Of a stretch of DNA of 60,862 bases, positions 1 through 60,862 are shown one piece after another. Positions within the stretch are counted from its first letter, which is position 1. Every line of letters begins with the position of its first letter. The DNA comes from Bacillus phage vB_BspP_Dartukuta. Below the pieces are notes generated by a model. The model saw only the letters and a program-made list of their open reading frames with translations. It was not told where the DNA came from and searched no databases. The stretch lies in the sequence record MW749009.1; one strand, written 5' to 3'. The translations under genes were made by a program, and so were the position numbers.

Positions 1-101
1 AGTTGCTTCATTCGGTTGTACTCGTCTATCTGTGGATGACTTGGTGCTATACCGGTGCTACATTTAGCACTTCTCAAATCTGTTTTAGCACCGGTGATGG
101 C

Positions 102-1205
102 ATGGGATCTATTTATACTAGGAAAAATCAGGATGGCACTAACAAGTTCACAGCGCAAATACGCATTAAGAGAAAGCAAAAAGTAGTCTATCAAGAGTCG
201 CAAACTTTTAATAAGAAGACAGTCGCGCAAGCATGGATGAAGAAGCGCGAAGCTGAGCTAGCTCTGCCAGGCGCACTGGACGCTATCATAAACAAGTCTG
301 ACGTAAATATCGCACAGATTATCGAGCGCTATTTAGATGAGTATGAAGCCGTCAGGCCGCTAGGTAGAACCAAGCGAGCAACACTGAAAGCAATCGCAAG
401 CACACCACTAGGCGAGGTCATGGCTGAGGACCTTACATCGCAGATCATAGTCGAGTACGCGCAGCACCGAATGAAGAACGATGGAGTGCAGGCCCAAACT
501 ATCGGCAACGACTTGGCGCACCTTGGCGCAGTGCTATCAGTAGCAAGGCCTGCATGGGGTTATGCGATTGACGGTATCGCAATGAAGGACGCCAGAACAG
601 TGCTAAAAAAGATGAACTTAATATCAAGTAGCAAAGAAAGGGACCGCAGACCAACCATCGAAGAGCTTGAGCTGATACTGAGCCATTATGACGACATGAA
701 AAAAAGGCGCAATCAAGAAATCGATATGTTTAAGATTGTTGGTTTTGCGCTATTCTCGACACGTCGCATGGATGAGATAACTCGGATCAAATGGGATCTG
801 GTAGATGAGGAGGGGCAAAGGGTTCTCATAAAGGATATGAAAAACCCCGGCAATAAATGGGGGAATGATATCTGGTGCTACGTGCCTGATGAGGCTTGGG
901 CAATTATGCAGTCGATACCTAGAAGCAAAGAAGGGCCGTTCCCGTACAATTCAAAATCTATTAGCTCGTCATTCACAAGGGCGTGCAAGTTTCTTCAGAT
1001 TGAAAACCTGCACTTCCATGACTTGAGGCATGAGGGTGTCACTAGATTATTCGAAATGGGCTGGGATATACCCAAAGTTGCTTCGGTATCAGGGCATCGC
1101 GACTGGAACTCAATGCGCAGATATACGCACTTGAGGGGCGTAGGTGATAGGTACGAGGGGTGGGAGTGGGTTAATCGGATGGTAGAAAGTAAGAGTATAC
1201 TCTAA
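102..1205 (+). CDS. int: Tyrosine-type site-specific recombinase (phage integrase)
   Basis: ORF track 3..1205; most plausible ATG at 102 (MGSIYTRK...). C-terminal catalytic signature HFHDLRHEG...GHRDWNSMRRYTHL (R/H-x-x-R...Y of tyrosine recombinases). Confidence 0.9.
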   Translation: MGSIYTRKNQDGTNKFTAQIRIKRKQKVVYQESQTFNKKTVAQAWMKKREAELALPGALDAIINKSDVNIAQIIERYLDEYEAVRPLGRTKRATLKAIASTPLGEVMAEDLTSQIIVEYAQHRMKNDGVQAQTIGNDLAHLGAVLSVARPAWGYAIDGIAMKDARTVLKKMNLISSSKERDRRPTIEELELILSHYDDMKKRRNQEIDMFKIVGFALFSTRRMDEITRIKWDLVDEEGQRVLIKDMKNPGNKWGNDIWCYVPDEAWAIMQSIPRSKEGPFPYNSKSISSSFTRACKFLQIENLHFHDLRHEGVTRLFEMGWDIPKVASVSGHRDWNSMRRYTHLRGVGDRYEGWEWVNRMVESKSIL

Positions 1206-1474
1206 GCGCGTTTTCTACCCCATAGACGTTCATGATCATCCTTAGCTGACTGGTGCTGCTTATCTAGGTAGGCGGCAAGATCACGAACATGCACGCCGCG
1301 CGCGGCCTGCCTGCTGCTATCCATCTGCACTAAAGGCAAGTCTATTTTGCCGTGCGCAATGTTTTGCCGCAGATTCTTTGGTGATAAGTGGCTGAAGTAG
1401 TCAGCACAAACAGTATCAACAGGAATGATTGCCTGGCCGTTGTATTGGGCCATTAGTAAAAACAAAGTATTCAT
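1202..1474 (-). CDS. PrtN-like small DNA-binding protein (possible excision or regulatory factor)
   Basis: 90-aa ORF abutting the int stop; N-terminus MNTLFLLMAQY... matches my memory of the PrtN (pyocin activator) family that often sits beside phage integrases. Not searched. Confidence 0.55.
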   Translation of the reverse strand: MNTLFLLMAQYNGQAIIPVDTVCADYFSHLSPKNLRQNIAHGKIDLPLVQMDSSRQAARGVHVRDLAAYLDKQHQSAKDDHERLWGRKRA

Positions 1475-1598
1475 TGGTTGCCTTTTTTAGTTAGTCTCTG
1501 CCGTTCAAGTAGCGCGCCGCATCGTTTGCACTGCTGCTTTTCAGTGGCGCACTGGTCGTTAGGCCGCCGCGTTTTGCGACAGATTACCTTGGTATTCA

Positions 1599-2360
1599 TT
1601 AAGACCCTGTGCTTCCAAAACCACTAGATCCGCGCTCTGTATCGCTAAGGTCTTTGCTCTCTTCAAAAAAAACACGCACCACAGGCTGTATGGCTGCCTG
1701 AGCAATGCGCTCACCTTTCTCTATCTCAAAGCCTGAGCTGCTTGAGTCAGTAACCAGCAAGACTTTAACTTCGCCTCGGTAGTCGTGGTCAATAGTCCCA
1801 GAAAAGGCATGCACACCATGATTGAAAGCCAAGCCTGATCGCGGGCGAATAACCATTTCATAACCTGGTGGAATCTCAACGGATATACCGGTGCTAACTA
1901 TTGCTCGACCGTAAAAACTTTGAGTATCTTCAAGAGCATATAGATCAAAGCAAGCCGCGCCGGCACTGCCGTATGTCGGAGTTTTAGCGTCTGGGTGTAA
2001 TTTCTTTAATTTGATTATCACTTTGCCACCTTGTTTTTCAGTTTCATTTTGTCTAGCAATTTGTCTAGCAATATCGTCGTAGACCTTCCCATCATTGCCG
2101 TTTTGCATTATCGGAATCATTCTTTCGTCTGCTGACGCCGGCCAGTTGCCCTGCCATGCTTCTGTTTCCAATGGCTTCTTTACTTCATCCATGATCTCGG
2201 AGAACTCGACCAGCGGTCTAACAAAGTGCTGCCCGAGCTCGTTGTGGTAAACAACAAAGCTGTCGTCACCACTGGTATTCAGCGATCCGCTGCCTCTTGC
2301 AATTGCATGGATGCGATACGATCCACCTTTACGTTTGTGTTTAAATTGTTTTGTTTGCAT
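1599..2360 (-). CDS. dut: dUTP diphosphatase (dUTPase) with ~110-aa N-terminal extension
   Basis: Motifs AGAACFDLYA, RPRSGLA and GTIDHDYRGEV in the C-terminal ~145 aa; the N-terminal ~110 aa is unassigned. Confidence 0.85.
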   Translation of the reverse strand: MQTKQFKHKRKGGSYRIHAIARGSGSLNTSGDDSFVVYHNELGQHFVRPLVEFSEIMDEVKKPLETEAWQGNWPASADERMIPIMQNGNDGKVYDDIARQIARQNETEKQGGKVIIKLKKLHPDAKTPTYGSAGAACFDLYALEDTQSFYGRAIVSTGISVEIPPGYEMVIRPRSGLAFNHGVHAFSGTIDHDYRGEVKVLLVTDSSSSGFEIEKGERIAQAAIQPVVRVFFEESKDLSDTERGSSGFGSTGS

Positions 2361-2661
2361 TGCTCACCTCAATATCTCGCAAGTGCATCTCTAGCAGCGC
2401 AATCGCGTTCCATGCTTCATGCGCCAGGTGACTTAACCCTGAGTCGGCATCTACTTTCTCAATCGCGCCAAGCAGCATGTGCCTTCCTTTGGCGTCCCGA
2501 TAGCGCTTTTCTTTATCAGCAACTAAAAGCCAATTATCGTCATCGTATTTTTCAGCGCCAAACGCTGCCACCTTTGAGACTTCAAGCATTGCTCGCGCCA
2601 TTGCGCTGAAAATCAGATCAGGGCGCGGCTTACCTTGGTCGTGCTTAACGCCCTTGCTCAT
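2341..2661 (-). CDS. Conserved small phage protein, nucleotide-diphosphohydrolase-like (tentative)
   Basis: 106 aa; pattern DQGKPRPDLI...FGAEKY..NW...SGLSHLAHEAWNAIALLE resembles a small phage domain family I recall as dATP/dGTP diphosphohydrolase N-terminal-like. Family assignment unverified. Confidence 0.35.
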   Translation of the reverse strand: MSKGVKHDQGKPRPDLIFSAMARAMLEVSKVAAFGAEKYDDDNWLLVADKEKRYRDAKGRHMLLGAIEKVDADSGLSHLAHEAWNAIALLEMHLRDIEVSNANKTI

Positions 2662-2885
2662 AGCCCATGCTCCAGCAGATCAGCAATGGCCGCCGTCGAT
2701 TGATCTGGCTCACCAAGCTTAATTAGCGTTATCACCCGATCCATTCGGATCAAGTATTCGACTGCATTATCGATAGCCCCACCAATAAGTTTTGGATCGG
2801 GCATAACGTGCGTATTAACGTCGCTTTTATCGCGACGCCATAAGTTATAGGCAGCAAGAAGCTCTGCCGTTTGCTTGGCGTTCAT
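2658..2885 (-). CDS. Hypothetical protein (75 aa)
   Basis: ORF in the same minus-strand operon, start overlapping the upstream gene stop; no recognisable motif. Confidence 0.4.
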   Translation of the reverse strand: MNAKQTAELLAAYNLWRRDKSDVNTHVMPDPKLIGGAIDNAVEYLIRMDRVITLIKLGEPDQSTAAIADLLEHGL

Positions 2886-2933
2886 AATTCACCACTTACC
2901 GTATTTGTTTGAGCGTGACGCGAGCGCGTGACG

Positions 2934-3179
2934 TTATGAGAAAATTGTTTGTTTCTGCTCTGGCGTTAAGAACTTTGCACCATGGATCAGTCGAGTGATC
3001 ACGTCTTGCGGCTCGTCGATGCCAGTCTCGATCAAGAGCTGATCAAGAGCCTCGTTAGTGCTGTGAAAAAGCTGCAGCTTGATTGTCTTGGCTAGCAGTA
3101 CTGCCAGCCTTTCTTCTTCGCGCAGCTTGTCGCGCGCACGCTTTTCACGCATGCGCTCAGCTGCTGTTTTAGCTGCCAT
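2934..3179 (-). CDS. Hypothetical protein (81 aa), charged/helical
   Basis: ORF track; operon context only. Confidence 0.4.
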   Translation of the reverse strand: MAAKTAAERMREKRARDKLREEERLAVLLAKTIKLQLFHSTNEALDQLLIETGIDEPQDVITRLIHGAKFLTPEQKQTIFS

Positions 3180-3450
3180 GTTTTACAGCCTTGATTTTCA
3201 TGTAGACCCTGCGCCAAAAGACCTCTTTTCTATAGTGAAAACCGTATTTGTTATACAATAGAAATGCTCTGAGCGGTCCGACTACTTTGCTGAAGTCTAT
3301 AATATCAGTACCTGGCGGCATAAAGTTCCGAGCATCGTCCATATCCAAAGCCATGAGCCCTGTGTACCGCTGAATATGAAAACCAGATTGCATTTGCGAG
3401 CCAGATTTTTTAGTTAAAAAAATCCTAAAAAAATCCATTGGTATGGTCAT
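3169..3450 (-). CDS. Hypothetical protein (93 aa)
   Basis: ORF track; its ATG overlaps the stop of the small upstream ORF (ATGA). Confidence 0.4.
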   Translation of the reverse strand: MTIPMDFFRIFLTKKSGSQMQSGFHIQRYTGLMALDMDDARNFMPPGTDIIDFSKVVGPLRAFLLYNKYGFHYRKEVFWRRVYMKIKAVKHGS

Positions 3451-3569
3451 TTTTTAAAAACCTCGATAGTTCCAATTACTACAGCTGCAACAACCAAAAC
3501 TAAAGCTGGCTTTTTCTTGTCGTTTGCATCGTAAATTGCCGCAATTGCTAGCATGTAAAAAAACAGCAT
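3447..3569 (-). CDS. Small hydrophobic protein (40 aa), likely membrane peptide
   Basis: Below the 60-aa track cutoff. Translation MLFFYMLAIAAIYDANDKKKPALVLVVAAVVIGTIEVFKK; AGAGG Shine-Dalgarno 6 nt upstream of the ATG; stop overlaps the start of the next gene. Confidence 0.4.
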   Translation of the reverse strand: MLFFYMLAIAAIYDANDKKKPALVLVVAAVVIGTIEVFKK

Positions 3570-3621
3570 AGATACCTCTTACGCATGCGCTCAGCTACTG
3601 TTTTGTGTTTCATTGCTCTAC

Positions 3622-4131
3622 CTAAATAAGAAGCGCTCGTTTACCGCGGTATGGGTTATCGAACGGAATATCATCATCAAAGCTATCGTAATTAGGCTCT
3701 TGCTGCCCGCCCGCTTGAGCGTTAGCTTTAGGAGCAGGGCTACGCGCTGGCTGTTGAGTTCGCTGAGCGGGCGCGTCTGTATTGTCACTACGGCTATCAA
3801 GCATCTGCATAGTGCCGCCCATATCCACAATAACTTCCGTTGTGTAGCGCTTCACGCCGTCCTTTTCCCATTCACGGGTTTGTAATCGGCCCTCGATGTA
3901 AACCTTTGAGCCTTTGACAAGATACTGCCCAGCAATCTCTGCGATCTTCCCGAAAAGGGAAACACGGTGCCATTCGGTACGCTCCTGCATTTGACCGGAC
4001 TGTTTATCTTTCCAGCTATCGCTAGTGGCTAGCGTTAGGCTTGTAACTGCGTTGCCATTCGGCATGTAGCGGACTTCAGGATCACCGCCAACATTGCCAA
4101 TTAGAATTACTTTGTTTATTCCGCGCGCCAT
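3622..4131 (-). CDS. ssb: Single-stranded DNA-binding protein
   Basis: N-terminus [40 protein letters not shown] (OB fold), Gly/Gln-rich linker, acidic C-terminal tail DDDIPF. Confidence 0.95.
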
Positions 4132-4430
4132 TATTCAGCCCTTTGTTTGTGGTATGCAGATAGCGCTGAGCAGATATGGTCGTACAGCGTTTCTGACCGA
4201 CTAACGTGATTTGGAACCCATATCGTATCTGCGATTGCCGGATCGTCCGATTCAAGTACAGTCTTTACGACTTCTAGCGCGCTCTCTAGCTGAGCGGCTT
4301 GGGCTTGCATAACTTCGCAGTCTGCAATCAAATCAAGAATCATCTGCGCTCGCGGGTTTAGGCCGCCTTTTTCCGATGCTTCGCGTTTTAGCTCTTGCAT
4401 GCTGTCGCGCAATAACTGGTACTTGCTCAT
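4131..4430 (-). CDS. Hypothetical protein (99 aa)
   Basis: ORF track; operon context. Confidence 0.45.
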
Positions 4431-5005
4431 ACATCACCGCCATGTTTTCGATAGTCGGCAATAGCTGCCCTAGCTTTATCAAAATCCTCTCCAGTTGGCG
4501 TTGGGTTGACCATGAATAACTCAAGAACCTCCAGCAGCTTCGCAACTTCAGTCGCTTGCTGCGGGTGAGCATAGAGCGGGGTGGTTGACCCAGGGCTTAG
4601 CTGCTCGCAAAACTCAGCTACATCTTTGTTAGTAATCACATCTCCGCAAAATGTTTTTTCTCTAACGAGCCACGCCGTAGGCTCTACCAGTTTCGTAACG
4701 TCATCAGCTGGATTCTCAGGCTCAACTGGCAGCACTTTGTAATTACATTTATATCCACAATCTGGATCCCAGTAGTCGCCTGCCTCGTCGCGGCCGTCCT
4801 CATCAATTTCACCATCAGGAAAAACCTGATCGCACATCTTGGCTCTATGTGTTATTTTTCCAACACAAACACTGGTCACTTCCTCGCTCCAACCGTCCAC
4901 CAAATATTCTTGTGTCCACTCGCTGGCTTCATCTAGCGCCTCATCTAGAGTTTCAAAACAATCAAAACCACTCTCATTGCAATACACGAAAAATCGATCT
5001 TTCAT
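4427..5005 (-). CDS. Hypothetical acidic protein (192 aa)
   Basis: ORF track; acidic, Cys-containing; no recognisable family. Confidence 0.45.
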   Translation of the reverse strand: MKDRFFVYCNESGFDCFETLDEALDEASEWTQEYLVDGWSEEVTSVCVGKITHRAKMCDQVFPDGEIDEDGRDEAGDYWDPDCGYKCNYKVLPVEPENPADDVTKLVEPTAWLVREKTFCGDVITNKDVAEFCEQLSPGSTTPLYAHPQQATEVAKLLEVLELFMVNPTPTGEDFDKARAAIADYRKHGGDV

Positions 5006-5014
5006 ACTTAATCC

Positions 5015-5449
5015 CTACAATTGAAACTCCAGTTGCACTTCTTCTGAATGCAGCTGGCGCTTTACTTGGGTTTGCTTGCGTACCGCTTCATAGCCACGCT
5101 TGACGCCTGGCAGCGCAAAGCTGCTTTGCTCGACTTCAGAAATAAACTTCTCAGCGGCATCTTTTGCTGAGAAGTAGCGCATGTACAGCTCGTGGCGCTG
5201 CAGCTTCTCAGGTCTGAAAAGATGCTCAGAACAACGACACCCAAGCGGGCAAGTGCTTTTACAGCCGAATGGCTCGTTGCCGTTTGGTATCAGCTTGTTG
5301 AACTCTGCTCGTGCGAATTGGAAAGCATTTTTATCAATACGGTGGCCGCTGCTTGCCAGCCGCTCTAGCGTTTCAACTTGCTGGCCAGCTAGCGCCAAGC
5401 GCTCTTTTAGCTGGCGCTGTTTCTCTAAAAGAACTTCATCATCCATCAT
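5015..5449 (-). CDS. Hypothetical protein with Cys cluster (144 aa)
   Basis: ORF track; motif FGCKSTCPLGCRCSEH suggests a possible metal-binding site. Confidence 0.45.
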   Translation of the reverse strand: MMDDEVLLEKQRQLKERLALAGQQVETLERLASSGHRIDKNAFQFARAEFNKLIPNGNEPFGCKSTCPLGCRCSEHLFRPEKLQRHELYMRYFSAKDAAEKFISEVEQSSFALPGVKRGYEAVRKQTQVKRQLHSEEVQLEFQL

Positions 5450-5460
5450 GAAACCCGCCC

Positions 5461-5838
5461 TTAATTATTCAGCGCAATACCAATACTTTCAGCAATGCGA
5501 ATCACTGACGGCGCTCGCATTTTGTAGCCGCGCTGACGCATAGCTTTTGCAACTTCAGTCGCTGATCTGCGTATTGTTACGCCTTCAATTTCAATTGTTG
5601 ATAGATCTCGTACTAGGCTAGCGATCTCCTCGCGAGCAACACCGACCTGTTTAGCTTTTGTTTGCGACACGTTGATTGCAGAGTTAAAAGCGGGGCGCTC
5701 GTAGCGCGGCACAGTGCGAGTTTCTAGCACAGTGATCTCGTTGGATTTAAGGAACTCATCCATTTTGCTTTGCAGCTCATTGCGCACCGCATCGCGCATT
5801 ACAATTTCTGCTGTATAGACTGATATATACGACTGCAT
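5461..5838 (-). CDS. Hypothetical protein (125 aa)
   Basis: ORF track; operon context. Confidence 0.45.
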   Translation of the reverse strand: MQSYISVYTAEIVMRDAVRNELQSKMDEFLKSNEITVLETRTVPRYERPAFNSAINVSQTKAKQVGVAREEIASLVRDLSTIEIEGVTIRRSATEVAKAMRQRGYKMRAPSVIRIAESIGIALNN

Positions 5839-5913
5839 TTATCAGCTCCATCTAATAAGTAAAAATTAGCGCCCAGCTTGCTGAGCGCATGCTAAAACAG
5901 AGTTGGCTAGGCG

Positions 5914-7518
5914 CTAAGCGGCTTCGAGCAGGCTCATGGCGTATGAATATCCAGACCAATTATCAACACCTGCATTTTCAAGCGCTGTTAGCTTTGCTAA
6001 AGCGTCAAGCAGCTCCCTGTACTCTGCTTTTGTGATTGTGATGAGCTCAGGCGCGGCATTGGCTGTCACTGCTAGATCTTGATCTGACGCTTGCTCTGCA
6101 AAAGTTTCATGTTTCACTTCAGCGGCGGGCTTGGCGCGAGCATTTTCCTCTGCCAGTTTTTGTTTTTTGCTCTCAGCATCACGCTCAGCCTTTGCTTGTT
6201 CTTCAGCGCGAATACGCAAGCGCTCAGCTTCGATGCGCTTTTCCTCTGTCGCCTTGTGGTCAGAAATGCGCAATCTAACCAATGAACAAAAATCATCATT
6301 CGACTTACTGATAAAGCCTTGTATGTCTGAAAACAGAAACTCAAAACCGGAGGCAAGCTCTTTATAACTGTCAATGTTTGTGCTGATGATCTCTGCCTGC
6401 GCATTGATCTCAATTTTGGCGCGAGCAAGCTCAGAGTCTGCTGCATCCTGCAGGCTTGCGATAGTGCGCTTACCTTTCATTGCACCTGCAAAATCAGCAC
6501 GGAAGCTTGGTATTTGAAACGATCCAAGACGCTTATTGATTGCCGCAACATGATCATTTAACGCAGCGGCAGCATTGTTAAGAATCTCAGCGCGGCGATT
6601 GTCCTTCATAGCCTTGACCAGCTTGTCGAGGTTTAGGCGAGTGGTGCGCGTTTCCTCGCCAATATCGTCTAAGGTGCGAAACAACTCTTCAATGCTGGCT
6701 GTCTGGCTTAGCGCGTGCTGCTTGGCTGCTTGAATGCGACCCTCAACGTCCTTACACCATTTGACTGTTTGCTCTGCATCAGCAAAGTCTTGATCTGTTA
6801 CCAGGTCACGATTGATTGAGCCGATAACGCTTAGCGCATGCGACTTAAACAACGCAAGGTTGCTTGCAGTCACCATGCCGGTTACTTCGATACGCAAGGC
6901 TGGCAGCGAATCAGGCGCTTTACCTGCTGCCTCAACCTGCTTAGGCGCAGGCGCAACAAACTCAGCAAGGTCTTGCTCGAATTGCTTCCAGCCGGCAACA
7001 AGCTGCTCAGCACGACCAGGTACAGCCCGGTATTCCATGTGGACCATATTTTCTTCTGTGCCATCGGAGCACACGAAAATCACATACTCAGCACCACTAA
7101 CAAGCAGCTGCTGCTCAAGCTGCCAATAATAAGCTGGGGAAAGATCGCCAGCTTTAACCTGCTCAACAAGCTCAGCATTCCACAGCTTGTGCTCAAAGAT
7201 AACGTCACCGAGCATGCTTAGGCCATCCATGCTTGCTAGGTACTGGTCCTTAGTACAAACGACCGGATAAAGTTCTTCGCCAATCATTTGTTCAACAATT
7301 GGCCGGGCCAGCGCTTCAGTAACATGGCCGCGATCAAAGTTCTTTTGAGTGAATGCGTCGATTTCAGGCGTAAGGCCAGTTTTTTTCTGTGCCAGCAACT
7401 CGGTGCGCGACTGGTATTTAGAGCAGCCCATCATAGCCGGCGCTTCAGAAGCGGTAAAATACTCGGCTCGCAAAGCAAGCCATTCTGGTGTTCCCTGCTC
7501 TACAGTATGAACTTTCAT
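5914..7518 (-). CDS. YqaJ-type phage exonuclease (recombination exonuclease) with long C-terminal coiled-coil region
   Basis: N-terminus QGTPEWLALRAEYFTASEAPAMMGCSKYQSRTELLAQKKTG ... FEHKLWN is typical of YqaJ/lambda-Exo-like PD-(D/E)XK nucleases; it sits directly upstream of RecT. Confidence 0.8.
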   Translation of the reverse strand: MKVHTVEQGTPEWLALRAEYFTASEAPAMMGCSKYQSRTELLAQKKTGLTPEIDAFTQKNFDRGHVTEALARPIVEQMIGEELYPVVCTKDQYLASMDGLSMLGDVIFEHKLWNAELVEQVKAGDLSPAYYWQLEQQLLVSGAEYVIFVCSDGTEENMVHMEYRAVPGRAEQLVAGWKQFEQDLAEFVAPAPKQVEAAGKAPDSLPALRIEVTGMVTASNLALFKSHALSVIGSINRDLVTDQDFADAEQTVKWCKDVEGRIQAAKQHALSQTASIEELFRTLDDIGEETRTTRLNLDKLVKAMKDNRRAEILNNAAAALNDHVAAINKRLGSFQIPSFRADFAGAMKGKRTIASLQDAADSELARAKIEINAQAEIISTNIDSYKELASGFEFLFSDIQGFISKSNDDFCSLVRLRISDHKATEEKRIEAERLRIRAEEQAKAERDAESKKQKLAEENARAKPAAEVKHETFAEQASDQDLAVTANAAPELITITKAEYRELLDALAKLTALENAGVDNWSGYSYAMSLLEAA

Positions 7519-7522
7519 TGCT

Positions 7523-8290
7523 TTACTCCTGACTTGATTCGATGGCTGGATCTGCTTTGATGTTTAGGATTATTTCGCGCTGCTCATCGCTAAGCGTGTG
7601 CTTTGACTCGATCATTGAAACGATGCGCTCAGGTGTAGTTTTGCCGATACCTACGGCCGCTTCCCACTTGGGCAGGTTGGTTGCTAGGCTTTCATCGCAA
7701 TACGCTGGCAGCGACTCAATGCGCTCTGCTGCTGGGGTCGCCGCCCGATTAATGTCACCCATGTCCTTAGTAGGCGTATCCATTAGCTCTTCAGCTACCG
7801 GCATGCCGCGCAGCACATCGGGGAACACATCACGCAAAGCAAAGGCACGCGCTCGCATTTGACGCATACGCTTCGGGTATTGCGACCAGGGTCCCTGCTT
7901 TCCAGACAAGCCAGCAGCTTTAGCATCGGTCATGCTGAAAGTTCGCACTTGTTCTTCTTCGCCGCGACGCTTAACCCGGCAGGTTGCCGTTTCGCCGTCG
8001 TCTGTTTCGTAAATGTGCTCGCACAGTGGCGAGCCTCGAACAATACCGATAACAGCGTCACCCCATAGGGATGGCCGGCCATTGATTACTGCGATGTTTT
8101 GCATGGCCTGCATCGGCTGCAAGCCAAGCTCTAAGCCCCACTGGATAGCAACTAGGATATTGCCAGAGTTGCCCTTGAAGTCTTTGGGCACAATGTCAGA
8201 CTTCGATAAAATCTCAGCAAACCGGATTGCTTCATCAAGTGATTGCGGCGTCAGACTGAAGCCTGGCTTTTGTTCTGTTAAAGCATTCAT
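7523..8290 (-). CDS. recT: RecT-family single-strand annealing recombinase
   Basis: ATG at 8290 (MNALTEQ...) with GGAG 7 nt upstream. Pattern DIVPKDFKGN..ILVAIQWGLELGL.P....NIAVINGRPSLWGDA matches RecT as I remember it; paired with the exonuclease. Confidence 0.8.
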   Translation of the reverse strand: MNALTEQKPGFSLTPQSLDEAIRFAEILSKSDIVPKDFKGNSGNILVAIQWGLELGLQPMQAMQNIAVINGRPSLWGDAVIGIVRGSPLCEHIYETDDGETATCRVKRRGEEEQVRTFSMTDAKAAGLSGKQGPWSQYPKRMRQMRARAFALRDVFPDVLRGMPVAEELMDTPTKDMGDINRAATPAAERIESLPAYCDESLATNLPKWEAAVGIGKTTPERIVSMIESKHTLSDEQREIILNIKADPAIESSQE

Positions 8291-8367
8291 GTTTTTCTCC
8301 ACGCAAATGCAAGCCATCGCAACTTGCGATTGCTAAAAAAAATGATTTAAAAGTTGGTTGTTGCAGA

Positions 8368-8763
8368 TTAGAGCGTTAAATGCAGCTCAATAGCGCCGCT
8401 GATGATTAGTAGATCTTTGGCTAAGCCTTCCAGTCCGTCAGCGCCTACAAGACGCTTGGCGACTGTTTGGGCGCCGCTTGCTCCGTTGCAAGCCATGATA
8501 ATTAGATCAATTTGCGCACTATCCTGGTCTTCGTCCCACTCAAGGCATGAAAGATGCTCGCTAATGTGCGCACGAAACTGGGACTGAGTAATAAAGTCGC
8601 TATCAAATCCCGCTGCCAGCGCTACGGCTTGGCCGTGCAACCAGTTCGAGCCTTCGGTGCTTTCCAGAAACCGATCAACAGCCGATACCGGGTTAAAATC
8701 TTCTTCGTGCAAATTGTCATAATGGAGCTGGGCAGCAGACATGCGCTGAGTATTAGTTTTCAT
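8368..8763 (-). CDS. Hypothetical protein (131 aa)
   Basis: ORF track; no recognisable motif. Confidence 0.45.
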   Translation of the reverse strand: MKTNTQRMSAAQLHYDNLHEEDFNPVSAVDRFLESTEGSNWLHGQAVALAAGFDSDFITQSQFRAHISEHLSCLEWDEDQDSAQIDLIIMACNGASGAQTVAKRLVGADGLEGLAKDLLIISGAIELHLTL

Positions 8764-8805
8764 AAAAGCCTTCCCTTTAGTTCGTTAGGGCGCAGCGTTA
8801 CGCGC

Positions 8806-8994
8806 TCAATAGCCAAGCATCTTTAAATGGCGCTCAGTATCCATACGCTCCTGATCTTCTTTACTCAGGAAGGTAGCGGTCCATAACTGGCTTGAAACGT
8901 GAACCTTTAGCGGGTTACGCAAGCCAAGGCGTGATACCAGCGCTTCAAGCGAGGCACGACTTTTCGCAACGACTTCGACTCTTTGAGTGGTCAT
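8806..8994 (-). CDS. Hypothetical protein (62 aa)
   Basis: ORF track only. Confidence 0.3.
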   Translation of the reverse strand: MTTQRVEVVAKSRASLEALVSRLGLRNPLKVHVSSQLWTATFLSKEDQERMDTERHLKMLGY

Positions 8995-9126
8995 ATCAAT
9001 TCCTTCTTTTCAAAATTAGGGCAGCTGCACACGCCGGCGCTGCGGGGCCGGTTGAATGGGCATTACGTTAAGTAATTGCAGGTGCGCTCTGCGGTATCAG
9101 CCCGAGCGGGCTAAATTTGAATGCTG

Positions 9127-17244: not shown

Positions 17245-18516
17245 ATGCAGATCAGCTTAAACCTGCAGATACCGCACAAGCTCGCACCGCTTTACGAGCC
17301 GAAGCGATACAAAGTTATGCACGGTGGTCGTGGTGGTGGTAAGTCGCATTCTGTGGCTCAGGTGCTGCTTGACCTTGGTGCTCGGCAGCAGCTGCGTATC
17401 TTGTGTGCGCGTGAAATCCAGAAGTCAATGCGTGACTCAGTTCACCGCTTGCTCAAGGACTACATCATCAAGCTCGGGTTGACTGCATTTTATGAGATTA
17501 CTGATACCGAAATACGCGGCGTAAATGGCACGCTGTTCTTGTTCGCTGGCCTACAGGCGCACACAGTTGACTCAATCAAGTCATTCGAGGGTGTTGATAT
17601 TGTCTGGGTTGAAGAGGCGCACAGTGTTAGTAAGAAGTCGTGGGACGTACTAACACCGACCATTCGTAAAGAAGGTAGCGAAATATGGATGACGCTAAAC
17701 CCTGACATGGAGACGGACGAAACTTACGTTAGGTTTGTTGCTGCTGGCACCACTTCTGATACATGGGTTGCGGAAATCAACTGGCGCGATAACCCGTGGT
17801 TCCCAGTCGTACTGAATGAAGAGCGCAAGAAAGCCAAGCGCGAAATGAGTGCTGAAGACTACGAGCATATTTGGGAAGGAAAGGCGCGCACAGTTGCAGC
17901 CGGTGCCATATACCGTCACGAAATCATTGAGCTTGTTGCAGGTAAGCGGTTGCAGCGCATTCCGTATGACCCGCTTATGCCTGTTCACACTGTTTGGGAT
18001 TTAGGTTGGAACGACAGCATGACAATCCTGTTCGCGCAGAAAGGCCCAGCTGATATACGCATCATTGATTACATAGAGGAAAGCCATCGGACATTGGATT
18101 GGTACGTTCAACAGATAGAAAAAAGGCCATACAGATGGGGAGTTGACTATATCCCGCACGATGGGCGGACTAAAAACTTTCAAACAGGAAAAAGCACTGA
18201 AGAGCTGTTAAGGCAGATGGGCAGAAATCCTTTTGTACTCGCAGCAACTGGCATTGAAGAGGGCATTAAGGCAGTACGCATGATGTTTCCGCGCTGCTAC
18301 TTCGATGAAGACAAAACAAAACGGTTGGTTGAGTGTTTAAAGCGCTACAGCAGGCGCATACATGAAAAAACAGGCGAGCCAATGGGCCCATTGCATGATG
18401 AATACTCGCACGGCGCGGACGTGTTTAGATATTTAGGGCAAGCAGTGGAGTTGATGCGCAATGACATTGGACATACAGACTATCAAGAAGCACCCGCTGT
18501 GGACTGGCGCTTGTGA
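17245..18516 (+). CDS. Terminase large subunit (PBSX-type)
   Basis: Walker A HGGRGGGKSHSVAQ near the N-terminus, ...IVWVEEAHSVSKKSWDVLTPTIR... ATPase core; directly downstream of TerS. Confidence 0.9.
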   Translation: MQISLNLQIPHKLAPLYEPKRYKVMHGGRGGGKSHSVAQVLLDLGARQQLRILCAREIQKSMRDSVHRLLKDYIIKLGLTAFYEITDTEIRGVNGTLFLFAGLQAHTVDSIKSFEGVDIVWVEEAHSVSKKSWDVLTPTIRKEGSEIWMTLNPDMETDETYVRFVAAGTTSDTWVAEINWRDNPWFPVVLNEERKKAKREMSAEDYEHIWEGKARTVAAGAIYRHEIIELVAGKRLQRIPYDPLMPVHTVWDLGWNDSMTILFAQKGPADIRIIDYIEESHRTLDWYVQQIEKRPYRWGVDYIPHDGRTKNFQTGKSTEELLRQMGRNPFVLAATGIEEGIKAVRMMFPRCYFDEDKTKRLVECLKRYSRRIHEKTGEPMGPLHDEYSHGADVFRYLGQAVELMRNDIGHTDYQEAPAVDWRL

Positions 18517-18526
18517 GGACTAGACC

Positions 18527-20803
18527 ATGCAAAAACAAGAGCTAAGCAAAGAAGAATACGACGAGATCTTTGAGGAGATCGAGAATCAGCCGCGCTGGCG
18601 AGCCATAGCAGATAAGGAATCGGACTATGCAGACGGTAATCAACTTGATAGCGAACTGCTCAAGCGGCAGCAAGAGCTGGGTATTCCTCCGGCAGTTGAG
18701 GATTTGATTGGTCCAGCACTGCTATCAATTCAAGGTTACGAGGCAACGATACGAACAGACTGGCGCGTGACGCCTAACGGTGATCCAGGCGGCCAAGATG
18801 TAGCTGATGCAATCAACTTTAAGCTGAATCAGGCTGAGCGTGAATCGAAGGCTGACCGCGCATGCAGTGCTGCTTTCAAGTCGCAAATCACATGCGGTAT
18901 CGGATGGGTTGAGGTTGCGCGTGACTCCGATCCGTTTAAGTTTCCGTATCGCTGCAAGACGATCCACAGAAACGAAATCCACTGGGATATGAAGGCCACT
19001 GAGCCGGATTTGAGTGACGCTAGATGGTTACGCAGACAGCGTTGGTTGTCTCCAGAGCGCATTGCGTTAGTGTTTCCTGAGAAAAAGGAGCTGATTCTCG
19101 CAGCAGGTAAACATGGCTCGCAGTGGTGGCAAGATGAAACGCTCACATTTGAAGGCGGCGACGGTACTGGCCTCGAAAACGCATGGAATGAAGGCCGCTC
19201 ATGGACGATGCATGAAGACCGTTGGTACAACCCTCGCAGTAAAGAGCTGTGTGTCGCTGAGTTATGGTACCGCCGATGGGTACGAGTGCCTGTTATTAAG
19301 ACGCCCAACGGCAGGGTCGTTGAGTTTGATGAGTCAAACCTACAGCATGCCATTGCAGTCGCGAGCGGCACAGCTGAAGTAACGCAAGCAACTATCGCTA
19401 GAGTACGCCGTGCCTACTGGCTTGGACCACACAAACTGCATGACGGCCCGACACCTTACGCACACCGCCACTTCCCGTATGTGCCGTTCTTTGGATTCAT
19501 AGAAGACGCCACAGGCATTCCATACGGCTACGTGCGCTCAATGAAGTACGCGCAAGACTCGCTGAACAGTGGTCTATCAAAGCTGCGATGGGGCATGAGC
19601 GTTGTGCGTGCCGAGCGCACAAAAGGCGCAGTCGCCATGACTGATTCACAGTTTCGCAAACAGATTGCTCGACCAGATGCGGATATTGTCTTGGATGCGG
19701 CGCACATGCAGCAGCCTGGTGCGCGCTTTGAAATAAAACGAGACTACCAGCTGACTGACCAGCACTATCAAATGCTGAACGATAACCGAGCAAGCATTGA
19801 GCGCGTATCGAATATCACGGCAGGTTTTACCGGCAGGTCCGGCACAGCAACAAGCGGACTGCAAGAGCAGACTCAAGTCGAGCAGTCGAATCAATCACTC
19901 GCTAGCATCATGGATAACTTCAGAGAGGCACGTTCGCAAGTTGGCGAACTGCTTATGAGCATGATTATCCGTGACATTGGCGAGAAGCAAACTGAGGTGG
20001 TGATTGAGGGCGATGCAATCACTGCGGATCGTACTGTAACGCTCAACGCGCCTGAAACTGACCCCGCAACTGGCGTGGCATACCTATCAAACGACATTAA
20101 CCGCACTCGACTCATGGTGTCGCTCGAAGACGTACCAAGCACTAACAGCTACAGATCGCAGCAGTTACAGGCGTTGACAGAAGCAATCAAGCCACTGCCA
20201 GCCGAGTACCTGAGCGCAGCTATTCCGTTCTTAACGCAGTTGATGGACGTGCCGTTCAAACGTGACCTGATTGAAGCGTTCCGCGCAGTCGGTGAGACGC
20301 CAAGCCCTGAGCAGATCGAAGAACAAACGCAGCAGGCGGTACAGCAGGCGCTGAAGGACGCAGGCAACGAACTGAAGCAGCGTGAACTTGAAATCAAAGA
20401 GCGCAAAGCCGACAGCGAAGTGAAGAACTTGGATGCCAAAGCAGTTCAGGTGGGCGTACAAGCAGCTTTCGCAGCAATGCAGGCGGGTGCTCAGATAGCA
20501 CAGATGCCAATGATTGCGCCTATTGCCGACACAATTATGCAGGGTGCCGGTTACCAGAGGCCAAACCCAATGGGTGACGATCCAGACTTTCCGACACCAC
20601 AGCAGGCAGCCGCTACAGATATCCGTAATCCTTATGTGCAAGGTGAGGGCGCTCAACTAGGTAGCGAGCAGGTTGCCGAATTGTCGCAAGTTAACCAGAA
20701 CACCAGCCCACAATTTCCACCGGTACCTAGCGATGGCCAGTCAGCCATGCAAGGTATTGAAACAACCGATACAGCAGACAACCTGCTAGGAGGCATGCAA
20801 TGA
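18527..20803 (+). CDS. Portal protein (758 aa), inferred
   Basis: Large ORF immediately after TerL with a Gln/Ala-rich helical C-terminal region; assignment by position and size. Confidence 0.6.
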   Translation: MQKQELSKEEYDEIFEEIENQPRWRAIADKESDYADGNQLDSELLKRQQELGIPPAVEDLIGPALLSIQGYEATIRTDWRVTPNGDPGGQDVADAINFKLNQAERESKADRACSAAFKSQITCGIGWVEVARDSDPFKFPYRCKTIHRNEIHWDMKATEPDLSDARWLRRQRWLSPERIALVFPEKKELILAAGKHGSQWWQDETLTFEGGDGTGLENAWNEGRSWTMHEDRWYNPRSKELCVAELWYRRWVRVPVIKTPNGRVVEFDESNLQHAIAVASGTAEVTQATIARVRRAYWLGPHKLHDGPTPYAHRHFPYVPFFGFIEDATGIPYGYVRSMKYAQDSLNSGLSKLRWGMSVVRAERTKGAVAMTDSQFRKQIARPDADIVLDAAHMQQPGARFEIKRDYQLTDQHYQMLNDNRASIERVSNITAGFTGRSGTATSGLQEQTQVEQSNQSLASIMDNFREARSQVGELLMSMIIRDIGEKQTEVVIEGDAITADRTVTLNAPETDPATGVAYLSNDINRTRLMVSLEDVPSTNSYRSQQLQALTEAIKPLPAEYLSAAIPFLTQLMDVPFKRDLIEAFRAVGETPSPEQIEEQTQQAVQQALKDAGNELKQRELEIKERKADSEVKNLDAKAVQVGVQAAFAAMQAGAQIAQMPMIAPIADTIMQGAGYQRPNPMGDDPDFPTPQQAAATDIRNPYVQGEGAQLGSEQVAELSQVNQNTSPQFPPVPSDGQSAMQGIETTDTADNLLGGMQ

Positions 20804-20982
20804 CAGATGATTGCACCGATTGCGGCACATTCGCACGATCAGCGCCCGCTGATTACGACTACAGTAAGGCGCTTGACCTGCTTAATGAGCGTGTAGATAT
20901 GACTGACGAACAGCGCGATCTAGCAAAGGCATACCTAGACAAGGTGCGTGATAGTCAATTTAAAGAAGGTGAACAGCAATGA
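20800..20982 (+). CDS. Hypothetical small protein (60 aa)
   Basis: ORF track; start overlaps the portal stop. Confidence 0.4.
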   Translation: MTDDCTDCGTFARSAPADYDYSKALDLLNERVDMTDEQRDLAKAYLDKVRDSQFKEGEQQ

Positions 20983-21284
20983 GTAGAACAGAAGGCGGCA
21001 AAGTAACCGAGATTATTATCAGCGTTATGGGCCAAGCAGCCGTTTGCGACATTGTTGATACTGAGCAGCATCGTCAGGCTAATGTATATCTGCCACAGAA
21101 CGGTGGTGCCGCATTGTTTGCAATGTTTGACACAGGCACCGATGACGAGACAATCCGACAAGCGCTGATCCCAGTATTGCGTGGTGACCCGCTAGAGGTA
21201 GACATTGAGATCACAGACCAAGTAGCCGGTAGTTTGTTTGCTGGAACAATCGCACGACCAGTAGTTAACCTTCAACGTGCATAG
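20979..21284 (+). CDS. Hypothetical protein (101 aa)
   Basis: ORF track; start overlaps the upstream stop. Confidence 0.4.
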   Translation: MSRTEGGKVTEIIISVMGQAAVCDIVDTEQHRQANVYLPQNGGAALFAMFDTGTDDETIRQALIPVLRGDPLEVDIEITDQVAGSLFAGTIARPVVNLQRA

Positions 21285-21302
21285 CTACAAGGAATCAATC
21301 AG

Positions 21303-21327
21303 ACCCGCCATTGTGCGGGTTTTTTTG
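21303..21327 (+). terminator. Intrinsic terminator
   Basis: CCCGC-cattgt-GCGGG followed by T7 (21320..21326). Confidence 0.6.
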
Positions 21328-21343
21328 TGCCTGCAATAAAGCC

Positions 21344-21365
21344 AGCCCCCTGTAGGTTTTGAATG
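21344..21365 (+). promoter_or_regulatory. Conserved late motif, copy 2 (AGCCCCCTGTAGGTTTTGAATG)
   Basis: Just downstream of the terminator and ~110 bp upstream of the scaffold/capsid module. Confidence 0.35.
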
Positions 21366-21473
21366 CAAGCAAGCAATTAGCAACACTGCCTACCAAGCTG
21401 TGAAAGCAGCGATACATGGGCGCAAGCCCTTTGCGTAACCCTTGCGGCTACGGCGATATGTGGCGGGAAAGGC

Positions 21474-22472
21474 ATGAGTATTAATAACGAGTTAAACCAG
21501 TCGAACGATGGCGACCTAACACCTGATCAGCTTAATCGATTACTTGCGGGTGAAGATTACGAGGGCGATACCGAGGCGCAAGCTACGGAAACGGGAGGCC
21601 AGCCCGAAGCCTCCAGCGGTGATGATGAAGGCGAACCAAAGAACGAAGCAGAGTTAAGCGCTGATAACGCAGTGGTAATGGCGCGTGATAACAAACACAC
21701 CATTCCATTCGAGAAGCTGGAAGAAGCACGTGAGGGCCAGAAGCATTGGCGCGCACAGGCTGAAGCAGCACAGCAAGAGCTTGAAGCATTAAAAGCACAG
21801 GCGCAGGCGAGAGCTGACGCGGGTATTGCACCTACTCGAACAGATGAGTTGGTCGAGCAGGCTGCAGAAGCTATTGAGCAAGGTGCTGACATTAGTTTAT
21901 TCGGTGATTTCTCCGAAGAAGACTTGTCGAGCGGTATTGATAAAAAGTTCGACCAAAAAAGCGCGCCGCTTTTAGAGCGTATCGCACAACTGGAAGCAAC
22001 CTTGAAGCAAACGCTTGGGCCTATTCAAGAGAAGCAGGCAGTTGAGGCGTCAAATGCACATTACGACGCCATCCGCGCAGCGCATCCAGACGCTGACTCA
22101 GTAGTGCAATCACAGGAGCTGGCCGAATGGATTGACTCACAGCCTACTTTTGTTCGCGGATCAATGAATGCCGTGATTCAAAAAGGTAGCACTGATGAAG
22201 TTATTGAGCTGTTTAGCGCTTTCAAATCTGCAACTGGTACGACTCAAGCAGCAGGCAATCACACGGCGGAAGCTGTCCGGTCAGCTGCAAAACAAAAAAT
22301 AGCTAACGTAAAAAGTGATGTGCCTGCAAGCCTGTCGGATTTCCCAGCAGGTCGAGCAGGTGCGGGATCACGCAGCGAAGCTATGCAAGAAATGGCAGGA
22401 ATCGAGCTGCTAGATGCCATGGACTCCATGACTCCACAGCAGATCGAAGATTTCCTAAATAGAACTGTGTAA
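21474..22472 (+). CDS. Putative scaffolding protein (332 aa)
   Basis: Acidic, Ala/Glu/Gln-rich helical protein between portal and capsid; assignment by position and composition. Confidence 0.4.
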   Translation: MSINNELNQSNDGDLTPDQLNRLLAGEDYEGDTEAQATETGGQPEASSGDDEGEPKNEAELSADNAVVMARDNKHTIPFEKLEEAREGQKHWRAQAEAAQQELEALKAQAQARADAGIAPTRTDELVEQAAEAIEQGADISLFGDFSEEDLSSGIDKKFDQKSAPLLERIAQLEATLKQTLGPIQEKQAVEASNAHYDAIRAAHPDADSVVQSQELAEWIDSQPTFVRGSMNAVIQKGSTDEVIELFSAFKSATGTTQAAGNHTAEAVRSAAKQKIANVKSDVPASLSDFPAGRAGAGSRSEAMQEMAGIELLDAMDSMTPQQIEDFLNRTV

Positions 22473-22483
22473 CAGGAGGCAAC

Positions 22484-23767
22484 ATGCCCAGCCAGAACTC
22501 ACATGCGCCGTATGGTGATAAGCACAACATGAAGCAGCAGGCCGCTGGCTTGTTTGCTACCCACTTAAAACGCAACAACAAGCTATCGCACATGATCGGC
22601 AAAATGCCTAAAGGCGAAGCGGGTGCGATTGAAACAATTAAGCGCCAAACATCTTCACACCTACCATTTGTGCGTTGCATGGACTTAGGTAAAGGCACCG
22701 GTGACGAGATTACGTTTGACCTAGTAAATCCATTCGGTGCCGTGCCAATTATGGGCGGCGAAGTCGCTGAAGGTCGAGGTACCGGTTTAAGCCTAAGTCA
22801 AGACCGTTTACGAGTGAATCAGGCGCGTATCCCGATCAATTTGGGCGACACGATGACTACCATTCGCTCACCTGCTGACTTCCGTAAGTTGGGACGCCCA
22901 GTTGCTCAGGCAACAATGGACCGCTACATGGACCAATCACTTATCGTTCATGCAGCCGGTGCGCGTGGTTCTGTAAATAACTTTACCTGGTCAATCCCAC
23001 TCGAAAGCGACTCACGCTTTAACGATGTAATGGTAAACCCTGTGCGCGCCCCGACCAAAAACCGTCACTTCATGGCATCGGGCGGTTACGTTGAAGGCTT
23101 CAATCAGTCTGGTGGTGAGATGACCATTGCCAGCACAGACGTATTGAGCATGGGCGTTATCGATTCAATGCGCGCAGTGATGGATGAAATGATCCTACCG
23201 CCACCAATCGTTAAGTTTGACGGTGACTCTGCAGCAGATGACGAGCCTTTGCGCGTCATGCTGGTTACGCCAATGCAGTACAACCAGCTAGCAGCTGATC
23301 CTGAGTTCCGAAAAATTCAGATGGCGGCGCATACCCGTGCAAGTAGTAGCCAGCACCCGATCTTTAAAGGTGAAGTCGGTATCTGGAACAACTTCTTAAT
23401 CGTTAAGCAGCAGATCCCGATTCGATTCTTTGCTGGTGACAACATTAAGTATTGTGCTGATCACACTGGCGCTGAAAGCACCACAACCGTTCCTCAAGCG
23501 CTTGCAGCCGCTAAGTGCGCAGTTGATCGAGCAATCATCCTTGGTGGTCAGGCTGTTGGTGAAGGTATGGCCAAGTCTGACAAGTCAACGGTGCCGTTCT
23601 TCTGGTCTGAGAAAGAAATGGACCATGGCGACAAGGTTGAGTTGTTGATTGGCGCTATTCGCGGTGTAAGTAAATTCCGCTTTAACGTGAACACTGGCGA
23701 CCGTGTGGAAGCTACCGACTATGGCGTATGCATTCTGGACACTGTGGTTCCGCTGAACAAGGTTTAA
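22484..23767 (+). CDS. Putative major capsid protein (427 aa)
   Basis: Strong AGGAGG Shine-Dalgarno; size and position (after the scaffold) typical of a major capsid protein; no fold motif verified. Confidence 0.5.
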   Translation: MPSQNSHAPYGDKHNMKQQAAGLFATHLKRNNKLSHMIGKMPKGEAGAIETIKRQTSSHLPFVRCMDLGKGTGDEITFDLVNPFGAVPIMGGEVAEGRGTGLSLSQDRLRVNQARIPINLGDTMTTIRSPADFRKLGRPVAQATMDRYMDQSLIVHAAGARGSVNNFTWSIPLESDSRFNDVMVNPVRAPTKNRHFMASGGYVEGFNQSGGEMTIASTDVLSMGVIDSMRAVMDEMILPPPIVKFDGDSAADDEPLRVMLVTPMQYNQLAADPEFRKIQMAAHTRASSSQHPIFKGEVGIWNNFLIVKQQIPIRFFAGDNIKYCADHTGAESTTTVPQALAAAKCAVDRAIILGGQAVGEGMAKSDKSTVPFFWSEKEMDHGDKVELLIGAIRGVSKFRFNVNTGDRVEATDYGVCILDTVVPLNKV

Positions 23768-23843
23768 CTCAGCGTAACAACACAGCGTAACGGTGGGCGC
23801 TAAATCAGCGCTCACTGATTCAGATAAAAATTGGAGGCCAACC

Positions 23844-24320
23844 ATGGCTACAGTAAAAGTTAAATCCCAAGCATATCGCCAGTTCGGTATGACCGTGCCT
23901 TACGGCAACACGACCACTCTTGCTTATGGCTTAAAAACCAATGCAACGGGCGCAGTAATTAATTCCGACGCGACTGCTGCTTTAGCTGTCGGTGATGTTG
24001 TTGATCTTGGTCCATTGCCAGAAGGCATGCGTCTTGATGATGCGTTATTGGTCGTCACTGCTGGCATGACCGCAACTGTTACCGGCTCATTAGGTTTCGC
24101 TTATGAAGACGGCGCAGATAGTACAGATGTACCGCAGGATGCTGCTTACTTTGGTGCTGATCTTGACCTTGCTACAGCAGGACGCGTGCGCTCCACAGGT
24201 TCCAAGCTGGTCAAGCTACCAAAACCTGCACGACTCACATTAACCACTGCAGCAGCAGCTAACGCTAAAGCGAGTGACATTAATGTTCTAGTTACCGGTG
24301 AGTTACTAGGCGCGCTATAA
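23844..24320 (+). CDS. Hypothetical virion protein (158 aa)
   Basis: ORF track 23793..24320; ATG at 23844 with GGAGG upstream; Ala/Thr/Gly-rich. Confidence 0.4.
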   Translation: MATVKVKSQAYRQFGMTVPYGNTTTLAYGLKTNATGAVINSDATAALAVGDVVDLGPLPEGMRLDDALLVVTAGMTATVTGSLGFAYEDGADSTDVPQDAAYFGADLDLATAGRVRSTGSKLVKLPKPARLTLTTAAAANAKASDINVLVTGELLGAL

Positions 24321-24372
24321 GCGGTCAGGGCTGGCTGGTATTACCGGCTAGCCCGTTACTGGAGTGAGTGAC

Positions 24373-25191
24373 ATGAAAGTTCTTATTATCGGTATTGCTC
24401 AAGTAGCGCACGCTATTAATGCCGCATATTGCAAAGCGCTTGGTGATGATACTCAAGTCGATTGGGCTAACGCACCTGAATGGCAGCAGAAGTCTGCTAT
24501 CGCTGGCGTAGAAATGCACTTGGCAAACCCCGATGCTACGCCTGAGCAGTCACATGAGTCGTGGCTAAAACAGAAGCTCGATGAAGGCTGGGTATACGGC
24601 GAAACGAAAGATGTAGAAGCCAAGCAGCACCCGTGCTGTGTTCCTTACGCTGATTTGCCAGCAGAACAAAAGGCCAAAGACTACATTTTTCGCGCAGCTG
24701 TTCATGCGGCAAAGACACTAGCTGACTCTATGCCTAAGCCGACACAAGTTAAGCCGGTTGAAGTCGCCGCGCCTACAGGTTTCTCTGGCAAGGTTATCAA
24801 CGTGCAATATGTTGGTGTGCGCGAAGAATGGCTAGACCATACCTACAGCACAGGTCTGCACTTCACAAAAGGACAGGTTCGAGCGATCCCTGTAGTGATA
24901 GCCAATAAGCTATTGCGCCATGCTGATATCTTCCAGCAAGCCGAAGATTTGCACTCACAGGATGATGAAGAAACTCTAATCCTGATTGACCAAGCACAGG
25001 ATAAAGCAGCCGAAGAGGAGGCTAGCAAGCAACGTCACTACGATATTCTGCACGAAGTATCAAAGATGAACCGTGACGGTTTGGTTCAGTTCGCAGCTGA
25101 ACGCTACCAAGTGAAGCTGAATGGCCGCGGCAAAGCTGATGATTTGCGTGAAGAAGTTAATCAGCTAGTTAATCAGTACGGTGTCGTATGA
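24373..25191 (+). CDS. RyR (ryanodine-receptor-like) domain protein
   Basis: Motif HESWLKQKLDEGWVYGETKDVEAKQHPCCVPYADLPAEQKAKDY matches the bacterial/phage RyR domain signature (W..GW.YG...D...K.HP.LVPY..LP.E.K..D). Confidence 0.55.
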   Translation: MKVLIIGIAQVAHAINAAYCKALGDDTQVDWANAPEWQQKSAIAGVEMHLANPDATPEQSHESWLKQKLDEGWVYGETKDVEAKQHPCCVPYADLPAEQKAKDYIFRAAVHAAKTLADSMPKPTQVKPVEVAAPTGFSGKVINVQYVGVREEWLDHTYSTGLHFTKGQVRAIPVVIANKLLRHADIFQQAEDLHSQDDEETLILIDQAQDKAAEEEASKQRHYDILHEVSKMNRDGLVQFAAERYQVKLNGRGKADDLREEVNQLVNQYGVV

Positions 25192-25865
25192 CTCTTCAGG
25201 GCTTAATTGCGGCATTCCGCGTACAGGCTAACGATAAGGTTGAGCCTTACTTTTGGTCTGACGAGGAAGTCACGGGCTACCTGAACAGCGCTCAAAGCGA
25301 GGCGGCTATTCGTGCGCGCCTGATCTATGAAGTTGCCGATGTAGACGTGTGCAGTATTGACGTGATTAAAGACCAGTCAATCTACAACCTCAATCCACTG
25401 CTGTACGAGTTGTCGCATGTCTCATTCAAGGCGGACGGCGAGAAGCAAGGTAACCGTATTTCAATCATGTCGCCCGAAGATATGAGCGGCCTTTGCGCTG
25501 GCGATTGGCGTGAGCGCACAGGCAAGCCGCGATTCGCTGTACAGGCCGACAAGTGGTTAAGGCTTGCGCCTACGCCTGATTCCGACGGGCTGCTGTTCAT
25601 TGAAGGCTACCGCGTACCTAAGCCGATGGATCTAGTCGATGCAGATACTGCGGCGCCTGAAATATCAGAGCTACACCATGAGCATCTGGTCAACTGGGCG
25701 TTACATAAAGCTTTCAGTATTCCCGATGCAGAAGGTTTTGATCCGCAGCGCGCACAAGATGCTGAGCGAGACTTTACCGAATACTTTGGCATACGCCCTG
25801 ATTCAGACTTACGGCGCATTACTCGCGAAGATGTGCCGCATACCGTGGAGGCATTCTGGGTATGA
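25188..25865 (+). CDS. Hypothetical virion protein (225 aa)
   Basis: ORF track; start overlaps the upstream stop. Confidence 0.45.
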   Translation: MTLQGLIAAFRVQANDKVEPYFWSDEEVTGYLNSAQSEAAIRARLIYEVADVDVCSIDVIKDQSIYNLNPLLYELSHVSFKADGEKQGNRISIMSPEDMSGLCAGDWRERTGKPRFAVQADKWLRLAPTPDSDGLLFIEGYRVPKPMDLVDADTAAPEISELHHEHLVNWALHKAFSIPDAEGFDPQRAQDAERDFTEYFGIRPDSDLRRITREDVPHTVEAFWV

Positions 25866-26056
25866 ACAAGCTAGCAATTGACCTGAAGGTTGGCGAAACG
25901 CTAATAATCGGAACGTCATCTATCCGGCTTGAAAAGAAATCAGGCCAGTTGGCGCGCCTAGTAATCCAAGCAGATAACAACACGCCAATCACAACACCTA
26001 AAACAGCGCGCATGAGTGTGCTCCAAGAAACATCGGAGAGTACACATCATGGCTAA
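25862..26056 (+). CDS. Hypothetical small protein (64 aa)
   Basis: ORF track only. Confidence 0.3.
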   Translation: MNKLAIDLKVGETLIIGTSSIRLEKKSGQLARLVIQADNNTPITTPKTARMSVLQETSESTHHG

Positions 26057-26456
26057 CACGCTATTCGACTTCGCACGTCAACGCTTCCTTGAGGCCCAGC
26101 TGAACTGGATGACCGACACCATCAAGGTGATCTTGGTCGATACCGGCGCATACACACCACAGACAGCAGTTCACCAATACCTAGCTGATATTCCTATCTC
26201 TGCGCGTATTGCTGGGCCAGTGACGCTAACCAGTAAAACCACTACAGGCGGTGCGGCAGATGCTGCGGACGTGACATTTACCAGTGTCACAGGCGCATCC
26301 ATTGAGTCGATCATCATCTATTCAGATAGCGGTACTGAATCGACAAGCCCGTTGATTGCCTACATTGATACAGCAACCGGCTTGCCCATCACGCCCAACG
26401 GCGGTGACATTATCGTTACATGGGATAACGGCACCAACAAAATCTTTAAAGTTTAA
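26049..26456 (+). CDS. Hypothetical virion protein (135 aa)
   Basis: ORF track 26016..26456; likely ATG at 26049 (MANTLFDF). Confidence 0.45.
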   Translation: MANTLFDFARQRFLEAQLNWMTDTIKVILVDTGAYTPQTAVHQYLADIPISARIAGPVTLTSKTTTGGAADAADVTFTSVTGASIESIIIYSDSGTESTSPLIAYIDTATGLPITPNGGDIIVTWDNGTNKIFKV

Positions 26457-26479
26457 TGCGCAGCGCGCAGGAGTGCGGC

Positions 26480-26782
26480 ATGACAAAAGCCACAAAGCCA
26501 CCAACACAAGTCGCAGGCGTAGAAGGTATTGCGCCTAAGCCTATCGTGCTCACGCCTGAGTCAAGCAAGATTGATTGGGCGAGAATTATCCAATTGCCGC
26601 CATTCCAAATGTTTGCCGTCGAGCGCGCGCGCAAGTCTGCCGCCGACGTGATGGCATGGATGCCGGCATGGGCGCGCGAGCACGAGAGCGAACAGGCGCT
26701 GTTCGACGACTACTGCCAGTGGCACAAAGAAAAGGGCTACTGGCCAGCAGAGACGCCAATGGGCGAATTGATCGAGCCGTAA
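26480..26782 (+). CDS. Hypothetical protein (100 aa)
   Basis: ORF track 26456..26782; likely ATG at 26480 (MTKATKPP). Confidence 0.4.
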   Translation: MTKATKPPTQVAGVEGIAPKPIVLTPESSKIDWARIIQLPPFQMFAVERARKSAADVMAWMPAWAREHESEQALFDDYCQWHKEKGYWPAETPMGELIEP

Positions 26783-26796
26783 CGAGAGGTTATTTC

Positions 26797-28683
26797 ATGC
26801 CACACATGCCAGGAAATGGCGCCATTTTCGGCGTTATCAGCGAGGACGGTCTAGCAAAGACTGGCTTCCCCGTGAGCCTTGTTGATAGAACCACGGGTAA
26901 ACTGGTGAGCCGACAACTGTCTGACGGAAACGGCGCGTTCGCCTTTAACGGCCTCAACCAGAACACCAATGACTATCAAGTGATTGGGCAGGACGAAGAC
27001 GGCGAAACGTACAAGAATGCGGTGATTCGTGACCGCATCCAGCCAGTGCCCGGATACCAAGGCGCAAGCTACTGGGGCAACTGGCGCTACGCTGCAATCC
27101 AGTACGGCGTCCACTCTTTCTATGACGGGCAGTTGGCCCACAACTATCTGGAAGACACCCAGTCTGGGACTGTGCCGTCGTACTCGGCGGGACAAGCACC
27201 GCGATTCCGATATTCTCCTAATAACTCGACAGGAACAGTAACGAAGCCAGTCATGGATGTTTCCATCACACAGGGAGACCCGAGCATTCCGGCCACTACG
27301 TTTGATTTGAGCACAATGACGGCCTACGGGATGACAAACCCCGCAGGAACCGTAGAGATCGACGCATTTGGAAGTCCTGCAAAGACCGCGCTAGAGCTGG
27401 TTGCTGACTTTTCTACACTTTCTTCGGAGTCTGGGTGGGCATCTTTCACTCATTCGTTATCGCACGAAAACGAAGACCCGAACACTGGAACCAATGTACC
27501 CCATGTAATTGGCCTTTACTACAACATCTCCGGGAAATACCTTCGCATTCAGGTTAACAACACCGGCGATTACCATCTACGGGCTGAACATAGAGTAAAC
27601 GTCGGCGACTTCTCAATGGAGGAGTATCAAGGCGTACATCATGTAGTGGCCTCCGCTGTGTTCGGCGAGGCGCTTAATTTGTACATCGACGGCGTTCTCG
27701 CTCATACGTTTTCTATGGTCGGAATGTCAGCCGCTTTGCGTTATAGAAACAACTCCGCTTATGGTCGAGTAGGCGGAACCCACATCCATGGGGAATACAA
27801 CCAAACCTCTAGCTCTAATCAAGGCATACATATCGCGCGTGGAATTTCTGGAAAGGTGGCTCTTCTCGCTTGGTATTCCAATGCGCTGGATGACGTTCAA
27901 GTTTTGGACTTACACCAAAGCCTAATGGTCGGGGCTGAGCCGAAGCTAACAGGCTTCGCTAAGGAAGTTTTCGCGGACCACCCCACCTTTTACGTCCGGC
28001 TGAACGAGCCAACTGGAACGACTTTCGTTCGGGACATGCTGCGCGGCCATACATCCGACGTTTTTGCCGGAAGGGTCTACGGCGAGACGCTCATGTTGCA
28101 GCCCTCCATCGTCGTTGGCGGCAACACCTTTGGGTTTAACGGTTCGTCATCCGTGCGCTTTAACTACAGCTCCCCGTCACTCTATAACTCCCAAGGGTTC
28201 ACGGTGCTGTGCGTCTTAAAGCCGGAGTTGGAAACTCCAGCTGCGACCGAGACACTGCTTAGATGCACAAACACTAGCGAGGCATACAATCACGGTGTAA
28301 TACTACAAAGGCTGGTCAATGGATGTTTAGGACTGATCTACCGCGCAGGCGGTTTGAACGAACAGATTGATTTCACTGTCCCTATTGGCACGGAGTCCAT
28401 GTGCTTAGCTGCCATTGCGATTGACAAAGTTGCCTTAACTGCCTCGCTTTTCATAAATGGCGAGTTAGCTGAGCAGCAGGTTATTGTTGGATCGTACATC
28501 GACCGACCGCCAAGCAGGGTATCTAACGCCATGTACTATCAGGCGATGATTGGAGGGATCACATCGGATACTGGGGGCATAACATCCCCTTACAGAGGAC
28601 TTCTCGGCGAACTTGCTGTCCTGCAAAACCCTATCACCGCTCAGCGGGCCAAGCAGATCTTCGACGCCACGCAGGTGGTGTAA
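26797..28683 (+). CDS. Tail-associated protein with two LamG/ConA-like lectin-type regions (628 aa), inferred
   Basis: ORF track 26575..28683; ATG at 26797 with GAGAGG upstream. Beta-rich N-terminus; two segments reminiscent of concanavalin-like lectin domains. Fold unverified. Confidence 0.45.
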   Translation: MPHMPGNGAIFGVISEDGLAKTGFPVSLVDRTTGKLVSRQLSDGNGAFAFNGLNQNTNDYQVIGQDEDGETYKNAVIRDRIQPVPGYQGASYWGNWRYAAIQYGVHSFYDGQLAHNYLEDTQSGTVPSYSAGQAPRFRYSPNNSTGTVTKPVMDVSITQGDPSIPATTFDLSTMTAYGMTNPAGTVEIDAFGSPAKTALELVADFSTLSSESGWASFTHSLSHENEDPNTGTNVPHVIGLYYNISGKYLRIQVNNTGDYHLRAEHRVNVGDFSMEEYQGVHHVVASAVFGEALNLYIDGVLAHTFSMVGMSAALRYRNNSAYGRVGGTHIHGEYNQTSSSNQGIHIARGISGKVALLAWYSNALDDVQVLDLHQSLMVGAEPKLTGFAKEVFADHPTFYVRLNEPTGTTFVRDMLRGHTSDVFAGRVYGETLMLQPSIVVGGNTFGFNGSSSVRFNYSSPSLYNSQGFTVLCVLKPELETPAATETLLRCTNTSEAYNHGVILQRLVNGCLGLIYRAGGLNEQIDFTVPIGTESMCLAAIAIDKVALTASLFINGELAEQQVIVGSYIDRPPSRVSNAMYYQAMIGGITSDTGGITSPYRGLLGELAVLQNPITAQRAKQIFDATQVV

Positions 28684-31600
28684 ATGACATTCCTCATCAC
28701 CGGCGTCACGCTGGGCGATGTCAGCGCGACAGGTGATGATTCTTACGTCAGCAATGCCGCTGACTTAGTTCTTGTGGCGTCATGGGATAGTGCGGCTATA
28801 CCTGCTCCCGTGGTGTCACCAGACGTCTCAGGCGCTTTGGTTTCGCTGGATCTCTCTGAATCCTACAAGTCGCCCGCTGGCTCTGCAGTTTCACTGACGC
28901 TCTCAGGAGCGCCATTTGTCTACGCTGGCGCTGTGGATTCCGCGCGATTCGGCATTCCTACCGCAGGCAATGCTGCGCAGGCCGCATATCCCGTAGGATG
29001 GGAGTCTTTTGCGTATGGGTTTACCACTCGCGCGACATTTGATCTGAGTTCGCGCGAGCTGCCGCTTAGCATCGAGGGCGCCTACACCTCGCCGACTGCG
29101 CTCAACGTGGGGCTGTATCTGGACGGCAAGCCGTTAGTGTCGGCTGCCTCCATTGGTGATCAGACGGAGTTCGGCTCTGCTTCGGTGGAATCGCCATTGT
29201 CGGCGCGTCCATTTGGCTTTGATGCCTCCGACCACTCTATTCCGCGCGTCCACCGAGGCGAGACGGGCGCGCGGGTAGAGCTGAGGCTGGATGCTCACTA
29301 TCAATCCCTTCATGGGTCATCGGTCAGCCTGCCGCTATCCGGTGCGCCGCTGGTGCTGGCATCTGCAGGTCTTCAGCAGTTGTTCGGCCTGCCGTCGGTG
29401 GCCAACGCATCGCAAGCATTCTACCCCTTCGGGTTCGACTCTACTGGCTTTGGCTATCGCACACGCGCGTTTCGATCTGACTTAGATAGTGGAAACCTGT
29501 CTCTCAGTTTGGAGGGCAACTACGCCCCTCCTAACGCTGCGGCCATTCAGCTGCTTTGGGCGAGCGAGTCAAAGACGCTTTCGCCCTTCGGCTTCACGGG
29601 CTTGCAGCTCGGTGAGCCTATTGTTCGGGTTGCTCAGCTCTTTCTTGAGGGGATACAGCCGCCTGCGGATGCGGTACCGGCTCCGAGCCTCAAGAACCTC
29701 AATCGCACCGTCTCACCACTGGGCACCGACTTTCTTGAGTCTGGCGCCCACCACTCGGTTGCCAATAGCGGTGTGGCGGTTCGCCCAACTGGGATTTCGC
29801 ACCCTGGACTTGGCGCTCATCGAATCTGGAACTGGCGTCAATACCGCAACATGCAGGGCTTCAACACGGCTCTGTATGGGCGCCCATACCTCCAAGGTGG
29901 TGTTAAGTACATCACGCCAAGTGGTGTCAGCACGACTGTCTATGGTCGCCCGTCTGTCGTCAATACTACAGCCGATCAGTTTGTCAGCCTTGCTGGTCGG
30001 ATAGCTCCTCCATGGGCTGGTAGGCCCGCTGTATCTCCGCGCACTGTGTTCCCCTATGGCGTACTGGGCGCTACATTCGGATCAGCGTTCGTACAGTTCC
30101 CGCCAAGGCCGGTAGGTTGGTTATCAAGCGCGTTTGGCTATCCGGTTATTGAGGATAAGACCAAGTATCTAGCTGCTGGAGGGATAGGTGCTGATGACCA
30201 GTACGGCTATCCAGTAGTTTTCGATCCAACAATTAAGGTTCTTGTTTCGTCCGTTATTCAGTCGGGCGTGTTTGGTGACACGGCAGTTAAGAACAACCGC
30301 TTTGTTCTGAATGCTGAGGGCATTGATAGCGCAAGCGTTTCGCCTTGGGCAACGCTTAGGAACACCAGAAGACTTACCTATGCGAGCGGCTGGCGCTCAC
30401 TTGATTTTGGCGAGAGCAGTGTTACCAATAAAACGCCAAGCATTGCACCAGTAGGCTTTGATGCGCTAAGACTGCCGAACCCAGCAGAAATAGGTATCAG
30501 CTACGCAGTTAGGTTGATCTACACAAGCGGGATCAACAAAGGCGGCATAGGTGTCGCGACTCTAACCAAGACGCCAGAGATTGCACCGAAAGGCATAGCT
30601 GCGCCTACTTTGGGTTTGACGACTGTATGGCACAGAGTAAGAACACTAGAAGTTCGTGGCGCAGACGCATACAAGTCCGGCAGTGCAGATGTTTGGTTTA
30701 GGTATCGCTTCGTACAGCTACAAGATCGCGGCTGGAACGGCTCAGCATACGGCGCGCCAAGGCTAGAACACGAACACAGGGCTATCAATGGTCTAGGAGC
30801 AGACAGCCTAAGATCAGGCACGCCTTATATCGGGCTGAGAAATAGAACGATTGCGCCTGAATCAGCGTGGGAAGACTTTGCTACAGGCCACATGGTTGGT
30901 GGTCTACGGTTCTTGCGCCCAGTTGGATATGAGGCTACGCGCTGGGGTACGCGGATCATTCCTGAAATAACTCAGGTCTATGTAAGAGGGTTTTCAAACA
31001 GCTACGGCATACCCACGCTGAGGAACAATACTAATCTTATCCTTCCGGCAGGTATCACGACAACGCCTGATCCAGTAGATCAATGGGGAACCGCAAAACT
31101 CCACAACAGCAGGCAGTTCGTGTCAATGTTCTATGACGTTGATAGCGAATTAAACCCTCCTAAGTGGTCGCAGTGGACGCTGATTGAGAACAGGAATAAA
31201 TACTTAGCTACTACTGGCAACGAGATGTTGCGTATCGGTAGATCAGTAGTCGCCAATGCTGCTACAGCAGTTATCCCCTCCGCAATACTTGCGCCGGAGT
31301 GGAGTAAGGCGAGTGCTTCAGGGATGGTCGCGTTCCGTATAAGACCGCTAAACCTTGACTCTATCGAGCCGCCATACTTCAGCGGGTGGCTAAATATATA
31401 CAACGATGCCCCTGTGCTTGGATCTAAAGGTTTCAATGCAGAGAGCTTCGGCGTATCAGTTGTTGAAAATACGCGCAGGACATTTAAGTTCCAAGGCTTT
31501 GATAGTGCATGGTTCGGCTACCCAATGGTTGCGTTCAGGATCCGGCACATTAAGTTTGAGGGTCGCTACACGATTGCGCCACCGCCTATCAGGATGCAAG

Positions 31601-33066
31601 AGGTCAAGCTGTACACACGCTACCTAGATCCTATTGGGTACGAGACTTACGGTTCTGGCGCTCAGTCGCTAAGTATCCACTGGACGCTAATCACACCACG
31701 ATGGACTCATCAAGACCTGTTTGGAGAACCTAGAGTTCATAACGTAACACCTGAAGTGAAAACGCGAGGCAGGGTATCCGAAGAGTTCGGTAATGCTTTC
31801 GTGCGCCTTGAATGGAGAGAACTAATCACTCATGAAGCATTCACGCAGATCATCCCTAAGCCTATCGTGGCTTTCAGGGATCGCGCTATCGAAGTGAATG
31901 GCATCCGGTCAATGGTATTCGGTGACAAGCTAAAGGTAACGAAAACAGGCGCGCCACCTTACTCAGACCAGCTAATCATTCTTGCTAATGCTGACGTTAC
32001 TAAGAACGGTTACGGGATTGAGGTGCCTAAAGATCAGGTTCCTAAACCAATCATGAATCAACAGGTTCTATACCATCGCTCTGATTCAGTGATGACAAAA
32101 TTCGGATCACTTAGAATTACTGCCAACATGATTCGTGTTGAGCCAGGATTCCAAGAGCTTAGCGTAGGTGAGCCTATGGTTAGCTTGAAGATTAGAACCG
32201 TTGAGGTTAAAGAGTTTCCAGGAGATCAGATTTTTCAGCCATCAAAGCCGCGCCTGTCACCTCATACAATCTGGGCTGTGAAAGAAGCGCCTGCGCAAGC
32301 TAAGGTAAATCACACCTCTTCTTCATTGCACTATGTTGATGAATATCCTGGCAGTGGATGGAGAAAGGGATTTGGCAGGCCATCCGTGTTTCTTTATACC
32401 GGACTTGTTAATACAAGAGGGGCAAACCATGCTGCTGTAGGTAAGCCCAGTGCTTATAACGCCTTGTCTTATATCAGGCCGAAAGGCATAAAATTAGACC
32501 GTTATGGGTGGCACACAGTACCTGGCGAGCAAATATCTGAGCAGATCAATTCATCCGATACAATGGTATTTGGTATTACAAAAGTTGGCAGGCCGCCTTA
32601 TGTTGGGCCACAAACAATAGCTGCGAAGGGTTTATCTGCTATTTTTTGGGGAGCTAGCGACATACAGCTATTACACAGGCAAATCTACCCTAGAGGGCAC
32701 TTGTCTATGGCAATGGGTACAAGACGTGGAGGAGATAGTCCGTATATGTGGCAAGGGTTGAGAATAGGCGAGCTGATGCCGACCATACCTGAAGGTTTTT
32801 CAGCTGAGCTAATCGGTGAGCCTTGGCTTTCATTTAGAGTTCGCGAAGTTAATCCCGATGGGTACGATGCGTTTATATCTGATTACGACCTAACTGCTTT
32901 CTCTAGGCGCATGAAAGTATTCCGTAAAGAAGTACCTAGCAGCGTAGATCACATAAAACCTGAAGGCTTTGATGCTTTTGCTTCGAGTGCTTCTGACGTT
33001 AAACCATTAGCGCACTTTATCCGGCCTGATGGAAACAGCGACCAATATCGTAAAGGAGCCTTCTAA
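28684..33066 (+). CDS. Large repetitive virion protein (1460 aa) with >20 F/Y-G-x-P motifs
   Basis: Recurrent FGYPVI, YGRPYL, FGEPRV, FGRPSV, YGIPTL motifs at ~30-60 aa spacing; start overlaps the upstream stop (TAAATG). Confidence 0.55.
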   Translation: MTFLITGVTLGDVSATGDDSYVSNAADLVLVASWDSAAIPAPVVSPDVSGALVSLDLSESYKSPAGSAVSLTLSGAPFVYAGAVDSARFGIPTAGNAAQAAYPVGWESFAYGFTTRATFDLSSRELPLSIEGAYTSPTALNVGLYLDGKPLVSAASIGDQTEFGSASVESPLSARPFGFDASDHSIPRVHRGETGARVELRLDAHYQSLHGSSVSLPLSGAPLVLASAGLQQLFGLPSVANASQAFYPFGFDSTGFGYRTRAFRSDLDSGNLSLSLEGNYAPPNAAAIQLLWASESKTLSPFGFTGLQLGEPIVRVAQLFLEGIQPPADAVPAPSLKNLNRTVSPLGTDFLESGAHHSVANSGVAVRPTGISHPGLGAHRIWNWRQYRNMQGFNTALYGRPYLQGGVKYITPSGVSTTVYGRPSVVNTTADQFVSLAGRIAPPWAGRPAVSPRTVFPYGVLGATFGSAFVQFPPRPVGWLSSAFGYPVIEDKTKYLAAGGIGADDQYGYPVVFDPTIKVLVSSVIQSGVFGDTAVKNNRFVLNAEGIDSASVSPWATLRNTRRLTYASGWRSLDFGESSVTNKTPSIAPVGFDALRLPNPAEIGISYAVRLIYTSGINKGGIGVATLTKTPEIAPKGIAAPTLGLTTVWHRVRTLEVRGADAYKSGSADVWFRYRFVQLQDRGWNGSAYGAPRLEHEHRAINGLGADSLRSGTPYIGLRNRTIAPESAWEDFATGHMVGGLRFLRPVGYEATRWGTRIIPEITQVYVRGFSNSYGIPTLRNNTNLILPAGITTTPDPVDQWGTAKLHNSRQFVSMFYDVDSELNPPKWSQWTLIENRNKYLATTGNEMLRIGRSVVANAATAVIPSAILAPEWSKASASGMVAFRIRPLNLDSIEPPYFSGWLNIYNDAPVLGSKGFNAESFGVSVVENTRRTFKFQGFDSAWFGYPMVAFRIRHIKFEGRYTIAPPPIRMQEVKLYTRYLDPIGYETYGSGAQSLSIHWTLITPRWTHQDLFGEPRVHNVTPEVKTRGRVSEEFGNAFVRLEWRELITHEAFTQIIPKPIVAFRDRAIEVNGIRSMVFGDKLKVTKTGAPPYSDQLIILANADVTKNGYGIEVPKDQVPKPIMNQQVLYHRSDSVMTKFGSLRITANMIRVEPGFQELSVGEPMVSLKIRTVEVKEFPGDQIFQPSKPRLSPHTIWAVKEAPAQAKVNHTSSSLHYVDEYPGSGWRKGFGRPSVFLYTGLVNTRGANHAAVGKPSAYNALSYIRPKGIKLDRYGWHTVPGEQISEQINSSDTMVFGITKVGRPPYVGPQTIAAKGLSAIFWGASDIQLLHRQIYPRGHLSMAMGTRRGGDSPYMWQGLRIGELMPTIPEGFSAELIGEPWLSFRVREVNPDGYDAFISDYDLTAFSRRMKVFRKEVPSSVDHIKPEGFDAFASSASDVKPLAHFIRPDGNSDQYRKGAF

Positions 33067-34256
33067 TGGCAGATTTACCACTGATGCCGCTTGCCGGTAT
33101 GAACAATGTAGCTGAAGAAGCAGCCTTAATGCGTGGCGGCGACTCGCCAGCAGTGTTTGCGCGAGACGTTGTGAATATCAATGTGTCGCCAGCAGGAAAG
33201 GCAATGCTAAGAGACTGCGCGCACCGCGTTAGCACGCTGAAGATCAGGGAGCTATGGCAAAGCCCGTTACATCGAGAGTCGTTCGGTGCGGTTGGTGACG
33301 AGTGGGGAAAGGTTGGCGCATTAAGCTGGTCGTTTGATCCTATGGTCAGTATCGGTAACGGTCCAGTGTCGCATGAAGTGTTGAACAACCTTGTTTGCGT
33401 GGCTGGCGACTCCGGCATATTTACCTATGACGGCAGAACTTCTCAAAAGCTAACGATTGAAAACCCACCCGCACCACTCGTGATAACTGGAAGCGGCTCA
33501 ATGGTTGCTGGTATGTACGGCGTGTCGGTGGCATGGCTTAGGGGGGCTACCGAGTCAGCACCTTCTGCAATCGCGTTTACGGACGTTCCTGATGAAGGCG
33601 GTATGCAAATTATTCTGCCGATGTGCCTTGATGACAGCGTGACAGGTGTGCGGCTGTACATGACACGCCAAAACGGTGGAGAGCTTGCAAGAGTCGGTGA
33701 TTACCAGATTGACGCAACAACCGTTGATATTCCGGCTTTGCCTAAACTTGGCGCGCCACCGCAGTTTCTTAATAAGTCGCCAATGCCTACAGGTAAGTAT
33801 CTGAAGTATTGGCGAGGCCGTCTGCTTACTTCCCGCGCCAATGTGCTTCGCTTTTCTGAGTCTATGGCCTATCACTTGCACGATGAGCGCCACGGGTTCG
33901 TACAGATGCCACAGCGCATAACCTTTGTTGAGCCTGTGGATGGCGGGATATGGATTGGCCAAGTCGATCACGTTGCCTTCCTCGAAGGCGCAACACCTGA
34001 CGAGCTTGTCATGCAAAGAAAGACCGCTTGCGCACCAGTGGCCGGTAGTTCAATTCAAGTGCTGGCCGACACGATTGGTGGCGAGCTTTCACAGGGCGGA
34101 TCTGCCACTGTGTTATGGCTCGCAGAGAATGGTTATGTAGCTGGCACAGCAAGCGGCCAAGTGGTTGAAATGCAGACAGGCGTTATGAAAGGTATCACCG
34201 CAGAAAACGGCACTTCTGTAGTGCTGGATCGCAGAGTGCTTACCGCTGTAACCTAG
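33066..34256 (+). CDS. Hypothetical virion protein (396 aa)
   Basis: ORF track; overlapping start (TAATG) with the upstream gene. Confidence 0.45.
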   Translation: MADLPLMPLAGMNNVAEEAALMRGGDSPAVFARDVVNINVSPAGKAMLRDCAHRVSTLKIRELWQSPLHRESFGAVGDEWGKVGALSWSFDPMVSIGNGPVSHEVLNNLVCVAGDSGIFTYDGRTSQKLTIENPPAPLVITGSGSMVAGMYGVSVAWLRGATESAPSAIAFTDVPDEGGMQIILPMCLDDSVTGVRLYMTRQNGGELARVGDYQIDATTVDIPALPKLGAPPQFLNKSPMPTGKYLKYWRGRLLTSRANVLRFSESMAYHLHDERHGFVQMPQRITFVEPVDGGIWIGQVDHVAFLEGATPDELVMQRKTACAPVAGSSIQVLADTIGGELSQGGSATVLWLAENGYVAGTASGQVVEMQTGVMKGITAENGTSVVLDRRVLTAVT

Positions 34257-34325
34257 AACAAGTTGGCGTAAAGCCTTTTTTTAACGCTGCGCAAGAGTGC
34301 GGCATAGGAACTAATGGAGTCTCCT

Positions 34326-34862
34326 ATGACCATGCACGAAAAAAATGATCAACATGAAGCAGCGTTTGCCGGCGCATTGGCCGCAGGTGAATACTACGAC
34401 CGAGTGAACGGTGGCGAATGGGTGCTCAATCGCAACCTGCTGCCCACTGAAGGTCTTTCGCATATTCTCAACGTAGCGCTTGGAACCACGGCAAAACCTG
34501 CAAGCTATCACCTTGCCTTGTTTAGCGGTAGCGCTGCGCCTGCTCCTAACTGGACAGCTGCAAACTTTGCCTCGGTTGCCTCGGAAATTGTCAGCATGAC
34601 CGAAGGCTACACAAGCCCAACACGCCCAGCATGGACGCCAGTGAACACTGCTACAGGCTCGATTGACAACATGGTCACTGTGGCATCGGTAACTATTGCA
34701 ACTACGTCACAGCTAAACGTGACTGGTGCGGCATTGCTGACTAACAGCACTAAAGGCGGCACTACTGGCGCGCTAATTTCAGCAAGCAAGTATGCAGCGC
34801 CTCGCGTGTTCCAAGATGGTGACTTGTACGAGATTGGTTACCGCGTGAGCTTAACGGTCTAA
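34326..34862 (+). CDS. Hypothetical virion protein (~178 aa)
   Basis: ORF track 34314..34862; ATG at 34326 has a better-spaced GGAG. Confidence 0.45.
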   Translation: MTMHEKNDQHEAAFAGALAAGEYYDRVNGGEWVLNRNLLPTEGLSHILNVALGTTAKPASYHLALFSGSAAPAPNWTAANFASVASEIVSMTEGYTSPTRPAWTPVNTATGSIDNMVTVASVTIATTSQLNVTGAALLTNSTKGGTTGALISASKYAAPRVFQDGDLYEIGYRVSLTV

Positions 34863-34865
34863 GCC

Positions 34866-37472
34866 ATGCACGAACCACGCCCTCACGGCCTAGCGGCTGT
34901 GGGCGGCGAGCCAACAGAAGAAGACTCTGCAGCGGTAGAGCTTCTGGCGCGCCGTCTAACAAACCTACGAAATCTATCAGGCGTTGACAGCTTGAGGATG
35001 GTTCGTGAGTTACCGAGTGGCGGTTACGTTATCGCTCAAAACATGGGCGGAGTTTTCAAGGCGATCACACATAAGCCAGAAACACCACCAGAACCAGAAC
35101 CGTTTGACGGCATTGCTAAAGATTACATACCGATGCTGTTTAGCGGCGTTGTTACTAAGGCTGTTCTTCGTGACGATGAAGGTCTTGGCATAAAGCTGAC
35201 TGAGCAGTGTAGACGGCGTATCGCTGGATACAAATCTAAAAACTTACCGGCAAAACAAGTTGAGCTGAAGCGCTTTAGTATCGAATATCACACAATGTGT
35301 GATGAATTAAAGCCTTTGAACCTTGGTCCTTTCAAGTACACGCAGTATGTTGCACAGAGGCCAACATGGTACAGCGGTGCTATGGCAGAGGTAATGCAGA
35401 TCGTTGGTGGCTATGGCAGGCAGGATCTGGAAGATCTGCCAGACAGTCGGATTGAGAGATCTAGGCTTGCACTGCCTAATAAAGTACAACGGAAAATTGC
35501 ACTCGACCTTGGGAATTTAAGACTACCAGGGTATACCGGATTACCTGACAAAAAGGGTCAGTTCAGGTACGACTACAAGTTCAACAATACAAATGGAGTT
35601 GGCTTTGACGAGCTGGGCAAGCCTTGGCTGCTTAGAGTTAGTTCTTCTGGCGTACATGCGATGCCGCTACCAATAGTTCCAGCAACAATCACTAACGCGT
35701 TCAGAGAGTGGATTGAAGAAGTTGGGGACGATGAGATTCTGAAGATTCTTGACCGTTTTGGCGGGATGCCAAGCGGAGAGGGTTTTCCTATCTTATCTAA
35801 AGACTTTGAGGCATGGCGCAGAGCTGGTGTGATTATTAAGGTGTGCGATACATCGGACTTCTATCAACACATCATGTATTCGAGCGCTATAGGCTGGTCT
35901 TTCAATAGCGAAGGATCTGAAGGCTATAACACTTGTTACGACTACTACGATGAAGAAGGCTTAGGTTACGGCCTTGCCTACAAAATGAGCCTTACGCTTG
36001 GTTCTGCAAAGAACAGTGGGAAATTGCCGCCATCATTCGACCTTGATTCATCGGAGGAGGCAAGAAGACTTGATGCGTACCTTAGCGGTCTTTACAGGCA
36101 GATGGGTGACAACGATTCTGAGCACTTGGCGATCAAGTATAAGTTAAGGCGAGTGCCCGTGTCCGAGATATTGGCGCGCGCTCGTGAGGGCGTTTCAGGT
36201 AAAGCCGAGCTTGATTACTGGAATCGAAAAGAACTTGATCCAATAGCTGTTCATTCAGGAAGTGTCTCAGAAGTGTCTAGGGGTTATCTGTATAACGGCG
36301 CAAAGTTCATGTTTCAGCCGCAGATAAAATACCCTGAGCCTTTCGCTGGCGGTTGCGTATCCCATGACTTCCTACCACTAATCAACGGGCGCTATAAAGA
36401 GTCGTACCCGAACAGTGACACAATAATGTTCGGCTACTACGCTGGCGATGAGTTAAAGGTTGTTAAGTATTTCAGAGAGCGCGGAAGCTACAAAAAAGAA
36501 GTTGATAGTGATTTTGAAGAGTGTATGACCGTTGGCTCATGGACTGAAGTAGTTACCCAAGGTAGCACGCAAATACTAGGCAATTTCTACACAAGCGACA
36601 TTGATGAGAGGCAAGAGGTCGCAGACACCACTACTACTACCAAGATAAGAGGCATAGACAAGGGTTACGACAGGGAGCCTGCTTTTTCTTTTGACGCTTT
36701 CTTCTCGATGTGCGGCTCTATGTGGCGGAATAGGTACTTTGAGCGCCAAACTGAGACGTTCAGGACAGAAGGCAACTGGCTAGAAGTAGCGGTTTGTATC
36801 CCGTATCTCGATAGGAATGCGCTAATACATGCTAAGCGTTCAGGAATAACAGGATCGCTGAAAACAACGGGTAACAGCCTGCTATCAGTAAGGGACCCTA
36901 ATAGTTATAGGTATTTCACTTACGATTTTGTTATGCACTGGGTAGGTTGTAGCACAGAGGGCAATGCTGGCTACGCCCCTAACGTCAATCCGTACCCTAG
37001 AGACGGTAACCCTGTTTGGGTGACTGGGTATAACTATAATCCTGGTGGTTGCTCCGACTTTGCTGATCAGGGCGACTGGGTAGGAGGGCTTCCTTCTGAC
37101 TACACATGGCTTATTCATCCTAACCGTAATGAGTGGCGCTTTAGTGGAGGTGGTGGCGCACCAGTAATTAAAAGGTACTCGACAAGCGTAAAAGGGGAGG
37201 CGAAAACCGAAGGCGACTTGAAGTATAGCGGCGCTTCCTCTGAGCAGCTAATAAACAAGGAAATCCCAAATAATATGTATTTCCTTGGATCACCCGATCC
37301 TTACGTTGGTGTGTTCTACCGCGATGGCTGCAAGAACCAGTTTGGCGACTCTGAATACGCAAACATTTCGGAACCTGAGTCTGCTGGTAGCCCATACAGA
37401 AAGCGCTGGGGGCATAGCTCGTTGGTCGATAACAAGTCAGCGCACCACTTTATAGGAGTTATCAATGAGTAG
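34866..37472 (+). CDS. Large virion protein (868 aa), aromatic/Gly-rich
   Basis: ORF track; in-line with the structural module; no family recognised. Confidence 0.5.
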   Translation: MHEPRPHGLAAVGGEPTEEDSAAVELLARRLTNLRNLSGVDSLRMVRELPSGGYVIAQNMGGVFKAITHKPETPPEPEPFDGIAKDYIPMLFSGVVTKAVLRDDEGLGIKLTEQCRRRIAGYKSKNLPAKQVELKRFSIEYHTMCDELKPLNLGPFKYTQYVAQRPTWYSGAMAEVMQIVGGYGRQDLEDLPDSRIERSRLALPNKVQRKIALDLGNLRLPGYTGLPDKKGQFRYDYKFNNTNGVGFDELGKPWLLRVSSSGVHAMPLPIVPATITNAFREWIEEVGDDEILKILDRFGGMPSGEGFPILSKDFEAWRRAGVIIKVCDTSDFYQHIMYSSAIGWSFNSEGSEGYNTCYDYYDEEGLGYGLAYKMSLTLGSAKNSGKLPPSFDLDSSEEARRLDAYLSGLYRQMGDNDSEHLAIKYKLRRVPVSEILARAREGVSGKAELDYWNRKELDPIAVHSGSVSEVSRGYLYNGAKFMFQPQIKYPEPFAGGCVSHDFLPLINGRYKESYPNSDTIMFGYYAGDELKVVKYFRERGSYKKEVDSDFEECMTVGSWTEVVTQGSTQILGNFYTSDIDERQEVADTTTTTKIRGIDKGYDREPAFSFDAFFSMCGSMWRNRYFERQTETFRTEGNWLEVAVCIPYLDRNALIHAKRSGITGSLKTTGNSLLSVRDPNSYRYFTYDFVMHWVGCSTEGNAGYAPNVNPYPRDGNPVWVTGYNYNPGGCSDFADQGDWVGGLPSDYTWLIHPNRNEWRFSGGGGAPVIKRYSTSVKGEAKTEGDLKYSGASSEQLINKEIPNNMYFLGSPDPYVGVFYRDGCKNQFGDSEYANISEPESAGSPYRKRWGHSSLVDNKSAHHFIGVINE

Positions 37473-38622
37473 TTATCGCGATGATTCGCATGATATAGCG
37501 GTTGCAAGCGACAGCACATGGGTAGGCTTGACCAGTATTATTGAAGATACGGCTCAGGCAGTTGCTACGATGATCGTGTGCATCGGTGTTTTGCACGCTG
37601 ATAGCGCGGTGGCTAGTGACCAGGTTATTGACCGTTCAAGTCACATGATTGTCGAGCAGGCGCAAGCAAGCGATACCGTCACCGATCACCTTTTAAGTAA
37701 GCAGCTTGTTATCGAAAAGGCAAAGGTAAAGGACGGCGCGACAGGTAGGCTTCGCACACTGCTAGAAGATTCTGCGGTCGCTTCAGATCTTGTGTTTGAC
37801 AAGCAGCTCAACATCATCGTCGAGAGAGCTACGGCATCGGACGAGGTGACTGGCCAGCGGCGCGCTAAGTCTCTAGTCGTTGATAAGGCTCGCGCATTCG
37901 ACACATTGGTCAACCGTTCAAGCGTGCTTATTGAAGACGCTGCCACTGCTAACGACTGGGCAGTCGGAAAGCTAAAACGCAAAGACCTTATTGCTGAAAT
38001 CGCTACGGCTGGTGATTTGGTTGTCGATGACCATCACGCTATTGCACCAGTTATTGTTGATCGTGCTCGCACCAGCGATGAAGTAGTTGATCGACTTTAC
38101 GCCAAAGACCTGATCAAAGAAGTCGTTGTGGTCGAGGACGAAGCCTTGTCTATCGGTGGCGACTACGGCCAGGCATGGACGGCAAACGCTGGCAACTGGG
38201 CAATGAGCCGCTATGCGCCTTACTCTTTCCGGCGCTTGGCGGTTGTCGATGGCGTTCTCTACGGGCTTGCTGATGATGGCGTATACGCGCTATCTGGTGG
38301 CGTAGAAGAGATCCAAGGCAGCGTGACTACAGGGAAACTTGACGTTGGCGGTGGTGGCTTGGTTCATCCTGTATCTGCCTACCTTGAGTACGAGCTTGAA
38401 GGCACTGCAGAAATGGACGTTACCACTACGCAATCAGGCTTGGCGCAGACATTCACCTACCCACTCGCTGCAGAGGTTGCAAACGAATTGACCAATGGCC
38501 GGTTTATCTTCGGTCGTGGCTTGCGTGGCCGGCACTTTAGCTTCACCTTGCGAATCAAGGGGCTTGCCGGCTACATAAACGATTTAAGCGTGACTTCCAC
38601 GCCTACGAAAAGGAGAGTGTGA
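37465..38622 (+). CDS. Internally repetitive protein (385 aa)
   Basis: Degenerate ~22-aa repeats of the form [IV]-[IV]-[ED]-x-A-x-A-S-D-x-V-x-D (e.g. IVEQAQASDTVTD, IVERATASDEVTG, IVDRARTSDEVVD). Confidence 0.5.
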   Translation: MSSYRDDSHDIAVASDSTWVGLTSIIEDTAQAVATMIVCIGVLHADSAVASDQVIDRSSHMIVEQAQASDTVTDHLLSKQLVIEKAKVKDGATGRLRTLLEDSAVASDLVFDKQLNIIVERATASDEVTGQRRAKSLVVDKARAFDTLVNRSSVLIEDAATANDWAVGKLKRKDLIAEIATAGDLVVDDHHAIAPVIVDRARTSDEVVDRLYAKDLIKEVVVVEDEALSIGGDYGQAWTANAGNWAMSRYAPYSFRRLAVVDGVLYGLADDGVYALSGGVEEIQGSVTTGKLDVGGGGLVHPVSAYLEYELEGTAEMDVTTTQSGLAQTFTYPLAAEVANELTNGRFIFGRGLRGRHFSFTLRIKGLAGYINDLSVTSTPTKRRV

Positions 38623-40514
38623 TGGGTATCGCACCGGATAGTATTCTTGGGGTGGCGGTTGATACCGTCACTAGCAAGATCAATGACCTAGATACGCTTG
38701 GCAGCAAGTACAGTTCGCTATTACAGAAGTCACTTGTAGATATTGGCAAAATAAAGGTTGCTGATGTTGAGGCCCCGCTAAGGCTTCAGCCGCCAGAAGC
38801 AGCACCGCCACCTGTGACACTTGGACCAATACCTGATTACAATCCACCGCCTTTAGCGCTGCCAGCTATGCCGGATGGGTTTAGTATTGATGACCTGTTA
38901 TCCGGCCTTGATATTGGCGACATGGATGCCATGCCGGACGCGCCCGTAGCAATACCGATAAACATACCTGACGCGCCTGATATGGCTGCAATTCCAGCAC
39001 CAGATCGACCAACAATAGATACGAATGTCGAAATACCGGACGCACCAAACATTGTCATGCCGGAAATGGAGGCGCTTGAGCAGATCAATATCCCTGATTT
39101 TGTTTTCCCTGAGCTACCTACGTTTGATGCTACGCCTCCAGACGCCAGCACTATAAGGGTGCCTGATGTTTTTATTAACTGGTCTGAGCCGGTCTATGCG
39201 TCAGAGGTTTTAGACGATCTAACGGCTAAAGTTAAAACCATGATGGCTGGCGGTACTGGCTTGCCGGCTGCCATCGAAGATGCTTTGTTCTCAAGGGCAC
39301 GCGAGCGTGACAGCGCAGAAACAACAAGGTCAGTTCAAGAAGCGGTTGATACATGGGCTGGACGTAACTTTTCTATGCCACCAGGCATGCTAGTGAAAGC
39401 TACCGATGTAGCGAGAGAGCAAGGACGACTCAAGGCAGCTGAACTTAACCGTGACATTCTGGTTGAGGCCGCTAAGTGGGAGATTGAGAGCATCCGCTTT
39501 GCCGTTGAGCAAGGTATGGCGCTTGAGCAGCTAACCCAGAACCTATACAACAACATGGCTAATCGCTTGTTTGAAGTGGCTAAGTTCCAAGCTGAAGCGC
39601 AGATCCGCGTATTCGATGCGCAGATAAGTCTTTTCAATGCTCAAAACGAAGCATTCAAAACGCTTGGCGATGTGTATCGGGTTAAGCTGGACGGTGCTAT
39701 AGCCAAACTTACGGCCTACAAAACTGCTATCGAAGGTCAAGTTGCGCTTGGCCAGATCAACCAGCAGCGTGTTGATGTATTTAAAGCCAAGCTCGATGCT
39801 GTTCAGTCAAACGTAGAAGTCTACAAGGCCATGATGCAAGGCGCTCAGGTTCGGGCAGATACCATTAAAACCCAATTTGATGCGTACAAGGCAGACGTTC
39901 AGGCATTCGCAGAACAGATCAACGCAGAGAAGGTTAAGTTTGACGCCTATGAAAGTCGGATCAAGGGCGAGCAGGCCAAGGCCGGAGTCTATGACTCACA
40001 GGCACGCGCTTACGCCTCAACTATTCAGGGGCTTGCAAGCAAGGCAGACGTTAAAGTAAAAGGCGCACAGCTCAAGATGGAGGCCGCGCGAGTTAAGGTT
40101 TCCAAGTTTCTTGCTGATGTGGATGCCTACAAGGCGCAGCTTCAAGCAAACCTTGGTGAGGTGCAATATGTGACAACAGCTTTCACCGCTCAAGTGGACG
40201 CATGGAAGTCACAAGCAAGCGCCAACGTAGCTGATGCTGAAATGCAAAGCCGCTTTGCCGATATGAATACGCGCACCGCAATTGCTTACTCTGAAATGCA
40301 GATGAGCGAGTACACGGCCAAGATGACGAACGCGGTACAGCAGGCGCAGATTGCACTTGATGCTGCAAAGGCTTTAGGTCAGTACACCGCTCAACTGGCA
40401 GCAGGCGCAATGTCTGCAGCTCATGTGTCGGCAAGTATCAGCGGCAGTGGATCTGCAAGCTCAAGCGACTCAAGAAGCACTAGCACTTCGACGAGCCATA
40501 ACTACAGCTATTAA
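38619..40514 (+). CDS. Coiled-coil-rich virion protein (631 aa), possible internal/ejection protein
   Basis: Pro-rich N-terminal third, long Ala/Gln/Lys-rich helical C-terminal half, Ser-rich tail. Confidence 0.5.
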   Translation: MMGIAPDSILGVAVDTVTSKINDLDTLGSKYSSLLQKSLVDIGKIKVADVEAPLRLQPPEAAPPPVTLGPIPDYNPPPLALPAMPDGFSIDDLLSGLDIGDMDAMPDAPVAIPINIPDAPDMAAIPAPDRPTIDTNVEIPDAPNIVMPEMEALEQINIPDFVFPELPTFDATPPDASTIRVPDVFINWSEPVYASEVLDDLTAKVKTMMAGGTGLPAAIEDALFSRARERDSAETTRSVQEAVDTWAGRNFSMPPGMLVKATDVAREQGRLKAAELNRDILVEAAKWEIESIRFAVEQGMALEQLTQNLYNNMANRLFEVAKFQAEAQIRVFDAQISLFNAQNEAFKTLGDVYRVKLDGAIAKLTAYKTAIEGQVALGQINQQRVDVFKAKLDAVQSNVEVYKAMMQGAQVRADTIKTQFDAYKADVQAFAEQINAEKVKFDAYESRIKGEQAKAGVYDSQARAYASTIQGLASKADVKVKGAQLKMEAARVKVSKFLADVDAYKAQLQANLGEVQYVTTAFTAQVDAWKSQASANVADAEMQSRFADMNTRTAIAYSEMQMSEYTAKMTNAVQQAQIALDAAKALGQYTAQLAAGAMSAAHVSASISGSGSASSSDSRSTSTSTSHNYSY

Positions 40515-40534
40515 CCAGCAATAATCCTGCAGGT

Positions 40535-40558
40535 TAACACCCTGTAGGATTCGCAACC
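40535..40558 (+). promoter_or_regulatory. Conserved late motif, copy 3 (TAACACCCTGTAGGATTCGCAACC)
   Basis: Between the 631-aa and 662-aa genes, followed by an inverted repeat (40564..40603) that overlaps the Shine-Dalgarno of the next gene. Confidence 0.35.
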
Positions 40559-40607
40559 AAGTTCCGTAGCAGACAACATTAAGCGCAACAGCTAATGCTA
40601 CGGAGTC

Positions 40608-42596
40608 ATGGTTATGCAGGGTTTTAAGCCTCGTGATCAGCGAGATAATCAGTCAAAAAAACAATCAAAACAAAAGAAAGCAAATCTTGGCTTTGCGAAT
40701 GGCGGCATGATTCGCGGCCCCGGCACGGGCACGTCTGATGATATTGAAGCCGAGATGCCTGCTGGCTCTTACGTTATGCCTGCTGATTCAACCGAGCAAA
40801 TCGGTGAAGAAGGTTTAGCCAGCATGGGATCGCCAGCTGATGTACGCGTATCTAATGGCGAATACCAGTTACCACCTGAGCAGGTTCACGCTATAGGCGT
40901 GCAAGCACTTGACCAGATGAAGGACGCTACGCATACACCAGTAGCGCAAGGCTTTAACCCTCAAGTCAATCGTGATGGTGAGCAGTTCTTTAATCAGGGC
41001 GGTGTCACGCTTGGTGATGAAGAAGCCAAGCGAAAGGCAGCGCAGATGCAAAACCAGTCACCGATTGCACCGCCGCCTCAATCATCTTCACCAGCAGCAA
41101 GCACTGAACAACTGAATGCCGAAAGAGCCAATAGATTAGGCGCGCAGAAAGAAGCTGACACAGCTATGCGCTCAGAGCAGAGAAAGGCAGGCGCGAGAGC
41201 TATTGAGAACACTAAAAGCAATGTATCAGCAGCGGTTGATTCTATTGGGGGTTTTGTTGGCGATACATATAAGAACGTCCTTAACGCTGCGACAGTTGTA
41301 CCAAGGACAGCTTATGGCATAGCCACTGGAGGGATAGACCCTCACCAGCCTGCTAGGCACCCAGGCGCAGATATTGTTGATGCTAACAAAGCAAAACTAG
41401 CCGAGCAGGCAGCTTTGTCGCAGCAGCGTAACCAGCAGTTTAGCGCCACAATGGGCGGTGCTCAATCACAGATGGATGCAGTATCTGGTTTATTCCCAAA
41501 TCAAAAACCAGCAGCTTCTGGTACGCCAATGCAGGCGCTTGAAGCCAGCCAACCTGTAGCTGAAACTGGCACGCCAATAGCGCAAGAACAGTCAGGCCAA
41601 CAACCAGCAAGCGAGCAGTCTGCAGCACAACAGTCAGTAACAAGCCAAGAGCCATTACAGCCGCAGAACGCTGGCTTTCAGGCTGAGCTAAACAACGTAA
41701 CCAGAGACGGCAATAGCTTCAGCGGTGGAATTGTTCGCCCCGGCTACACGATAAACGGCCAAGCTCAAGGTGGCGTAAACGTCATGCCAGCAGAGCAAAG
41801 CGCACAGAACAAACAGGCTGTTGCAAATCTATTTGAGCGCACGCCAGAGTTCGGCACCGGCACAGCCCCGATACAGCAACAAGCACAAGGCTTTACTCCT
41901 AACGGTGGTGGTGGCCAACGATTCACAGTTGTTGGTGACAACTCACGGCAGGATGCTGATTACAGAAAAGCATTCAATGCCGCAAGCACTGCGCACCGTG
42001 GCGCTCAAAACGGCCAGCTAACAGCAGCGCAGTTAAGGTCAATGGAAGGCTTAACCAAAAACAAATACGGCACGGCAGACGCAAATCAAAGCAACGCAAC
42101 TTCGCGTGCAAACAGTGATAGCACCAACTCGGCAAATATCCTTCAGACAAATATGCGTGAGGCAGGATCAGACCGTAGAGCCTCAGCTACCAACAACCTT
42201 GATAACCGCAGGCTGGATCAAGCCGAAAGACTTTCAGCGCCACAGATTCAGGCGGCAGAAGAAAAGCAGAGTCTCTACAAGCGCTTTAATGAGGCTGAAA
42301 CAGAAGAGCAGAAAAGTGAAATCCTTAACCAAATGAGAATACTCAACGGCTCTGGTGGCTCACAAGAAAACCTAAGAAACAACTTCATGCAGCTTGGCGG
42401 CGGGCAAGAAATGGTAGACGGCGTACTGCGTAATGTTCCTCAGCGACTCATTGATCTTAGAACAGGTCAAGAAGTTCTAGGGGGCCAGCAAGAGCAAAAG
42501 CCAGACACGAAACGCTTTGAGAAAAACAAGATTTACCGCGACAAGAGCGGGACTCGATTCATGTGGGATGGTGAAAAGGCTGTTCCAGTTAACTAA
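40608..42596 (+). CDS. Low-complexity Gln/Ala/Gly/Asn-rich virion protein (662 aa)
   Basis: ORF track; compositionally biased; directly upstream of the giant gene. Confidence 0.5.
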   Translation: MVMQGFKPRDQRDNQSKKQSKQKKANLGFANGGMIRGPGTGTSDDIEAEMPAGSYVMPADSTEQIGEEGLASMGSPADVRVSNGEYQLPPEQVHAIGVQALDQMKDATHTPVAQGFNPQVNRDGEQFFNQGGVTLGDEEAKRKAAQMQNQSPIAPPPQSSSPAASTEQLNAERANRLGAQKEADTAMRSEQRKAGARAIENTKSNVSAAVDSIGGFVGDTYKNVLNAATVVPRTAYGIATGGIDPHQPARHPGADIVDANKAKLAEQAALSQQRNQQFSATMGGAQSQMDAVSGLFPNQKPAASGTPMQALEASQPVAETGTPIAQEQSGQQPASEQSAAQQSVTSQEPLQPQNAGFQAELNNVTRDGNSFSGGIVRPGYTINGQAQGGVNVMPAEQSAQNKQAVANLFERTPEFGTGTAPIQQQAQGFTPNGGGGQRFTVVGDNSRQDADYRKAFNAASTAHRGAQNGQLTAAQLRSMEGLTKNKYGTADANQSNATSRANSDSTNSANILQTNMREAGSDRRASATNNLDNRRLDQAERLSAPQIQAAEEKQSLYKRFNEAETEEQKSEILNQMRILNGSGGSQENLRNNFMQLGGGQEMVDGVLRNVPQRLIDLRTGQEVLGGQQEQKPDTKRFEKNKIYRDKSGTRFMWDGEKAVPVN

Positions 42597-42616
42597 TTGC
42601 CGATAGGTATTAAATA

Positions 42617-45600
42617 ATGAGCTTTGAAGTTGATTTAGACAGCGCTGTTCTTGAGGGTGATTATTATGGAGATGATACTAGGGTCAAGCCTGAGAGCAGC
42701 AGTTCAGGCTTTAGCCCTGAAGCAGGTCCCGCAAAGCAGCCAGCTCCCTTTAGCGTTGACCTAGAAAGCGCTGAGCTAGACGAAAAAGCCAACCAGGGCT
42801 TTATTGGAACATTAGCTGACGGTGCAAAATCGGCAGGTAGAGCCATTAGCTCTACTTACAATACTTATACTGGCGATGGTCAAGCAGTTGTTGATAACGC
42901 CAAGGCTCAAGAACTGGCCAATGAAGATAAAAGCCAAGACATTAAAAACTTCCAGTCTGACTGGGCGGCAAATACGGGCGCAGGTACTGATGACGAAGTA
43001 GGCTTATGGGGTGCTATCAAAGGCACTGGAAAGGCAATTATTGATAACCCTCGTGGTGCCGCCCTTTCAGTAGTTGAGCAATTCCCTAATTCAGTTCCAG
43101 CACTGGCCGCAGGCTGGGCAGGCGCTAAAGGCGGCGCAATGGCAGGGGGCGCAGTCGGCTCGGCTTTTGGTGGTGTCGGCGCTGGGCCTGGCGCTTTAAT
43201 TGGTGGCGCCGCGGGGTTTGTTGGCGGCATGTTCCTCGGTAATACGTTGACCGAAACGGGCCATAAGGCGCAAGAGTACGCTGCCGATGGTGAGTTCACG
43301 CCAGATGAGCAGTCAGCAGCTATTACCGAGGGCGCGAAAAAAGCCGGTGTTATTACAGCCGTAGATGCGCTTACCTTTGCTGTCGGTGGCAAGGTTTCTG
43401 GATACTATCGGAAAACAGCAGAGTCAACAGTTGAGGCAGCTACTCGCAAAACACTGCTTGACGCTGGTGTTGATATTAGCGATACAGCAGCGCTTACTGC
43501 GGCAAGAGGTAGCCCACAAATTGCAAGCCAAGTTGTTGAAGCGCAGAAAAATGCGGCAAAGATTGCAGACAATCTACGCAAGCGCGCAGGCGAGGCAGGC
43601 GCGCTACTTACAATGGAAACAGTCGGCGAAGGCTTAGGTGAATACTTAGGCGAACTGGCAGCGACTGGACAAGCAAGCGTAGCAGAGGCCGTGCTAGAGA
43701 GCTTCTTGTCGCTAGGTCAGTCTGGCGTTCAGTCGATGTTTAACTTTGCCAAGGCGCGAGAGCGTTCGCTCACTGACCAAGAATGGATTGATGCGTCAAA
43801 CGGTATTGCGCCAGAAGGTATGGCACCAGAGCAAATGCCGGTTGCTGATGGTATATGGGATAAGCCAACTCCAGAAGCCAAGATCGACATGGGGCAGATG
43901 CAGGGTGGCGGCGTAACACCGACACCTGTATTTGACCCGCAAGACATTGATCGCAACCTTGCACCGACACCATCGCAGCAAATGGGAATTAACCCTGATG
44001 CTGGCCCACTTTCTGCTGCTGCAGCGCAGTCAGTTGATAGTGGCTTGTTTACAGGCGGGTTTACCCCACAAGCCGGAATTAACCAATCGGCACTTGAGCG
44101 CGAGGGCGTAACGCCGCCGCCAGTATTAGATACTGACCAGATTGACCGCAACTTAGGAAGTATTGATCCATTAACAGGTGAGTACATGCCTGCACCTGAG
44201 CAGTTAGGTCAGTCGAGTCAAGCGGGAGGCGCCGGTAATTATGAGTATGACCAATGGGGCAACCTAAGCAGCGTTGATGGCCGCACAGTAGATGGTTACG
44301 GTCAAAACCAACCACGCCTTGGTTTTAATAGTAAAGCCGAGCGCAGCACCGCGCCGTTATATGAAGTTGGGCCTGATGGTGTGGCGCGTCCATCTTCAGG
44401 AGAGGCGGCGCGGAGTAGAAAAGAACGTATTGACCTATCATCGCTGAAAGGTAGACAGCAAACCCAAGCGCAAAAACAGCCTGCTGCTATGCCAGAGCAG
44501 CGTAGTCCTGAACAGCAAGCGCAATCTATCTGGGATTCAATGAATACCTTTGAGCGTAACGCTGCAGCAGCAAATGTTCTTGGTATGCGCGGCGTACCGG
44601 CTAAGAATGCAGCCACAAAAGCATGGGATAAGCTAAGCTCTGAACAGCAGGCCAAGCTCGTAACTGGACTTGAGAGCCAGCAAGGGAAACGCTGGATAGA
44701 CCCTAATCAGAAAGTGACTGACCAAACTGGCCCTGTGCTACAAAACCGCGACCGCACAAGCCAAGACTCAATCAATCAGATGCGAAGCATCTCAAACAAT
44801 CCAGACTACAGCAGGTTAAAAACATCAGGCTTCTTGTCTGACGGTGCGCCTGTTGTTGTTGATGAGAATATTCAAATACCAGCGTCACAGATGGGCGTTA
44901 CTGATACTGCTTCTGCAGGAAACGAGCGCTTTAACGTGCAGTACGCAGTAGTTGAAGCCGACCAGTTAATGACCAGTAACAGCATTGACGGTACCACTAA
45001 CGCTGAATACCAGACAGGGGCTGCAGGTAAGGCTAGAGCAATTGCAGGTAATGGACGAATCACTGGCTTGCAATCAGCATGGGCTAAAGGCAACGCCAGC
45101 CAATACAAAGCCGATATGGCAGCCGATAGAATGCACGGCATTGACCCGGCCGTTATTGAAGGCATGCGCAATCCTGTTTTAGTCCGCTTATTGCCGCAGG
45201 ATCAGGTCACTGACAATATTGGCGACCTAAGCAACAGAGACGAGAAAGGCAGACTTTCGCCGGTCGAGCAAGCCAAAACAGATATGGGCCGCATTGACCT
45301 TGATAGCCTAAAGTTTACTGCTGAAGGTGCTATCGGTGGCGAAGCGATCCACCAGTTCCGCATGGCTCAACCTGCAGCTGAGCGCGTGAGTGAGGCAGAG
45401 GCACGGAAGCGACTGACTTCTGCTGTCTTCCAAAAGGCATACGGAAACGATCAGCTTACAGAAATCCAGTCTGGTGAAAGTGACGATGCCAAATCAATCT
45501 TATCAGCACTGGCACAAGCAGCCCCAAGCATGTCACGTCTTGAAGGAGCTGGTGAGTTTGATATTCGCCCACTAATCACGCAGGCAGGCATTGCGGCTGT

Positions 45601-48600
45601 AAACGCAGCGCGTAGAGGCACTAAACTTGCTGATTATGTTCAGCAGTCAGAAATGGGTATTGATCCAATGGTATACCCAATTCTGGAAATGATGCTGAAC
45701 GAGAATGGCAATATCCGTAGTAGCAAATACATCGGCGAACAGCTAACCAATATGGCAAAGTTGGCTTATGATGAAGCCAACTCACCTAGCTCAGATATGT
45801 TTGGCGAAAAACCCAAGCGTACAGCTGAGCAGGTTATTCAAGACGCGCTTACTGGAGTACAAGGTTATGGCCAAATCAATGACGGAAGAGGGCAAGAAAG
45901 TCTGGGGCAGCGAGGGCGGTCAGAACCTGATGCGCAAATGGTTGAAGGGCCAGAAGGCGGACGAGAGCGACCAGCAGACACTAGACAAACTGCACCAACT
46001 CAACCAGAAGCAGAGCAAGAACAACCCGCAGCAGTAGAAAGCAATGCGCCTGAAACATGGCGCAGTAACTACATTCAAGCCGCCAAGATTGCACGCGAAA
46101 AAGGCATTAATCCTAAGCAGCATAAAAAACTCGCTGACTTGGTTGAAGCTATTGATGCGTCAAACACTAAACCTGAAGCTCAAACACAGCTAACAGCACA
46201 ACAGAAGCAGGCTTCAGGCAGTGTAGATGGTGCAAAAGTCCATCTTAACAACAGCATTGACCTAACCAGCGCATTAGCTGCAATCGCACGCGGCGCACAA
46301 TTAAGCACCGAGCCAAACGGTGACGTTATTCTTAGTGGCACCAAGATAATTACGCTTCCAAAGCCGCCAACTTCTATTGATGAAGTTATTGCCCCGTTAG
46401 CCACAGCCTTACTAGAACAAATGCGAGCAGATGGCGTTTCTATGCCTGGCAACCCAGCGGACATGACGCGGGATCAGTTTGCTATTGCCTATCACTTTGC
46501 AAACATAATTCCAGAGTTTGAAATCAGCGGAGCAGATATTGGTGGCGTAGTCCAAGGATCAAGCCGTGGCTTAACAGTAGACTCAGACAAGCTATACGAC
46601 AAGATCATCGAGCAAGCCAAAGAGCAGGCTAAACCAGCCTTGGAGCTTAACCAGCAAACCGAAGAATCCTTAGCTAAAGATGCCAAACGATTAGAGCAGC
46701 TGCAGAAAGAAGAAGCTGCGCAGAAAGTCGCGCAGAAAGCTGCAGAAAGGAAACAGCGTGAGCGTGACGCAGACAAGGCCAGAGCGGACGAAGTGGTTGA
46801 TGACTTCCAGTTGGGGCAGTCTGCAGAAGAAGTAATGTCTGGCATGGGTGATATTTTTGCGACTGAGAGCAAGCCAGCAGATAAAGGCATTGCGTCTCAA
46901 GCCGATGACAGCCATGTCACAGTTGTTGATAACCAATACAACCCAAACCCTACAGAAGCGCAGAAGCAGGCTGGCAACTACAAGAAGGCTCACGTTAAAT
47001 TCCAAGGCCTTGATATCACAGTAGAGAATCCAGTCGGATCAGTGCGCAGTGGCGTAGATCCTGACGGCAATACTTGGTCAAATACTATAAAGCATGATTA
47101 CGGATACATTAAGCGCACTAAGGGCGCTGACGGCGACCATGTTGATGTGTTTATAGGTAAAGATACCGAAAGCGATAAGGTATTTGTAATTGATCAGCCG
47201 CACAAAAACGGTAAGTTCGACGAACACAAAATCATGCTCGGCTTTAAAGACCAGACGCAGGCCGTAGAAGCGTACAAAGGCAACTATCAGAAAGACTGGA
47301 AAGTTGGCTCTGTCACTGAAATGACTGTGGGCGAATTTAAGCAGTGGCTTAGCAATGGTGATACCACCAAACCGGTTGAGCCAGTCGCGAAGCCAGCAGC
47401 GCAAACAAAGCCAAGCCAAGCCATTGAGGACTTTGGTGAGAGGCTGGAAGGCGCACGCAAGGATTACGCCAGCAAACTATCTGACGCTAAAGAGGTAGAC
47501 ATTGCGACTGAGCCACTATCAAAGTCTTGGCCAGAGCCGAATTATCAGAAGTTGATTGACGGAGGAATGCCGCTAGAAACAGCAAGTATTGTTCGTGCTA
47601 TTCGTGATGAGATTCCAGTGAAGCCGCGCGCATCATGGCGACTGAAAGGATGGGTGCGACAAGTAAGCGAAATGCGTGATTTAGCCTTGAATTTGATGGG
47701 GGAAACAGCTACAGCTAAAGTGATTGTAGAGCAGATAAAATCTAATAAATCTTTATCAGACATAGTGAATCGTGCAGACCTGTACTCGGCAGTTGGGCAC
47801 GATAAAAGCCTAAAAGATATTAGTTTAAAACAAAGCTCTTACTCGTTGATTGATGGTGTTAAATACTCGCCACCGAAAGAGCTCTGGACGGTTGAAAGGC
47901 CGATTAAAAGCAGCGTAATAAGCAACATGCCCAGACGTATTGCGACAGCTGAAACAAGAGAGCAAGCGATTGCCAAATTCAAAAATGCGTATGCAACATT
48001 GGACGAAAGCAAACGTGTCAAGAACAAAGCAGTTGAGTTTGGGGTTTATACAGACAGAACCACAAAAGATGTTTTCATTGGCCGGAAGGTTGGCAAAAGT
48101 ATTGCTCGCGTAAAAACTGGATTCGAAACTGCTAAAGATGCAATTGCACACCTAAAGGAAAACTATGCTGCTCTTGAAGAGCGGTTTAACAAGATGAAGG
48201 ATACGCCCGATCATCGTAAGGCTGAAAACTCACCTAGAGTTGGCGTTGATCACCGAAATGGCGCGGATGTAACACCGGAGCAGTTCTCTGATACGTTCGG
48301 GTTCAGAGGGGTGCAGTTCGGTAACTATGTAGAGCAAGGACGTAGGCAGCAGGATCTAAATGAAGCCTATGATGCGCTTATGGACATGGCTGGCGTGTTA
48401 GGTATTCCAGCAAAATCTCTATCTTTAAATGGTGAGCTTGGACTAGCGTTTGGTGCTCGTGGTAAGGGTGGAAAACAAGCAGCTAAAGCGCATTATGAGC
48501 CAGATCAAATTGTTATTAACTTAACTAAGAAAAATGGCGCAGGCAGCCTTGCTCACGAATGGTGGCATGCGCTTGATAACTATTTTGGCCGCGAGCGTGG

Positions 48601-51600
48601 CGGTAAAAGCAATGAAATGTATGCCTCAGACAATCGAGCTCACGCGACAGTCAGACCTGAAATGGCAAAGGCTTATCGTGATATTGCAAGCGCAGTAAGC
48701 CGAACCAAGCTGAAGTTTCGTTCAGACAAGCTCGATAGAATGCGCACAAAACCATACTGGGGTACCGGTATAGAAATGACTGCGCGATCTTTCGAGAGCT
48801 ACGTTATTGAGAAGCTGCGTGATAGCGAGTTATCTAATGATTATTTAGCCAATATTGTTGGCGAAGATTACTGGAATGCTGCGGCAGCACTGGGCATTGA
48901 AAAGGATGGTACTTATCCGTATCCAGAGGCGGCTGAGATACCGGAAATCCGCGCTGCGTATGATAACTTTTTTAACACTCTAGAAACAAAGGAGGGTGAA
49001 GATGGCAATGTCCTGCTTTTTAGCTTTGCAGGCAAGACTGCTCGTGGCGCTGATCTTATGGCGCTGGATCAGGCTCAGTTGCGCATTGCTTCTGGTGACA
49101 ACGCCGAGACTGTACGCCAAGAAACAGGTTGGCACCGTGGCGATGATGGAAAGTGGCGCTTTGAGATCAGCGATGATCAAGCCAAGCTGCGCGTAGCTGG
49201 TAAAAATGCAGGTGAGCTTATTGACTCAGCCGCGCTTGACGCGATCACCGGTGGCCGCAAGTTCCCAGTGACTTCTGACCTGATCGACCACGCTCAACTA
49301 TTTGTTGCCTATCCTAAACTAAGCAATATCAAAGTAGAGAAAATGCCAGAAGGCGGTACCGCTCTAGCGCGATTAAAGCGCAGAGCTACAGGCTTCACTA
49401 TCCAGTTGCGCGATAACTTGCCACGCGAGAAAGTGGCGTCTGCAATCTTGCATGAGCTACAGCACGGCATTCAGGTTTACGAAGGCTTTGCCGTAGGCGG
49501 CTCTAAGAATATGGTCTTCAGTGATCTTGATATGAGTGGAGCCAAGGCGTATCGCGCACTTGCCGGTGAAGTGGAAGCGAGAAATACCCAAACACGCCAC
49601 TCTATGACGCCAGCTTTGCGCCGCAACATTGCGCCTGAGCTGACTCAGGACACGCCAAGTGCAGACGTGATCGTCACGTTCAACGGTAAGGACATTACCA
49701 ACAAGGCAATTCCTAATAACGTCAATAACGCGCCGATAACTGATGCCTCGCTGGTGCGAGCGTTCGATGTACAGTTCCCTCGGTTAACTAAAGCTGTGCG
49801 CACCATGCTTGCCCGTGGTAATAAGGGCGAGCGTGGTGGTGTGGTCGTGATTGATAGCGCTGATCCATTGATGATTGCCCGTGCGTTCGCCAAGAAAACA
49901 GGCAAGCCAATATCGCAGTCGGTGCAAATGTTCTCAGACGCTGGTGTGATCAATGGCTTCTTTGATCCTAAGTCTGGCCTTACCTTCCTTGTTGGTCCGA
50001 ACTTGAATCCAGTCACCGGCACAGCTGTTTTGCTTCACGAAATGATCCACGGTCAACAGCGCCAGAAGATCGACAAGGCCGCACTTGCCATGCTGATGAA
50101 TCGCGGCAAAGAGAAAAACGCAGAAACACGAGCGTTCCTTGATCGCGTAGCTGCTCGCATGGATGATGCTGGCGAAACAGCGAACGCACAAGAGGCAGGC
50201 GCTTACATTGTTGAGCAGGCCGTAATGGAAGGTAAGAGCGCTGGTTATGGCACTGCAGACAGCCGATTCCTTTCATGGGTAGACCAACATATTGGTAAGA
50301 CGGTAGGTGACTTCTTACGCTCGTTCATCGGTAATTTGCGCAGCTGGGCGCTGCGTAACGGCTTGCCTATTGGTCCGATTACTGTGGACGATCTTGTTAG
50401 CTACGCAATGGCAGGTATGAAGCAGGCTGGTCGCGGTAATGTTGATGGCGGTGCCGCTGGGTTCAGTCGTGACGCAACAGCTAGCCTAGAGGATGCTCTA
50501 GCGAAACTTGATGCGCTCGGCCTGAAGCATCGGATCAGCGAGCGCAACGATGTTATTACTGTGAGCAAGATTGAGGTGCCCGAGGGCGCTAGAGGTCAGG
50601 GCGCTGGATCATCGGCAATGCAAGCCCTGATCGACTACGCGGACGCCACTGGTAAGCACATTGCTTTAACACCAACAGCCGATTTTGGTGGTAACAAAGC
50701 AAGGCTTAAGGAGTTCTATCAGCGCTTTGGATTCAAGGAAAATAAGGGTAAAAACAAAGTTTACGAAGTCTCAGAAGGAATGGTTCGCGAAAATCCGAAT
50801 GGGCGCACCCTATATTCAAAGGGCATCACTGAAGATCTAGCAGAAGGCCAGCGGCAGTTTGCACAAACAGAAAATGCTTACGGTGGTCGTGCAGCCTACG
50901 ATCAGGCAAAATCAGAGGGCAAGACCAAGCTGAACTATCAGCAGTGGGTGCAGGTACGTACGCCTGCTTTTAAAAACTGGTTTGGGGATTGGGAAAATGA
51001 ATCAGAAAGAGTTGAGCGAAAAACAGAAAGAGTTCAGGAGGTGGCTGGACGAAACACTGCCAAACCCAACGCCAGAGCAACTCAGCCAGCTGGACGAGCG
51101 TGGCGACTGGATCCAGAAACCGGAGAGCCAAGAATCTTCTATCACGGAACCAAAGACAGCTTCACCGTCTTCGACCTAGATCACCAGAACAGAAAGGATC
51201 ACGGCTGGTTAGGTACAGGTATTTACACTGGAAGCGATAAACTTTTAGCAGAGTCATACGCAAGGCTGAAAGATGGCTCAGGTGAGCCGCGAGTTATGGA
51301 GTTTTTTGCAAATGTAAGGAACCCATATAAGGCTACTATAGAAGATAAGCAGCGGGGAAGATTTGCTGATAGAGCTTACGCCGACAGAGTTACAGAAAAG
51401 TTAAAAGAAGCTGGATACGACGGTGTAGTACTTCCGTTCGCAGATGGCAGTGTCGAGCTGGTGGCGTTTGATAAGCCGCAGATCAAATCAGCCACCGGCA
51501 ACGTCGGTACGTTTAGTGCAGACAATGATGATATACGATTTAGCTTTGCCGGCCAAAGGTCAGGAACAGCCGACCACTACTCATTAGGGTCAGCGCAGCA

Positions 51601-54600
51601 GCGCATTGAATCCGGCGAAAATGCAGAAGCGGTGCGTCAAGACACGGGCTGGCACAAAGGCATTGATGGCAAGTGGCGCTACGAAATTAGCGACCATGAC
51701 GCAAAACTACGCAAGCCATTTCCATCTAAGGGCCAGCTTTGGGGTGGAGTTTACGAAAGTGTCAACCAGTCCAAGGTGCAAAGAGGCGAGGGATACGGTA
51801 TCAGCCTAGGCGAAATACTGGATCACCCTGCACTATTTGCGGCATACCCGCATCTTGCAAGCCTATCTGTAAGCACGCAAAAGGGTAGCGGTGCGTCATA
51901 CGAGTCCGGCAGCCCTTCCAGTCCGGCATCTATCAGTATCGGCACCGATGTGCCAATGTATGACGTGCCAAGCAAGCTGCTGCACGAAATCCAGCACGGC
52001 ATTCAGAATATTGAAGGGTTTGCGCGTGGCGGCACTTTAGAAACGGGCGCTGGTTTGAGCAACCTTCATGCTCTACTTGAAAAGCAGAAGAATGAATTTG
52101 AAAACGAGCACGGGTTCAACGACTGGATTTTTGAACTAATACTGGAGCAGCCAAAACGACATAAAGCCTTGATGGACGAGGGCGCAAAAGATGGGTATTC
52201 ACTCCGTTCGCTATATCAGTCTTTTGCTAGTGAGAAGCTATCAGAAGAAGATCGCGGATATTTCGTATCGAGGATGCTGGGTTATGAAGATAAACTAAGA
52301 AAAGTCGCGCTTTCAAAGCACATAACTCCGAGCGAGTTCTATCAACGATTAGCAGGCGAAGTTGAAGCCCGCAACACCCAGATCCGCCATAAGATGACGG
52401 CTGAACAGCGCAAAAGCACACCGCCAAGCGCAACGCAAGATGTATCCGATGCCGATGCCATTGTCATGTTCAACGGAACGGAAATGCACAACGCGCCCGC
52501 ACCGGCAAACACCGGCACAAGCGACATTCGCTTCAGCCGCTCAGCTAACCCAGCTTCAATAAGCGCGGCACCAAACGGAATGGCAGCTTGGGATAGCCCT
52601 TCGGCATCGAAGTTCGATGACTTTGTTTACAAGATGCAAGATAAGCACGTTGATACAAAGCGCGTGATTGAAGCTATCCGCGACACAGGTAAGGCAATCA
52701 GCGATGACCTAGACGTATACCTGCAAGAAACATTGTTTCATGGGCGAGCAGCTAAGCGCACGCAAGACTTCTTAAACAAGGAAGTAAACCCGCTTATTGA
52801 GTACATGCAAAGCGCCAAGGTTGAAATGAGCGATCTTGAAGAGTTCTTGCACGCACGACACGCACAGGAAGCTAACGCGCTGATTGCTAAGCGCGATCCT
52901 AATATGCCTGATGGTGGGTCAGGTATGACAAACGCTGAGGCCGCAAAATACCTTAATTCGCTAAATGGCGTTCGACGTAAGCAATTAGAGAACGCTGCAA
53001 AGTTTGTCGATAAGATTATCGGTGGAACACGAGAAACCATTGTTAGCTATGGCCTTGAAAGCCAAGAAACGGTTGATGGCTGGACAGCCGGATTCAAGCA
53101 TTACATTCCGCTGCAGCGTGAAGATAAAGACGGCCAGATGGGTATTGGCCAAGGCTTCAGCGTTAAAGGAAAAGAGACTAAAGGACGCACAGGCTCAACA
53201 CGTAAGGTTGTTGATATTCTGGCCAACGTGATGATGCAGCGTGAGCGCGCCATTGTTCGTGGTGAGAAAAACCGAGTAGCAGTTGCATTGCTAGGACTCG
53301 CTAAAGATAACCCGCTACCTGAGTTCTGGCAGGTTGATAAAGTTCCGACAACACGGGTGCTTGATAAAGTAACAGGCTTGGTACGCAACCAAGCGGACCC
53401 TATGTACAAGAGTAGAGACAACGCTATTGTAGCTAAGGTAAACGGCCAAGAGCATGCGATCCTGATGAACGAAGACGACCCACGCGCAATGCGCATGGCC
53501 GAGGCTTTAAAGAATCTTGATGCGGCACATCTGGAAGGGTTGTTAGGTGCTACAGCCACTGCGACACGATACTTTGCAGCAGTGAATACGCAGTACAACC
53601 CGATATTTGGCGTAACAAACTTTGTTCGCGATATTCAAGAAGCCATGCTTCACTTACAAAGCACGCCACTAGCAGGGCAGCAGTCGCGCTTGTTCAAAAA
53701 TACATTCACCGCAGTTGGCGCGGTAATGAAAGCAGAGCGCGACGGCAGAAAAGGAAATAATGCAACAGGGAAGTGGGGCGTTTTATGGGAAGACTTTCAG
53801 AATACCGGTGGGCAGACTGGCTTCAGGGATCAGTTCAGCAATAGCGCAGATCGCGGCAAAGAGATCCAGCGAGCTTTAACACCGGATGGCTGGGCGGAAA
53901 CAGGCTTAGGCAAGTTCTTTACCGCCAATGGAGCACTTAAAGCACCGCTCGAAGTAGTGCGCAAAAAAGCGGCATGGCTGTTTGATCTGCTATCTGATTA
54001 CAACACGGCAATGGAAAACGGCGTGCGATTATCTGCTTATGAGACTGGGATTAACGCTGGCATGAGCAAAGAGCAGGCGGCAGCACTGGCCAAGGGATTG
54101 ACCGTTAACTTTAATCGAAAAGGCCAAGTTACCCAGCAAGTCGGCGCGCTCTATGCGTTCTTCAATGCGAGCGTGCAAGGTACTGCTCGATTAGGTCAGT
54201 CGCTGTTTGATATGGATGCTGGCAAGCCTAAAACGCTACGCCTATCGTCTCTAGGGAAGAAAATCGTATCAGGCGGCGTTATGCTGGGCGCGTCTCAGGC
54301 TGTACTGCTAGCGATGGCTGGCTTTGATGATGAAGAGCCGCCTGAGTTTATCCGTGAGCGCAACATCATCATACCGACGGGCGGAAAAACCTATATCAGC
54401 ATACCAATGCCGCTTGGCTATCACGTTATCGCAAACCTTGGCCGTATACCGATGGAGTTTGTTCTTGGTGGTGGAAAAGATGGCGCTAAGCACCTGTTTA
54501 ACCTAATGGACGTAATGGCAGACATTTACAATCCAATCGGTAACTCAGGCTTATCCATGCAAACAATCGCGCCTACTGTGCTCGATCCGCTTGCTGGCCT

Positions 54601-55228
54601 TGCAGAGAATAAAGACTTCTCAGGTCGTGCGATTGCAAAAGAAAGCTTTAACCGCCAGACGCCAGGTCATGCGCTCGCAAGAGATACGGCATCACTGCCG
54701 GCAACATGGCTGGCTGAATTAGTCAACTATGCAACAGGCGGAACTGAGTTTACCCGTGGCGAGTTATCACCAACACCTGATCAAATTGATTACCTTGTTG
54801 GTCAGCTAACCGGTGGTGTAGGCCGAGAAACCACTAAGTTTATGAAGTCGATTCAGGCGACTGCCACCGGTGATGATTTGCCTTGGCACAACATTCCGTT
54901 AGTCGGCAGGTTTTTTGGTGACGCAGACAGCGACGGAGCCAAGCAGTCAGCCTTTTACAACAGCATGGACAAGGTGCGTAAGCATGCTGAGGAAGTGAAA
55001 GGTTTGCGCGCCTCAGGAAGATCAGGCGAGGCAGTCGAGTACGCCAACAAGCACCCTCATGCCAAGCTTCATCTAGCAGCCAGAGCAGCAGAAAAGCAAG
55101 TGAAGGATATGCGCGATCGTAAGCGTGATCTTGAGCAGGCAGGCGCGCCACGGGAAGAAATACGCGCACTAGAGAAGCGGATGGTTGAGCGCATGGAGCA
55201 ATTTGTTGAGCTGGCCAAGGCGCAGTAA
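42617..55228 (+). CDS. Giant multidomain (polyvalent-type) protein, 4203 aa
   Basis: Single uninterrupted ORF. By eye: Gly-rich hydrophobic segment (aa ~145-215), pyrophosphatase-like DYGYIKRTKGADGDHVDVFIG (~aa 1505), HExxH sites at aa ~1980, 2279, 2474 and 3123, a duplicated ~200-aa module (GWHRGDDGKWRFEISD / GWHKGIDGKWRYEISD), GNAT-like RGQGAGS...FYQRFGF (~aa 2660), ART-like YHGT...GIYTG...VELVAF (~aa 2840-2950), hydrophobic C-terminal region. Confidence 0.7.
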   Translation: MSFEVDLDSAVLEGDYYGDDTRVKPESSSSGFSPEAGPAKQPAPFSVDLESAELDEKANQGFIGTLADGAKSAGRAISSTYNTYTGDGQAVVDNAKAQELANEDKSQDIKNFQSDWAANTGAGTDDEVGLWGAIKGTGKAIIDNPRGAALSVVEQFPNSVPALAAGWAGAKGGAMAGGAVGSAFGGVGAGPGALIGGAAGFVGGMFLGNTLTETGHKAQEYAADGEFTPDEQSAAITEGAKKAGVITAVDALTFAVGGKVSGYYRKTAESTVEAATRKTLLDAGVDISDTAALTAARGSPQIASQVVEAQKNAAKIADNLRKRAGEAGALLTMETVGEGLGEYLGELAATGQASVAEAVLESFLSLGQSGVQSMFNFAKARERSLTDQEWIDASNGIAPEGMAPEQMPVADGIWDKPTPEAKIDMGQMQGGGVTPTPVFDPQDIDRNLAPTPSQQMGINPDAGPLSAAAAQSVDSGLFTGGFTPQAGINQSALEREGVTPPPVLDTDQIDRNLGSIDPLTGEYMPAPEQLGQSSQAGGAGNYEYDQWGNLSSVDGRTVDGYGQNQPRLGFNSKAERSTAPLYEVGPDGVARPSSGEAARSRKERIDLSSLKGRQQTQAQKQPAAMPEQRSPEQQAQSIWDSMNTFERNAAAANVLGMRGVPAKNAATKAWDKLSSEQQAKLVTGLESQQGKRWIDPNQKVTDQTGPVLQNRDRTSQDSINQMRSISNNPDYSRLKTSGFLSDGAPVVVDENIQIPASQMGVTDTASAGNERFNVQYAVVEADQLMTSNSIDGTTNAEYQTGAAGKARAIAGNGRITGLQSAWAKGNASQYKADMAADRMHGIDPAVIEGMRNPVLVRLLPQDQVTDNIGDLSNRDEKGRLSPVEQAKTDMGRIDLDSLKFTAEGAIGGEAIHQFRMAQPAAERVSEAEARKRLTSAVFQKAYGNDQLTEIQSGESDDAKSILSALAQAAPSMSRLEGAGEFDIRPLITQAGIAAVNAARRGTKLADYVQQSEMGIDPMVYPILEMMLNENGNIRSSKYIGEQLTNMAKLAYDEANSPSSDMFGEKPKRTAEQVIQDALTGVQGYGQINDGRGQESLGQRGRSEPDAQMVEGPEGGRERPADTRQTAPTQPEAEQEQPAAVESNAPETWRSNYIQAAKIAREKGINPKQHKKLADLVEAIDASNTKPEAQTQLTAQQKQASGSVDGAKVHLNNSIDLTSALAAIARGAQLSTEPNGDVILSGTKIITLPKPPTSIDEVIAPLATALLEQMRADGVSMPGNPADMTRDQFAIAYHFANIIPEFEISGADIGGVVQGSSRGLTVDSDKLYDKIIEQAKEQAKPALELNQQTEESLAKDAKRLEQLQKEEAAQKVAQKAAERKQRERDADKARADEVVDDFQLGQSAEEVMSGMGDIFATESKPADKGIASQADDSHVTVVDNQYNPNPTEAQKQAGNYKKAHVKFQGLDITVENPVGSVRSGVDPDGNTWSNTIKHDYGYIKRTKGADGDHVDVFIGKDTESDKVFVIDQPHKNGKFDEHKIMLGFKDQTQAVEAYKGNYQKDWKVGSVTEMTVGEFKQWLSNGDTTKPVEPVAKPAAQTKPSQAIEDFGERLEGARKDYASKLSDAKEVDIATEPLSKSWPEPNYQKLIDGGMPLETASIVRAIRDEIPVKPRASWRLKGWVRQVSEMRDLALNLMGETATAKVIVEQIKSNKSLSDIVNRADLYSAVGHDKSLKDISLKQSSYSLIDGVKYSPPKELWTVERPIKSSVISNMPRRIATAETREQAIAKFKNAYATLDESKRVKNKAVEFGVYTDRTTKDVFIGRKVGKSIARVKTGFETAKDAIAHLKENYAALEERFNKMKDTPDHRKAENSPRVGVDHRNGADVTPEQFSDTFGFRGVQFGNYVEQGRRQQDLNEAYDALMDMAGVLGIPAKSLSLNGELGLAFGARGKGGKQAAKAHYEPDQIVINLTKKNGAGSLAHEWWHALDNYFGRERGGKSNEMYASDNRAHATVRPEMAKAYRDIASAVSRTKLKFRSDKLDRMRTKPYWGTGIEMTARSFESYVIEKLRDSELSNDYLANIVGEDYWNAAAALGIEKDGTYPYPEAAEIPEIRAAYDNFFNTLETKEGEDGNVLLFSFAGKTARGADLMALDQAQLRIASGDNAETVRQETGWHRGDDGKWRFEISDDQAKLRVAGKNAGELIDSAALDAITGGRKFPVTSDLIDHAQLFVAYPKLSNIKVEKMPEGGTALARLKRRATGFTIQLRDNLPREKVASAILHELQHGIQVYEGFAVGGSKNMVFSDLDMSGAKAYRALAGEVEARNTQTRHSMTPALRRNIAPELTQDTPSADVIVTFNGKDITNKAIPNNVNNAPITDASLVRAFDVQFPRLTKAVRTMLARGNKGERGGVVVIDSADPLMIARAFAKKTGKPISQSVQMFSDAGVINGFFDPKSGLTFLVGPNLNPVTGTAVLLHEMIHGQQRQKIDKAALAMLMNRGKEKNAETRAFLDRVAARMDDAGETANAQEAGAYIVEQAVMEGKSAGYGTADSRFLSWVDQHIGKTVGDFLRSFIGNLRSWALRNGLPIGPITVDDLVSYAMAGMKQAGRGNVDGGAAGFSRDATASLEDALAKLDALGLKHRISERNDVITVSKIEVPEGARGQGAGSSAMQALIDYADATGKHIALTPTADFGGNKARLKEFYQRFGFKENKGKNKVYEVSEGMVRENPNGRTLYSKGITEDLAEGQRQFAQTENAYGGRAAYDQAKSEGKTKLNYQQWVQVRTPAFKNWFGDWENESERVERKTERVQEVAGRNTAKPNARATQPAGRAWRLDPETGEPRIFYHGTKDSFTVFDLDHQNRKDHGWLGTGIYTGSDKLLAESYARLKDGSGEPRVMEFFANVRNPYKATIEDKQRGRFADRAYADRVTEKLKEAGYDGVVLPFADGSVELVAFDKPQIKSATGNVGTFSADNDDIRFSFAGQRSGTADHYSLGSAQQRIESGENAEAVRQDTGWHKGIDGKWRYEISDHDAKLRKPFPSKGQLWGGVYESVNQSKVQRGEGYGISLGEILDHPALFAAYPHLASLSVSTQKGSGASYESGSPSSPASISIGTDVPMYDVPSKLLHEIQHGIQNIEGFARGGTLETGAGLSNLHALLEKQKNEFENEHGFNDWIFELILEQPKRHKALMDEGAKDGYSLRSLYQSFASEKLSEEDRGYFVSRMLGYEDKLRKVALSKHITPSEFYQRLAGEVEARNTQIRHKMTAEQRKSTPPSATQDVSDADAIVMFNGTEMHNAPAPANTGTSDIRFSRSANPASISAAPNGMAAWDSPSASKFDDFVYKMQDKHVDTKRVIEAIRDTGKAISDDLDVYLQETLFHGRAAKRTQDFLNKEVNPLIEYMQSAKVEMSDLEEFLHARHAQEANALIAKRDPNMPDGGSGMTNAEAAKYLNSLNGVRRKQLENAAKFVDKIIGGTRETIVSYGLESQETVDGWTAGFKHYIPLQREDKDGQMGIGQGFSVKGKETKGRTGSTRKVVDILANVMMQRERAIVRGEKNRVAVALLGLAKDNPLPEFWQVDKVPTTRVLDKVTGLVRNQADPMYKSRDNAIVAKVNGQEHAILMNEDDPRAMRMAEALKNLDAAHLEGLLGATATATRYFAAVNTQYNPIFGVTNFVRDIQEAMLHLQSTPLAGQQSRLFKNTFTAVGAVMKAERDGRKGNNATGKWGVLWEDFQNTGGQTGFRDQFSNSADRGKEIQRALTPDGWAETGLGKFFTANGALKAPLEVVRKKAAWLFDLLSDYNTAMENGVRLSAYETGINAGMSKEQAAALAKGLTVNFNRKGQVTQQVGALYAFFNASVQGTARLGQSLFDMDAGKPKTLRLSSLGKKIVSGGVMLGASQAVLLAMAGFDDEEPPEFIRERNIIIPTGGKTYISIPMPLGYHVIANLGRIPMEFVLGGGKDGAKHLFNLMDVMADIYNPIGNSGLSMQTIAPTVLDPLAGLAENKDFSGRAIAKESFNRQTPGHALARDTASLPATWLAELVNYATGGTEFTRGELSPTPDQIDYLVGQLTGGVGRETTKFMKSIQATATGDDLPWHNIPLVGRFFGDADSDGAKQSAFYNSMDKVRKHAEEVKGLRASGRSGEAVEYANKHPHAKLHLAARAAEKQVKDMRDRKRDLEQAGAPREEIRALEKRMVERMEQFVELAKAQ

Positions 55229-55237
55229 CATTTTGAT

Positions 55238-55274
55238 CGCCTCGCCCTCAGCAATGAAGGCGAGGTTTAATGTT
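55238..55274. terminator. Stem-loop terminator between the convergent giant gene and antirepressor
   Basis: CCTCGCC (55240..55246), 12-nt loop, GGCGAGG (55259..55265), then TTTAATGTT. Confidence 0.45.
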
Positions 55275-55301
55275 AAGTTACGCCTGAAAATGCACAGCTG
55301 C

Positions 55302-56174
55302 TTACTGCCCTACACAGCTGTAATGATTAATCCGAAGCTTGCGCTGGTAGTCGTCTAAGGCTTGCGCGTAGGTTTTGACTAGCTGGTTTGCATGGCGGTT
55401 ACCATCCAGAATATGGTCAATCATTTCAATGCCAGCACGTGAGCCTAGGGCTTTCAGTGATTCATACATATTGTACTTGTTAAAAATATCGTACAGATGA
55501 TTCATGTGATTGCTCAGCAGGTAAACCTTATACAGGTCGTCTTCGGTCATGACGCCGTTAGGTTCCTCTTTGCCAAGAAACTCACCCTCAAGAGTTATGC
55601 GAGCCACTAAGCTGACTGCATCACTAAATTGGTCTGACTCAATCTCTTTGTATGAGCAACCAAACTTGGATTTGAGTGCTGACCAGCAAGTGATGGCTGC
55701 TTTGGCCTGTTTGCTTGGTGGCAGAGTTTCAACACGGGACTTTACTAAATCTTTGATGATGGATTGCTGCTCGATGGTGAGTGGAGTTCGGAGTGTTTTT
55801 TGAGCACGATGGTTAACAGCTTCGCCTTGCTGCCAGTAGTTGGCCAAGACCTGATAGCACTCACGCTTGTACTGAATCAGCGCAGGCCGGATCTCTTCGC
55901 GACAACGGCTCACATCAATGCCGAACAGCCAGCCGTTTAGGTATTCGAGTGGGAGACAGAGAAGTTCACGCTGTTTATTATCTTCGGCAACTGTATTCAT
56001 CATGAATACGGTTGAGCCTAAAACCTCGTCACGCATGATTCGGTTACGCTGTGAGCCCCACGCCAAACCGATGCCTTCGCAAACTGGACGCATAGCAACG
56101 AGCTGCTGATTATTATGGGTTATGACAGTAAGAGTGTGGTTGTGAAACTGGACTGAAGCAACTTGAGTTTTCAT
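55302..56174 (-). CDS. Phage antirepressor (Ant-like N-terminal domain)
   Basis: ORF track 55302..56183 begins on GTG; ATG at 56174. N-terminus VQFHNHTLTVITHNNQQLVAMRPVCEGIGLAWGSQ resembles the P22 Ant N-terminal domain (from memory). Confidence 0.6.
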   Translation of the reverse strand: MKTQVASVQFHNHTLTVITHNNQQLVAMRPVCEGIGLAWGSQRNRIMRDEVLGSTVFMMNTVAEDNKQRELLCLPLEYLNGWLFGIDVSRCREEIRPALIQYKRECYQVLANYWQQGEAVNHRAQKTLRTPLTIEQQSIIKDLVKSRVETLPPSKQAKAAITCWSALKSKFGCSYKEIESDQFSDAVSLVARITLEGEFLGKEEPNGVMTEDDLYKVYLLSNHMNHLYDIFNKYNMYESLKALGSRAGIEMIDHILDGNRHANQLVKTYAQALDDYQRKLRINHYSCVGQ

Positions 56175-56194
56175 AGTGAGCACCTTTCAGATTT

Positions 56195-56420
56195 GAGAGG
56201 TTCACCACCGAAGCGACCAAGCAAGGGTGGCGAACTGTACGCAGGTTGGTCGACCGGGCGAAAGGACCCCGGCACACCCGAAGGTGTCCCACGCACAGCC
56301 CGCCATAACGCGGGCACAAAAAAACCGCTGATGCGGCGTTGTGCGCCTTTCAAGTTCCGGGCGACCAAACCCGTATCGCTGAATTTGCAGCGACGCGGGA
56401 AAGGTAGCCTGAAAATAGCA
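56195..56420. ncRNA. GC-rich structured non-coding region; candidate regulatory RNA upstream of ant
   Basis: Several short GC stems with 4-nt loops (CCGGG..CCCGG, ACACC-CGAA-GGTGT, GCCCGC-cataac-GCGGGC); only short overlapping ORFs in several frames on both strands; GC visibly higher than the flanks. Strand and family undetermined. Confidence 0.3.
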
Positions 56421-56523
56421 AAGCGTCAAATAGAAAGTGATTTTATGTATTAAGTGGCTTACTTGACTAGAAGTGATGGCGTGCTAACTTAACTAATTCT
56501 TATGTTCAAAGGATGGAATCATC

Positions 56524-56886
56524 GTGGTAAACACTAAAGCGCTTGTATGCGCAGCAATTATGTCTACAGGGTTATTATTACCAGCCACTGGTAGTGCCTA
56601 TACAGGTAATGATTTAGATATGTGGTTATCTTCACATGCTAGGGTAGTTAGTGGTACAGGAAATGCTAAGGACTTAGAAAACTTAGATTTTCTTACGGGG
56701 TATGTGGCTGGCACGTATGACGCACTTGATGTGACAGGGAATCTGTGCGCGCCAAATAATGTGACTTTATCTCAGATGATAGCGGCGGTGAGTAAAGAGC
56801 ATAAGAACAGCCCTGAAAAGTGGACTGAAAATGCTCGCGGTATTGTGATTGTCGGCTTGGTCAGATCTTTCCCCTGTGGTAAATGA
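56524..56886 (+). CDS. Secreted hypothetical protein (120 aa) with N-terminal signal peptide
   Basis: GTG start with AAGGA upstream; hydrophobic N-terminus ALVCAAIMSTGLLLPATGSA, then Cys-containing mature region. Confidence 0.5.
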   Translation: MVNTKALVCAAIMSTGLLLPATGSAYTGNDLDMWLSSHARVVSGTGNAKDLENLDFLTGYVAGTYDALDVTGNLCAPNNVTLSQMIAAVSKEHKNSPEKWTENARGIVIVGLVRSFPCGK

Positions 56887-56998
56887 TGCTTACTGAAGCG
56901 GTTTACTCACTGGCATGGCTCTGTGAGAAATGCTCTGAAAACCTTAGAGTTCAGACTTGAGTTGAGCTCTAAGGCTAAAGCGAACAGCATTTGTTTGC

Positions 56999-57820
56999 TT
57001 ATTGAATTGAAGAAACGCACTGGCCTTTGATGTAAACGAATAGTGATCGACCGTCATTTAAGCTGTACACCCATTGCTCTGTGCCGACTATCAGCGAGTT
57101 AACTGATGATGGGGAGCCAATAGCGCTTCGCACCTCGCTACTGGTCATACCTTGCCATATTTCTTTTTGGCCTATTCTCACTATTCCTCGTTTGGGCTTT
57201 CGAGCAGTGCAAGCTTCGCGGCTACCATCTTGTGGGCGCGGGTCATTCATCTTGTTCTCGATTTGCTTGAGTCGTCTGTCGAGAGGGCTCTGGTTAGGAT
57301 TGTAATGCACTTCGCGATCATTTATTTCAGGAAGAGCATAATCAGGCTGGGAAGAAGTTGTCGCCCTTGGTGATGAAGTTAGGCCAACTTCTCTGGCTTC
57401 ACGGCGCAGGCGAACAGCGCGAGCTGCTTGGCTTTCGCGGCTTGAATCGTGAACTACCGTCACACCGCTAGGGTTTTCCTTACGTTTCCTGGCTATAGCT
57501 TCTTCCTTTTCCCGCAAGCGGCGGTTGATTAGGCCGCCAAGGGTAGAAGGGTCTTCTGCACGAGGATCTGGCACGACAGTGACCTTCATTGTTGAGCTAG
57601 AAGGATTGCTGCGAGCATATTCAATTTCTCTGACCTGCTCTGGAGTCGCGAATGTTCCTATCTGATTGGTTTGAGTGTTAACTATCTCGGACACACCTTC
57701 AGGTGTTGTACAAGGCACGTTTGCGAAGCTCACTTTTCCGTCAGGGCTTATGCACTTATAGACTTGACTATAGGCGAGTACTGGGGTCATAAAAACAGCA
57801 AGCATGACGTAATTCCACAT
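56999..57820 (-). CDS. Secreted protein with DUF4124-like N-terminal domain (~274 aa)
   Basis: ORF track 56999..57868; ATG at 57820 with AGGAG upstream; signal peptide MWNYVMLAVFMTPVLAYS then QVYKCISPDGKVSFANVPC; Ser/Arg-rich middle. Confidence 0.5.
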   Translation of the reverse strand: MWNYVMLAVFMTPVLAYSQVYKCISPDGKVSFANVPCTTPEGVSEIVNTQTNQIGTFATPEQVREIEYARSNPSSSTMKVTVVPDPRAEDPSTLGGLINRRLREKEEAIARKRKENPSGVTVVHDSSRESQAARAVRLRREAREVGLTSSPRATTSSQPDYALPEINDREVHYNPNQSPLDRRLKQIENKMNDPRPQDGSREACTARKPKRGIVRIGQKEIWQGMTSSEVRSAIGSPSSVNSLIVGTEQWVYSLNDGRSLFVYIKGQCVSSIQ

Positions 57821-57908
57821 AGCATTTCTCCTGAAAATTCCTTGTGTTGTTTTATAAGCTGCAAGCAAAAAACCTAATATATCAAAGCATCCGGCAGATT
57901 ACCTTAGT

Positions 57909-57931
57909 GCCACCCTGTAGAGTTTCACACG
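57909..57931 (+). promoter_or_regulatory. Conserved late motif, copy 4 (GCCACCCTGTAGAGTTTCACACG)
   Basis: ~50 bp upstream of the holin ATG; followed by a 9-bp inverted repeat (57936..57944 / 57970..57978) that includes the GGAAG ribosome-binding site. Confidence 0.4.
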
Positions 57932-57981
57932 CCATGTAACTTCCTAAAGAATACCCAAAAACGGTATTTGGAAGTTACGTT

Positions 57982-58293
57982 ATGTCTGACGATGTTAAGA
58001 ACGCTATAGGCCAGTTTGCAGCGTGGTTTGCTGGTGCTATCGGAGTCATCAGCCTTGAAATGTGGCTGGCAATCGCAGGTCTTGTCATCTCAGGCTTTAT
58101 GGCTTGGACCAATTACAGGTCGCGAGAGATTCAAGATCGCTTATTGCTCGAAGAAGCGATGCGCAGCGTAGAGTTGCATGACCTTGAAATGCGGCGTATC
58201 AGGGCAGCGATAGATATTCCGCCAGCGGTAAATCGACCAGTTGTAAAAGAGCTTGTAAAAGAATCTGCAACAGCGAAGTGCCGTGATGAGTAA
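57982..58293 (+). CDS. Putative holin / pinholin (103 aa, two TM segments)
   Basis: Two hydrophobic helices (FAAWFAGAIGVISL, WLAIAGLVISGFMAW) and a charged C-terminus; immediately upstream of the SAR endolysin. Confidence 0.5.
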   Translation: MSDDVKNAIGQFAAWFAGAIGVISLEMWLAIAGLVISGFMAWTNYRSREIQDRLLLEEAMRSVELHDLEMRRIRAAIDIPPAVNRPVVKELVKESATAKCRDE

Positions 58294-58828
58294 GCGCGCC
58301 AGAGCATCGGTTATGGCGCTGGTGATTAGCGCCGCAGGTTTTTCTGCTTGGATGACCTCGGAAGGCTTCAGTCCTACGCCATACATTCCCACCAAAAACG
58401 ATGTGCCAACAATCGGTCACGGTTCAACTCGGTACGAAGATGGCTCACCAGTAAAGCTCACAGATAAACCGATCACCAAGCAGCGGGCAGAGCAGCTAGC
58501 TCGAAACCTTATGAGCACTGATGAAGCACGCTTTCGCGCAACAATACCCAACGTCACGCTTTACCAAGAAGAGTACGACTTATACCTAGACTTTGTTGGC
58601 CAGTACGGTATTGGCAACTGGCGCTCATCATCCATGCGCCGGCATCTACTGACAGGCGAATACGCGAATGCTTGCGGGGCATTGCTGCGGTATCGCTTTG
58701 CTGGTGGCTACGACTGCTCAACTATGATCAACGGCAAGCCTAACAACAGATGCTGGGGTGTCTGGGTAAGGCAGCTAGAGCGCCATGACAAATGTATGAA
58801 GGCGCAAGCGTACGGTGATGACGAATGA
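58283..58828 (+). CDS. SAR endolysin (T4-type lysozyme, GH24)
   Basis: N-terminal signal-anchor-release segment MALVISAAGFSAWMTS, then catalytic region SEGFSPTPYIPTKNDVPTIGHGST and RYRFAGG, matching the phage P21 R-type lysozyme pattern. Confidence 0.85.
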   Translation: MMSKRARASVMALVISAAGFSAWMTSEGFSPTPYIPTKNDVPTIGHGSTRYEDGSPVKLTDKPITKQRAEQLARNLMSTDEARFRATIPNVTLYQEEYDLYLDFVGQYGIGNWRSSSMRRHLLTGEYANACGALLRYRFAGGYDCSTMINGKPNNRCWGVWVRQLERHDKCMKAQAYGDDE

Positions 58829-58921
58829 TACAGAAAGCATTGAAGTTGTTTTTTAACGGACTCAGCGCAGAGGCTCGCATCATCCAGCTTAACGCTGCAG
58901 TGAAACAGAGGACGGGATTAA

Positions 58922-59431
58922 GTGAATACAGAACTACGGCAAACACTATTCATGCTGATAGCACTAGCGGTAACAGGACTGGCAGTGTTTGGTATGGGAT
59001 ACGCGCTCGGCAGCAAGGCACCAGCGTTAAAACTCGAAGAGTTAAGAGGCCAAGTAAGTCGGCAGTCAGCGCAGGCAAAAGAAACTCTTGATCAGCTGAC
59101 CAAAGAGCGAGACGAAAAGCAGGCGCTGCTTGATGCCCAGGCAAAACAACAGGAGGAAAACGACAATGCTGCGAAACTTGAAATTGCTCGCCTTGCTGAC
59201 GAGCTTGCAAGTCGGCCTATTCGGGTGCGCGTCATCGCCGCAAGTGGGGCATGTAGTGGTAGCGCCGCTGGTGACACCAGCACCGGTACCGAAACTGGTA
59301 CAGGAAACGATGCCGCGACCAGTGGGCTATTACCAGAACCTAATTCTCGACGCCTTAGAGCAGCAATAGCAGAGGTTGAAACGCTGAGTGCTGCGTACAG
59401 TTCGTGCAGAAAACGATTGTTTAGCCATTGA
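58922..59431 (+). CDS. i-spanin (Rz-like)
   Basis: N-terminal TM helix LFMLIALAVTGLAVFGMGYALG, then coiled-coil periplasmic domain; contains the o-spanin ORF in another frame. Confidence 0.7.
   Translation: MNTELRQTLFMLIALAVTGLAVFGMGYALGSKAPALKLEELRGQVSRQSAQAKETLDQLTKERDEKQALLDAQAKQQEENDNAAKLEIARLADELASRPIRVRVIAASGACSGSAAGDTSTGTETGTGNDAATSGLLPEPNSRRLRAAIAEVETLSAAYSSCRKRLFSH
59166..59369 (+). CDS. o-spanin (Rz1-like lipoprotein), embedded in the i-spanin gene
   Basis: ORF track 59130..59369; ATG at 59166 gives MLRNLKLLALLTSLQVGLFGCASS with an LFGC lipobox and a Pro-rich mature region. Confidence 0.6.
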   Translation: MLRNLKLLALLTSLQVGLFGCASSPQVGHVVVAPLVTPAPVPKLVQETMPRPVGYYQNLILDALEQQ

Positions 59432-59432
59432 C

Positions 59433-60625
59433 ATCCTCCCCGACCTAAAGGACGGGGATTCCTACTGCTAGACGGCCATGCCCGACCGCGAGAATGTTAC
59501 GTGCCGCGTTTACATCGCGATCGTGAGTGACACCGCACTCACACGTCCATTCTCTTATTCCAAGCCCTGCGATACCTTTCGGCCTGCTATCGGGCAGTGC
59601 GCCACAACAGCTACAGGTTTGGGTGGTGTATGCCTCGTTCACTTCCTTAAAAACAATGCCTGCGTGAGCGCATTTATAGTCCAACATTGTTTTTAATTGG
59701 CCCCAGCCAGCATCTAACACTGACTTGGCCATCTTGGTTTTAACGAGTTTTAAACTACTGACATTGCCCACATAGATCTCACCGCAGCGGTTGACCAGCG
59801 TGCGACTGAACTTGTGCAGCGTATCTTTTCTACGGTTAGCAATCTTGGCGTGAATGGTTTTGACTTGAGTTTTATTTCTAGCCCGTTGCGCTATGGCTAA
59901 TTTCTCTTCAAGGCCACGGTAGAAACGACCGGCTTCCAGCTTTGTGCCATCTGAGCAGGTGGCCGTATCCGTTAAGCCTAGATCAATACCGATGCGGTCT
60001 TGTCCGACTGGGATCTCTGACTGCACATCCACCACCACATTAAAGTACCAGCGGCCACGCGCATCCTCATTGAAACTGGCAGTACGAAAACGGTGTTGGC
60101 CAAGGCCGTAGCTGTCCCACACTCCAAAGTATTGGCCGTTGAAATAGACTTGCCCGCTTTTCCACTGTGCTGCACCGGTGTTTACCGGAATCCAGCCTAA
60201 TGAGCGGCGTACGCCGCCTGACTTGCGCCAGTTCAGCCTGGTCTTGTTAAACTGTTTGCGGCGAGTCACGTACTCACCAGCAATGCACTGCAAGGTTTGG
60301 CTGTGCAAGCCCAGTTCCTTGCCTGCACCTTTCGTATAGGGATGCATATCGTAAGCTGATAGAAACACACTGCGCTCTTTGATCGAGCGCTGGCTTAATT
60401 CATTCACAAAGTTCCAGACGAAGTTCACGGCCATGGCTTGCTTGCGCAGCAATGAAATGTGCTTATCCTTGATACGAACTTTGAGTGTTTTGGTGTGCTT
60501 AATCATGCTGTATACAATACCAGTACTTACCCTTAGCGCCAATACTTTAGCAGTCTATTAAGGGGCGGCTTGCGCCGCCCTCGCTATCCATCCTCGCACT
60601 AAAAGTACGAGGTCTTTCGCGAAAC
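59433..60625 (-). mobile_element. IS200/IS605-family TnpB-only insertion element (ends approximate)
   Basis: tnpB flanked by similar subterminal hairpins: CATCC-TCCCCG-loop-CGGGGA at 59433..59458 and CCATC-CTCG-loop-CGAGG at 60588..60612, plus GGGCGGC-ttgc-GCCGCCC at 60563..60580. No tnpA ORF in the window. Confidence 0.6.
59445..60506 (-). CDS. tnpB: TnpB (RuvC-like RNA-guided endonuclease of IS200/IS605-type elements)
   Basis: RuvC-I IGIDLGLTDTATCSDG, zinc finger CSCCG...CECG, RuvC-III THDRDVNAARNI. ORF track 59445..60542 begins on TTG; first ATG at 60506 (MIKHTKTL). Confidence 0.9.
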   Translation of the reverse strand: MIKHTKTLKVRIKDKHISLLRKQAMAVNFVWNFVNELSQRSIKERSVFLSAYDMHPYTKGAGKELGLHSQTLQCIAGEYVTRRKQFNKTRLNWRKSGGVRRSLGWIPVNTGAAQWKSGQVYFNGQYFGVWDSYGLGQHRFRTASFNEDARGRWYFNVVVDVQSEIPVGQDRIGIDLGLTDTATCSDGTKLEAGRFYRGLEEKLAIAQRARNKTQVKTIHAKIANRRKDTLHKFSRTLVNRCGEIYVGNVSSLKLVKTKMAKSVLDAGWGQLKTMLDYKCAHAGIVFKEVNEAYTTQTCSCCGALPDSRPKGIAGLGIREWTCECGVTHDRDVNAARNILAVGHGRLAVGIPVL

Positions 60626-60862
60626 TGATAAAAATTAACATACGAACAATTCTAGAAGCCCTTATCTGGGGCGACTTTATGACTCTAATTACTCAGCGAT
60701 GCTACAAAAGTGCTAAAGCACTGGCTAGGTATTGCGTAAGTCATTGATTTATATTGGATTATTTTAACTGTGGTGCCGATCCATCATAGGGGCCACCGCA
60801 AACACCGAAGCCCAGACCTGCGGGACTTAGGCAGTAACTGCGAGGGATTCGGTGCATTTTCA

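Follow-up and report, generated by a model that had tools for sequence, protein, structure and literature searches.

DARTUKUTA_49, a 628-residue protein of Bacillus phage vB_BspP_Dartukuta (sequence record MW749009.1), is probably a tail-mounted adhesin that serves as an accessory receptor-binding protein of this F116-like temperate podovirus. The protein consists of three parts, an N-terminal β-sandwich followed by two lectin-like jelly-rolls that we term D1 and D2. Our proposal draws on this domain architecture, on the order of the surrounding genes, on a gradient of conservation along the protein and on the mosaic exchange of a short DNA block that contains the gene. Positions given below refer to the window, which is the whole stretch of 60,862 nucleotides of Dartukuta DNA that was analyzed.

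The DARTUKUTA_49 gene and its lectin-like domains

The borders of the gene (Table 1) were confirmed exactly by the open reading frame and its translation, and the translated sequence shows 100% identity to NCBI entry QXN70902.1, "hypothetical protein DARTUKUTA_49". The original prediction of a tail protein with lectin-like regions at 26797-28683 thus described a real gene with precisely these coordinates. Three minus-strand open reading frames within the gene (26851-27195, 26954-27199 and 28338-28532) have no support and are taken to be chance occurrences. A search among 1.84 billion representative proteins recovered 57 homologues that share this architecture over their full length. Homologues open with the common start peptide MPH(K/M/R)PGNGAIFG, and the family, seen almost exclusively in metagenomes, comprises at least 57 such representatives at a clustering level of 50% identity. 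When DARTUKUTA_49 and P0041, another member of the family, were compared by tblastn with 50,697 phage genomes, a collection that evidently does not contain Dartukuta, no match was returned, so the cultured phages of that collection lack the family. Additionally, no prophage relatives were confirmed with alignment A1 among 100,044 species-representative genomes, NCBIfam gave no match for DARTUKUTA_49 or eight neighboring proteins, and a literature search on Dartukuta found no paper.

Table 1. Coordinates in the window of DARTUKUTA_49, its parts and its flanking elements
Feature	Position	Strand	Remarks
Ribosome-binding site GAGAGG	26783..26788	+	8 nt 5' of the ATG at 26797; read from the sequence
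Whole gene DARTUKUTA_49	26797..28683	+	ORF, translation, NCBI identity, 57 full-length homologues
N-terminal conserved domain, aa ~8-97	26818..27087	+	small β-sandwich plus conserved motif RDRIQPVPGYQGASYWGNWR; proposed virion-docking module
Linker, aa 98-147	27088..27237	+	little conserved, 16% mean pairwise identity; pLDDT mostly below 50
D1, first LamG/ConA-like jelly-roll, aa ~148-378	27238..27930	+	fastest-diverging part
Pro/Gly-rich conserved hinge, aa 379-400, EPKLTGFAKEVFADHPTFYVRL	27931..27996	+	40% mean identity
D2, second LamG/ConA-like jelly-roll, aa ~387-628	27955..28680	+	Pfam Laminin_G_3 match, PDB profile matches
Stop codon of DARTUKUTA_49	28681-28683	+	
First ~400 codons of the 1460-aa gene	28684..29886	+	co-inherited with DARTUKUTA_49; proposed partner or mounting site

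D2 passes the gathering cut-off of Pfam family Laminin_G_3 (PF13385) with 31.0 bits versus the required 27.6 (E 3.4e-7), the match covering aa 450-616 and positions 4-148 of the 151 in the model. The same family matches D2 in 56 of the 57 full-length homologues, with a best E of 2.5e-23. When the D2 family profile was compared with the PDB it recovered solved LamG, CBM40 and pentraxin chains at E values of 7.8e-9 to 1e-6. The best of these is 4qvs, deposited as an "S-layer domain-containing protein" (E 7.8e-9), and others include a SAP-like pentraxin (E 1e-6) and two CBM40 lectins matched over ~155 residues, namely that of the R. gnavus IT-sialidase (6er2-4, E 3.5e-7) and the lectin domain of leech sialidase L (1sli, E 5.9e-7). 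As the resemblance to CBM40 is at the level of profiles, we do not claim sialic-acid specificity for D2. Profiles were needed for the PDB search because phmmer with the single sequence gave only spurious weak matches, such as an engineered gp120 domain.

D1 of DARTUKUTA_49 alone falls below the Laminin_G_3 threshold (16.5 bits, E 0.0099). Homology of D1 to D2 and to Laminin_G_3 is nevertheless supported at the profile level, since that family is matched by 28 of 43 homologous D1 segments, the best with an E of 2.8e-7, and the D1 and D2 profiles align with each other over 197 columns with 98.8% probability (E 1.4e-16). The lectin-like part also fits the ConA-like lectin/LamG fold structurally, as a jelly-roll β-sandwich of two curved sheets that can be superposed with solved structures of LamG, pentraxin or toxin Hc N-terminal domains. 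Both lectin-like regions are therefore confirmed as real and well above chance, as had been predicted from composition and short motifs. They were also correctly placed toward the C-terminus, but their extent was slightly underestimated: the domains span aa ~148-628, which is about three quarters of the protein and not two-thirds. Residues conserved across the family are mainly glycine, proline and aromatic core positions, and no ligand or binding site was identified. DARTUKUTA_49 thus carries a tandem pair of domains from the Pfam family described as "LamG-like jellyroll fold domain-containing proteins". Identity is only 7-13% to the N-terminal Hc domain of clostridial neurotoxins (tetanus and botulinum toxins, NTNH), to the pentraxins PTX3, CRP and SAP and to the LamG-like module of PAPP-A, and the clostridial toxins and pentraxins belong to other biology (toxins and innate immunity).

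The full-length model consists of globular β-sandwich domains on disordered linkers, with helices present only as short elements capping each LamG domain. As the model contains no trimerizing shaft, coiled coil or β-helix, DARTUKUTA_49 is not classed as a classical tail fiber or tailspike. The hinge, whose second half runs into D2, includes P382, G386 and P396, which are 92-98% conserved among the 57 sequences.

Synteny, conservation gradient and cassette exchange

DARTUKUTA_49 is encoded within a tail morphogenesis module of conserved synteny, in which an adaptor (Pfam SU10_adaptor) and small open reading frames are followed by DARTUKUTA_49, by a protein of 1170-1460 aa whose gene begins just past the DARTUKUTA_49 stop codon, and then by proteins of ~400, 190 and 870 aa. 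This placement is seen in the window and in 10 additional loci (L002, L003, L005-L008, L009, L010, L012 and L014). The downstream order is kept by every metagenomic locus that reaches that far, and the upstream side differs in two more distant loci, L010 and L012. The linkage to the large downstream gene is especially tight, with the stop codon of DARTUKUTA_49 abutting the next start codon in the window (gtg TAA ATG). Moreover, residues 1-280 of the 1460-aa protein are present in all five loci that have a full-length DARTUKUTA_49 homologue and are absent or weak in all four that do not. The 1460-aa protein itself has no PDB relative detectable with either its single sequence or an 8-sequence profile, and no Pfam or NCBIfam match.

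Conservation within the family falls steeply from the N-terminal domain (52% mean pairwise identity) to D1 (20%) and D2 (24%). In the two closest homologues the N-terminal domain is 99% and 94% identical, and in the closest of these the anchor stands at 99% versus 77% for the distal part, with D1 diverging fastest among close relatives. Superimposed on this gradient is a horizontal exchange of DNA. A 3,101-bp block at 26786-29886, with sharp borders, shares 90.1% DNA identity with metagenomic contig L014, which outside of the block is only 23-46% identical at the protein level. The block starts inside the ribosome-binding site, with GAGAGG counted as included. It contains DARTUKUTA_49 and extends ~400 codons into the 1460-aa gene. 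A conserved anchor, variable distal domains and cassette exchange are together typical of receptor-binding proteins, and the block is what likely determines host range in this lineage of phages.

The N-terminal β-sandwich and the slot proteins of related phages

The N-terminal domain of DARTUKUTA_49 was modeled as six short strands with pLDDT values of 55-65. It resembles CarboxypepD_reg (PF13620), a family of transthyretin-like fold, below the Pfam threshold: 9 of the 57 family members match at E ≤ 0.01 (best E 1.5e-4), none of the sequences inspected reaches the 32.3-bit cut-off, and another Pfam family, SdrD_B, matches five of the 57. A transthyretin-like fold is thus at most weakly suggested for this domain. 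Among PHROGs it matches phrog_27013 and the C-terminus of phrog_24534, a "tail fiber protein".

A homologue of the β-sandwich, ~65 aa long and with 30-36% identity, forms the C-terminus of F116p50/H66_0052 (285 aa) and of 8P_015 (276 aa), and comparison with the H66 protein by hhalign gave 78% with E 1.9e-5 over ~65 aa. These proteins of cultured F116-like Pseudomonas phages occupy the same slot, directly 5' of the large protein. However, their β-sandwich is C-terminal and their cargo N-terminal, which is the reverse of the arrangement in DARTUKUTA_49, and they are without LamG domains whereas DARTUKUTA_49 has two. The slot of phage 8P also differs in having an extra 403-aa gene; the 8P "tail assembly protein" 8P_014, which was considered as a relative, is unrelated to DARTUKUTA_49. 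In 8P_015 the β-sandwich is fused to an F5/8 type C (discoidin) carbohydrate-binding module (E 4.3e-7), suggesting that the cargo carried in this slot binds glycans. The N-terminal 210 aa of F116p50 have no detectable LamG likeness and no Pfam match.

The GenBank record of H66_0052, a protein with 99% identity to F116p50, describes it as "verified by mass spectrometry as part of the virion". By analogy through the shared ~65-aa domain, and from the position of its gene, DARTUKUTA_49 would also be a virion component. The earlier assignment to the tail is hence supported indirectly, by the conserved synteny of the tail module, the β-sandwich in common with H66_0052, the pattern of conservation and the cassette exchange. 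The original prediction had missed two further features, a putative docking domain at the N-terminus and the close linkage with the 1460-aa protein.

A broader and tentative reading, to which we give rather less than even credence, is that the ~65-aa β-sandwich serves F116-like podoviruses as a portable "plug", which would fix interchangeable binding cargo to the large tail protein at an N-terminal region that co-evolves. The plug would be N-terminal, internal or C-terminal in the slot protein, and its cargo would be two LamG domains in Dartukuta, a discoidin module in 8P and another domain in F116 and H66. If this is true then host range could be reprogrammed by swapping the ~3 kb cassette at 26786-29886.

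Proposed function and alternative readings

In the mechanism that we propose, the β-sandwich and the motif that follows it (aa ~8-97) would dock DARTUKUTA_49 onto the tail. The docking site would most likely lie toward the N-terminus of the 1460-aa protein, the product of the gene immediately downstream, which we infer to be the partner from the adjacency, co-occurrence and co-transfer of the two genes. The flexible linker and the conserved hinge would then hold the tandem LamG/ConA-type jelly-rolls outward, where D1 and D2, as their fold suggests, may bind a glycan or receptor. Their target would be a host surface polysaccharide or other glycoconjugate, bound reversibly and without cleavage, and such binding would increase adsorption and help determine host range. 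DARTUKUTA_49 and the initial ~400 codons of the gene after it would together form an exchangeable host-range cassette.

The absence of cleavage in this scheme is set against a catalytic reading in which D1 and D2 belong to the glycoside hydrolases or lyases within the ConA-like glucanase superfamily, making the protein a virion-borne polysaccharide depolymerase that degrades capsule or exopolysaccharide. F116 itself is reported to digest alginate. Enzymes of these types carry signature motifs, ExDxxE in GH16 and R.E.R, Q(I/V)H and YFKAG.Y.Q in PL7, but a regular-expression search of DARTUKUTA_49 found the GH16 and PL7 motifs to be absent, and there is no Pfam match to hydrolase or lyase families, making a catalytic role very improbable. 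We regard as hardly credible that the protein is outside of the virion altogether, either as a chaperone or assembly factor for the 1460-aa protein or as a secreted or lysogeny accessory that lies in the late operon by chance. Some fiber genes do come with dedicated chaperones. However, such chaperones tend to be small proteins whose genes lie downstream of the client gene, and DARTUKUTA_49, with 628 aa, three domains and a position upstream of the large gene, is unlike them. Its N-terminus (MPHMPGNGAIFG...) exhibits no secretion-signal-like feature by inspection, the β-sandwich recurs in the H66 protein that was found in virions by mass spectrometry, and a conservation gradient with cassette exchange is typical of exposed host-recognition proteins.

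An unlikely reading, although one with several points in its favor, is that DARTUKUTA_49 belongs to the virion and uses its LamG domains for contacts with other proteins, not as a glycan lectin; it would brace the 1460-aa protein, serve as its adaptor or bind a proteinaceous receptor such as type IV pili. The LamG/LNS domains of neurexins and laminins and the Hc N-terminal domain of botulinum toxin are largely involved in protein interaction or structure, and the tight co-inheritance of DARTUKUTA_49 with the N-terminus of the 1460-aa protein is in line with this reading. F116-like phages adsorb to type IV pili (PMC5217972). Because LamG folds mediate protein contacts and F116-like phages use these pili, D1 and D2 might bind a protein such as pilin. 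Against this, genuine carbohydrate binders (CBM40 and the lectin domain of sialidase L) are among the nearest matches by sequence profile, the equivalent slot in 8P holds a discoidin (F5/8 type C) carbohydrate-binding module, and the fast divergence of D1 is easier to reconcile with a surface that faces the host than with an internal brace. We consequently favor the tail-mounted adhesin.

We assign no class of receptor, as the indications of the host conflict. The sequence record gives the host as Bacillus, while the phage encodes an embedded Rz/Rz1 spanin pair, which argues for a Gram-negative (diderm) host.

Proteins with several LamG domains are common among phages, with hundreds present in BFVD, and the full-length model of DARTUKUTA_49 matches such proteins with Foldseek E values of 1e-20 to 1e-12. 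Examples of multi-LamG proteins occur in Synechococcus phages S-SKS1 and S-CAM4 and in Stenotrophomonas phage Mendera, and include the "putative adhesin" of Pseudomonas phage PaBG. In comparison with these, the combination with an N-terminal β-sandwich and the fixed slot 5' of the 1170-1460-aa protein are specific to the Dartukuta lineage. The DARTUKUTA_49 family enlarges the known repertoire of LamG-bearing phage proteins, and a "hypothetical protein" becomes a tail adhesin candidate with defined domains. The understanding of phage adsorption is unchanged by this finding and its practical value is modest, although a cassette with defined bounds (26786-29886) would aid host prediction or the engineering of F116-like phages.

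Accessory carbohydrate-binding modules are known from other phage tails, for example the CBMs on tail proteins of lactococcal siphophages and the base, arm and brush of the Bxb1 "tail wing". These resemble DARTUKUTA_49 in concept, as auxiliary or non-essential glycan-binding modules on tail proteins, and the likeness is one of functional analogy only. In Bxb1 a dispensable appendage is built from gp30, gp31 and gp33 (PMC12646305). Bxb1 is a siphovirus whereas Dartukuta is a podovirus, and no homology was found between DARTUKUTA_49 and the solved tail wing components. The 146-aa protein encoded two genes upstream of DARTUKUTA_49 matches Bxb1 gp31, the "tail wing arm" (PDB 9d93), with an E value of 5.9e-14.

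Domain architecture of DARTUKUTA_49

DARTUKUTA_49 is one open reading frame of 628 codons whose product is 100% identical to QXN70902.1, deposited as 'hypothetical protein DARTUKUTA_49'. A longer version starting at a TTG codon at 26575 runs into the upstream gene for a 108-aa protein, and is unsupported, given that every homologue starts with MPH(K/M/R)PGNGAIFG. Only nine relatives (38-100% identity) came from a word-indexed search across 5.8 billion proteins, and an exhaustive profile search covering 1.84 billion representatives gave 632 matches at E ≤ 1e-3 (112 at E ≤ 1e-30). From this family search 156 sequences were retrieved, 57 of which are full-length (550-700 aa) with an identical architecture. 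No match to DARTUKUTA_49 or to a central family member was obtained by tblastn against 50,697 deposited phage genomes, and metagenomes are essentially the known source of this family.

That this protein contains two lectin-like domains, as the original prediction held, is borne out by Pfam and profile matches for the second domain (D2, residues ~387-628) and by profile homology for the first (D1, residues ~148-378). D2 scores 31 bits against Pfam Laminin_G_3 (curated threshold 27.6, E 3.4e-7), and this match is present in 56 of 57 homologues with a best E of 2.5e-23. When compared with solved chains, the 57-sequence profile matched 4qvs, deposited as 'S-layer domain-containing protein' (7.8e-9), the R. 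gnavus CBM40 (3.5e-7), the lectin domain of leech sialidase L (5.9e-7) and a SAP-like pentraxin (1e-6). D1 alone is below the Laminin_G_3 threshold (E 0.0099), with 28 of 43 homologous D1 segments matching this family. The D1 and D2 profiles align over 197 columns (probability 98.8%, E 1.4e-16), as do profiles built from only nine sequences (95.7%, E 1e-8). With ~15% identity, the two domains represent an ancient internal duplication.

The full-length AlphaFold model is mediocre (pLDDT 66), and Foldseek matched it with trans-sialidase lectin domains and botulinum toxin Hc domains. A model of D1 alone, built from a 43-sequence alignment (pLDDT 85.6, pTM 0.87), has 13 β-strands and a C-terminal helix. 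Its structural matches include tetanus toxin Hc (14.1), botulinum toxin Hc N-terminal domains and NTNH (~13), pentraxin PTX3 and the PAPP-A LamG-like module (both 13.1), AbnA domain 4 (12.8), calnexin (12.2), the phage CBA120 tailspike TSP2 (11.5), the cyanophage Pan3 tailspike gp15 (11.4), and CBM40, neurexin LNS and laminin LG domains (~9.5-10.6). Each of these is a jelly-roll β-sandwich protein, and the majority fall in the ConA-like lectin/glucanase superfamily; the anticipated lectin-like fold is thus indeed predicted. A Foldseek search of BFVD gave 539 matches at E ≤ 1e-3, many named LamG or ConA-like; tandem domains of this type are very common among phage structural proteins.

Residues ~8-97, a region on which the original prediction was silent, are the best-conserved part of the protein, with a mean pairwise identity of 52% compared with 16% in the linker, 20% in D1, 40% in the hinge and 24% in D2. 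This region forms six short β-strands in the full-length model. Its resemblance to CarboxypepD_reg (best E 1.5e-4, seen in 9 of 57 members) and to SdrD_B (5 of 57) is weak, and among PHROGs it matches phrog_27013 and the C-terminal end of phrog_24534 'tail fiber protein'. It is probably a transthyretin-like β-sandwich, the family match being below threshold.

Genomic neighborhood and exchange of the slot

Dartukuta belongs to the F116-like (Hollowayvirus-related) podoviruses and is temperate. Its structural module begins with the large terminase, portal, a 332-aa protein, the major capsid protein, a 175-aa protein and a RyR-domain protein, and continues with an SU10-type adaptor and proteins of 64, 146 and 108 aa. 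DARTUKUTA_49 follows, its TAA directly abutting the ATG of the 1460-aa gene, and further downstream are proteins of 396 (phrog 'head closure Hc3'), 182, 868, 385, 631, 662 and 4203 aa. The order of the DARTUKUTA_49 homologue and proteins of 1170-1460, ~400, ~190 and ~870 aa is kept in 10 of 10 metagenomic loci, as far as the contigs reach; in the two more distant phages among them the protein in the position (slot) of DARTUKUTA_49 has ~800 aa and an internal β-sandwich.

Coordinates of features in Dartukuta and in related phages
Feature	Coordinates	Remarks
Temperate and transposase genes	3-1205, 5914-8317 (-), 11639-12277 (-), 55302-56183 (-), 59445-60542 (-)	
RyR-domain protein, 275 aa	24364-25191	head-tail module; PF02026 ryanodine-receptor domain, E 4.9e-12
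146-aa protein	26016-26456	
Ribosome-binding site of DARTUKUTA_49		GAGAGG, 8 nt upstream of ATG
DARTUKUTA_49	26797-28683 (+)	
1460-aa protein	28684-33066	fold without assignment; repeated 'PxG…G..V' motifs
396-aa protein	33066-34256	phrog_8040 'head closure Hc3', E 5.6e-154; solved chain 26fb_K 'Structural protein', E 5.3e-8
Giant 4203-aa ORF	42617-55228	distal end of structural module
Holin	57982-58293	
Endolysin	58283-58828	
Rz-like inner-membrane spanin	58922-59431	N-terminal transmembrane segment
Embedded +1-frame lipoprotein ORF inside Rz-like gene	59130-59369	lipobox LFGC, …LLALLTSLQVGLFGCASSPQ…
8P_015 (phage 8P, L001)	12050-12880	
F116p50 (phage F116, L004)	7844-8701	

The 1460-aa protein shares 49% identity with its counterpart in Pseudomonas phage 8P and ~39% with those of F116, H66, LKA5 and phiC725A. 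Its N-terminal ~585 aa are variable among phages and its C-terminal ~880 aa are those conserved in F116 and 8P; no relatives were found in PDB, Pfam or NCBIfam. It probably serves as this lineage's main tail appendage or fibre. The H66 counterpart of the 396-aa protein has been verified in the virion by mass spectrometry, and the RyR-domain protein is conserved in H66 and metagenomic relatives. The 4203-aa ORF occupies the position at which F116-like phages have their very large virion protein (F116p59/60, phiC725A_54), described as an internal virion protein resembling the C-terminal part of N4 gp50 (PMC5217972). Genes of a temperate lifestyle encode an integrase, a RecE/RecT recombination pair, a CI/LexA-like repressor and an Ant anti-repressor. 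At the right end of the window, an ORF for an IS-type transposase may mark an insertion sequence inside the phage genome.

The slot contains a 285-aa protein in F116 and H66, and proteins of 403 and 276 aa in 8P. These share with DARTUKUTA_49 only a ~65-aa β-sandwich (hhalign 78%, E 1.9e-5 and 64%, E 6.7e-5; blastp identity 30-35%; hmmsearch E 1e-4 to 4e-6), which is located at their extreme C-terminus whereas it is N-terminal in DARTUKUTA_49. 8P_015 combines the β-sandwich with a discoidin (F5/8 type C) domain, which scores above threshold (E 4.3e-7) and belongs to a different class of carbohydrate-binding module, while no recognisable family was found in the N-terminal 210 aa of F116p50. F116 reportedly has an alginate-degrading activity, which is not known to have been assigned to a gene. 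Across these phages the slot is a cassette whose content varies around the β-sandwich, the mildly interesting feature being this position-permuted domain as a possible 'plug' for swappable cargo. We infer that the slot proteins are virion components. The best available evidence is the GenBank record of H66_0052 (99% identical to F116p50), which reads 'verified by mass spectrometry as part of the virion', and DARTUKUTA_49 is tied to it only by the position of the gene and by the small domain that both proteins carry.

Homologues with 86% overall identity to DARTUKUTA_49 retain 94-99% identity in the N-terminal domain, 88-90% in D2 and 77-81% in D1. On metagenomic contig L014, a homologue with 86% identity to DARTUKUTA_49 is flanked by proteins with only 23-46% identity to those of Dartukuta, except for the 146-aa protein (71%). 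A single sharply bounded DNA block (26786-29886 versus 2181-5275 of L014; 3,101 bp, 90.1% identity) spans the ribosome-binding site, DARTUKUTA_49 and the first ~400 codons of the 1460-aa gene, and represents a recent horizontal exchange of these segments. Residues 1-280 of the large protein are 40-90% identical in five of five loci with a full-length DARTUKUTA_49 homologue (L002, L003, L005, L009, L014), and are absent or marginal in four of four loci that lack one (8P, F116, L010, L012). DARTUKUTA_49 thus travels together with the N-terminal region of the large protein. We read this as co-adaptation, through a docking site or joint distal assembly, and as a probable host-range cassette. Cassettes with a conserved anchor and a variable tip are a textbook trait of receptor-binding proteins.

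Upstream of the slot, the 146-aa protein shares 86-92% identity with F116p48, with 8P_012 and with the closer homologues from metagenomes (L002, L003, L005), in phages whose neighbouring structural proteins have only ~35-75% identity, and whose other structural proteins in general have 40-65%. Within 26000-34300, only the DNA block 26005-26767, comprising the 146-aa and 108-aa genes, matches any deposited phage at megablast level. The 146-aa protein also matches the mycobacteriophage Bxb1 'Tail wing arm, gp31' (PDB 9d93, E 5.9e-14).

Proposed role of DARTUKUTA_49

The best explanation of these features is that DARTUKUTA_49 is probably a tail-mounted adhesin. Its conserved N-terminal module would dock on the tail, most likely at the N-terminal part of the 1460-aa protein, with the linker and Pro/Gly hinge presenting two LamG domains that would bind, and not cleave, a glycan on the host surface. 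The domain architecture, folds, gene order, conservation gradient and exchange of the cassette are shown by the data; the location in the virion, the docking partner and the binding of glycan are inferred from them. As no fibrous or trimerising region was found in the protein, we avoid describing it as a classical tail fibre.

A catalytic role for the jelly-roll domains is a weak alternative, as the best structural neighbors are binding modules, the protein is without GH16 and PL7 motifs, and the residues conserved in the family are mostly Gly, Pro and aromatic. The LamG domains could also bind protein, either as a structural brace or by recognizing pili, the latter being consistent with the use of type IV pili by F116-like phages (PMC5217972).

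Lysis genes and the host label

A lysis cassette composed of holin, endolysin and spanin genes spans 57982-59431. A two-component spanin of this kind is characteristic of phages that infect Gram-negative (diderm) bacteria. The 'Bacillus phage' label of the record is doubtful because of this spanin pair, a GC content of ~50%, and relatives that are exclusively phages of Pseudomonas, Shewanella and Pseudoalteromonas, all Gram-negative hosts.

Follow-up and report, generated by a model that had tools for sequence, protein, structure and literature searches.

The structural genes of Bacillus phage vB_BspP_Dartukuta (record MW749009.1), whose whole 60,862-nt stretch of DNA is the window analyzed here, are F116-like. 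Gene 50 of this record is a plus-strand ORF with an ATG start that encodes 1460 amino acids, and both the span and the length given for it in an earlier, sequence-only reading are exact. The gene and its surroundings are organized as follows.

25188..25865, plus strand: tail adaptor that opens the tail module; matches Pfam SU10_adaptor and is homologous to PDB 26fb chain T
26797..28683, plus strand: upstream neighbor encoding a LamG/ConA-like lectin domain; about 628 aa when counted from the likely ATG
28684..33066, plus strand: whole ORF, 1460 aa, 158.9 kDa, pI 9.2, with 0 Cys and 0 transmembrane segments; member of PHROG 11272
28693..29115, plus strand: first copy (module A, residues 4-144) of a duplicated N-terminal module of ~145 aa, in the lineage-variable part
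29134..29553, plus strand: second copy of the N-terminal module (module B, residues 151-290)
29785..31125, plus strand: contiguous repeat array (residues 368-814), about 20 units of 22 residues; basic, pI about 10
31126..33063, plus strand: residues 815-1460, the conserved C-terminal region, with repeat units and non-repeat inserts
32245..32313, plus strand: residues 1188-1210, KPRLSPHTIWAVKEAPAQAKVNH, the best-conserved internal motif
33013..33063, plus strand: extreme C terminus, HFIRPDGNSDQYRKGAF (residues 1444-1460), nearly invariant in the family alignments
33066..34256, plus strand: downstream neighbor of 396 aa, homologous to F116 p52 and a putative nozzle (tubular tail B)

The gene is tightly packed between its neighbors. 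At the upstream junction (TAAATG) the stop codon of the LamG-domain gene directly abuts the ATG, and at the downstream junction (TAATG) the start of the nozzle gene overlaps the stop codon by 1 nt. The upstream gene has a weak tail-fibre PHROG match, and several ejection-type (putative IVP-like) genes lie just downstream in the module. The nozzle product matches chain K of a solved phage assembly, PDB 26fb (E 5e-8), and the gene in this position was assigned as tubular tail B by Hardies et al. A literature search found no paper on Dartukuta or on PDB 26fb, and no proteomics of Dartukuta.

The protein is rich in Gly, Pro, Ser, and Thr, with G+P+S+T+N making up 32-38% of the sequence. Residues 1-290 are acidic by composition (pI 4.5) and contain modules A and B, which are 39% identical to one another (internal BLASTP, E 2e-24). 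This duplicated acidic region is a Dartukuta feature present in very few relatives, and counterparts of the module A region were found in only a few homologs.

A repeat unit of 22 residues

The sequence-only reading had described more than twenty F/Y-G-x-P repeats at fairly regular spacing. The six motifs that it quoted were all located (YGRPYL at 398, FGYPVI at 484, YGIPTL at 774, FGYPMV at 944, FGEPRV at 1013, and FGRPSV at 1230), and the strict pattern [FYW]G.P is enriched, with 11 occurrences where 1.08 ± 1.0 are expected; none of 2000 shuffles had more than 6. F/Y-G-x-P is merely the most conserved part of, and is better described as belonging to, a unit of 22 residues, φ-x-P-x-G-φ-D-S-x-x-[FY]-G-x-P-x-[VI]-x-N-x-x-R-x. 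An HMM of this unit, iterated over homologs, detects 18-21 copies in the 1460-aa protein at i-E<0.01 and 37 when weak copies are included; it gave 0 matches in shuffled family sequences. The figure of more than twenty thus holds for the degenerate unit only. The spacing, for its part, is sharply regular: across the family, neighboring units lie exactly 22 residues apart in 339 cases, and harmonics appear near 44 and 66-69.

Outside the contiguous run (residues ~368-814) the units occur as pairs or triplets with inserts between them, which in the C-terminal region are found at 914/936, 1005/1027, 1153, 1222-1266, and 1369. Copy number varies with lineage, from 12 in F116 to 18-21 in Dartukuta and 20 in Pseudomonas phage 8P. 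A search for DNA-level tandem repeats in the gene found none; the repeats are thus old and are visible at the protein level only. The repeat was found in no other gene of any locus examined. It is undescribed.

A large family with opposite conservation at its two ends

Pfam and NCBIfam searches with the 1460-aa protein, a Pfam search with 25 family members (E≤1), a direct PDB sequence search, and a megablast against phages all returned no match. The sole PHROG match is PHROG 11272 (E 4.8e-261 over residues 439-1460), which is annotated as "unknown function", and every database name in the family is "hypothetical"; the sequence-only reading was right that this is not a named repeat family. In PDB sequence and family-profile searches no solved fibre, spike, tube, or nozzle proved similar, neither family profile matched a nozzle protein in the PDB, and the protein has no similarity to tail sheath proteins. 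A confident match to a well-known tail family, which the sequence-only reading had named as the result that would count against it, did not arise.

By tblastn, homologs were found in F116 (gp51), H66 (H66_0053), and 8P (gp16). These proteins are 39-49% identical to the Dartukuta protein over residues 280/586-1460, contain the same repeat, and occupy the same slot, flanked by a variable gene and the nozzle gene; they are its true homologs. None has an assigned function. The Dartukuta protein is longer than these homologs, with about 10 more tandem units than F116 and the duplicated acidic N-terminal region in addition; the F116 alignment starts only at residue 586, and short forms of the F116 type lack roughly the first 10 units. 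The family as a whole comprises 862 representatives (50% identity clusters) at E≤1e-3, 529 of them at E≤1e-30, with lengths from 608 to 1730 aa. The same gene order was observed in Dartukuta, F116, H66, 8P, a Delftia prophage, Shewanella Y11, and two metagenomic contigs, and in the loci examined the family gene always lies between the variable (LamG-domain) gene and the putative nozzle gene.

Conservation along the protein is strongly polar. The C-terminal part (~870 residues) is conserved in all 150 aligned relatives, and the N terminus varies in both length and sequence. The columns at residues 1188-1210 are near-invariant in alignments of 150 and of 70 sequences, with the family consensus GKPRLSPHTIYAVxEAPxQAxxNH. 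Two loci reveal how the variable end is inherited. At the P0005 locus the core is only 39-46% identical, and the N terminus and the upstream gene are 50% and 49% identical, the latter over its full length; at the P0257 locus the core is 58-66% identical, and the N terminus and the upstream gene are both divergent. From this contrast it follows that the N terminus and the upstream LamG gene are exchanged together, independently of the core; at the level of sequence comparison they form one co-inherited cassette.

Structure prediction and resemblance to FNIP repeats

AlphaFold2 gave no usable model, either for residues 280-1460 with 25 sequences (mean pLDDT 33) or for residues 586-1460 with 70 diverse sequences (mean pLDDT 39.7), and for this reason the beta structure of the protein is something that we can only infer.

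A 150-sequence family profile did match CroV588 (PDB 6nyr), with E 1.4e-9 and in register over about 14 units. CroV588 belongs to the FNIP/FGxxFN repeat proteins (PF05725; Huyton et al. 2022, PMC9525666), which have the 22-residue period in common with the phage family. When the unit profiles are compared, the best circular shift (z 3.2 among shifts, p 0.0085 versus column permutations) aligns P1 near the unit boundary, a hydrophobic position 4, the invariant aromatic-Gly pair F9-G10, and a hydrophobic position 21. These observations favor a leucine-rich repeat (LRR) solenoid of the FNIP/FGxxFN type, homologous to the repeats of giant viruses and Dictyostelium, in which case the protein would be a curved or ring-shaped protein-binding module and not a straight fibre. 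However, the score is inflated by periodicity. When the order of residues within the CroV588 units was scrambled, 6 of 200 versions equalled or exceeded the original score, and even the reversed CroV588 sequence reaches 23.5 bits against the family profile. The phage unit also lacks the FN and LxxL motifs of the FNIP consensus (LxxLxFGxxFNQxIxENVLPxx) and has its Asn at position 16, whereas the FNIP Asn directly follows the second Phe. The PF05725 model matches neither the Dartukuta protein nor any of 25 family members (E≤1), and the biological settings differ, with FNIP repeats occurring in a giant virus and Dictyostelium and the phage repeat in a tail module. The absence of an AlphaFold2 model speaks against the solenoid as well, as LRRs are usually folded readily by AlphaFold2. 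The homology, which at first looked significant, was therefore downgraded on the reversed, shuffled, and periodic-permutation controls, and we consider an FNIP-type solenoid quite improbable. The CroV588 match appears to be largely an effect of periodicity, with a modest sequence resemblance that remains when periodicity is controlled (p about 0.01-0.03). More generally, a profile match as strong as E 1e-9 between repeat proteins can be mostly periodicity.

Presence in the virion

The sequence-only reading called the product a virion protein, a placement suggested by gene position, and the H66 record, the only virion proteomics annotation available, does not bear it out. In H66 virions, mass spectrometry verified the adaptor, the nozzle, the 285-aa protein encoded upstream, and the giant IVP-D protein; the 987-aa homolog H66_0053 is not among the verified proteins. 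One explanation is that the protein is no stable virion component, being instead a large morphogenetic factor (a scaffold or template for tail assembly) or a very low-copy protein; the products of both flanking genes were verified, and many peptides would be expected from a protein so large. It should be noted, however, that the H66 list also omits four other large module proteins, H66_0056-0059, that are presumed to be in the virion, and it is thus incomplete and of limited sensitivity. In addition, fibre proteins that resist SDS or proteases often go under-detected, and a length of 1000-1700 aa combined with a host-range-like variable cassette would be an unusual profile for a chaperone. That the protein is no stable virion component is decidedly unlikely in our estimation.

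A role as an internal protein that travels in the capsid and, once ejected, spans the envelope would agree with the basic character of the protein and with the ejection-type genes just downstream. The gene, however, lies upstream of the nozzle and outside the internal-virion-protein block, and the variable N terminus and its lectin-gene cassette argue for external exposure. The Gly/Pro/Ser/Thr-rich, periodic sequence also contrasts with the internal proteins, which Hardies et al. described as highly alpha-helical. We regard this role as very unlikely.

Tail morphology and a proposed role

Phages that carry the family have thin, rigid "tails" of 66-72 nm in electron micrographs, despite their podovirus-type tail genes; that of Y11 was described as a 72 nm "long noncontractile tail" (PMC10846135). 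A KPP25-like phage without a member of the 22-residue-repeat family has a 20 nm tail (PMC13340246). This phage is weakened as a clean natural knockout, and the morphology contrast is not clean, because BLAST detects no homologs of three downstream genes (g868, g385, and g631) in it either. A proportionality between protein length and "tail" length was rejected, with 987 aa corresponding to 66 nm and 1386 aa to 72 nm.

The rigid, non-flexible, non-contractile appearance of these structures could indicate a tube or sheath. Six copies, matching the hexameric nozzle, would make a collar or hollow extension that surrounds the nozzle or continues below it, and the 66-72 nm "tail" would then serve as a genuine conduit, or else as a rigid sheath composed of solenoid rods. 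The 1-nt overlap with the nozzle gene and the conserved C terminus agree with such an arrangement, and the strongly basic repeat region (pI about 10) would suit contact with DNA. Against it, the protein resembles no tail tube, sheath, or nozzle protein, and none of the putative IVP-like proteins of the podovirus set, presumed to make up the transient channel, is missing from the genome. Co-inheritance of the variable N terminus with a lectin-domain gene looks like host recognition and not like a conduit, and a published re-interpretation of the thin "tail" favors bundled fibres. A tube or sheath is accordingly an unlikely role.

Our current hypothesis, to which we assign a probability of roughly 45%, is that the 1460-aa protein is a C-terminally anchored external tail fibre or shaft of an F116-like podophage, built from the 22-residue repeat. 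We infer its fold and oligomeric state, its place in the virion, the polarity of its anchoring, and its contact with the receptor as follows. Each unit would provide short strands and two glycine turns, and the stacked units would give an elongated, basic rod. The conserved C-terminal ~650-870 residues, ending ...IRPDGNSDQYRKGAF, would serve as its anchor on the conserved tail hub, with the near-invariant HFIRPDGNSDQYRKGAF as the proposed docking end. The lineage-variable N-terminal region, which in Dartukuta consists of the two acidic ~145-aa modules, would be the distal end, and together with the variable upstream LamG-domain protein it may make contact with pili or the host surface. The thin rigid "tail" on carriers without tail-tube or tape-measure genes would consist of bundled copies, and the protein is the best candidate, albeit an unproven one, for the long thin fibre bundle that gives these phages their long-tailed look. 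The "long beta-repeat fibre or tube" of the sequence-only reading is thus plausible from the tail-module position, the abutment to the nozzle gene, and the thin "tails".

A bolder form of this hypothesis is that the unit represents a new structural repeat class that builds a rigid "pseudo-tail" of 66-72 nm, with its C terminus at the nozzle and an exchangeable N-terminal domain and LamG adhesin at its tip. We consider this possible but doubtful. If true, a long, tail-like adsorption organ would be made without a tail tube or tape measure, and the varied typing of F116-like phages as sipho-, myo-, and podoviruses would be explained.

F116 is a classic generalized transducing, type IV pilus-specific Pseudomonas phage, and prophages related to it are common in Pseudomonas, Acinetobacter, and Delftia. 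The 1460-aa protein is the largest tail-module protein without an assigned role, in a family of 862 clusters with a swappable N-terminal cassette. As a fibre or shaft it would offer a handle for host-range engineering of F116-like phages and a new repeat fold among phage fibres; otherwise it is still a widespread, large tail-module protein without an assigned role.

Comparison with known podophage tails

The Dartukuta gene adjoins, and by 1 nt overlaps, a gene for a putative nozzle of the T7 gp12 type (tubular tail B), which in PhiXacm4-11 is split into gp30:gp31. PhiXacm4-11 was ruled out as a relative: it is Cp2-like, 43 kb in size, and carries different tail genes. The split-nozzle hypothesis that gp30:gp31 prompted was also ruled out: KPP25-like phages have a nozzle homolog of the same size (398 aa, solved in PDB 26fb) and no member of the repeat family, so the repeat protein is not an obligatory half of the nozzle.

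The likeness to podophage tail and side fibres that attach where adaptor and nozzle meet, such as T7 gp17 and PhiXacm4-11 gp36, is drawn from gene and sequence features, with the homolog missing from the H66 mass spectrometry list. Neither fibre has sequence similarity to the Dartukuta protein, and the Dartukuta gene lies upstream of the nozzle gene, whereas podophage fibre genes follow those of the internal proteins. The polarity of the ends (conserved C terminus, variable N terminus) is the reverse of that in gp17, gp36, and most characterized tail fibres. What the proteins share is a place in the tail module, here near the adaptor and nozzle genes, a repetitive and, in the present family, putatively elongated build, one conserved end and one variable end, which here is exchanged, and association with an adjacent, variable lectin-type gene.

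A tandem unit of 22 residues

The open reading frame that the sequence-only reading assigned to 28684-33066 is present exactly there on the + strand, with an ATG start and 1460 aa, and the identical sequence is annotated in the record as 'hypothetical protein DARTUKUTA_50'. All of the hexapeptides quoted in that reading were found in the protein. It had further described more than twenty F/Y-G-x-P repeats; the enrichment is genuine, but the strict [FYW]-G-x-P motif occurs 11 times, half of the number claimed, as compared to 1.08 ± 1.0 in shuffled sequences (maximum 6, n = 2000). F/Y-G-x-P is the core of a longer, 22-residue unit, and the observation should be restated accordingly. A repeat HMM, anchored on the 11 strict sites and then iterated over 26 homologs, gave the consensus PRGFDASRFGRPRVSNRTRY and detected 18-21 copies in the protein at i-E<0.01, or up to 37 when weak ones are counted; on shuffled sequences it returned zero copies. 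The commonest distance from one unit to the next is exactly 22 residues (339 cases), and there are harmonics near 44 and 66-69.

Across 1760 units from 150 family members, the unit has Pro (37%) at position 1, Gly (75%) at 3, a hydrophobic residue at 4, Asp/Asn at 5, Ser/Ala at 6, Phe/Tyr (67%) at 9, Gly (97%) at 10, Pro/Ala at 12, Val/Ile (82%) at 14, Asn at 16, Arg (57%) at 19, and Ile/Leu/Val (82%) at 21. The 1460-aa protein contains no cysteine and no hydrophobic segment, and is divided as follows.

Residues 1-290: two duplicated modules of ~145 aa (39% identity, E 2e-24), acidic, pI 4.5
Residues ~368-814: contiguous array of about 20 units, pI about 10
Residues 815-1460: more units, in pairs or triplets, with inserts between them

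No tandem repeat was found in the gene at the DNA level, which indicates that the repeats are ancient.

Family and distribution

By tblastn, the protein is 49% identical to 8P gp16 over residues 280-1460 and 39% identical to F116 gp51, H66_0053, and the LKA5 and phiC725A homologs over residues 586-1460; Shewanella Y11 and Pseudoalteromonas Y7 are also matched. In an exhaustive profile search of clusters at 50% identity, 862 representatives passed E≤1e-3 and 529 passed E≤1e-30, and the 150 family members listed are 608-1730 aa long. Every named member is a 'hypothetical protein' from a phage or prophage of Gram-negatives (Pseudomonas, Acinetobacter, Delftia, Shewanella), and none carries a precomputed Pfam domain. 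The sequence-only reading did not recognise a named repeat family, and the databases agree: searches of Pfam, NCBIfam, and PDB sequences gave no match, and the one PHROGs match, phrog_11272, is annotated 'unknown function'. In each locus where the repeat HMM found copies, they were confined to the gene of this family (F116, 12; H66, 13; 8P, 20; Delftia, 18). The locus of a KPP25-like phage gave none.

Gene neighbourhood

The structural genes of the window are of the F116-like Pseudomonas podophage type (Hollowayvirus and relatives). They run from terminase, portal, scaffold-like protein, and major capsid protein to the adaptor (Pfam SU10_adaptor), followed by a CsrA-like small ORF, two small ORFs, a LamG-domain protein, the repeat protein, a 396-aa protein, several large proteins, and a 4203-aa protein. 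The features discussed herein are the following.

24364-25191 (+): 275-aa protein carrying a ryanodine-receptor (RyR) domain, encoded after the capsid genes and before the adaptor
25862-26056 (+): 64-aa ORF (MNKLAIDLKVGETLIIGTSSIRLEKKSGQLARLVIQADNNTPI...) within the tail module
26016-26456 (+): 146-aa protein, PHROG 644 (unknown function)
26575-28683 (+): LamG-domain ORF, 702 aa from a TTG
28684-33066 (+): 1460-aa repeat protein
33066-34256 (+): 396-aa protein
40608-42596 (+): 662-aa protein
42617-55228 (+): 4203-aa ORF, homologous to the giant virion protein H66 gp60 / F116 p59-60

The stop codon of the LamG gene is followed directly by the ATG of the repeat gene (TAAATG), whose own stop overlaps the next start by one base (TAATG). 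This three-gene order is kept in F116, H66, 8P, the Delftia prophage, Y11, and two metagenomic contigs. Hardies et al. (PMC4819975), who defined an 'F116 homology subgroup' of podoviruses and do not mention gp51, assigned F116 p52, the homolog of the 396-aa protein, as tubular tail B (nozzle) and interpreted the giant protein as a fusion of an IVP-D homolog with a SAM-methyltransferase-like domain. The 396-aa protein matches PDB 26fb chain K (E 5e-8) and the adaptor matches chain T (E 6e-6). The source of 26fb is a KPP25-like (Kochitakasuvirus) Pseudomonas phage, 99.6% identical to CRPAP1904 (locus L004, 10230-13849), and a literature search found no paper that describes the structure. No solved tail is closer to the F116 group than 26fb, which could be a template for the hub.

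Several neighbours merit separate mention. The RyR domain (Pfam E 4.9e-12) is also annotated in the H66 homolog. The 64-aa ORF occupies the position of 'CsrA-like regulator' genes in F116 (p47) and 8P (gp11), CsrA being an RNA-binding global regulator, and it has no NCBIfam match. The 146-aa protein, whose 8P counterpart is named 'minor tail subunit', shares 88-91% identity with the 8P, F116, and Delftia prophage homologs, while neighbouring structural proteins reach only 40-75%; its conservation is unusually strong. The N-terminal ~120 residues of the 662-aa protein are 57-63% identical to 8P, F116, and Delftia, and the remainder is unrelated. Receptor-binding proteins classically pair a conserved N-terminus with a variable C-terminus, which makes this protein a second host-range candidate in the module.

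The record is named 'Bacillus phage vB_BspP_Dartukuta'. All of the relatives detected for its structural genes come from phages or prophages of Gram-negatives (Pseudomonas, Acinetobacter, Delftia, Shewanella, Pseudoalteromonas), and the window, 60,862 bp long with a GC content of about 50%, carries the adaptor/nozzle/IVP-D tail gene set described for other podovirus groups by Hardies et al. (PMC4819975). The Bacillus host label deserves checking.

Possible fold and resemblance to FNIP repeats

AlphaFold2 yielded no usable model, with a mean pLDDT of 33 for residues 280-1460 (25 sequences) and 39.7 for residues 586-1460 (70 diverse sequences). Four positions of the unit are hydrophobic (4, 9, 14, 21), glycines provide two turns, and one Asn is conserved; from this pattern we infer a possible rung of a beta-solenoid or a beta-hairpin stack, either of which would be expected to look this way.

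Among solved proteins, the family profile matched only CroV588 (PDB 6nyr), with E 0.13 when built from 25 sequences and 1.4e-9 from 150. CroV588 is an FNIP/FGxxFN leucine-rich repeat (LRR) protein of 25 repeats of 22 residues, LxxLxFGxxFNQxIxENVLPxx (PMC9525666). Its real sequence scored 36.3 bits against the profile and ordinary shuffles ≤1.9 bits, but the reversed sequence still scored 23.5 bits, and when the 22 positions were permuted alike in each unit, 6 of 200 versions equalled or exceeded the real score, the highest at 69 bits. The E-value is thus inflated by the common periodicity. When the two 22-column unit profiles were compared, the best shift (z 3.2 among shifts; p 0.0085 versus column permutations) paired P1, hydrophobic 4, F9-G10, and hydrophobic 21, which suggests a modest but real resemblance between the units. 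Unlike FNIP repeats, however, the family unit has neither the hallmark FN/Asn position nor the Leu-rich strand, and the Pfam FNIP model matched no family member tested. On these grounds the protein was not accepted as an FNIP LRR, and a genuine FNIP-type LRR binding module is improbable.

Tail morphology and virion evidence

Our current hypothesis, to which we give a probability of roughly 45%, is that the protein forms a tail appendage or shaft, anchored through its C-terminus, with a variable N-terminal tip that acts with the LamG protein. Of the 'long beta-repeat fibre or tube' proposed from sequence, a fibre or shaft is retained as the best reading, with a putative virion location and a putative beta-fibre structure.

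Tails have been described for several phages that carry the gene. In phiC725A the head measures 78 nm and is joined to 'a short thin tail (66 nm)', neither flexible nor contractile, and Shewanella Y11, whose 1386-aa homolog lies in the same module, was described with a 72 nm 'long noncontractile tail' (PMC10846135). 'Tail' length is not proportional to protein length among the carriers compared. By electron microscopy, carriers of the module have been typed as siphovirus (vB_SbaS_Y11, 72 nm tail) and myovirus (vB_PaeM_USP_18/25); F116, phiC725A, and Dartukuta are typed as podoviruses. Such divergent typing suggests that the tail-like structure is easy to misinterpret. The KPP25-like CRPAP1904 has a 20 nm tail (PMC13340246), encodes adaptor and nozzle homologs, and lacks a gene of this family, a contrast that is confounded because homologs of three downstream genes (g868, g385, g631) are also missing by BLAST.

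In the genome regions examined, no annotated feature is named tail tube or tape measure and the tail genes are a podovirus set, so some large protein must build the long thin structure. The repeat protein is the largest of the tail module outside the internal-protein block. The thin, rigid look of these tails, and the place of the gene beside the nozzle gene, would also suit a tube or a sheath that surrounds the nozzle or lies below it, which we regard as unlikely; an internal, ejected protein is highly improbable. The H66 record is the sole direct evidence on virion presence, and its outcome is negative: portal, capsid proteins, adaptor, the upstream 285-aa protein, nozzle, and giant protein are marked 'verified by mass spectrometry as part of the virion', and H66_0053 bears no such mark. 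That would fit a non-virion assembly factor, a distinctly unlikely alternative, and the list is incomplete, since H66_0056-0059 are omitted too.

Conservation polarity and the N-terminal cassette

Identity of the repeat protein to 8P, F116, and the Delftia prophage is 49%, 39%, and 39%, as compared to 67%, 61%, and 54% for the nozzle and 76%, 71%, and 57% for the portal. All relatives share its C-terminal ~870 residues, which close with a near-invariant HYIRPDGNSDQxRKGA motif; the N-terminal region varies in length and sequence. The upstream gene is unrelated among most phages compared, yet always encodes a LamG/ConA-like lectin-domain protein, here with a weak tail-fibre PHROG match. About 200 nt of its 702-aa ORF also belong to the gene before it (26456-26782), and translation probably begins instead at the ATG at 26797 (MPHMPGNG..., 628 aa). 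Over its first 64 residues, the 702-aa ORF is 72% identical to an alternative frame of 8P, a match that most likely reflects conservation of the DNA itself.

Two related loci were compared. At the P0005 locus the core is distant (tandem array 39%, C-terminal region 46%), yet the N-terminal 290 residues are 50% and the whole upstream gene 49% identical, whereas at the P0257 locus the core is closer (58% and 66%) and both the N-terminus and the upstream gene have diverged. The 5' end of the repeat gene and the gene before it are therefore exchanged as one unit. Joint exchange is a pattern known for receptor-binding modules and suggests that the two products act jointly at the variable end.

If the fibre or shaft reading is true, the protein would represent a tail appendage whose repeat is undescribed, in a family that is widespread and catalogued but uncharacterised. 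Repeat number varies by lineage, F116-type proteins lacking about 10 units, and this resembles the variation of shaft length in fibres. The polarity is opposite to that of most tail fibres: in this family it is the C-terminus that is the conserved end.

Follow-up and report, generated by a model that had tools for sequence, protein, structure and literature searches.

A length-variable repeat array joined to a beta-sandwich in a probable tail protein of an F116-like podophage

INTRODUCTION

What role a phage protein plays when its most visible feature is a degenerate tandem repeat is the question raised by a 385-aa reading frame in the DNA analyzed here (a single stretch of 60,862 nt, referred to as the window). 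The whole window is a distant relative of the Pseudomonas phages F116 and H66 (~54% amino acid identity), a group of temperate, generalized-transducing phages whose tail is structurally uncharacterized. The initial annotation of the frame described the repeat; it overlooked the beta-sandwich domain at the C-terminus and the placement of the gene in a tail module.

RESULTS AND DISCUSSION

The gene and its neighborhood

The frame at 37465-38622 is exactly as first annotated, encoding 385 aa on the plus strand from an ATG start, and it lies among the following features.

33066..34256, plus strand: 396-aa tail-hub-like protein, counterpart of H66 gp54, three genes upstream
34866..37472, plus strand: 868-aa protein, phrog_11362, function not annotated (ORF list, PHROGs)
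37454..37458, plus strand: AGGAG ribosome-binding site, 6 nt 5' of the ATG of the 385-aa gene (direct read)
37465..38622, plus strand: coding sequence for 385 aa, closed by TGA; corresponds to H66 gp57 (H66_0057), PHROG 12240 (ORF list)
38610..38624, plus strand: AAGGAG and start of the 631-aa downstream gene (direct read, ORF list)
38619..40514, plus strand: 631-aa downstream protein (ORF list, PHROGs)

The 868-aa frame ends at 37472 and thus overlaps the 385-aa gene by 8 nt (ATGAGTAG), and the start of the 631-aa gene, for which ATG at 38622 is likelier than GTG at 38619, overlaps the TGA at 38620-38622, a layout from which translational coupling of the 385-aa gene to both neighbors is predicted. 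Promoter- and terminator-like sites in the region occur at chance level only, and an antisense 98-aa ORF (37686-37982) has no PHROG match. The gene order is that of a tail module, running from the 396-aa hub-like gene through genes for 182, 868, 385, 631, and 662 aa to a 4203-aa IVP-D-like giant. H66 gp54 was assigned as "tubular tail B" by Hardies et al. (PMC4819975), and the 396-aa protein is homologous to KPP25 gp09, which is found together with the portal in PDB 26fb. The 385-aa product is probably a tail protein of an F116-like phage.

The repeat array

The protein shows the A-x-x-x-D core at aa 12, 48, 66, 86, 104, 122, 142, 160, 180, and 201 and degenerate versions of it at aa 30 and 221. 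Autocorrelation (BLOSUM62, aa 1-232) gives peaks at lag 38 (z = 5.0) and lag 56 (z = 5.9), both above the maximum of 2,000 shuffles (4.64), so that the periodicity is significant, and the same autocorrelation finds none in the C-terminal 153 aa. The three repeat strings quoted in the initial annotation are indeed present (aa 62-74, 118-130, and 197-209), and its repeat is real; its count of at least seven tandem units becomes 12, of which 9 are clear and 3 degenerate, and its period of ~22 residues gives way to a measured 18-21, with unit lengths of 18, 18, 18, 20, 18, 18, 20, 18, 20, 21, 20, and 20 in order (mean 19.2). A hidden Markov model (HMM) of the unit likewise finds 12 units in the query, compared with 0-3 in shuffled controls, 4-12 in homologues of ~385 aa, and 12-16 in those of ~461-467 aa. 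The family consensus of the unit is x-L-V-x-[DE]-[ST]-A-x-A-S-D-x-V-[IL]-[DG]-x-L-x. Repeats are confined to aa 6-234, and aa 235-385 form a separate non-repeat domain, which gives the protein the following layout.

37465..37533, plus strand: conserved N-terminal tip, aa 1-23 (MSxYRDD..AVASDSTW), including degenerate unit 1 (conservation)
37534..37587, plus strand: degenerate unit 2, aa 24-41, hydrophobic, family consensus LLFGLxVxH (unit table, AlphaFold2 [AF2], consensus)
37588..38106, plus strand: clear units 3-11, aa 42-214, 18-21 aa each (unit table, autocorrelation, profile scores, consensus)
38107..38166, plus strand: degenerate unit 12, aa 215-234 (DLIKEVVVVEDEALSIGGDY), joining the array to the C-terminal domain (weak profile similarity)
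38167..38619, plus strand: C-terminal beta-sandwich (jelly-roll-like), aa 235-385, with a conserved basic end (..TKRRV)

Compared by family profile, units 3-11 resemble one another, with units 1, 2, and 12 weak. Unit-unit scores range from 0.5 to 2.0 and are highest at an offset of three (unit 3 versus unit 6, 1.98), and the units are grouped in a 3-unit super-repeat of ~56 aa, with units 3-11 laid out as three such super-repeats of ~56-58 aa each. As first described, the array leaves no exact repeats in the DNA: Tandem Repeats Finder returned nothing at a minimum score of 30, and find_repeats yielded only short two-copy matches with unrelated spacings. Together with units that are kept position by position across homologues ~40% identical in this part, this bears out the view of an old, diverged repeat.

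Relatives and repeat-number variation

The protein matches phrog_12240 over its full length (E = 1.4e-134, residues 1-385 versus profile positions 1-387), and 39 phage records cover at least 80% of it. F116-like homologues show 52-56% amino acid identity at 100% coverage, and H66 gp57, F116, LKA5, phiC725A, Epa33, and related Hollowayvirus members have the same 12-unit layout, C-terminal domain, and gene position, with only the C-terminal domain aligning at the DNA level (67-71% identity). Since all of these relatives are annotated as "hypothetical" or of "unknown function," no mechanism can be transferred from them, and PHROGs, NCBIfam, and Pfam hold no curated family for either the protein or the repeat (PHROGs list "unknown function" only). 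H66 gp57-like proteins are presumably virion components, although the H66 record does not list gp57 among those that it marks as "verified by mass spectrometry."

The comparison with related phages that had been proposed as a check reveals variation in repeat number. The same N-terminal tip and C-terminal domain occur in proteins of ~385, 445, 461-467, 498-512, 562, and 618 aa, which carry roughly 12, 15, 16, 18, 21, or 24 units, the inserted residues bearing the same motif. Close relatives (79-96% identity) are all 385-386 aa, which indicates that the unit number changes only between distant lineages. Mean identity is 67% in the N-terminal tip, 40% in the repeats, and 70% in the C-terminal domain. 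In the tip, Y4, D6, and D7 are invariant and M1, S2, R5, A12, and A14 at least 90% conserved, and the C-terminal domain, the most conserved part, contains most of the invariant residues and remains conserved in phages whose hosts belong to several genera (Pseudomonas, Shewanella, Pseudoalteromonas, and Variovorax).

We also considered the array as a ruler or bridge whose length would covary with that of neighboring proteins. The 868-aa counterparts are constant at 861-868 aa in phages differing in repeat number, and the downstream protein is 630-637 aa beside both the 385-aa and the 618-aa forms and ~893-901 aa beside the 461-aa forms. Neighbor lengths do not track repeat number, which argues against a stalk bridging two fixed points.

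The C-terminal domain and the proposed anchor

AF2, run as a monomer on a 79-sequence alignment, folds the C-terminal 150 aa confidently (pLDDT 70-90) as a single beta-sandwich at aa 252-380, with no other fold in the protein. Tail-hub and nozzle proteins are repeatedly among the matches of this domain in three independent fold searches. The domain resembles a domain of the podovirus hub/nozzle proteins (tubular tail protein B: Pa223 gp59, P22 gp10, Sf6 gp8, GP4, VP1, and T7-like gp12), the matches spanning only about 130 residues. The 385-aa protein differs from these in lacking a beta-propeller, and its sequence shows no similarity to hub proteins.

A closer link is provided by phage KPP25, whose gp06 (620 aa, "virion structural protein," phrog_26502) is chain Q of PDB 26gp, 26la, and 44nx, tail entries distinct from the KPP25 capsid entries (26de/44ny) and portal-hub entry (26fb). 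Our C-terminal domain (aa 228-385) matches gp06 chain residues 460-616 (profile E = 7.5e-5, PHROG E = 2.1e-8), so that the C-terminal ~155 aa are homologous, and the gp06 gene is equivalently placed, downstream of the hub gene gp09 and gp08. The N-terminal 460 aa of gp06 are non-repetitive and unrelated to the N-terminal part of the 385-aa protein, and the likeness is that of a shared domain, not of family membership. Three repeat-like units seen by eye at ~395-460 of gp06 gain no support from the unit HMM or the N-terminal profile. KPP25 further encodes counterparts of the hub-like (24% identity) and 182-aa (32%) proteins, and residues 214-309 of the 631-aa protein match KPP25 gp04, found with gp06 in 26la and 44nx. 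These matches indicate that the beta-sandwich stays with the tail machinery from phage to phage, whereas the part N-terminal to it is exchanged. A search of the available literature found no structural paper on KPP25, phiR18, or the F116 tail.

The reading that we favor, with a probability of roughly 45%, is that of a structural protein of the short podophage tail that forms a tail-anchored, length-variable repeat stalk and consists of three parts. The C-terminal beta-sandwich (~150 aa) would most likely anchor the protein on the tail hub/adaptor region. The ~12 diverged 19-residue units (L-V-x-[DE]-[ST]-A-x-A-S-D-x-V-[IL]-[DG]) would form the stalk, a length-variable spacer that may have grown by duplication of multi-unit blocks, often of three units, with the result that relatives carry about 12 to 24 units. 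The 23-residue tip, at the far end, would probably dock on another conserved phage component and not on a host receptor.

Which end anchors is the point on which the nearest competing explanation differs. The protein would then be a classical tail fiber or needle held in the tail by its N-terminal tip, with the repeats as a shaft, probably trimeric, and the C-terminal jelly-roll as a knob at the distal end that binds a receptor or glycan, like the adenovirus fiber or the Sf6 needle knob. The conserved tip fits such an arrangement equally well. Receptor-binding tips are, however, normally the most variable part of a protein, and it is the C-terminal domain that is most conserved here, across host genera; this domain is also common to KPP25 at about the divergence of the hub protein, with the N-terminal part replaced, and has tail-hub proteins as its best structural matches. 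We therefore regard the opposite polarity as unlikely, though it is the rival to be taken most seriously.

That the product is instead a plug on the tail axis or an internal virion (ejection) protein, kept partly unfolded until its release at infection, seems to us improbable. The low-confidence repeats would then be a chain threading the tail channel, with the N-terminal tip in the hub lumen. The gene sits where internal virion proteins are placed, after the hub gene and ahead of the IVP-D-like giant, and it was there that Hardies et al. expected IVP-A/B, for which the F116 group gave no candidates (PMC4819975); AF2 leaves 60% of the protein without structure, and its C-terminus is basic and conserved (..KRRV). 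Known podovirus ejection proteins (T7 gp13-gp16 analogues) are, however, predominantly alpha-helical (PMC4819975), whereas in this protein the repeat units have no AF2-predicted helices and an all-beta sandwich makes up the ordered part. Moreover, the homologous gp06 domain of KPP25 is ordered enough to have been modeled in three tail entries, and the repeat region is too hydrophobic to resemble a typical disordered region (mean hydropathy 0.494 versus a disorder boundary of 0.434; V+A+L+I 41%; Pro nearly absent).

Fold of the repeats

In the AF2 monomer the repeats have a pLDDT of ~23 and no secondary structure. The single helix (aa 20-48, pLDDT < 50) covers degenerate unit 2, and none is predicted in aa 49-242. 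A linked trimer of units 3-8 (a single-chain, GS-linked 3x copy with a 36-row paired alignment) also gives no structure (pLDDT 29); the linker trick may not work here, and this result neither supports nor excludes a trimer. The strongest hydrophobic periods in the repeats are 6.2, 5.2, and 4.65, with the heptad period of 3.5 minor. The lack of AF2 helices in the clear units and of a dominant heptad signal argues against an alpha-helical rod, and the repeats have neither the dominant heptad period nor the predicted long helices of an alpha-helical coiled-coil needle of the P22 gp26 type. Beta-prone stretches lie at unit positions -5 to -3 and +6 to +7, with acidic or turn positions between them (-2, +4, and +8) and Ala residues at fixed positions. 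This pattern, with its ~6-residue hydrophobic sub-period, would be compatible with a beta-solenoid or a triple beta-helix, and does not amount to evidence for either.

A search for coil-stacking contacts by mean-field DCA on the pooled repeats was uninformative. Same-position couplings are strong at -2, 0, +2, and +4, are equal for unit offsets of 1, 2, and 3, and vanish only when partners are drawn from different sequences; they reflect a lineage-wide flavor of the motif and not contacts. Coupling is no stronger between adjacent units than at offsets of two or three, and hence the repeats give no signal of stacking.

A helical or beta-solenoid element, as suggested in the initial annotation, is thus not established, given AF2 models without structure and uninformative covariation. 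A monomeric beta-solenoid, in which each 18-21-residue unit is one coil of three short strands and the stack a rigid single-chain rod, has only a slim chance of being right: the unit length suits one coil (tandem units of such solenoids have ~18-25 residues), the strongest period of ~6 residues falls three times per unit, and the small Ala residues and split beta-prone stretches agree with it, but AF2, usually good at predicting solenoids, gives pLDDT ~23-29 and no strands in two designs, Pfam finds no family in the protein at E ≤ 1 except one noise match (no Hexapep, pentapeptide, or other solenoid family), and the stacking signal is lacking.

Trimeric fiber shafts (the adenovirus/reovirus triple beta-spiral and the T4 gp5/gp12-type triple beta-helix) are built from short degenerate repeats of 15-20 aa. 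Our protein resembles them in having repeats visible at the protein level only, a repeat number that varies between relatives, and an attached beta-sandwich. Unlike the adenovirus/reovirus shafts, it has no conserved Gly/Pro turn and almost no Pro: position +8 is D in 35% and G in 24%, and neither G nor P prevails at any unit position of the family consensus. Trimeric fiber shafts were matched neither by sequence nor by fold. In the tail-anchored reading the stalk would probably gain order only once the virion is assembled, as a beta-rich structure that is oligomeric or depends on a partner; since AF2 gives the repeats no fold either as monomer or as linked trimer, we infer its extended, ordered, and oligomeric state.

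The same motif in other phages

Long arrays of the motif also occur in tail-region proteins encoded by unrelated phages, and one such protein is encoded next to a BppU_N baseplate gene. Proteins P0231, P0243, P0253, P0257, and P0259 match the N-terminal profile (library-wide E of 1e-17 to 1e-24) and share the E-T-A-x-A-x-D core with an 18-20-aa period. Their arrays are far more regular (up to ~30 units) and are combined with DNRLRE, choice-of-anchor R, and beta-helix-like regions, without the F116-like beta-sandwich. The N-terminal region of P0253 looks LamG-like by eye, with no family match. PDB sequence searches with P0231 and P0243 returned only non-significant designed helical repeat proteins (E of 0.09-0.7).

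We tentatively raise a broader possibility, which we hold to be rather doubtful: the 18-20-residue [LV]-x-[DE]-[ST]-A-x-A-[ST]-D repeat may be a widely reused, undescribed tail stalk module that folds only in the assembled oligomer and has no sequence-recognizable solved representative, and in F116-like phages it may be joined to a hub-type beta-sandwich that is supplied in trans to the short 396-aa hub, making a split hub. A profile search with the 396-aa protein, aimed at this idea and asking whether the hub-like protein lacks an accessory domain, returned only KPP25 gp09 and, below significance, a "stabilization protein" (9vyg_M, E = 0.65).

Implications

The finding is ordinary in kind and overturns nothing, since length-variable, repeat-bearing tail proteins are already a familiar phage theme. 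If the tail-anchored reading holds, a conserved gene that the F116/H66 group carries as "hypothetical" would receive its first functional placement. A repeat motif that has no Pfam or NCBIfam model, is not folded by AlphaFold2, and recurs in tail-region proteins of unrelated phages would lend itself to study by cryo-EM or multimer prediction as a well-defined target, and the differences in repeat number between lineages would offer a natural series on stalk length versus adsorption or assembly.

Repeat units and their arrangement

An A-x-x-x-D core recurs in the 385-aa protein at residues 12, 48, 66, 86, 104, 122, 142, 160, 180, and 201, with degenerate copies at residues 30 and 221, giving a total of 12 units with lengths of 18, 18, 18, 20, 18, 18, 20, 18, 20, 21, 20, and 20 residues. 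BLOSUM62 autocorrelation of residues 1 to 232 has maxima at lags 38 (z = 5.0) and 56 (z = 5.9), both exceeding all 2,000 shuffles (maximum, 4.64), whereas the same measure finds no periodicity in the C-terminal 153 residues. The repeat proposed in the initial annotation is therefore real, and the gene indeed contains no repeat at the DNA level; the suggested period of ~22 residues is too long for the measured 18 to 21, and the "at least seven units" become 12, nine of them mutually similar and three weak. This division comes from a family-profile comparison in which units 3 to 11 resemble one another (scores of 0.5 to 2.0) and units 1, 2, and 12 do so weakly.

A unit hidden Markov model detects 12 units in this protein (a circular count, as the model was built from the protein's own units), 4 to 12 in independent homologues of ~385 aa, 12 to 16 in homologues of ~461 to 467 aa, and 0 to 3 in shuffled controls. 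The consensus unit across 79 homologues is x-L-V-x-[DE]-[ST]-A-x-A-S-D-x-V-[IL]-[DG]-x-L-x, with A at position 0 in 89%, D/E at −2 in 90%, and D at +4 in 75%. Mean similarity between units peaks at an offset of three, with unit 3 versus unit 6 (1.98) close to self-scores, and the units form a 3-unit super-repeat of ~56 to 58 aa, which accounts for the lag-56 peak. Within one protein (37465-38166 here, and in the family alignment), the motif variant is uniform among units (for example, either D or E at −2, either A or V at 0) independently of unit distance, a correlation that is lost between proteins and that could reflect concerted evolution or lineage-wide constraint.

Relatives and variation in repeat number

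The protein matches 39 phage records over its full length at 39 to 56% amino acid identity. Pseudomonas accounts for 37 of them, mostly F116-like phages (such as F116, H66, and LKA5; those with a checked genus belong to Hollowayvirus), and one record each comes from a Pseudoalteromonas and a Shewanella phage. At the DNA level, alignment to relatives is confined to the last 40% of the gene (67 to 71% identity). Homologues are annotated as "hypothetical" throughout; the protein belongs to PHROG 12240 (annotated as function unknown) over its full length and has no Pfam or NCBIfam family.

Among the best 120 matches, homologue lengths cluster at 382 to 389 and 461 to 467 aa, the long forms carrying ~79 extra residues, equal to four more units of the same motif, after residue 185 to 196. 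When the N-terminal half was used for an exhaustive profile search (456 representatives), the same N-terminal tip and C-terminal domain were recovered at ~385, 443 to 446, 460 to 467, 498 to 512, 562, and 618 aa, or approximately 12, 15, 16, 18, 21, and 24 units; 15 units were counted by eye in the 445-aa form. Related phages, in which we looked for variation in repeat number, thus show it from ~385 to 618 aa, mostly in steps that are multiples of three units, which is consistent with the super-repeat. All close relatives among the best 120 matches (79 to 96% identity) have 385 or 386 aa, so that the changes in unit number are old. The lengths of neighboring proteins do not track unit number, which makes a stalk bridging two fixed points unlikely.

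Gene context

The window is a tailed-phage genome in which terminase, P22-type portal, and major capsid protein genes are followed by a tail module, with the following features.

26575-28683, plus strand: 702-aa protein, concanavalin-A-like/Laminin_G_3 domain at residues 524 to 690 (E = 5e-7), a candidate receptor-binding protein
28684-33066, plus strand: 1460-aa protein, phrog_11272 (function not annotated), directly upstream of the hub-like gene
33066-34256, plus strand: 396-aa hub-like protein, labeled "head closure Hc3" in PHROGs
37465-38622, plus strand: 385-aa repeat protein, ATG start, matching the initially annotated ORF exactly in the ORF list
38619-40514, plus strand: 631-aa protein, downstream of the repeat gene
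42617-55228, plus strand: 4203-aa single ORF, counterpart of H66 gp60/F116 p60

The repeat gene sits inside a long block of genes on the same strand. AGGAG lies 6 nt 5' of its ATG. The first 8 nt of the repeat gene are also the last 8 nt of the upstream 868-aa ORF (ATGAGTAG), and its TGA overlaps the start of the 631-aa ORF (GTGTGATG), itself preceded by AAGGAG. Because of these overlaps, the gene is translationally coupled to both neighbors. Promoter- and terminator-like matches near the gene do not exceed chance level, and no family matches a 98-aa ORF on the opposite strand.

In H66 the order is gp54 (396 aa), gp55, gp56 (865 aa), gp57 (the repeat protein's counterpart), gp58 (630 aa), gp59, and the giant IVP-D-like gp60. 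The H66 record flags gp45, 46, 48, 52, 54, and 60 as virion proteins confirmed by mass spectrometry, a flag that gp57 does not carry. Hardies et al. (PMC4819975) describe H66 gp60/F116 p60 as an IVP-D-like protein of the virion that contains a SAM-methyltransferase-like insert, and they named gp54, counterpart of the hub-like protein, "tubular tail B." In F116-like records the counterpart of the 4203-aa ORF is either shorter or broken up; Atpa001, for example, has a 1707-aa ORF and a second one.

Among 120 homologues of the hub-like protein, length is near-constant (391 to 399 aa, with one of 381), and solved hubs are longer (446 to 520 aa). Relatives of the 1460-aa protein vary widely in length, with 987 aa in both H66 and Atpa001 and ~1385 aa in Y7 and in Y11. 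The N-terminal third of the 631-aa protein is rich in Pro, its long C-terminal half is rich in A, Q, and K and looks helical, and its tail is rich in Ser and Thr; its counterparts reach ~893 to 901 aa in phages vB_PalP_Y7 and vB_SbaS_Y11, and the labels "LigA" and "Rho guanine nucleotide exchange factor 11," each on one counterpart, look like annotation noise.

A conserved C-terminal domain shared with a KPP25 tail protein

Mean identity to homologues that are <70% identical overall divides the protein as follows.

Residues 1-23: N-terminal tip, 67%
Residues 24-41: segment between tip and repeats, 28%
Residues 42-234: repeats, 40%
Residues 235-385: C-terminal domain, 70%

Invariant columns lie mostly in the C-terminal domain and also include Y4, D6, and D7 at the tip. 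Given the alignment of 79 sequences, AlphaFold2 predicts an all-beta domain, a beta-sandwich, at residues 252 to 380 (pLDDT, 70 to 90). Foldseek matches of this domain in the PDB are weak; the top ones are podovirus nozzle/hub chains (HRP29 8es4_E, PhiM1 8vbx_A, P22 gp10 8eap_D, and Kp9 7y1c_Y), interspersed with CBM jelly-rolls and STMV coat protein, and matches in BFVD include proteins named "P22 Gp10, DNA-stabilising" and "Stabilization protein." The Pa223 hub combines a beta-propeller with an apical insertion domain through which it binds the head-to-tail adaptor (bioRxiv 10.1101/2025.06.11.659172).

A sequence profile aligns residues 228 to 385 with residues 460 to 616 of a 620-aa "Structural protein" (E = 7.5e-5), gp06 of Pseudomonas phage KPP25 (phrog_26502; PDB 26gp, 26la, and 44nx, with gp04 also present in 26la and 44nx). 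Further KPP25 depositions cover the capsid (26de and 44ny) and the portal (26fb, which also contains gp09). The hub-like protein is homologous to gp09 (24% identity, E = 3e-13), a 182-aa protein of the window to gp08, and residues 214 to 309 of the 631-aa protein match gp04 (26la_X). Since gp06, gp09, gp08, and gp04 all have matches here, the beta-sandwich belongs to a conserved tail gene set common to F116-like and KPP25-like phages. The part N-terminal to it is exchanged: the 460 N-terminal residues of gp06 are non-repetitive and unrelated to those of our protein, in contrast to the common C-terminal domain. In the uncultured phage genome MW202615.1 (Caudoviricetes sp., Manatee Spring), an ORF (5802-6974) matching the P0231-type repeat array described below and a match to the gp06 C-terminal domain (24279-24716) lie in separate genes.

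Fold and wider distribution of the repeat

The composition of the repeats speaks against an ordinary disordered linker, with V+A+L+I at 41%, Pro near zero, and a mean hydropathy of 0.494, where the boundary between folded and unfolded proteins lies at 0.434. Across the family, hydrophobicity varies most strongly with a period of ~6.2 residues, or three per unit, and Chou-Fasman averages place short beta-prone stretches at −5 to −3 and +6 to +7, with acidic or turn-like positions −2, +4, and +8 between them. Such a pattern fits, but does not prove, a three-sided beta-helical winding of one chain or of intertwined chains. AlphaFold2 gave residues 39 to 242 a pLDDT of ~23 without secondary structure, and a GS-linked triple copy of units 3 to 8 (gapless 36-row alignment) a pLDDT of 29. 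In direct coupling analysis of pooled repeats, same-position couplings are equally strong for adjacent units and for units two or three apart and so carry no stacking signal; no solved structure with a sequence match to the repeats was found. The view of an old, diverged, structural repeat is reasonable; the helical or beta-solenoid fold proposed with it is not established by these models and couplings, and we consider a monomeric beta-solenoid improbable.

The N-terminal profile also matches unrelated, differently built phage tail-region proteins with very regular E-T-A-x-A-x-D arrays (library-wide E of 1e-17 to 1e-24), an 18- to 20-aa motif in up to ~30 copies.

P0231 (L005:921-4214): 1097 aa, ~30 units "LTETITMTDTLxKQxxRL," DNRLRE domain; next gene BppU_N
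P0243: 1821 aa, "LSETASATDS..." units
P0257: 1161 aa, same core array
P0253: 533 aa, same core array
P0259 (L006:618-1862): 414 aa, choice-of-anchor R domain, phage-like contig

Neither Pfam nor NCBIfam has a model for the motif, and P0231-type arrays have no curated repeat family. The motif appears to be a stalk module that tail-region proteins of phages reuse.

Proposed role in the tail

Our preferred reading, to which we give a probability of roughly 0.45, is a tail structural protein in which the conserved beta-sandwich would anchor the protein on the hub/adaptor region of the tail, the repeats would form a length-variable stalk ordered only within the assembly, and the conserved N-terminal tip would dock on another conserved phage component. 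In a classical fibre the polarity would be reversed: the N terminus would be the anchor, and the C-terminal domain a distal knob that binds glycans. We find this doubtful and prefer a C-terminal anchor because the beta-sandwich diverges in step with the tail machine, whereas the region N-terminal to it is exchanged, and because no other part of the protein is as well conserved among phages that infect different genera. A role as an ejection or plug protein seems less probable still.

The family was already catalogued, without a function, as PHROG 12240, and repeat-bearing, length-variable tail components are a familiar kind. Two points are new: the motif is defined here together with its super-repeat and the series of copy numbers, and the C-terminal domain is linked both to a KPP25 tail protein of solved structure and to domains of tail hubs. 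The repeat may represent a new assembly-dependent fibre fold, or the beta-sandwich a hub domain supplied in trans.

Follow-up and report, generated by a model that had tools for sequence, protein, structure and literature searches.

A cysteine-free protein of 4203 residues at the end of the virion operon of an F116-like temperate podophage: a polyvalent protein that is probably also an ejection protein

The phage-type polyvalent proteins were described by Iyer, Burroughs, Anand, de Souza and Aravind in 2017 (PMC5512222). They are encoded amid phage virion genes, and each of them joins many unrelated enzymatic and LPD domains in one chain. Some of these domains, namely InPase, DdrB-ParB and LPD38, are restricted to this type of protein, and LPD5 was predicted to be enzymatic in the same study.

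Other large proteins are known from the heads of podoviruses. T7 gp16 (IVP-D) and N4 gp50 travel inside the capsid and are ejected before the DNA or along with it, and N4 gp50 combines a delivery part and an intracellular enzyme in one chain. In the F116 group, the giant protein encoded at the corresponding place (F116 p60, H66 gp60) was identified as the IVP-D analogue with intracellular domains, and H66 gp60 was noted to be structural (Hardies et al. 2016, PMC4819975). As for phi24B, mass spectrometry showed its gp47 (2811 aa, with LPD5, LPD1 and LPD38) to be an abundant virion component; the cryo-EM map does not reveal this protein, and the authors of that study proposed it as an ejection protein. 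A putative polyvalent protein of PTXU04 is needed for infection, and P1 DarB is a giant anti-defence protein delivered from the capsid. Temperate podophages, the Shiga-toxin phages among them, commonly encode giant polyvalent proteins, which are experimentally almost unexplored.

The window, that is, the whole stretch of 60,862 nucleotides analysed here, is an F116-like temperate podophage or prophage with integrase, repressor, terminase, portal, capsid, tail and lysis genes. The last gene of its co-oriented virion operon encodes 4203 residues. Its place is that of F116 p59/p60 and of 8P_023 (annotated "structural protein") in syntenic phages whose neighbouring virion protein is 44-64% identical. 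The initial annotation had placed it behind internal-virion-like proteins, and this position holds: it is the end of the virion block and the slot of the giant internal virion protein of the F116 group. Of the two proteins encoded just upstream, the 662-aa one has a BLAST match to 8P_022 and F116 p58 over its first ~130 aa, while the 631-aa one has the position of 8P_021 and F116 p57; both are candidate co-ejected internal virion proteins. The giant itself is likely to be a phage-type polyvalent protein that doubles as a large internal (ejection) protein of the virion in an F116-group temperate podophage. Its features, with the two upstream genes, are as follows.

38619..42596, + strand: two upstream cysteine-free proteins, 631 and 662 aa, the second rich in Q/N/S (BLAST, position)
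42617..55228, + strand: whole gene, predicted polyvalent protein, 4203 aa, zero cysteines (uninterrupted ORF, profile matches)
42782..43807, + strand: conserved N-terminal module, aa 56-397, not in Pfam (search for relatives)
43109..43252, + strand: Gly/Ala-rich, glycine-zipper-like hydrophobic segment, aa 165-212, within the N-terminal module (composition, hydropathy)
43970..44044, + strand: linear motif of roughly 25 aa, SxQMG[IL]xPxxGP[LM]SxAAAxxVDSG (comparison with 8P_023 and F116 p59)
44720..45187, + strand: ddrB-like ParB superfamily domain, aa 702-857 (Pfam)
46877..47417, + strand: InPase cassette, aa ~1421-1600 (Pfam PF18823)
47849..48295, + strand: LPD5 domain, aa 1745-1893 (Pfam)
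48236..48991, + strand: CLCA_X-type zincin-like domain, aa 1874-2125, its C-terminal part being LPD1 (NCBIfam, Pfam)
49019..49651, + strand: LPD23 plus HExxH zincin-like module, copy 1, aa 2135-2345 (Pfam, AF2, HELQH at aa 2279)
49769..50452, + strand: third HExxH module, aa ~2385-2612, no Pfam family (conservation in homologues)
50453..50827, + strand: GNAT acetyltransferase cassette, aa 2613-2737 (Pfam Acetyltransf_1)
51116..51547, + strand: ART-PolyVal ADP-ribosyltransferase, aa 2834-2966 (Pfam)
51539..52516, + strand: LPD23 plus HExxH zincin-like module, copy 2, aa 2975-3300 (Pfam, HEIQH at aa 3123)
52526..55225, + strand: C-terminal "chassis", aa 3304-4203, mostly alpha-helical (homology, helix content)
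54260..54328, + strand: single strongly hydrophobic helix, aa 3882-3904, in the chassis (hydropathy 1.75)

A first question is whether a gene of this size is real. The frame runs through 4203 codons without any stop, in agreement with the single 12.6-kb ORF claimed at the outset, and its ATG lies 20 nt past the stop of the preceding gene, with AGGT upstream. A doubt raised from the beginning was that assembly or annotation might have joined several ordinary genes. Two observations speak for it: F116 splits the equivalent region into two genes, p59 and p60, and in the databases some relatives of the chassis stand alone, with lengths of 880-960 aa. However, the frame is uninterrupted, and an independent assembly contains an intact relative of 3900 aa (P0235), with 86-97% nucleotide identity and the same neighbours in the same order. 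Moreover, among the 150 best-listed relatives that share the N-terminal module, 91 are longer than 2000 aa and 57 longer than 3000 aa, and 8P_023 alone has 5145 aa. An artefact is scarcely credible. Promoter and terminator scans within the gene remained at or below shuffle expectation, and megablast with the gene found no match in the phage collection; relatives were reached only by protein-level searches.

Pfam searches with the whole protein and with ten tiles gave nine domain matches from eight families, above or at cutoff: ddrB-ParB, InPase, LPD5, LPD1, LPD23 (twice), GNAT, ART-PolyVal and LPD38. The proteins of Iyer et al. 2017 either served to define these families or typically carry them, and the family-specific domains (E-values from 1e-55 to 1e-15) occur here together with conserved HExxH modules as candidate metallopeptidases. 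The chain thus resembles the published ones in its many unrelated enzymatic and LPD domains, in its putative zincin peptidases and in its place amid virion genes and, judged by its sequence, it is a true polyvalent protein of the kind first described in 2017, as had been proposed. At least 11 modules sit on this single polypeptide, and its predicted enzyme cassettes number about ten. It departs from the published proteins in its four HExxH modules, none matching Pfam MPTase-PolyVal, and in its N-terminal and HEMIH modules, for which Pfam has no family. No domain could be assigned to about 1000 residues (aa 398-700 and 858-1340). The modules that the initial annotation had picked out by eye were all recovered by profile match or by conservation: the Gly-rich hydrophobic segment, the pyrophosphatase-like motif, the four HExxH sites, the duplicated module of ~200 aa, the GNAT-like motif, the H-Y-E ADP-ribosyltransferase-like segment and the hydrophobic C-terminal region. 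That reading had overlooked ddrB-ParB, LPD5, the CLCA_X-type zincin with LPD1, LPD38, the N-terminal module and the absence of cysteine.

The strongest of these matches is that of the InPase profile PF18823 to aa 1447-1578 (nt 46955-47350; E 1e-55, 184.5 bits, profile positions 1-134 of 135), and the DGDHVDV of the translation corresponds to the acidic metal-binding signature D-x-D-x-x-D. On these profile grounds, the cassette is predicted to be a type I inorganic pyrophosphatase of the polyvalent-protein clade. The same module is fused to the Pa193 portal, whose C-terminal residues 529-765 have no density. The PHROG labels "DarB-like antirestriction", "endolysin" and "minor head protein" were rejected, as all of them stem from this shared region, and the match to PHROG 10089, which bears the DarB-like label, covers the InPase region only. 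DNA methyltransferase and helicase domains, both of which 8P_023 has, gave no Pfam match with the whole protein or the ten tiles, so the DarB-like label does not apply.

The GNAT assignment is borderline: Acetyltransf_1 matches aa 2642-2710 with 25.4 bits (tile) against a cutoff of 20.7, and an RGQGAG motif is present. The ADP-ribosyltransferase is clearer, with E-values of 2e-22 to 4.5e-24 for ART-PolyVal, an invariant H2843, the Tyr in GIYTG and E2946; it is followed by a conserved tail, KSATGNxGxF..DIRFS.

The HExxH sites lie at aa 1980, 2279, 2474 and 3123, exactly where they were first read. Four are observed against 0.06 expected from composition, and every one of them sits within a conserved zincin-like module. 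The first, HEWWHALD, belongs to a domain related to the CLCA_X zincin family (Lenart et al. 2013), with Pfam LPD1 at aa 2039-2125. This family (NF041907) is the one NCBIfam match of the protein (E 2.6e-40, profile positions 3-246 of 250), and its 138 bits are below the whole-protein family cutoff of 260, which makes the domain a domain-level relative. The second and the fourth sites belong to the duplicated module: aa 2134-2301 and 2979-3144 are 42% identical (E 1e-38), with a 57%-identical tail in addition, and Pfam LPD23 opens both copies. This repeat was seen by direct pairwise comparison, self-BLAST having not reported it. In copy 1, HELQH is followed by EVEARN, and the AF2 model (pLDDT >90) places three strands before the active-site helix; the LPD23 profile, searched against PDB sequences, returned chance matches only. 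Copy 2 has an ~85-aa insert behind its HExxH helix. The remaining module keeps the motif LHEMIHGQQR in 14/14 homologues found and, together with copy 1, is ~63% identical to 8P and F116.

Let us now consider the two ends of the protein. The glycine-zipper-like segment contains 18% Gly and 21% Ala, its hydropathy peaks at aa 184-212, and it has a weak Gly-zipper match, which makes it a candidate membrane-active element. The module around it is found at or near the N-terminus in most of the 150 best-listed relatives; it was sought in 8P_023, F116 p59 and VT2-Sakai H0150 and was not found. The ~25-aa linear motif is the sole N-terminal piece that the window's protein has in common with 8P_023 and F116 p59. 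At the other end, the chassis has over 100 metagenomic relatives, with identities of 45-66%. Within it lie Pfam LPD38 (aa 3906-4096, nt 54332-54904, E 5e-38) and the hydrophobic helix at aa 3882-3904, a candidate membrane-spanning element.

This chassis is homologous to the C-terminal ~870 aa of VT2-Sakai H0150, a protein annotated as similar to 933W L0134, with 32% identity over 845-904 aa (tblastn and blastp, E 2e-116 to 3e-115). The LPD5-HEWxH zincin-LPD1 block is also shared (37% identity over 582 aligned positions, E 9e-94), and HEWWH aligns with HEWFH of H0150. Each of the two proteins is encoded at the very end of the virion block, in a temperate phage with a short tail. However, the window's protein exceeds H0150 by 1400 aa, carries another N-terminal module, adds ddrB-ParB, InPase, two LPD23-zincins, the HEMIH module, GNAT and ART, and contains no Cys, against 2 in the 2806 aa of H0150. 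Homology was measured against H0150, while phi24B gp47 was compared by its published domain list.

With F116 and 8P gp23 the likeness is of another sort. Slot, LPD23-zincin-HEMIH cassette (63%), linear motif and near-absence of cysteine are common to them, and F116 p60 also has ART-PolyVal, but the N-terminus and the C-terminal chassis are others, with homology undetectable. The cargo differs as well: that of 8P consists of DNA methylases and an SNF2-type helicase, that of the window's protein of ParB, InPase, LPD5 and GNAT. The H66 chassis is annotated as a PLxRFG domain, and the NCBIfam model of this name has no match in the 4203-aa protein. A further candidate, PLVGRFFG at 110 aa from the C-terminus, was compared with LPGRFRGY at 93 aa from the end of N4 gp50 and discarded, the likeness being too loose; PLSRFG of F116 and 8P lies 680 aa from the end.

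Is it, then, a member of the gp16 family? The contextual traits of IVP-D are there: a gene that follows the tail and IVP genes at the end of a podovirus virion block, and a large, helical, cysteine-free product, as for T7 gp16 and N4 gp50. Unlike these two, the protein has no lytic transglycosylase, no RNA polymerase domain and no detectable likeness to them in sequence, profile or fold. Using hhalign, the chassis profile gave probabilities of 0.4% for T7 gp16, 0.15% for the N4 gp50 C-terminus and 2% for the F116 p60 C-terminus, each against a single-sequence template and hence of limited sensitivity. Its PDB sequence search returned chance matches only, fold comparison with solved T7 gp16 revealed no similarity, and a single-subunit RNAP domain had no Pfam, NCBIfam or PDB match. 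Because of the hhalign results, membership of the gp16/IVP-D family is not claimed; homology to N4 vRNAP, one of the N4-type giant virion proteins that the initial annotation had named for comparison, was likewise undetectable. Since the chassis does not detectably resemble gp16 or the C-termini of N4 gp50 and F116 p60, the case for an ejection role is made by its position, its composition and the phi24B data.

The picture that emerges has three elements: the N-terminal glycine-zipper module (aa 56-397), a string of exchangeable cassettes (ddrB-ParB, InPase, LPD5, CLCA_X-type zincin with LPD1, LPD23-zincin, third HExxH, GNAT, ART and second LPD23-zincin) and the helical chassis of ~900 aa. A few copies would be packed within the capsid and, on infection, would exit by the portal and tail channel in a largely unfolded state. 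The hydrophobic elements of both ends may help to form or anchor a conduit across the envelope, through which the enzymatic cassettes would enter the cytoplasm along with the DNA. There, they could act on host defence or physiology by hydrolysis of pyrophosphate or nucleotides, acetylation and ADP-ribosylation, and the resident zincins may split the chain into separate units.

Alternatively, the protein could be mainly an envelope-breaching conduit, with zincins that attack peptidoglycan cross-links or envelope proteins rather than a polyprotein, and with the other "enzymes" being minor. Such a role was proposed for the gp47 metallopeptidase by the phi24B authors; four zincin-like modules in a chain that has no lysozyme or transglycosylase domain, and hydrophobic elements at both ends, would suit it. 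It is partly compatible with a polyvalent ejection protein. On the other hand, the substrates of InPase, GNAT, ART and the ParB-like domain are cytoplasmic (PPi/nucleotides, acetyl-CoA, NAD+), and relatives that are ~90% identical swap whole cassettes, which is more usual for arms-race effectors than for a fixed penetration machine. A conduit as the main function is possible, though rather unlikely.

These swaps are best seen in P0235, which is ~90% identical and lacks both the InPase and the second LPD23-zincin copy; at the InPase site, it has an unrelated cassette of ~160 aa between identical flanks. This is also the nearest relative, differing by 2-3 cassettes, and the exact order and set of the window's protein were found in no relative examined. 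The "new effector architecture" first suggested therefore stands as a new permutation, while the cassettes themselves were already known. The GNAT cassette has FSR and YSK junction motifs at its edges. A bolder proposal, which we regard as doubtful, supposes that a short conserved junction peptide, GNxGxF..D-I-R-F-S-[R/F] (or the weaker FSR and YSK), marks every cassette border: it would be both the joint for exchange and a cleavage site for the zincins, so that a self-dismantling polyprotein would free InPase, GNAT, ART and others after ejection, with the glycine-zipper module and LPD38 chassis forming an undescribed two-ended scaffold unrelated to T7 gp16. With about eleven modules, four zincin-like sites and close relatives that differ by whole cassettes, this is an unusually rich case. 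It offers a natural system for matching cassettes with host defences, for following chain cleavage after delivery and for defining the minimal delivery elements.

The LPD23-zincin-HEMIH cassette has a counterpart in a MAG: a fragment, 97.6% identical in nucleotides and missing the GNAT cassette, lies in a non-phage chromosomal context beside a MuF_C fragment. Together with the fact that polymorphic toxins, too, carry ART and zincin domains, this would fit a protein that is not delivered with the DNA at all and is instead made late or in the lysogen, acting in the producing cell for anti-defence or superinfection exclusion, or as a polymorphic-toxin-like weapon. However, the MAG copy is truncated on either side, as a remnant would be, the window's gene closes a co-oriented virion operon, virions contain both H66 gp60 and a comparable protein of the Stx phages, and cysteine is avoided as in known ejected proteins. 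This option is quite improbable.

Packaging and ejection of the polyvalent protein are suggested by the presence of phi24B gp47 in virions, by the structural status of H66 gp60 and by the lack of cysteine; its targets and self-cleavage are likewise putative. The cysteine count is 0/4203, with P about 6e-15 at a phage background of 0.78%, and the 150 listed relatives sharing the N-terminal module contain just 69 Cys in 359,271 aa (average 0.019%), with none in 73 of the 91 listed giants (>2000 aa). T7 gp15, T7 gp16 and N4 gp50, gp51 and gp52 have zero Cys as well. A largely unfolded passage through the portal and tail channel is proposed as the reason for this avoidance, and near-absence of cysteine could offer a cheap way of recognising ejected phage proteins from sequence alone.

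The giant gene at window positions 42617-55228 (+) translates as one open reading frame of 4203 codons with zero internal stops, which bears out the claim of the initial annotation that it is a single giant ORF; the positions given there for every listed feature were also correct. The gene starts 20 nt past the stop of the gene before it, with AGGT ahead of the start. Its carrier is a complete or near-complete temperate phage or prophage, with a gene order running from integrase, RecE/RecT-type recombination, CI-type repressor, and replication, through terminase, portal, major capsid, tail, and the giant gene, to anti-repressor, lysis genes, and transposase (59445-60542 (-), at the right end, directly past the lysis genes). 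The early region also holds a tRNA-Arg(TCT) at 9883-9959 (-) and a RecE-like exonuclease gene at 5914-7518 (-). The C-terminal ∼40-60 aa of this exonuclease match PHROG RecBCD nuclease inhibitor families, and the gene may be an exonuclease/RecBCD-inhibitor fusion.

The closest virion proteins are those of Pseudomonas phage 8P (868-aa protein, 64%), followed by the F116 group (44%). The slot of the giant gene is occupied in 8P by a 5145-aa gene annotated as "structural protein", and in F116 by p59 and p60. In the relevant passages of Hardies et al. 2016 (PMC4819975), F116 p60/H66 gp60 is identified as corresponding to T7 internal virion protein D, with added domains that need intracellular action, and H66 gp60 is noted to be a structural protein.

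As for the content of the protein, Pfam was scanned with the full-length sequence and with ten overlapping tiles, and enzymatic families were matched.

Domains of the giant protein (Pfam; gene on the + strand)
aa 702-857, ddrB-ParB
aa 1447-1578, InPase, E 1e-55
aa 1745-1893, LPD5
aa 2039-2125, LPD1
aa 2135-2191, LPD23, copy 1
aa 2642-2710, GNAT, 25.4 bits vs cutoff 20.7, borderline
aa 2834-2966, ART-PolyVal, E 2e-22 to 4.5e-24
aa 2975-3031, LPD23, copy 2
aa 3906-4096, LPD38, E 5e-38

The InPase-like motif falls in the InPase domain, with the signature DGDHVDV intact in the translation, and the segment likened to an H-Y-E ADP-ribosyltransferase falls in ART-PolyVal, where YHGT, GIYTG, and VELVAF are intact and provide the H-Y-E arrangement. 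The GNAT-like motif has its Pfam match, with a borderline score, and an intact RGQGAG. All four HExxH sites are present, at aa 1980, 2279, 2474, and 3123, against a chance expectation of 0.06 computed from the His and Glu content. The first, HEWWH, lies within a near-full-length match to CLCA_X (NCBIfam; aa 1874-2123, E 2.6e-40, under the family cutoff), which is a zincin-like family described mostly from phages and plasmids, with Bbp10 of Bordetella phage BPP-1 among its seeds. HELQH and HEIQH each lie downstream of an LPD23 domain, in the module noted as duplicated, whose copies share 42% identity (E 1e-38), plus an additional block at 57%. In an alignment of 53 homologues of this LPD23-linked module, H, E, and H are invariant and EVEARN almost so; the homologues match DUF6782, a putative metallopeptidase family (16/53), M78 (3/53), or M91 (2/53). 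HEMIH belongs to a module of its own that has no Pfam family, and LHExxHxQQR is kept in all 14 homologues found.

Is this, as had been proposed, a new effector architecture? In part: the permutation and number of cassettes, i.e., the exchangeable enzymatic modules between the conserved ends, are specific to this gene, but previous work covers all recognisable domains, the overall design, and the genomic slot. Family-wide Cys avoidance, an N-terminal module without a Pfam family, a junction motif, and sharp cassette swaps between ∼90%-identical relatives, all taken up below, go unmentioned in the relevant passages of the cited papers.

The N-terminal module covers aa ∼56-397. When aa 1-700 were searched exhaustively by HMMER, 311 cluster representatives came up at E ≤0.001; among the best 150 of them, the module is at or near the N-terminus in most, and 91 exceed 2000 aa. 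The other conserved end is the C-terminal ∼900 aa, or chassis, with hundreds of homologues at 45-66% identity. Some of these are stand-alone genes; upstream there is usually ART-PolyVal or another cassette. The chassis occurs in cultured Stx phages (VT2-Sakai H0150, annotated as similar to 933W L0134; 32% identity), in Vibrio, Ralstonia, and Burkholderia podophages, and in Bacillus phage Page. Its best match from a cultured virus is MK170447.1 (42% identity over 96%), named Methanosarcina virus MetMV, an odd name given that the chassis is elsewhere seen in bacterial podophages. The protein contains only two strongly hydrophobic segments, both noticed by eye: the Gly/Ala-rich aa 165-212 and the C-terminal aa 3882-3904.

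The giant proteins of 8P and F116 share neither the N-terminal module nor the chassis. Their likeness is limited to the LPD23-zincin-HEMIH cassette (63% identity) and to a linear motif of ∼25 aa, SxQMG[IL]xPxxGP[LM]SxAAAxxVDSG, at aa 452-476 (window 43970-44044), with counterparts in 8P_023 (aa ∼405-428) and F116 p59 (aa ∼417-440). This sole N-terminal similarity may be a peptide that docks onto a conserved partner in the virion. Near the other end, IPLVGRFFG (aa 4094-4102, window ∼54896-54922, 110 aa before the C-terminus) resembles LPGRFRGY of N4 gp50 (aa 3408, 93 aa before its C-terminus), whereas F116 and 8P have PLSRFG 680 aa before their ends. Profile support for the resemblance to N4 gp50 was not found, and it may be due to chance.

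A further property concerns composition. The giant protein has no Cys in 4203 residues, and the rest of the phage averages 0.78% (P ∼6e-15). Zero Cys is also found in virion-block proteins of 1460 aa (28684-33066), 631 aa (38619-40514), and 662 aa (40608-42596), the latter two encoded directly upstream of the giant gene; other phage proteins have 0.3-4%. All three are possible co-ejected proteins. Beyond its conserved first ∼130 aa, the 662-aa protein is of low complexity and rich in Q, N, and S. In the best 150 of the 311 relatives, Cys accounts for 69 of 359,271 residues (0.019%); of their 91 giants, 73 are Cys-free. Among experimentally established ejected proteins, T7 gp15 and gp16 and N4 gp50, gp51, and gp52 contain zero Cys; the remaining T7 and N4 proteins have normal levels. 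The absence of Cys is consistent with, and may reflect, unfolded passage through the tail channel and periplasm.

Direct evidence for delivery comes from relatives only. In the relevant passages of the literature, mass spectrometry shows phi24B gp47 (2811 aa; LPD5, LPD1, LPD38, plus a metallopeptidase) to be abundant in virions, the cryo-EM map does not show it, and a role as a capsid-packed ejection protein is proposed; in phage PTXU04, a putative polyvalent protein is reported as needed for infection. InPase also occurs as a C-terminal fusion on the Pa193 portal (PDB 9b41), whose residues 529-765 lack density, compatible with a flexible domain located within the head. The relevant passage of Iyer et al. 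2017 (PMC5512222) argues likewise for the BcepF1 portal.

In sequence and context, the giant protein has the features of a phage-type polyvalent protein and of the giant LPD38-ending group typified by VT2-Sakai H0150. A DarB-type protein was rejected, as methylase and helicase are absent; a virion RNA polymerase was rejected as well. The reading with the best support is that of an ejection protein packaged in the capsid, in which the N-terminal module and the chassis, with one hydrophobic element each, would form a delivery scaffold carrying a changeable enzyme payload. Following the relevant passages of Iyer et al. 2017 (PMC5512222), InPase might remove PPi or a nucleotide-like signal, host proteins or nucleic acids might be modified by GNAT and ART, and the zincin-like modules might either split the chain into units or act against proteins of the host or the envelope. 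The ParB-like domain and LPD5 count among the payload too.

A short motif, [FY]-S-[RKF]-[ASGDNKT], occurs five times against 1.2 expected, each time on an independently defined cassette border.

Junction motif in the giant protein (+ strand)
aa 2135, window ∼49019, start of LPD23 copy 1
aa 2616 and 2733, window ∼50462 and ∼50813, two ends of the GNAT cassette
aa 2975, window ∼51539, ART/LPD23 copy 2 junction
aa 3306, window ∼52532, chassis start

The fuller form, KSAxGNxGxF..DIRFS (also written GNxGxF..DIRFS[RF]), exceeds the catalytic residues of the ART in conservation. Among 66 distant homologues, 25 have it upstream of the chassis; it is 8.7-fold enriched in 112 large relatives, with at least 21 unrelated sequences downstream. 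It could act as a linker, as a recombination joint, or as a cleavage site, and might bear on chain processing.

Of the full-length relatives, P0235 (3900 aa) is the closest; it was found in an independent 52-kb assembly (L006) that has the same gene order.

Nucleotide identity of the giant gene (+ strand) to P0235
aa 1-1420, 89%
aa 1421-1600, none; InPase in the window, unrelated cassette in P0235, flanks identical
aa 1601-2736, 97.5%
aa 2737-3301, none; P0235 has a different ART and lacks the second LPD23-zincin
aa 3302-4203, 86%

Over L006 8923-21710 and window 41560-55235, the alignable parts of the giant gene have 86-97.5% DNA identity; the ∼89% block reaches ∼1 kb into the gene directly upstream, and virion genes farther upstream show just ∼70% (68-79%). 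Another relative, P0236 (3854 aa), has a RadC-JAB domain instead. The giant gene is thus a mosaic whose cassettes are exchanged whole, and it moves more freely between phages than most of its neighbours. The giant gene, or parts of it, has been exchanged recently.

A gammaproteobacterial MAG (GCA_012719655.1, contig JAAXZZ010000170.1) holds a 631-aa ORF (L004 8623-10551) that was compared with window 49025-51214. It is 97.6% identical over 1429 nt (window 49025-50453), skips the GNAT cassette (window 50454-50827) precisely, and then resumes at 84% and 78%. Its ends are cut off inside LPD23 and inside ART, and its neighbours are a large Big_9/cadherin adhesin, a 127-aa MuF_C fragment, and fatty-acid metabolism genes. 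The ORF looks like a decayed remnant, and it hints at the host lineage.

Between the giant gene and the anti-repressor, L006 (21884-23853) carries an AAA_15/AAA_21 ATPase (464 aa) and a 190-aa gene. Within window 55229-57900, other small ORFs follow the anti-repressor (56524-56886 (+) and 56999-57868 (-)), and this region is a variable moron or defence slot.

Follow-up and report, generated by a model that had tools for sequence, protein, structure and literature searches.

A putative c4 antisense RNA/antirepressor switch and two separately mobile periplasmic cargo genes in the accessory slot of a temperate phage

Between the virion genes and the lysis genes of the phage sequence analyzed here (MW749009.1, Bacillus phage vB_BspP_Dartukuta; the whole stretch of 60,862 nucleotides is referred to as the window), the block at 55302..57868 raises the question of whether it represents one acquired island of moron genes or several units with separate histories. 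The original prediction took the former view and described it as the only block of the late region that is not co-oriented with its neighbors. Within 12803..59431 this is true, since the ORF survey placed all other long ORFs on the plus strand, with minus-strand ORFs elsewhere in this range being shadows within plus-strand long ORFs; a TnpB gene (59445..60542, minus strand) lies just past the lysis genes. Furthermore, all features named at the outset were found at or near their predicted positions. The label "moron island" fits in part: the slot does gather accessory genes, but the antirepressor gene ant and the RNA beside it appear to form a regulatory switch and are not morons. Our preferred reading, with a probability of about 0.6, is a composite in which one regulatory module and two cargo genes, each independent, share a recombination-prone slot. 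The block is real, yet it is a fresh instance of known things and not a new system. It lies between the gene for a giant, presumably ejected "polyvalent" protein and the lysis cassette; the phage is temperate, and its host is probably a Denitrificimonas/Thiopseudomonas-like member of the Pseudomonadaceae.

A predicted c4-type antisense RNA switch controlling an antirepressor

The minus-strand ORF at 55302..56183 had been proposed to encode an antirepressor, and this assignment was confirmed by matches to the P22_AR_N domain (PF10547, E 5e-38 in Pfam) and to phrog_524, "anti-repressor Ant" (E 1e-54 in PHROGs). AAAGGUG precedes the ATG at 56174, which is the likely start and results in a protein of 290 aa (55302..56174) with the P22_AR_N domain at residues 10-122 and a C-terminal domain at about residues 125-290. 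The latter half is near-identical to that of Ant from the related phage L001, in which the N-terminus is a Bro-N domain instead, and 36% identical to that of PAJU2 Ant.

The structured RNA suspected beside ant resolved into three Rfam matches above the gathering score, all on the minus strand. These are c4-a1b1 (RF03163, 52.6 bits, 56407..56354), isrK (RF01394, 54.9 bits versus a gathering score of 50, 56394..56318), and the c4 antisense RNA itself (RF01695, 56223..56310), which matches over its full length (1-87) with 72.7 bits versus a gathering score of 45 and an E-value of 2e-13. Based on sequence comparison, 55302..56429 (minus strand) is very probably a P1/P7-type c4 antisense RNA/antirepressor switch comparable to P1 immI and the Gifsy-1 IsrK locus, with its elements in the order promoter, a1/b1, IsrK-like terminator, c4 RNA, a2/b2, and ant.

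The candidate promoter (56401..56429) consists of a -35 hexamer TTGACG (56429..56424), a 17-nt spacer, and a -10 hexamer TACCTT (56406..56401). The -10 is poor in the window, and the -35 hexamer and spacing are kept in L001, L004, PAJU2, PAShipCat1, and L026, this being a consensus match only. Downstream, the two Rfam matches and a terminator scan delimit an IsrK-like short-RNA unit (56318..56407; fold z-score -4.3) that comprises a1 (UUGGUCG, 56368..56362), b1 (GAAAGG, 56351..56346), and an intrinsic terminator (56337..56318) in which GCCGCAUCAGCGG is followed by U7. The c4 RNA has a minimum free energy (MFE) of -51.9 kcal/mol (z-score -3.55), and its b' sequence (CCUUUC, 56265..56260) forms the loop of hairpin 2, with a' (CGACCAA, 56252..56246) in a single-stranded segment. 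Both are complementary to sites in the ant leader (56183..56220): a2 (UUGGUCG, 56220..56214) and b2 (GAAAGG, 56188..56183), the latter being the Shine-Dalgarno sequence of ant, 8 nt before ATG 56174. The c4-target duplexes amount to -9.9 and -9.0 kcal/mol and occupy homologous positions in all relatives.

Comparison with relatives revealed the same order of a1b1/isrK, c4, and ant in L001, L003, L004, L012, L026, PAJU2, and PAShipCat1. Across the window, L001, L012, PAJU2, and L026, the b sequences fall into five specificities and the a sequences into four variants, in a small sample of five independent sequences; a'/a1/a2 and b'/b1/b2 vary among these phages and are complementary within each phage. 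Stem changes in c4 hairpin 1 are fully compensatory among the relatives, the a'/b' segments show compensatory changes as well, and b2 ends 5-11 nt upstream of the ant AUG in every case. At least one phage genome in the databases has a protein-coding gene annotated over the c4 RNA region.

Inferring RNA processing, expression timing, and the Ant target by analogy to P1/P7 and Gifsy-1, we suggest that transcripts from the promoter containing a1/b1 and the intrinsic terminator would yield a short IsrK-like RNA, and that terminator read-through would extend them through the c4 RNA and then ant. Pairing of b' and a' with b2 and a2 would leave ant untranslated in the lysogen, with the upstream a1/b1 copy as a possible competitor for c4. 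Ant, once made, would inactivate the CI-like S24 repressor encoded in the window (11639..12277), and the switch would thereby govern the phage's own lysis-lysogeny decision as a form of secondary immunity.

Comparison with known c4 and IsrK systems

With P1/P7 immI, the module shares the Rfam C4 and c4-a1b1 matches, the order of promoter, a1/b1, c4, a2/b2, and antirepressor, the position of b2 over the ribosome-binding site (RBS) of the next gene, and short a'/b' sequences that set specificity and vary among related phages. Unlike P1, in which the translationally coupled icd lies between c4 and ant, no icd ORF is present between the c4 3' end (56223) and the ant ATG (56174), an ORF-free interval of 48 nt, and b2 therefore would mask the ant RBS directly. 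Further differences are the intrinsic terminator between a1/b1 and c4, the identity of Ant as a P22_AR_N protein, and the location of the module between virion and lysis genes of an integrating phage with a CI/S24 repressor instead of in a plasmid prophage.

For Gifsy-1 of Salmonella, experiments have established IsrK, read-through of its terminator, and control of AnrP, the antirepressor, at the level of translation (PMC4825925). The IsrK-orf45-AnrP locus and the window have in common the isrK match and, as predictions in the case of the window, a terminated short RNA, read-through into the antirepressor gene, and a long mRNA that is silent in translation. However, the window has no orf45-like coupling ORF, contains a full c4 RNA between terminator and ant, and no antQ-type antiterminator gene was identified upstream. 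The D3-like Pseudomonas phages PAJU2 and PAShipCat1 (tail-Oac-Ant-c4/lysis) resemble the window in genome slot and orientation, in the c4/a1b1/isrK region (81-87% DNA identity), and in having accessory genes attached to the cassette. They differ from it in their c4 b specificity, in having an O-antigen acetylase gene downstream of ant, with the unrelated ORF026 at the opposite end, and in lacking both genes for secreted proteins described below.

An orphan Rap1a/Tai4-family protein

Divergent from the c4 promoter region, the plus-strand gene at 56524..56886 was expected to encode a small secreted protein, and the predicted product of 120 aa has a signal-peptide-like N-terminus and matches PF18602 (Rap1a; E 5.6e-13, 49.7 bits versus a cut-off of 27.7). 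By inspection only, the N-terminus reads MVNTKALVCAAIMSTGLLLPATGSA followed by YTG, with Lys5, a hydrophobic stretch, and a putative cut between G-S-A and Y; in the consensus of the Rap1a family, AxA precedes the mature part. A profile built from 130 homologues retrieved Tai4 (6IJE, E 6e-11) and Rap1a (3ZFI, E about 5e-8 to 6e-8) and no further significant match in the PDB. The AlphaFold2 model (pLDDT 90.3) comprises four helices after the signal peptide, the N-terminal helix itself having low pLDDT. In Foldseek, this model matched Tai4 and Rap1a with target-normalized TM-scores of 0.78 and 0.68, both at probability 1.00, and the next PDB matches had probabilities of at most 0.25. Since Pfam, the profile match to solved structures, and AlphaFold2/Foldseek agree, we assign the protein to the Rap1a/Tai4 family with high confidence. 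The broad suggestion that the secreted proteins act at the envelope can thus be narrowed, for this one, to a family of immunity proteins against amidases of type VI secretion systems (T6SSs).

Rap1a of Serratia marcescens (3ZFI/4BI8) and Tai4 of Agrobacterium tumefaciens (6IJE/6IJF) share with it the Pfam family, the all-helical fold, size, predicted periplasmic targeting, and the C...FPC cysteines, which form a conserved Cys75...Phe-Pro-Cys118 pattern here. The family comprises 540 clusters, all of about 115-120 aa with signal-like N-termini. However, pairwise identity is only about 20%, and the window gene is prophage-borne and adjoins the c4/ant module and the DUF4124 gene, not a Tae4 effector gene or T6SS cluster, which makes the protein an orphan. 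No amidase domain was detected among the window proteins scanned, and neither the host nor its community yielded a Tae4-type effector.

Most likely, this protein would be exported to the periplasm as an orphan immunity protein, binding Tae4-type peptidoglycan amidases delivered by the T6SS of competitors and thereby protecting the lysogen. While family membership follows from the matches above, target and benefit are what we infer, and we give immunity against T6SS amidases a somewhat less than even chance. A small accessory gene of deviating GC content amid late genes, with a plausible benefit for the lysogen in interbacterial competition, is also a feature of morons and prophage T6SS effector-immunity clusters such as those of Ralstonia phiRSY1-like prophages (PMC11481896) and Burkholderia phage AB4 (PMC13366799). 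In contrast to these, the window carries an immunity-type gene alone, so that its role would be defense only.

The closest relatives (38-40% identity) are encoded on phage-like contigs near antirepressor, HTH, or giant-protein genes. In the distant giant-protein phage L026, a homologue of 39% identity directly precedes the c4 promoter and is encoded in the same direction, and Cronobacter phage ENT47670 has an unannotated, counter-oriented copy between head genes. Moreover, phage-borne proteins with Rap1a domains are already auto-annotated in UniProt, and a phage family, phrog_3870, matches the protein. The phage-borne state of its closest relatives could equally mean a phage-specific function. 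One such function would be an inhibitor directed against other phages or the phage itself, and not against T6SS toxins, which either blocks the peptidoglycan hydrolase of incoming virions or restrains the phage's own lytic enzymes. A precedent is Sp of T4, which blocks the gp5 lysozyme and thus causes superinfection exclusion. The existence of phrog_3870, the location near the lysis cassette, and the placement of the nearest homologues on phage-like contigs instead of beside Tae4 effectors speak for this. We nevertheless consider it unlikely, because a scan of the giant protein and seven large virion proteins, with a cut-off as loose as E<=0.5, detected no NlpC/P60, CHAP, or Tae4-like domain, because the endolysin is a PF00959 lysozyme and hence of another enzyme class than the amidases inhibited by Rap1a/Tai4, and because all family members of known function are T6SS immunity proteins.

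A second secreted protein with a BamE-like domain

On the opposite strand, 56999..57820 (minus) encodes a predicted secreted protein of 273 aa. It combines a signal peptide and a DUF4124 motif with two VTVV repeats, which are accompanied by charged helices, and its C-terminal alpha/beta domain resembles BamE and BLIP; two pairs of cysteines are conserved. As originally proposed, the start at 57820 is to be preferred to TTG 57868, since homologues are 269-277 aa long. The match to PF13511 (DUF4124; 25.0 bits versus a cut-off of 22) is short, covering about 50 residues including the end of the signal peptide, and that to BamE (E 4e-4, 20.7 bits versus 23.2) is below the cut-off. AlphaFold2 modeled the C-terminal domain with a pLDDT of about 90 and the remainder with low values, and weak fold matches were obtained to BLIP (E 2.8), YpmB, and accessory domains of SCP-type proteins (E 0.04). 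The family is small (17 clusters), and no informative homologue was retrieved. Our confidence in any specific function is low; we weakly favor that the protein excludes superinfecting phages or modifies a receptor, and we view the gene as a second, separately mobile envelope cargo gene.

A more specific proposal is that the protein disturbs periplasmic assembly of type IV pili and thereby excludes pilus-dependent phages. Type IV pili are the receptor of F116, Pseudomonas prophages often block pili for exclusion, and the virion region of the window is weakly similar at the DNA level to the Pseudomonas phages F116 and H66. In addition, TfpC of Neisseria gonorrhoeae, the only DUF4124 protein of known role, is a periplasmic protein required for type IV pilus stability (PMC7593972). 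However, the DUF4124 match is confined to the short segment described above, and outside this segment the protein does not resemble TfpC, with a BamE-like domain in place of a coiled coil. Furthermore, the occurrence of DUF4124 genes beside vgrG in auxiliary T6SS clusters of Ralstonia (PMC11481896) leads away from pili, and taken together these points make the pilus proposal improbable.

It is also conceivable that both secreted proteins are ordinary lysis or virion accessories, e.g., regulators acting with holin, endolysin, and spanins. Both genes do adjoin the cassette of holin, SAR-type lysozyme, and Rz/Rz1, and both products are predicted to be located in the periplasm, where lysis proteins act. 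However, one of the two genes is transcribed against the lysis genes, each has homologues in places with no lysis genes nearby, neither matches a lysis or structural PHROG, and D3-like phages have the same c4-ant and lysis layout without either gene. This renders the accessory reading highly improbable.

Hairpins and exchange within the block

The stem-loops by which the block had been bounded exist. At 55240..55265 (predicted as 55238..55274), in the interval separating the giant gene (stop 55228) from the convergent ant gene (stop 55302), CCTCGCC (55240-55246) pairs with GGCGAGG (55259-55265), with an inner 3 bp; both strands give a fold z-score of -3.5, none of 200 shuffled sequences folded as well, and the hairpin probably is a bidirectional terminator. 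The inverted repeat near 56940..56970 corresponds to the first of two hairpins (56942-56974 and 56978-57000) between the convergent Rap1a-like and DUF4124 genes, in which CCTTAGAG (56942-56949) and CTCTAAGG (56967-56974) contribute to a 13-bp hairpin. The region 56942..57000 has an MFE of -38.9 kcal/mol (z-score -3.3). Because a U-run is absent, these hairpins, which follow both cargo genes, can only tentatively be termed terminators. Promoter matches for both cargo genes were weak and no commoner than in shuffled sequence. As borders of an island, the hairpins carry no special meaning, being merely what is expected between convergent genes.

A single moron island spanning the whole of 55302..57868, gained by horizontal transfer and with genes that act together, would agree with its counter-oriented or hairpin-bracketed arrangement and with the collinearity of c4, the Rap1a-like gene, the DUF4124 gene, and the lysis genes in L001 and L003-L006 at 93-96% identity. 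Exchange boundaries within the block, however, argue against a single unit: in L001 and L003, the N-terminal half of ant (55785..56168) is replaced, with both flanks being 94-98% identical. The DUF4124 gene occurs without the Rap1a-like or ant genes in L008-L011, and a Rap1a-like gene occurs without the DUF4124 gene in L026 and ENT47670. Moreover, ant and c4 together make up a regulatory circuit of the phage and are not cargo. With at least 3 independently exchanging units, the single-island claim is not sustained, and we regard it as very unlikely.

That the slot gathers accessory genes is supported by its contents elsewhere. Among close relatives, between the giant gene and ant, L001 carries an HTH_31 gene and a gene for a 165-aa protein, and L003 carries DprA and others; an O-antigen acetylase gene lies behind the c4-ant cassette in the same tail/lysis slot of D3-like Pseudomonas phages, and unrelated genes occupy the slot in L012 and PAJU2. 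Both genes for secreted proteins are found singly in other phages. The Rap1a-like gene is divergent from the c4 promoter in the window and shares its strand in L026, and in ENT47670 it is located amid head genes. The DUF4124 gene was encountered in four different contexts, including other phage contigs in which it stands by itself against the surrounding orientation, and a prophage end, where it adjoins a YhaV toxin-antitoxin module. A base composition shift of the moron type is seen for the Rap1a-like gene only (GC 43.8%, GC3 37.2%, versus 50.1% for the window; 3rd percentile), the DUF4124 gene being unremarkable at 49.0%.

Implications

None of these findings overturns current understanding. 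For annotation, phrog_3870 can receive a family assignment, and the unannotated Rap1a-like ORF of ENT47670 and the c4 region called as a gene are further points. The c4-ant cassette provides a natural series of close relatives, with flanks of 94-97% identity, whose antisense specificities and antirepressor N-terminal domains have been swapped, and these phages are useful material for the study of heteroimmunity evolution. A further, rather doubtful idea is that phages have their own branch of the Rap1a/Tai4 family, regularly coupled to the c4/antirepressor control region, so that the transcription that maintains lysogenic immunity would also supply an orphan shield against T6SS peptidoglycan amidases, with the DUF4124/BamE-like neighbor as a second envelope shield; if true, the prophage would earn its keep by shielding the lysogen when bacteria fight by direct contact. 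Should the Rap1a-like protein guard lysogens from Tae4-type toxins, it would represent a clean case of defense-only T6SS immunity carried by a prophage as lysogenic conversion, and carriage of the phage would be linked to the outcome of interbacterial competition.

An antisense-RNA-controlled antirepressor switch

The antirepressor half of the block between the virion genes and the lysis cassette (55302..57868) is an antisense-RNA-controlled switch of known type, and the remainder comprises two moron-like envelope genes. Every element listed in the original prediction (a minus-strand antirepressor gene, a structured RNA candidate, and two genes for secreted proteins) was found in the window. 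The interpretation as a moron island is partly supported: the two envelope genes are moron-like, and the other part is the switch.

The antirepressor gene (ant) corresponds to an ORF at 55302..56183 (-), which matches PF10547 (E 5e-38) and phrog_524 (E 1e-54); its start is likely the ATG at 56174, with AAAGGUG upstream. Three Rfam matches, all on the minus strand and above the gathering score, account for the structured RNA candidate: c4-a1b1 (56407..56354), isrK (56394..56318), and C4 antisense RNA (56310..56223). Along this strand, a candidate promoter (TTGACG-17-TACCTT, from 56429), with a -35 hexamer and a spacer length shared by every relative examined, is followed by the upstream target sites a1 (UUGGUCG, 56368..56362, in a hairpin loop) and b1 (GAAAGG, 56351..56346) as well as by an intrinsic terminator (GCCGCAUCAGCGG then U7, 56337..56318). 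The loop of the second hairpin of the C4 antisense RNA contains the recognition segment b' (CCUUUC), and a' (CGACCAA) follows immediately 3' of this hairpin. Downstream target sites are found at 56220..56214 (-; a2, UUGGUCG) and 56188..56183 (-; b2, GAAAGG), the latter being the Shine-Dalgarno sequence of ant, 8 nt before the ATG. An ORF of 96 aa over the c4 region (56163..56453, +) was rejected as a gene, since the RNA families account for this region. In PAShipCat1 (L023 4030..4263), a "hypothetical protein" CDS (WVW38027.1) is annotated across the c4/a1b1 RNA region.

The c4-ant module follows the same logic as immI of P1/P7. It differs in being devoid of the icd ORF, because the gap between c4 and ant is only 48 nt, and in having a terminator between a1/b1 and c4, the element that the isrK model captures. 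In Gifsy-1, the isrK promoter gives rise to the short IsrK RNA and, by read-through, to an mRNA that encodes the antirepressor AnrP, is translationally silent, and is activated in trans by IsrK (PMC4825925).

Variation of c4 specificity across phages

The strongest evidence for a probable function of the a and b sites in the window is a comparative pattern that is three-way and position-specific. Across 5 independent sequences, which is a small sample, the a' and b' segments vary per phage yet keep their complementarity to the upstream as well as the downstream copies. The a and b sites read UUGGUCG and GAAAGG in the window and its relative L004, UUGACAG and GAUUAGG in the related L001, UUGGUCG and GUAC(A/G)GG in L012, UUGG(C/U)CG and GGUAAGG in PAJU2 and PAShipCat1, and (U/C)AGCAG and UAGUUGG in L026. 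Furthermore, b2 lies on the ant Shine-Dalgarno sequence in every phage compared, and stem replacements in c4 hairpin 1 are fully compensatory among relatives. The specificity argument was built on these position-specific complementary sites and not on cross-phage matrices of c4/target duplex energies, in which specificity was obscured by noise, given that short G-rich targets can pair in alternative ways.

Exchange units within the block

The block had been proposed to be a single moron island. Instead, it consists of several exchange units, as indicated by a swap of the Ant N-terminus and by differing cargo in relatives. L004 is collinear with the window (93% identity). In L001 and L003, another related locus, the segment corresponding to 55785..56168 is replaced within flanks that are 94-98% identical. 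Their Ant harbors an N-terminal Bro-N domain in place of P22_AR_N, residues ~125-290 are almost identical to those encoded in the window, and the c4 specificity of L001 differs from the window's. The C-terminal domain of Ant is 36% identical to PAJU2 Ant. In L001, the interval between the giant gene, with which the uninterrupted late block ends, and ant is occupied by an HTH_31 gene and a 165-aa gene; in L003, it contains five different genes, one of them DprA-like.

A counter-oriented c4-ant cassette with a conversion gene between tail and lysis genes is an existing architecture, since PAJU2 and PAShipCat1 have one, in the order tail protein (+), O-antigen acetylase (-), Ant (-), c4 and a1b1 (-), a hypothetical gene, and endolysin (+). 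The window is a further example of this tail/c4-ant/lysis architecture with different cargo.

The stem-loops that had been suggested to bound the island, 55240-55265 and 56942-56974 (CCTTAGAG/CTCTAAGG), both exceed shuffled controls in folding stability (z of roughly -3.3 to -3.5), but they do not mark island borders, as they are sited between convergent genes, where terminators are expected. A perfect 9-bp inverted repeat with a 25-nt loop (GTAACTTCC...GGAAGTTAC, 57936..57978) lies within the divergent intergenic region common to the holin and DUF4124 genes, its right end 3 nt ahead of the start codon of the holin gene. It may serve as an operator or form a structure through which holin translation is controlled.

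Prophage layout and host

The window is a prophage, with a tyrosine integrase (3..1205) at its left end, a YqaJ/RecT recombination pair among the minus-strand early genes, and a CI-like repressor with HTH and S24 domains (11639..12277). The YqaJ-like exonuclease (534 aa, 5914..7518, -), after which a RecT-like gene is found (7523..8317), shows a C-terminal match (residues 492-529, E 5e-17) to PF25708, the T7 gp5.9 RecBCD-inhibitor family, and would be a recombination and anti-RecBCD fusion. In a 253-aa ORF (1599..2360, -), a dUTPase domain is confined to residues 125-252, and the N-terminal 120 residues are without a match, which may reflect an extra N-terminal domain or a mis-called start.

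The late block runs on the plus strand without interruption from 12803, and its last gene encodes a "polyvalent" giant protein of 4203 aa (42617..55228, +) with InPase, LPD1/5/23/38, ART-PolyVal, ddrB-ParB, and GNAT domains. This protein contains LPD23 twice and several HExxH motifs, and residues 1-700, 860-1440, and 3000-3900 have no domain match; relatives encode counterparts of 3932-4660 aa whose domain sets differ in part (RadC, MuF_C).

The block is followed by genes for a holin (57982..58293, +), a lysozyme-family endolysin with a hydrophobic N-terminal segment (58283..58828, +), and an Rz spanin (58922..59431, +). Embedded in the latter in another frame, an ORF (59130..59369, +) encodes a hydrophobic segment followed by a lipobox-like LFGC (…LLALLTSLQVGLFGCASSPQ…) and is probably the Rz1 o-spanin. 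Directly 3' of the spanin gene, an IS605-type TnpB (OrfB_IS605 and Cas12f1-like TNB domain) is encoded at 59445..60542 (-). Homology to L001 ends at ~59412-59422, before TnpB, which makes this element an insertion at the prophage end or close to it. The final ~130 bp at the Rz gene/prophage end (59295..59422) are 82% identical to L001 7225..7352, which is located just past the giant gene and ahead of the extra cargo genes of L001; the shared segment may be a scar left by recombination or a junction sequence in repeated copies.

L001 is the nearest relative with host flanks, and the adjoining RND efflux gene is 79% identical to Denitrificimonas caeni and 59% to a Thiopseudomonas MAG, so that the host is probably a low-GC member of the Pseudomonadaceae. 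In agreement with this, the window DNA is weakly similar to Pseudomonas phages F116/H66 and to D3-like phages.

The DUF4124 protein

The larger secreted protein (273 aa, 56999..57820, -) is real, and its homologues (269-277 aa) favor the start at 57820 over a longer TTG ORF. It combines a signal-peptide-like N-terminus, a short DUF4124 motif (25.0 bits, cut-off 22), two VTVV-containing repeats with charged helices between them, and a C-terminal alpha/beta domain with a BamE match below threshold. In the structural model, this domain reaches a pLDDT of about 90, and the remainder is poorly modeled. Homology and structure prediction, proposed as a check for both secreted proteins, placed the small one in a family but yielded weak fold matches for the DUF4124 protein, indicating only BamE/BLIP-like protein-binding domains.

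The DUF4124 protein family is small (17 clusters), rare, and absent from species representatives: scans with its alignment retrieved no relatives from GTDB representative genomes or IMG/VR, and tblastn with the protein gave no match in GenBank phages. Homologues with 50-60% identity are counter-oriented among virion genes in L008 and L010, adjoin a type I restriction-modification system and a Fic gene in L009, and are located at the prophage end beside a YhaV toxin module and a tRNA in L012/L013. These different settings mark the gene as independently mobile cargo. In L012, a related prophage, a tRNA match (12012..12073, +) that adjoins thrS-infC-rpmI-rplT lies immediately beyond the DUF4124/YhaV cargo and probably represents the attachment site used by L012. 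Published leads point in different directions, as the DUF4124 protein TfpC stabilizes type IV pili in Neisseria (PMC7593972), and DUF4124 genes lie upstream of vgrG in two T6SS auxiliary clusters of Ralstonia (PMC11481896).

An orphan Rap1a-like protein

The small secreted protein (120 aa, 56524..56886, +) is real as well and belongs to the Rap1a family (PF18602; 49.7 bits, cut-off 27.7), with an N-terminus that, by inspection, looks like a Sec signal peptide. While a word-indexed homologue search gave 1 match, the exhaustive HMMER search that was required revealed 540 clusters (E<=1e-3), nearly all of 110-130 aa; in an alignment of 130, G28, L31, C75, Q84, P97, W100, L112, and F116-P117-C118 are near-invariant. 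Direct searches of PDB sequences with both secreted proteins gave no match, and only the family profile reached Agrobacterium Tai4 (6IJE/6IJF, E 6e-11) and Serratia Rap1a (3ZFI/4BI8, E 5e-8), with all others at E 0.3 or above. Tai4 and Rap1a are also the only meaningful PDB neighbors of the AlphaFold2 model (pLDDT 90.3), with target-normalized TM-scores of 0.78 and 0.68, respectively, and a probability of 1.00 each. Together, the Pfam match, the family profile, and the model neighbors render membership in the Rap1a/Tai4 family secure.

Rap1a and Tai4 neutralize T6SS-delivered Tae4-type peptidoglycan amidases. The gene in the window is an orphan: amidase genes are missing from its vicinity, and no amidase was detected among the virion proteins scanned. 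Moreover, no peptidoglycan hydrolase was found in the giant protein and seven large virion proteins, even at E<=0.5, which leaves the idea of self-immunity unsupported, with large stretches of the scanned proteins being without a domain match. NCBIfam and PADLOC gave no match for Ant or either secreted protein, and an IMG/VR scan with the Rap1a-like protein no relatives.

The properties of the gene fit those of a mobile accessory gene. Its GC content is 43.8% (GC3 37%) versus 50.1% for the window, corresponding to the 3rd percentile of same-size windows. In L026, another giant-protein phage, a 39%-identical homologue on the same strand stops 8 nt short of the conserved -35 hexamer of c4, and in Cronobacter phage ENT47670 (L007 5001..5273), a homologue absent from the annotation is counter-oriented between head genes. 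The site beside the c4 promoter is occupied by unrelated genes in L012 and PAJU2; a 113-aa gene and ORF026, respectively, were tested there as divergent Rap1a candidates, and neither qualifies. Six Rap1a-like stretches are found in P0037 (569 aa), a protein that resembles immunity domains arrayed in tandem or fused and that might have immunity function with multiple specificities.

The Rap1a family in phages is not new, since phage proteins of the same fold carry the UniProt/BFVD auto-name "Rap1a immunity protein domain-containing protein" and PHROGs includes the family as phrog_3870 (function unknown). Whole T6SS effector-immunity clusters are documented on prophages (PMC11481896; PMC13366799); an incomplete literature search, which is not proof of novelty, revealed no paper describing phage-borne Rap1a/Tai4 orphan immunity. 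The features of the block all fall within known categories. The orphan Rap1a/Tai4-family protein may serve the lysogen as a shield against T6SS amidases, and its gene may be recurrently located at the c4 control region, a linkage seen in two cases; both parts of this idea are testable.
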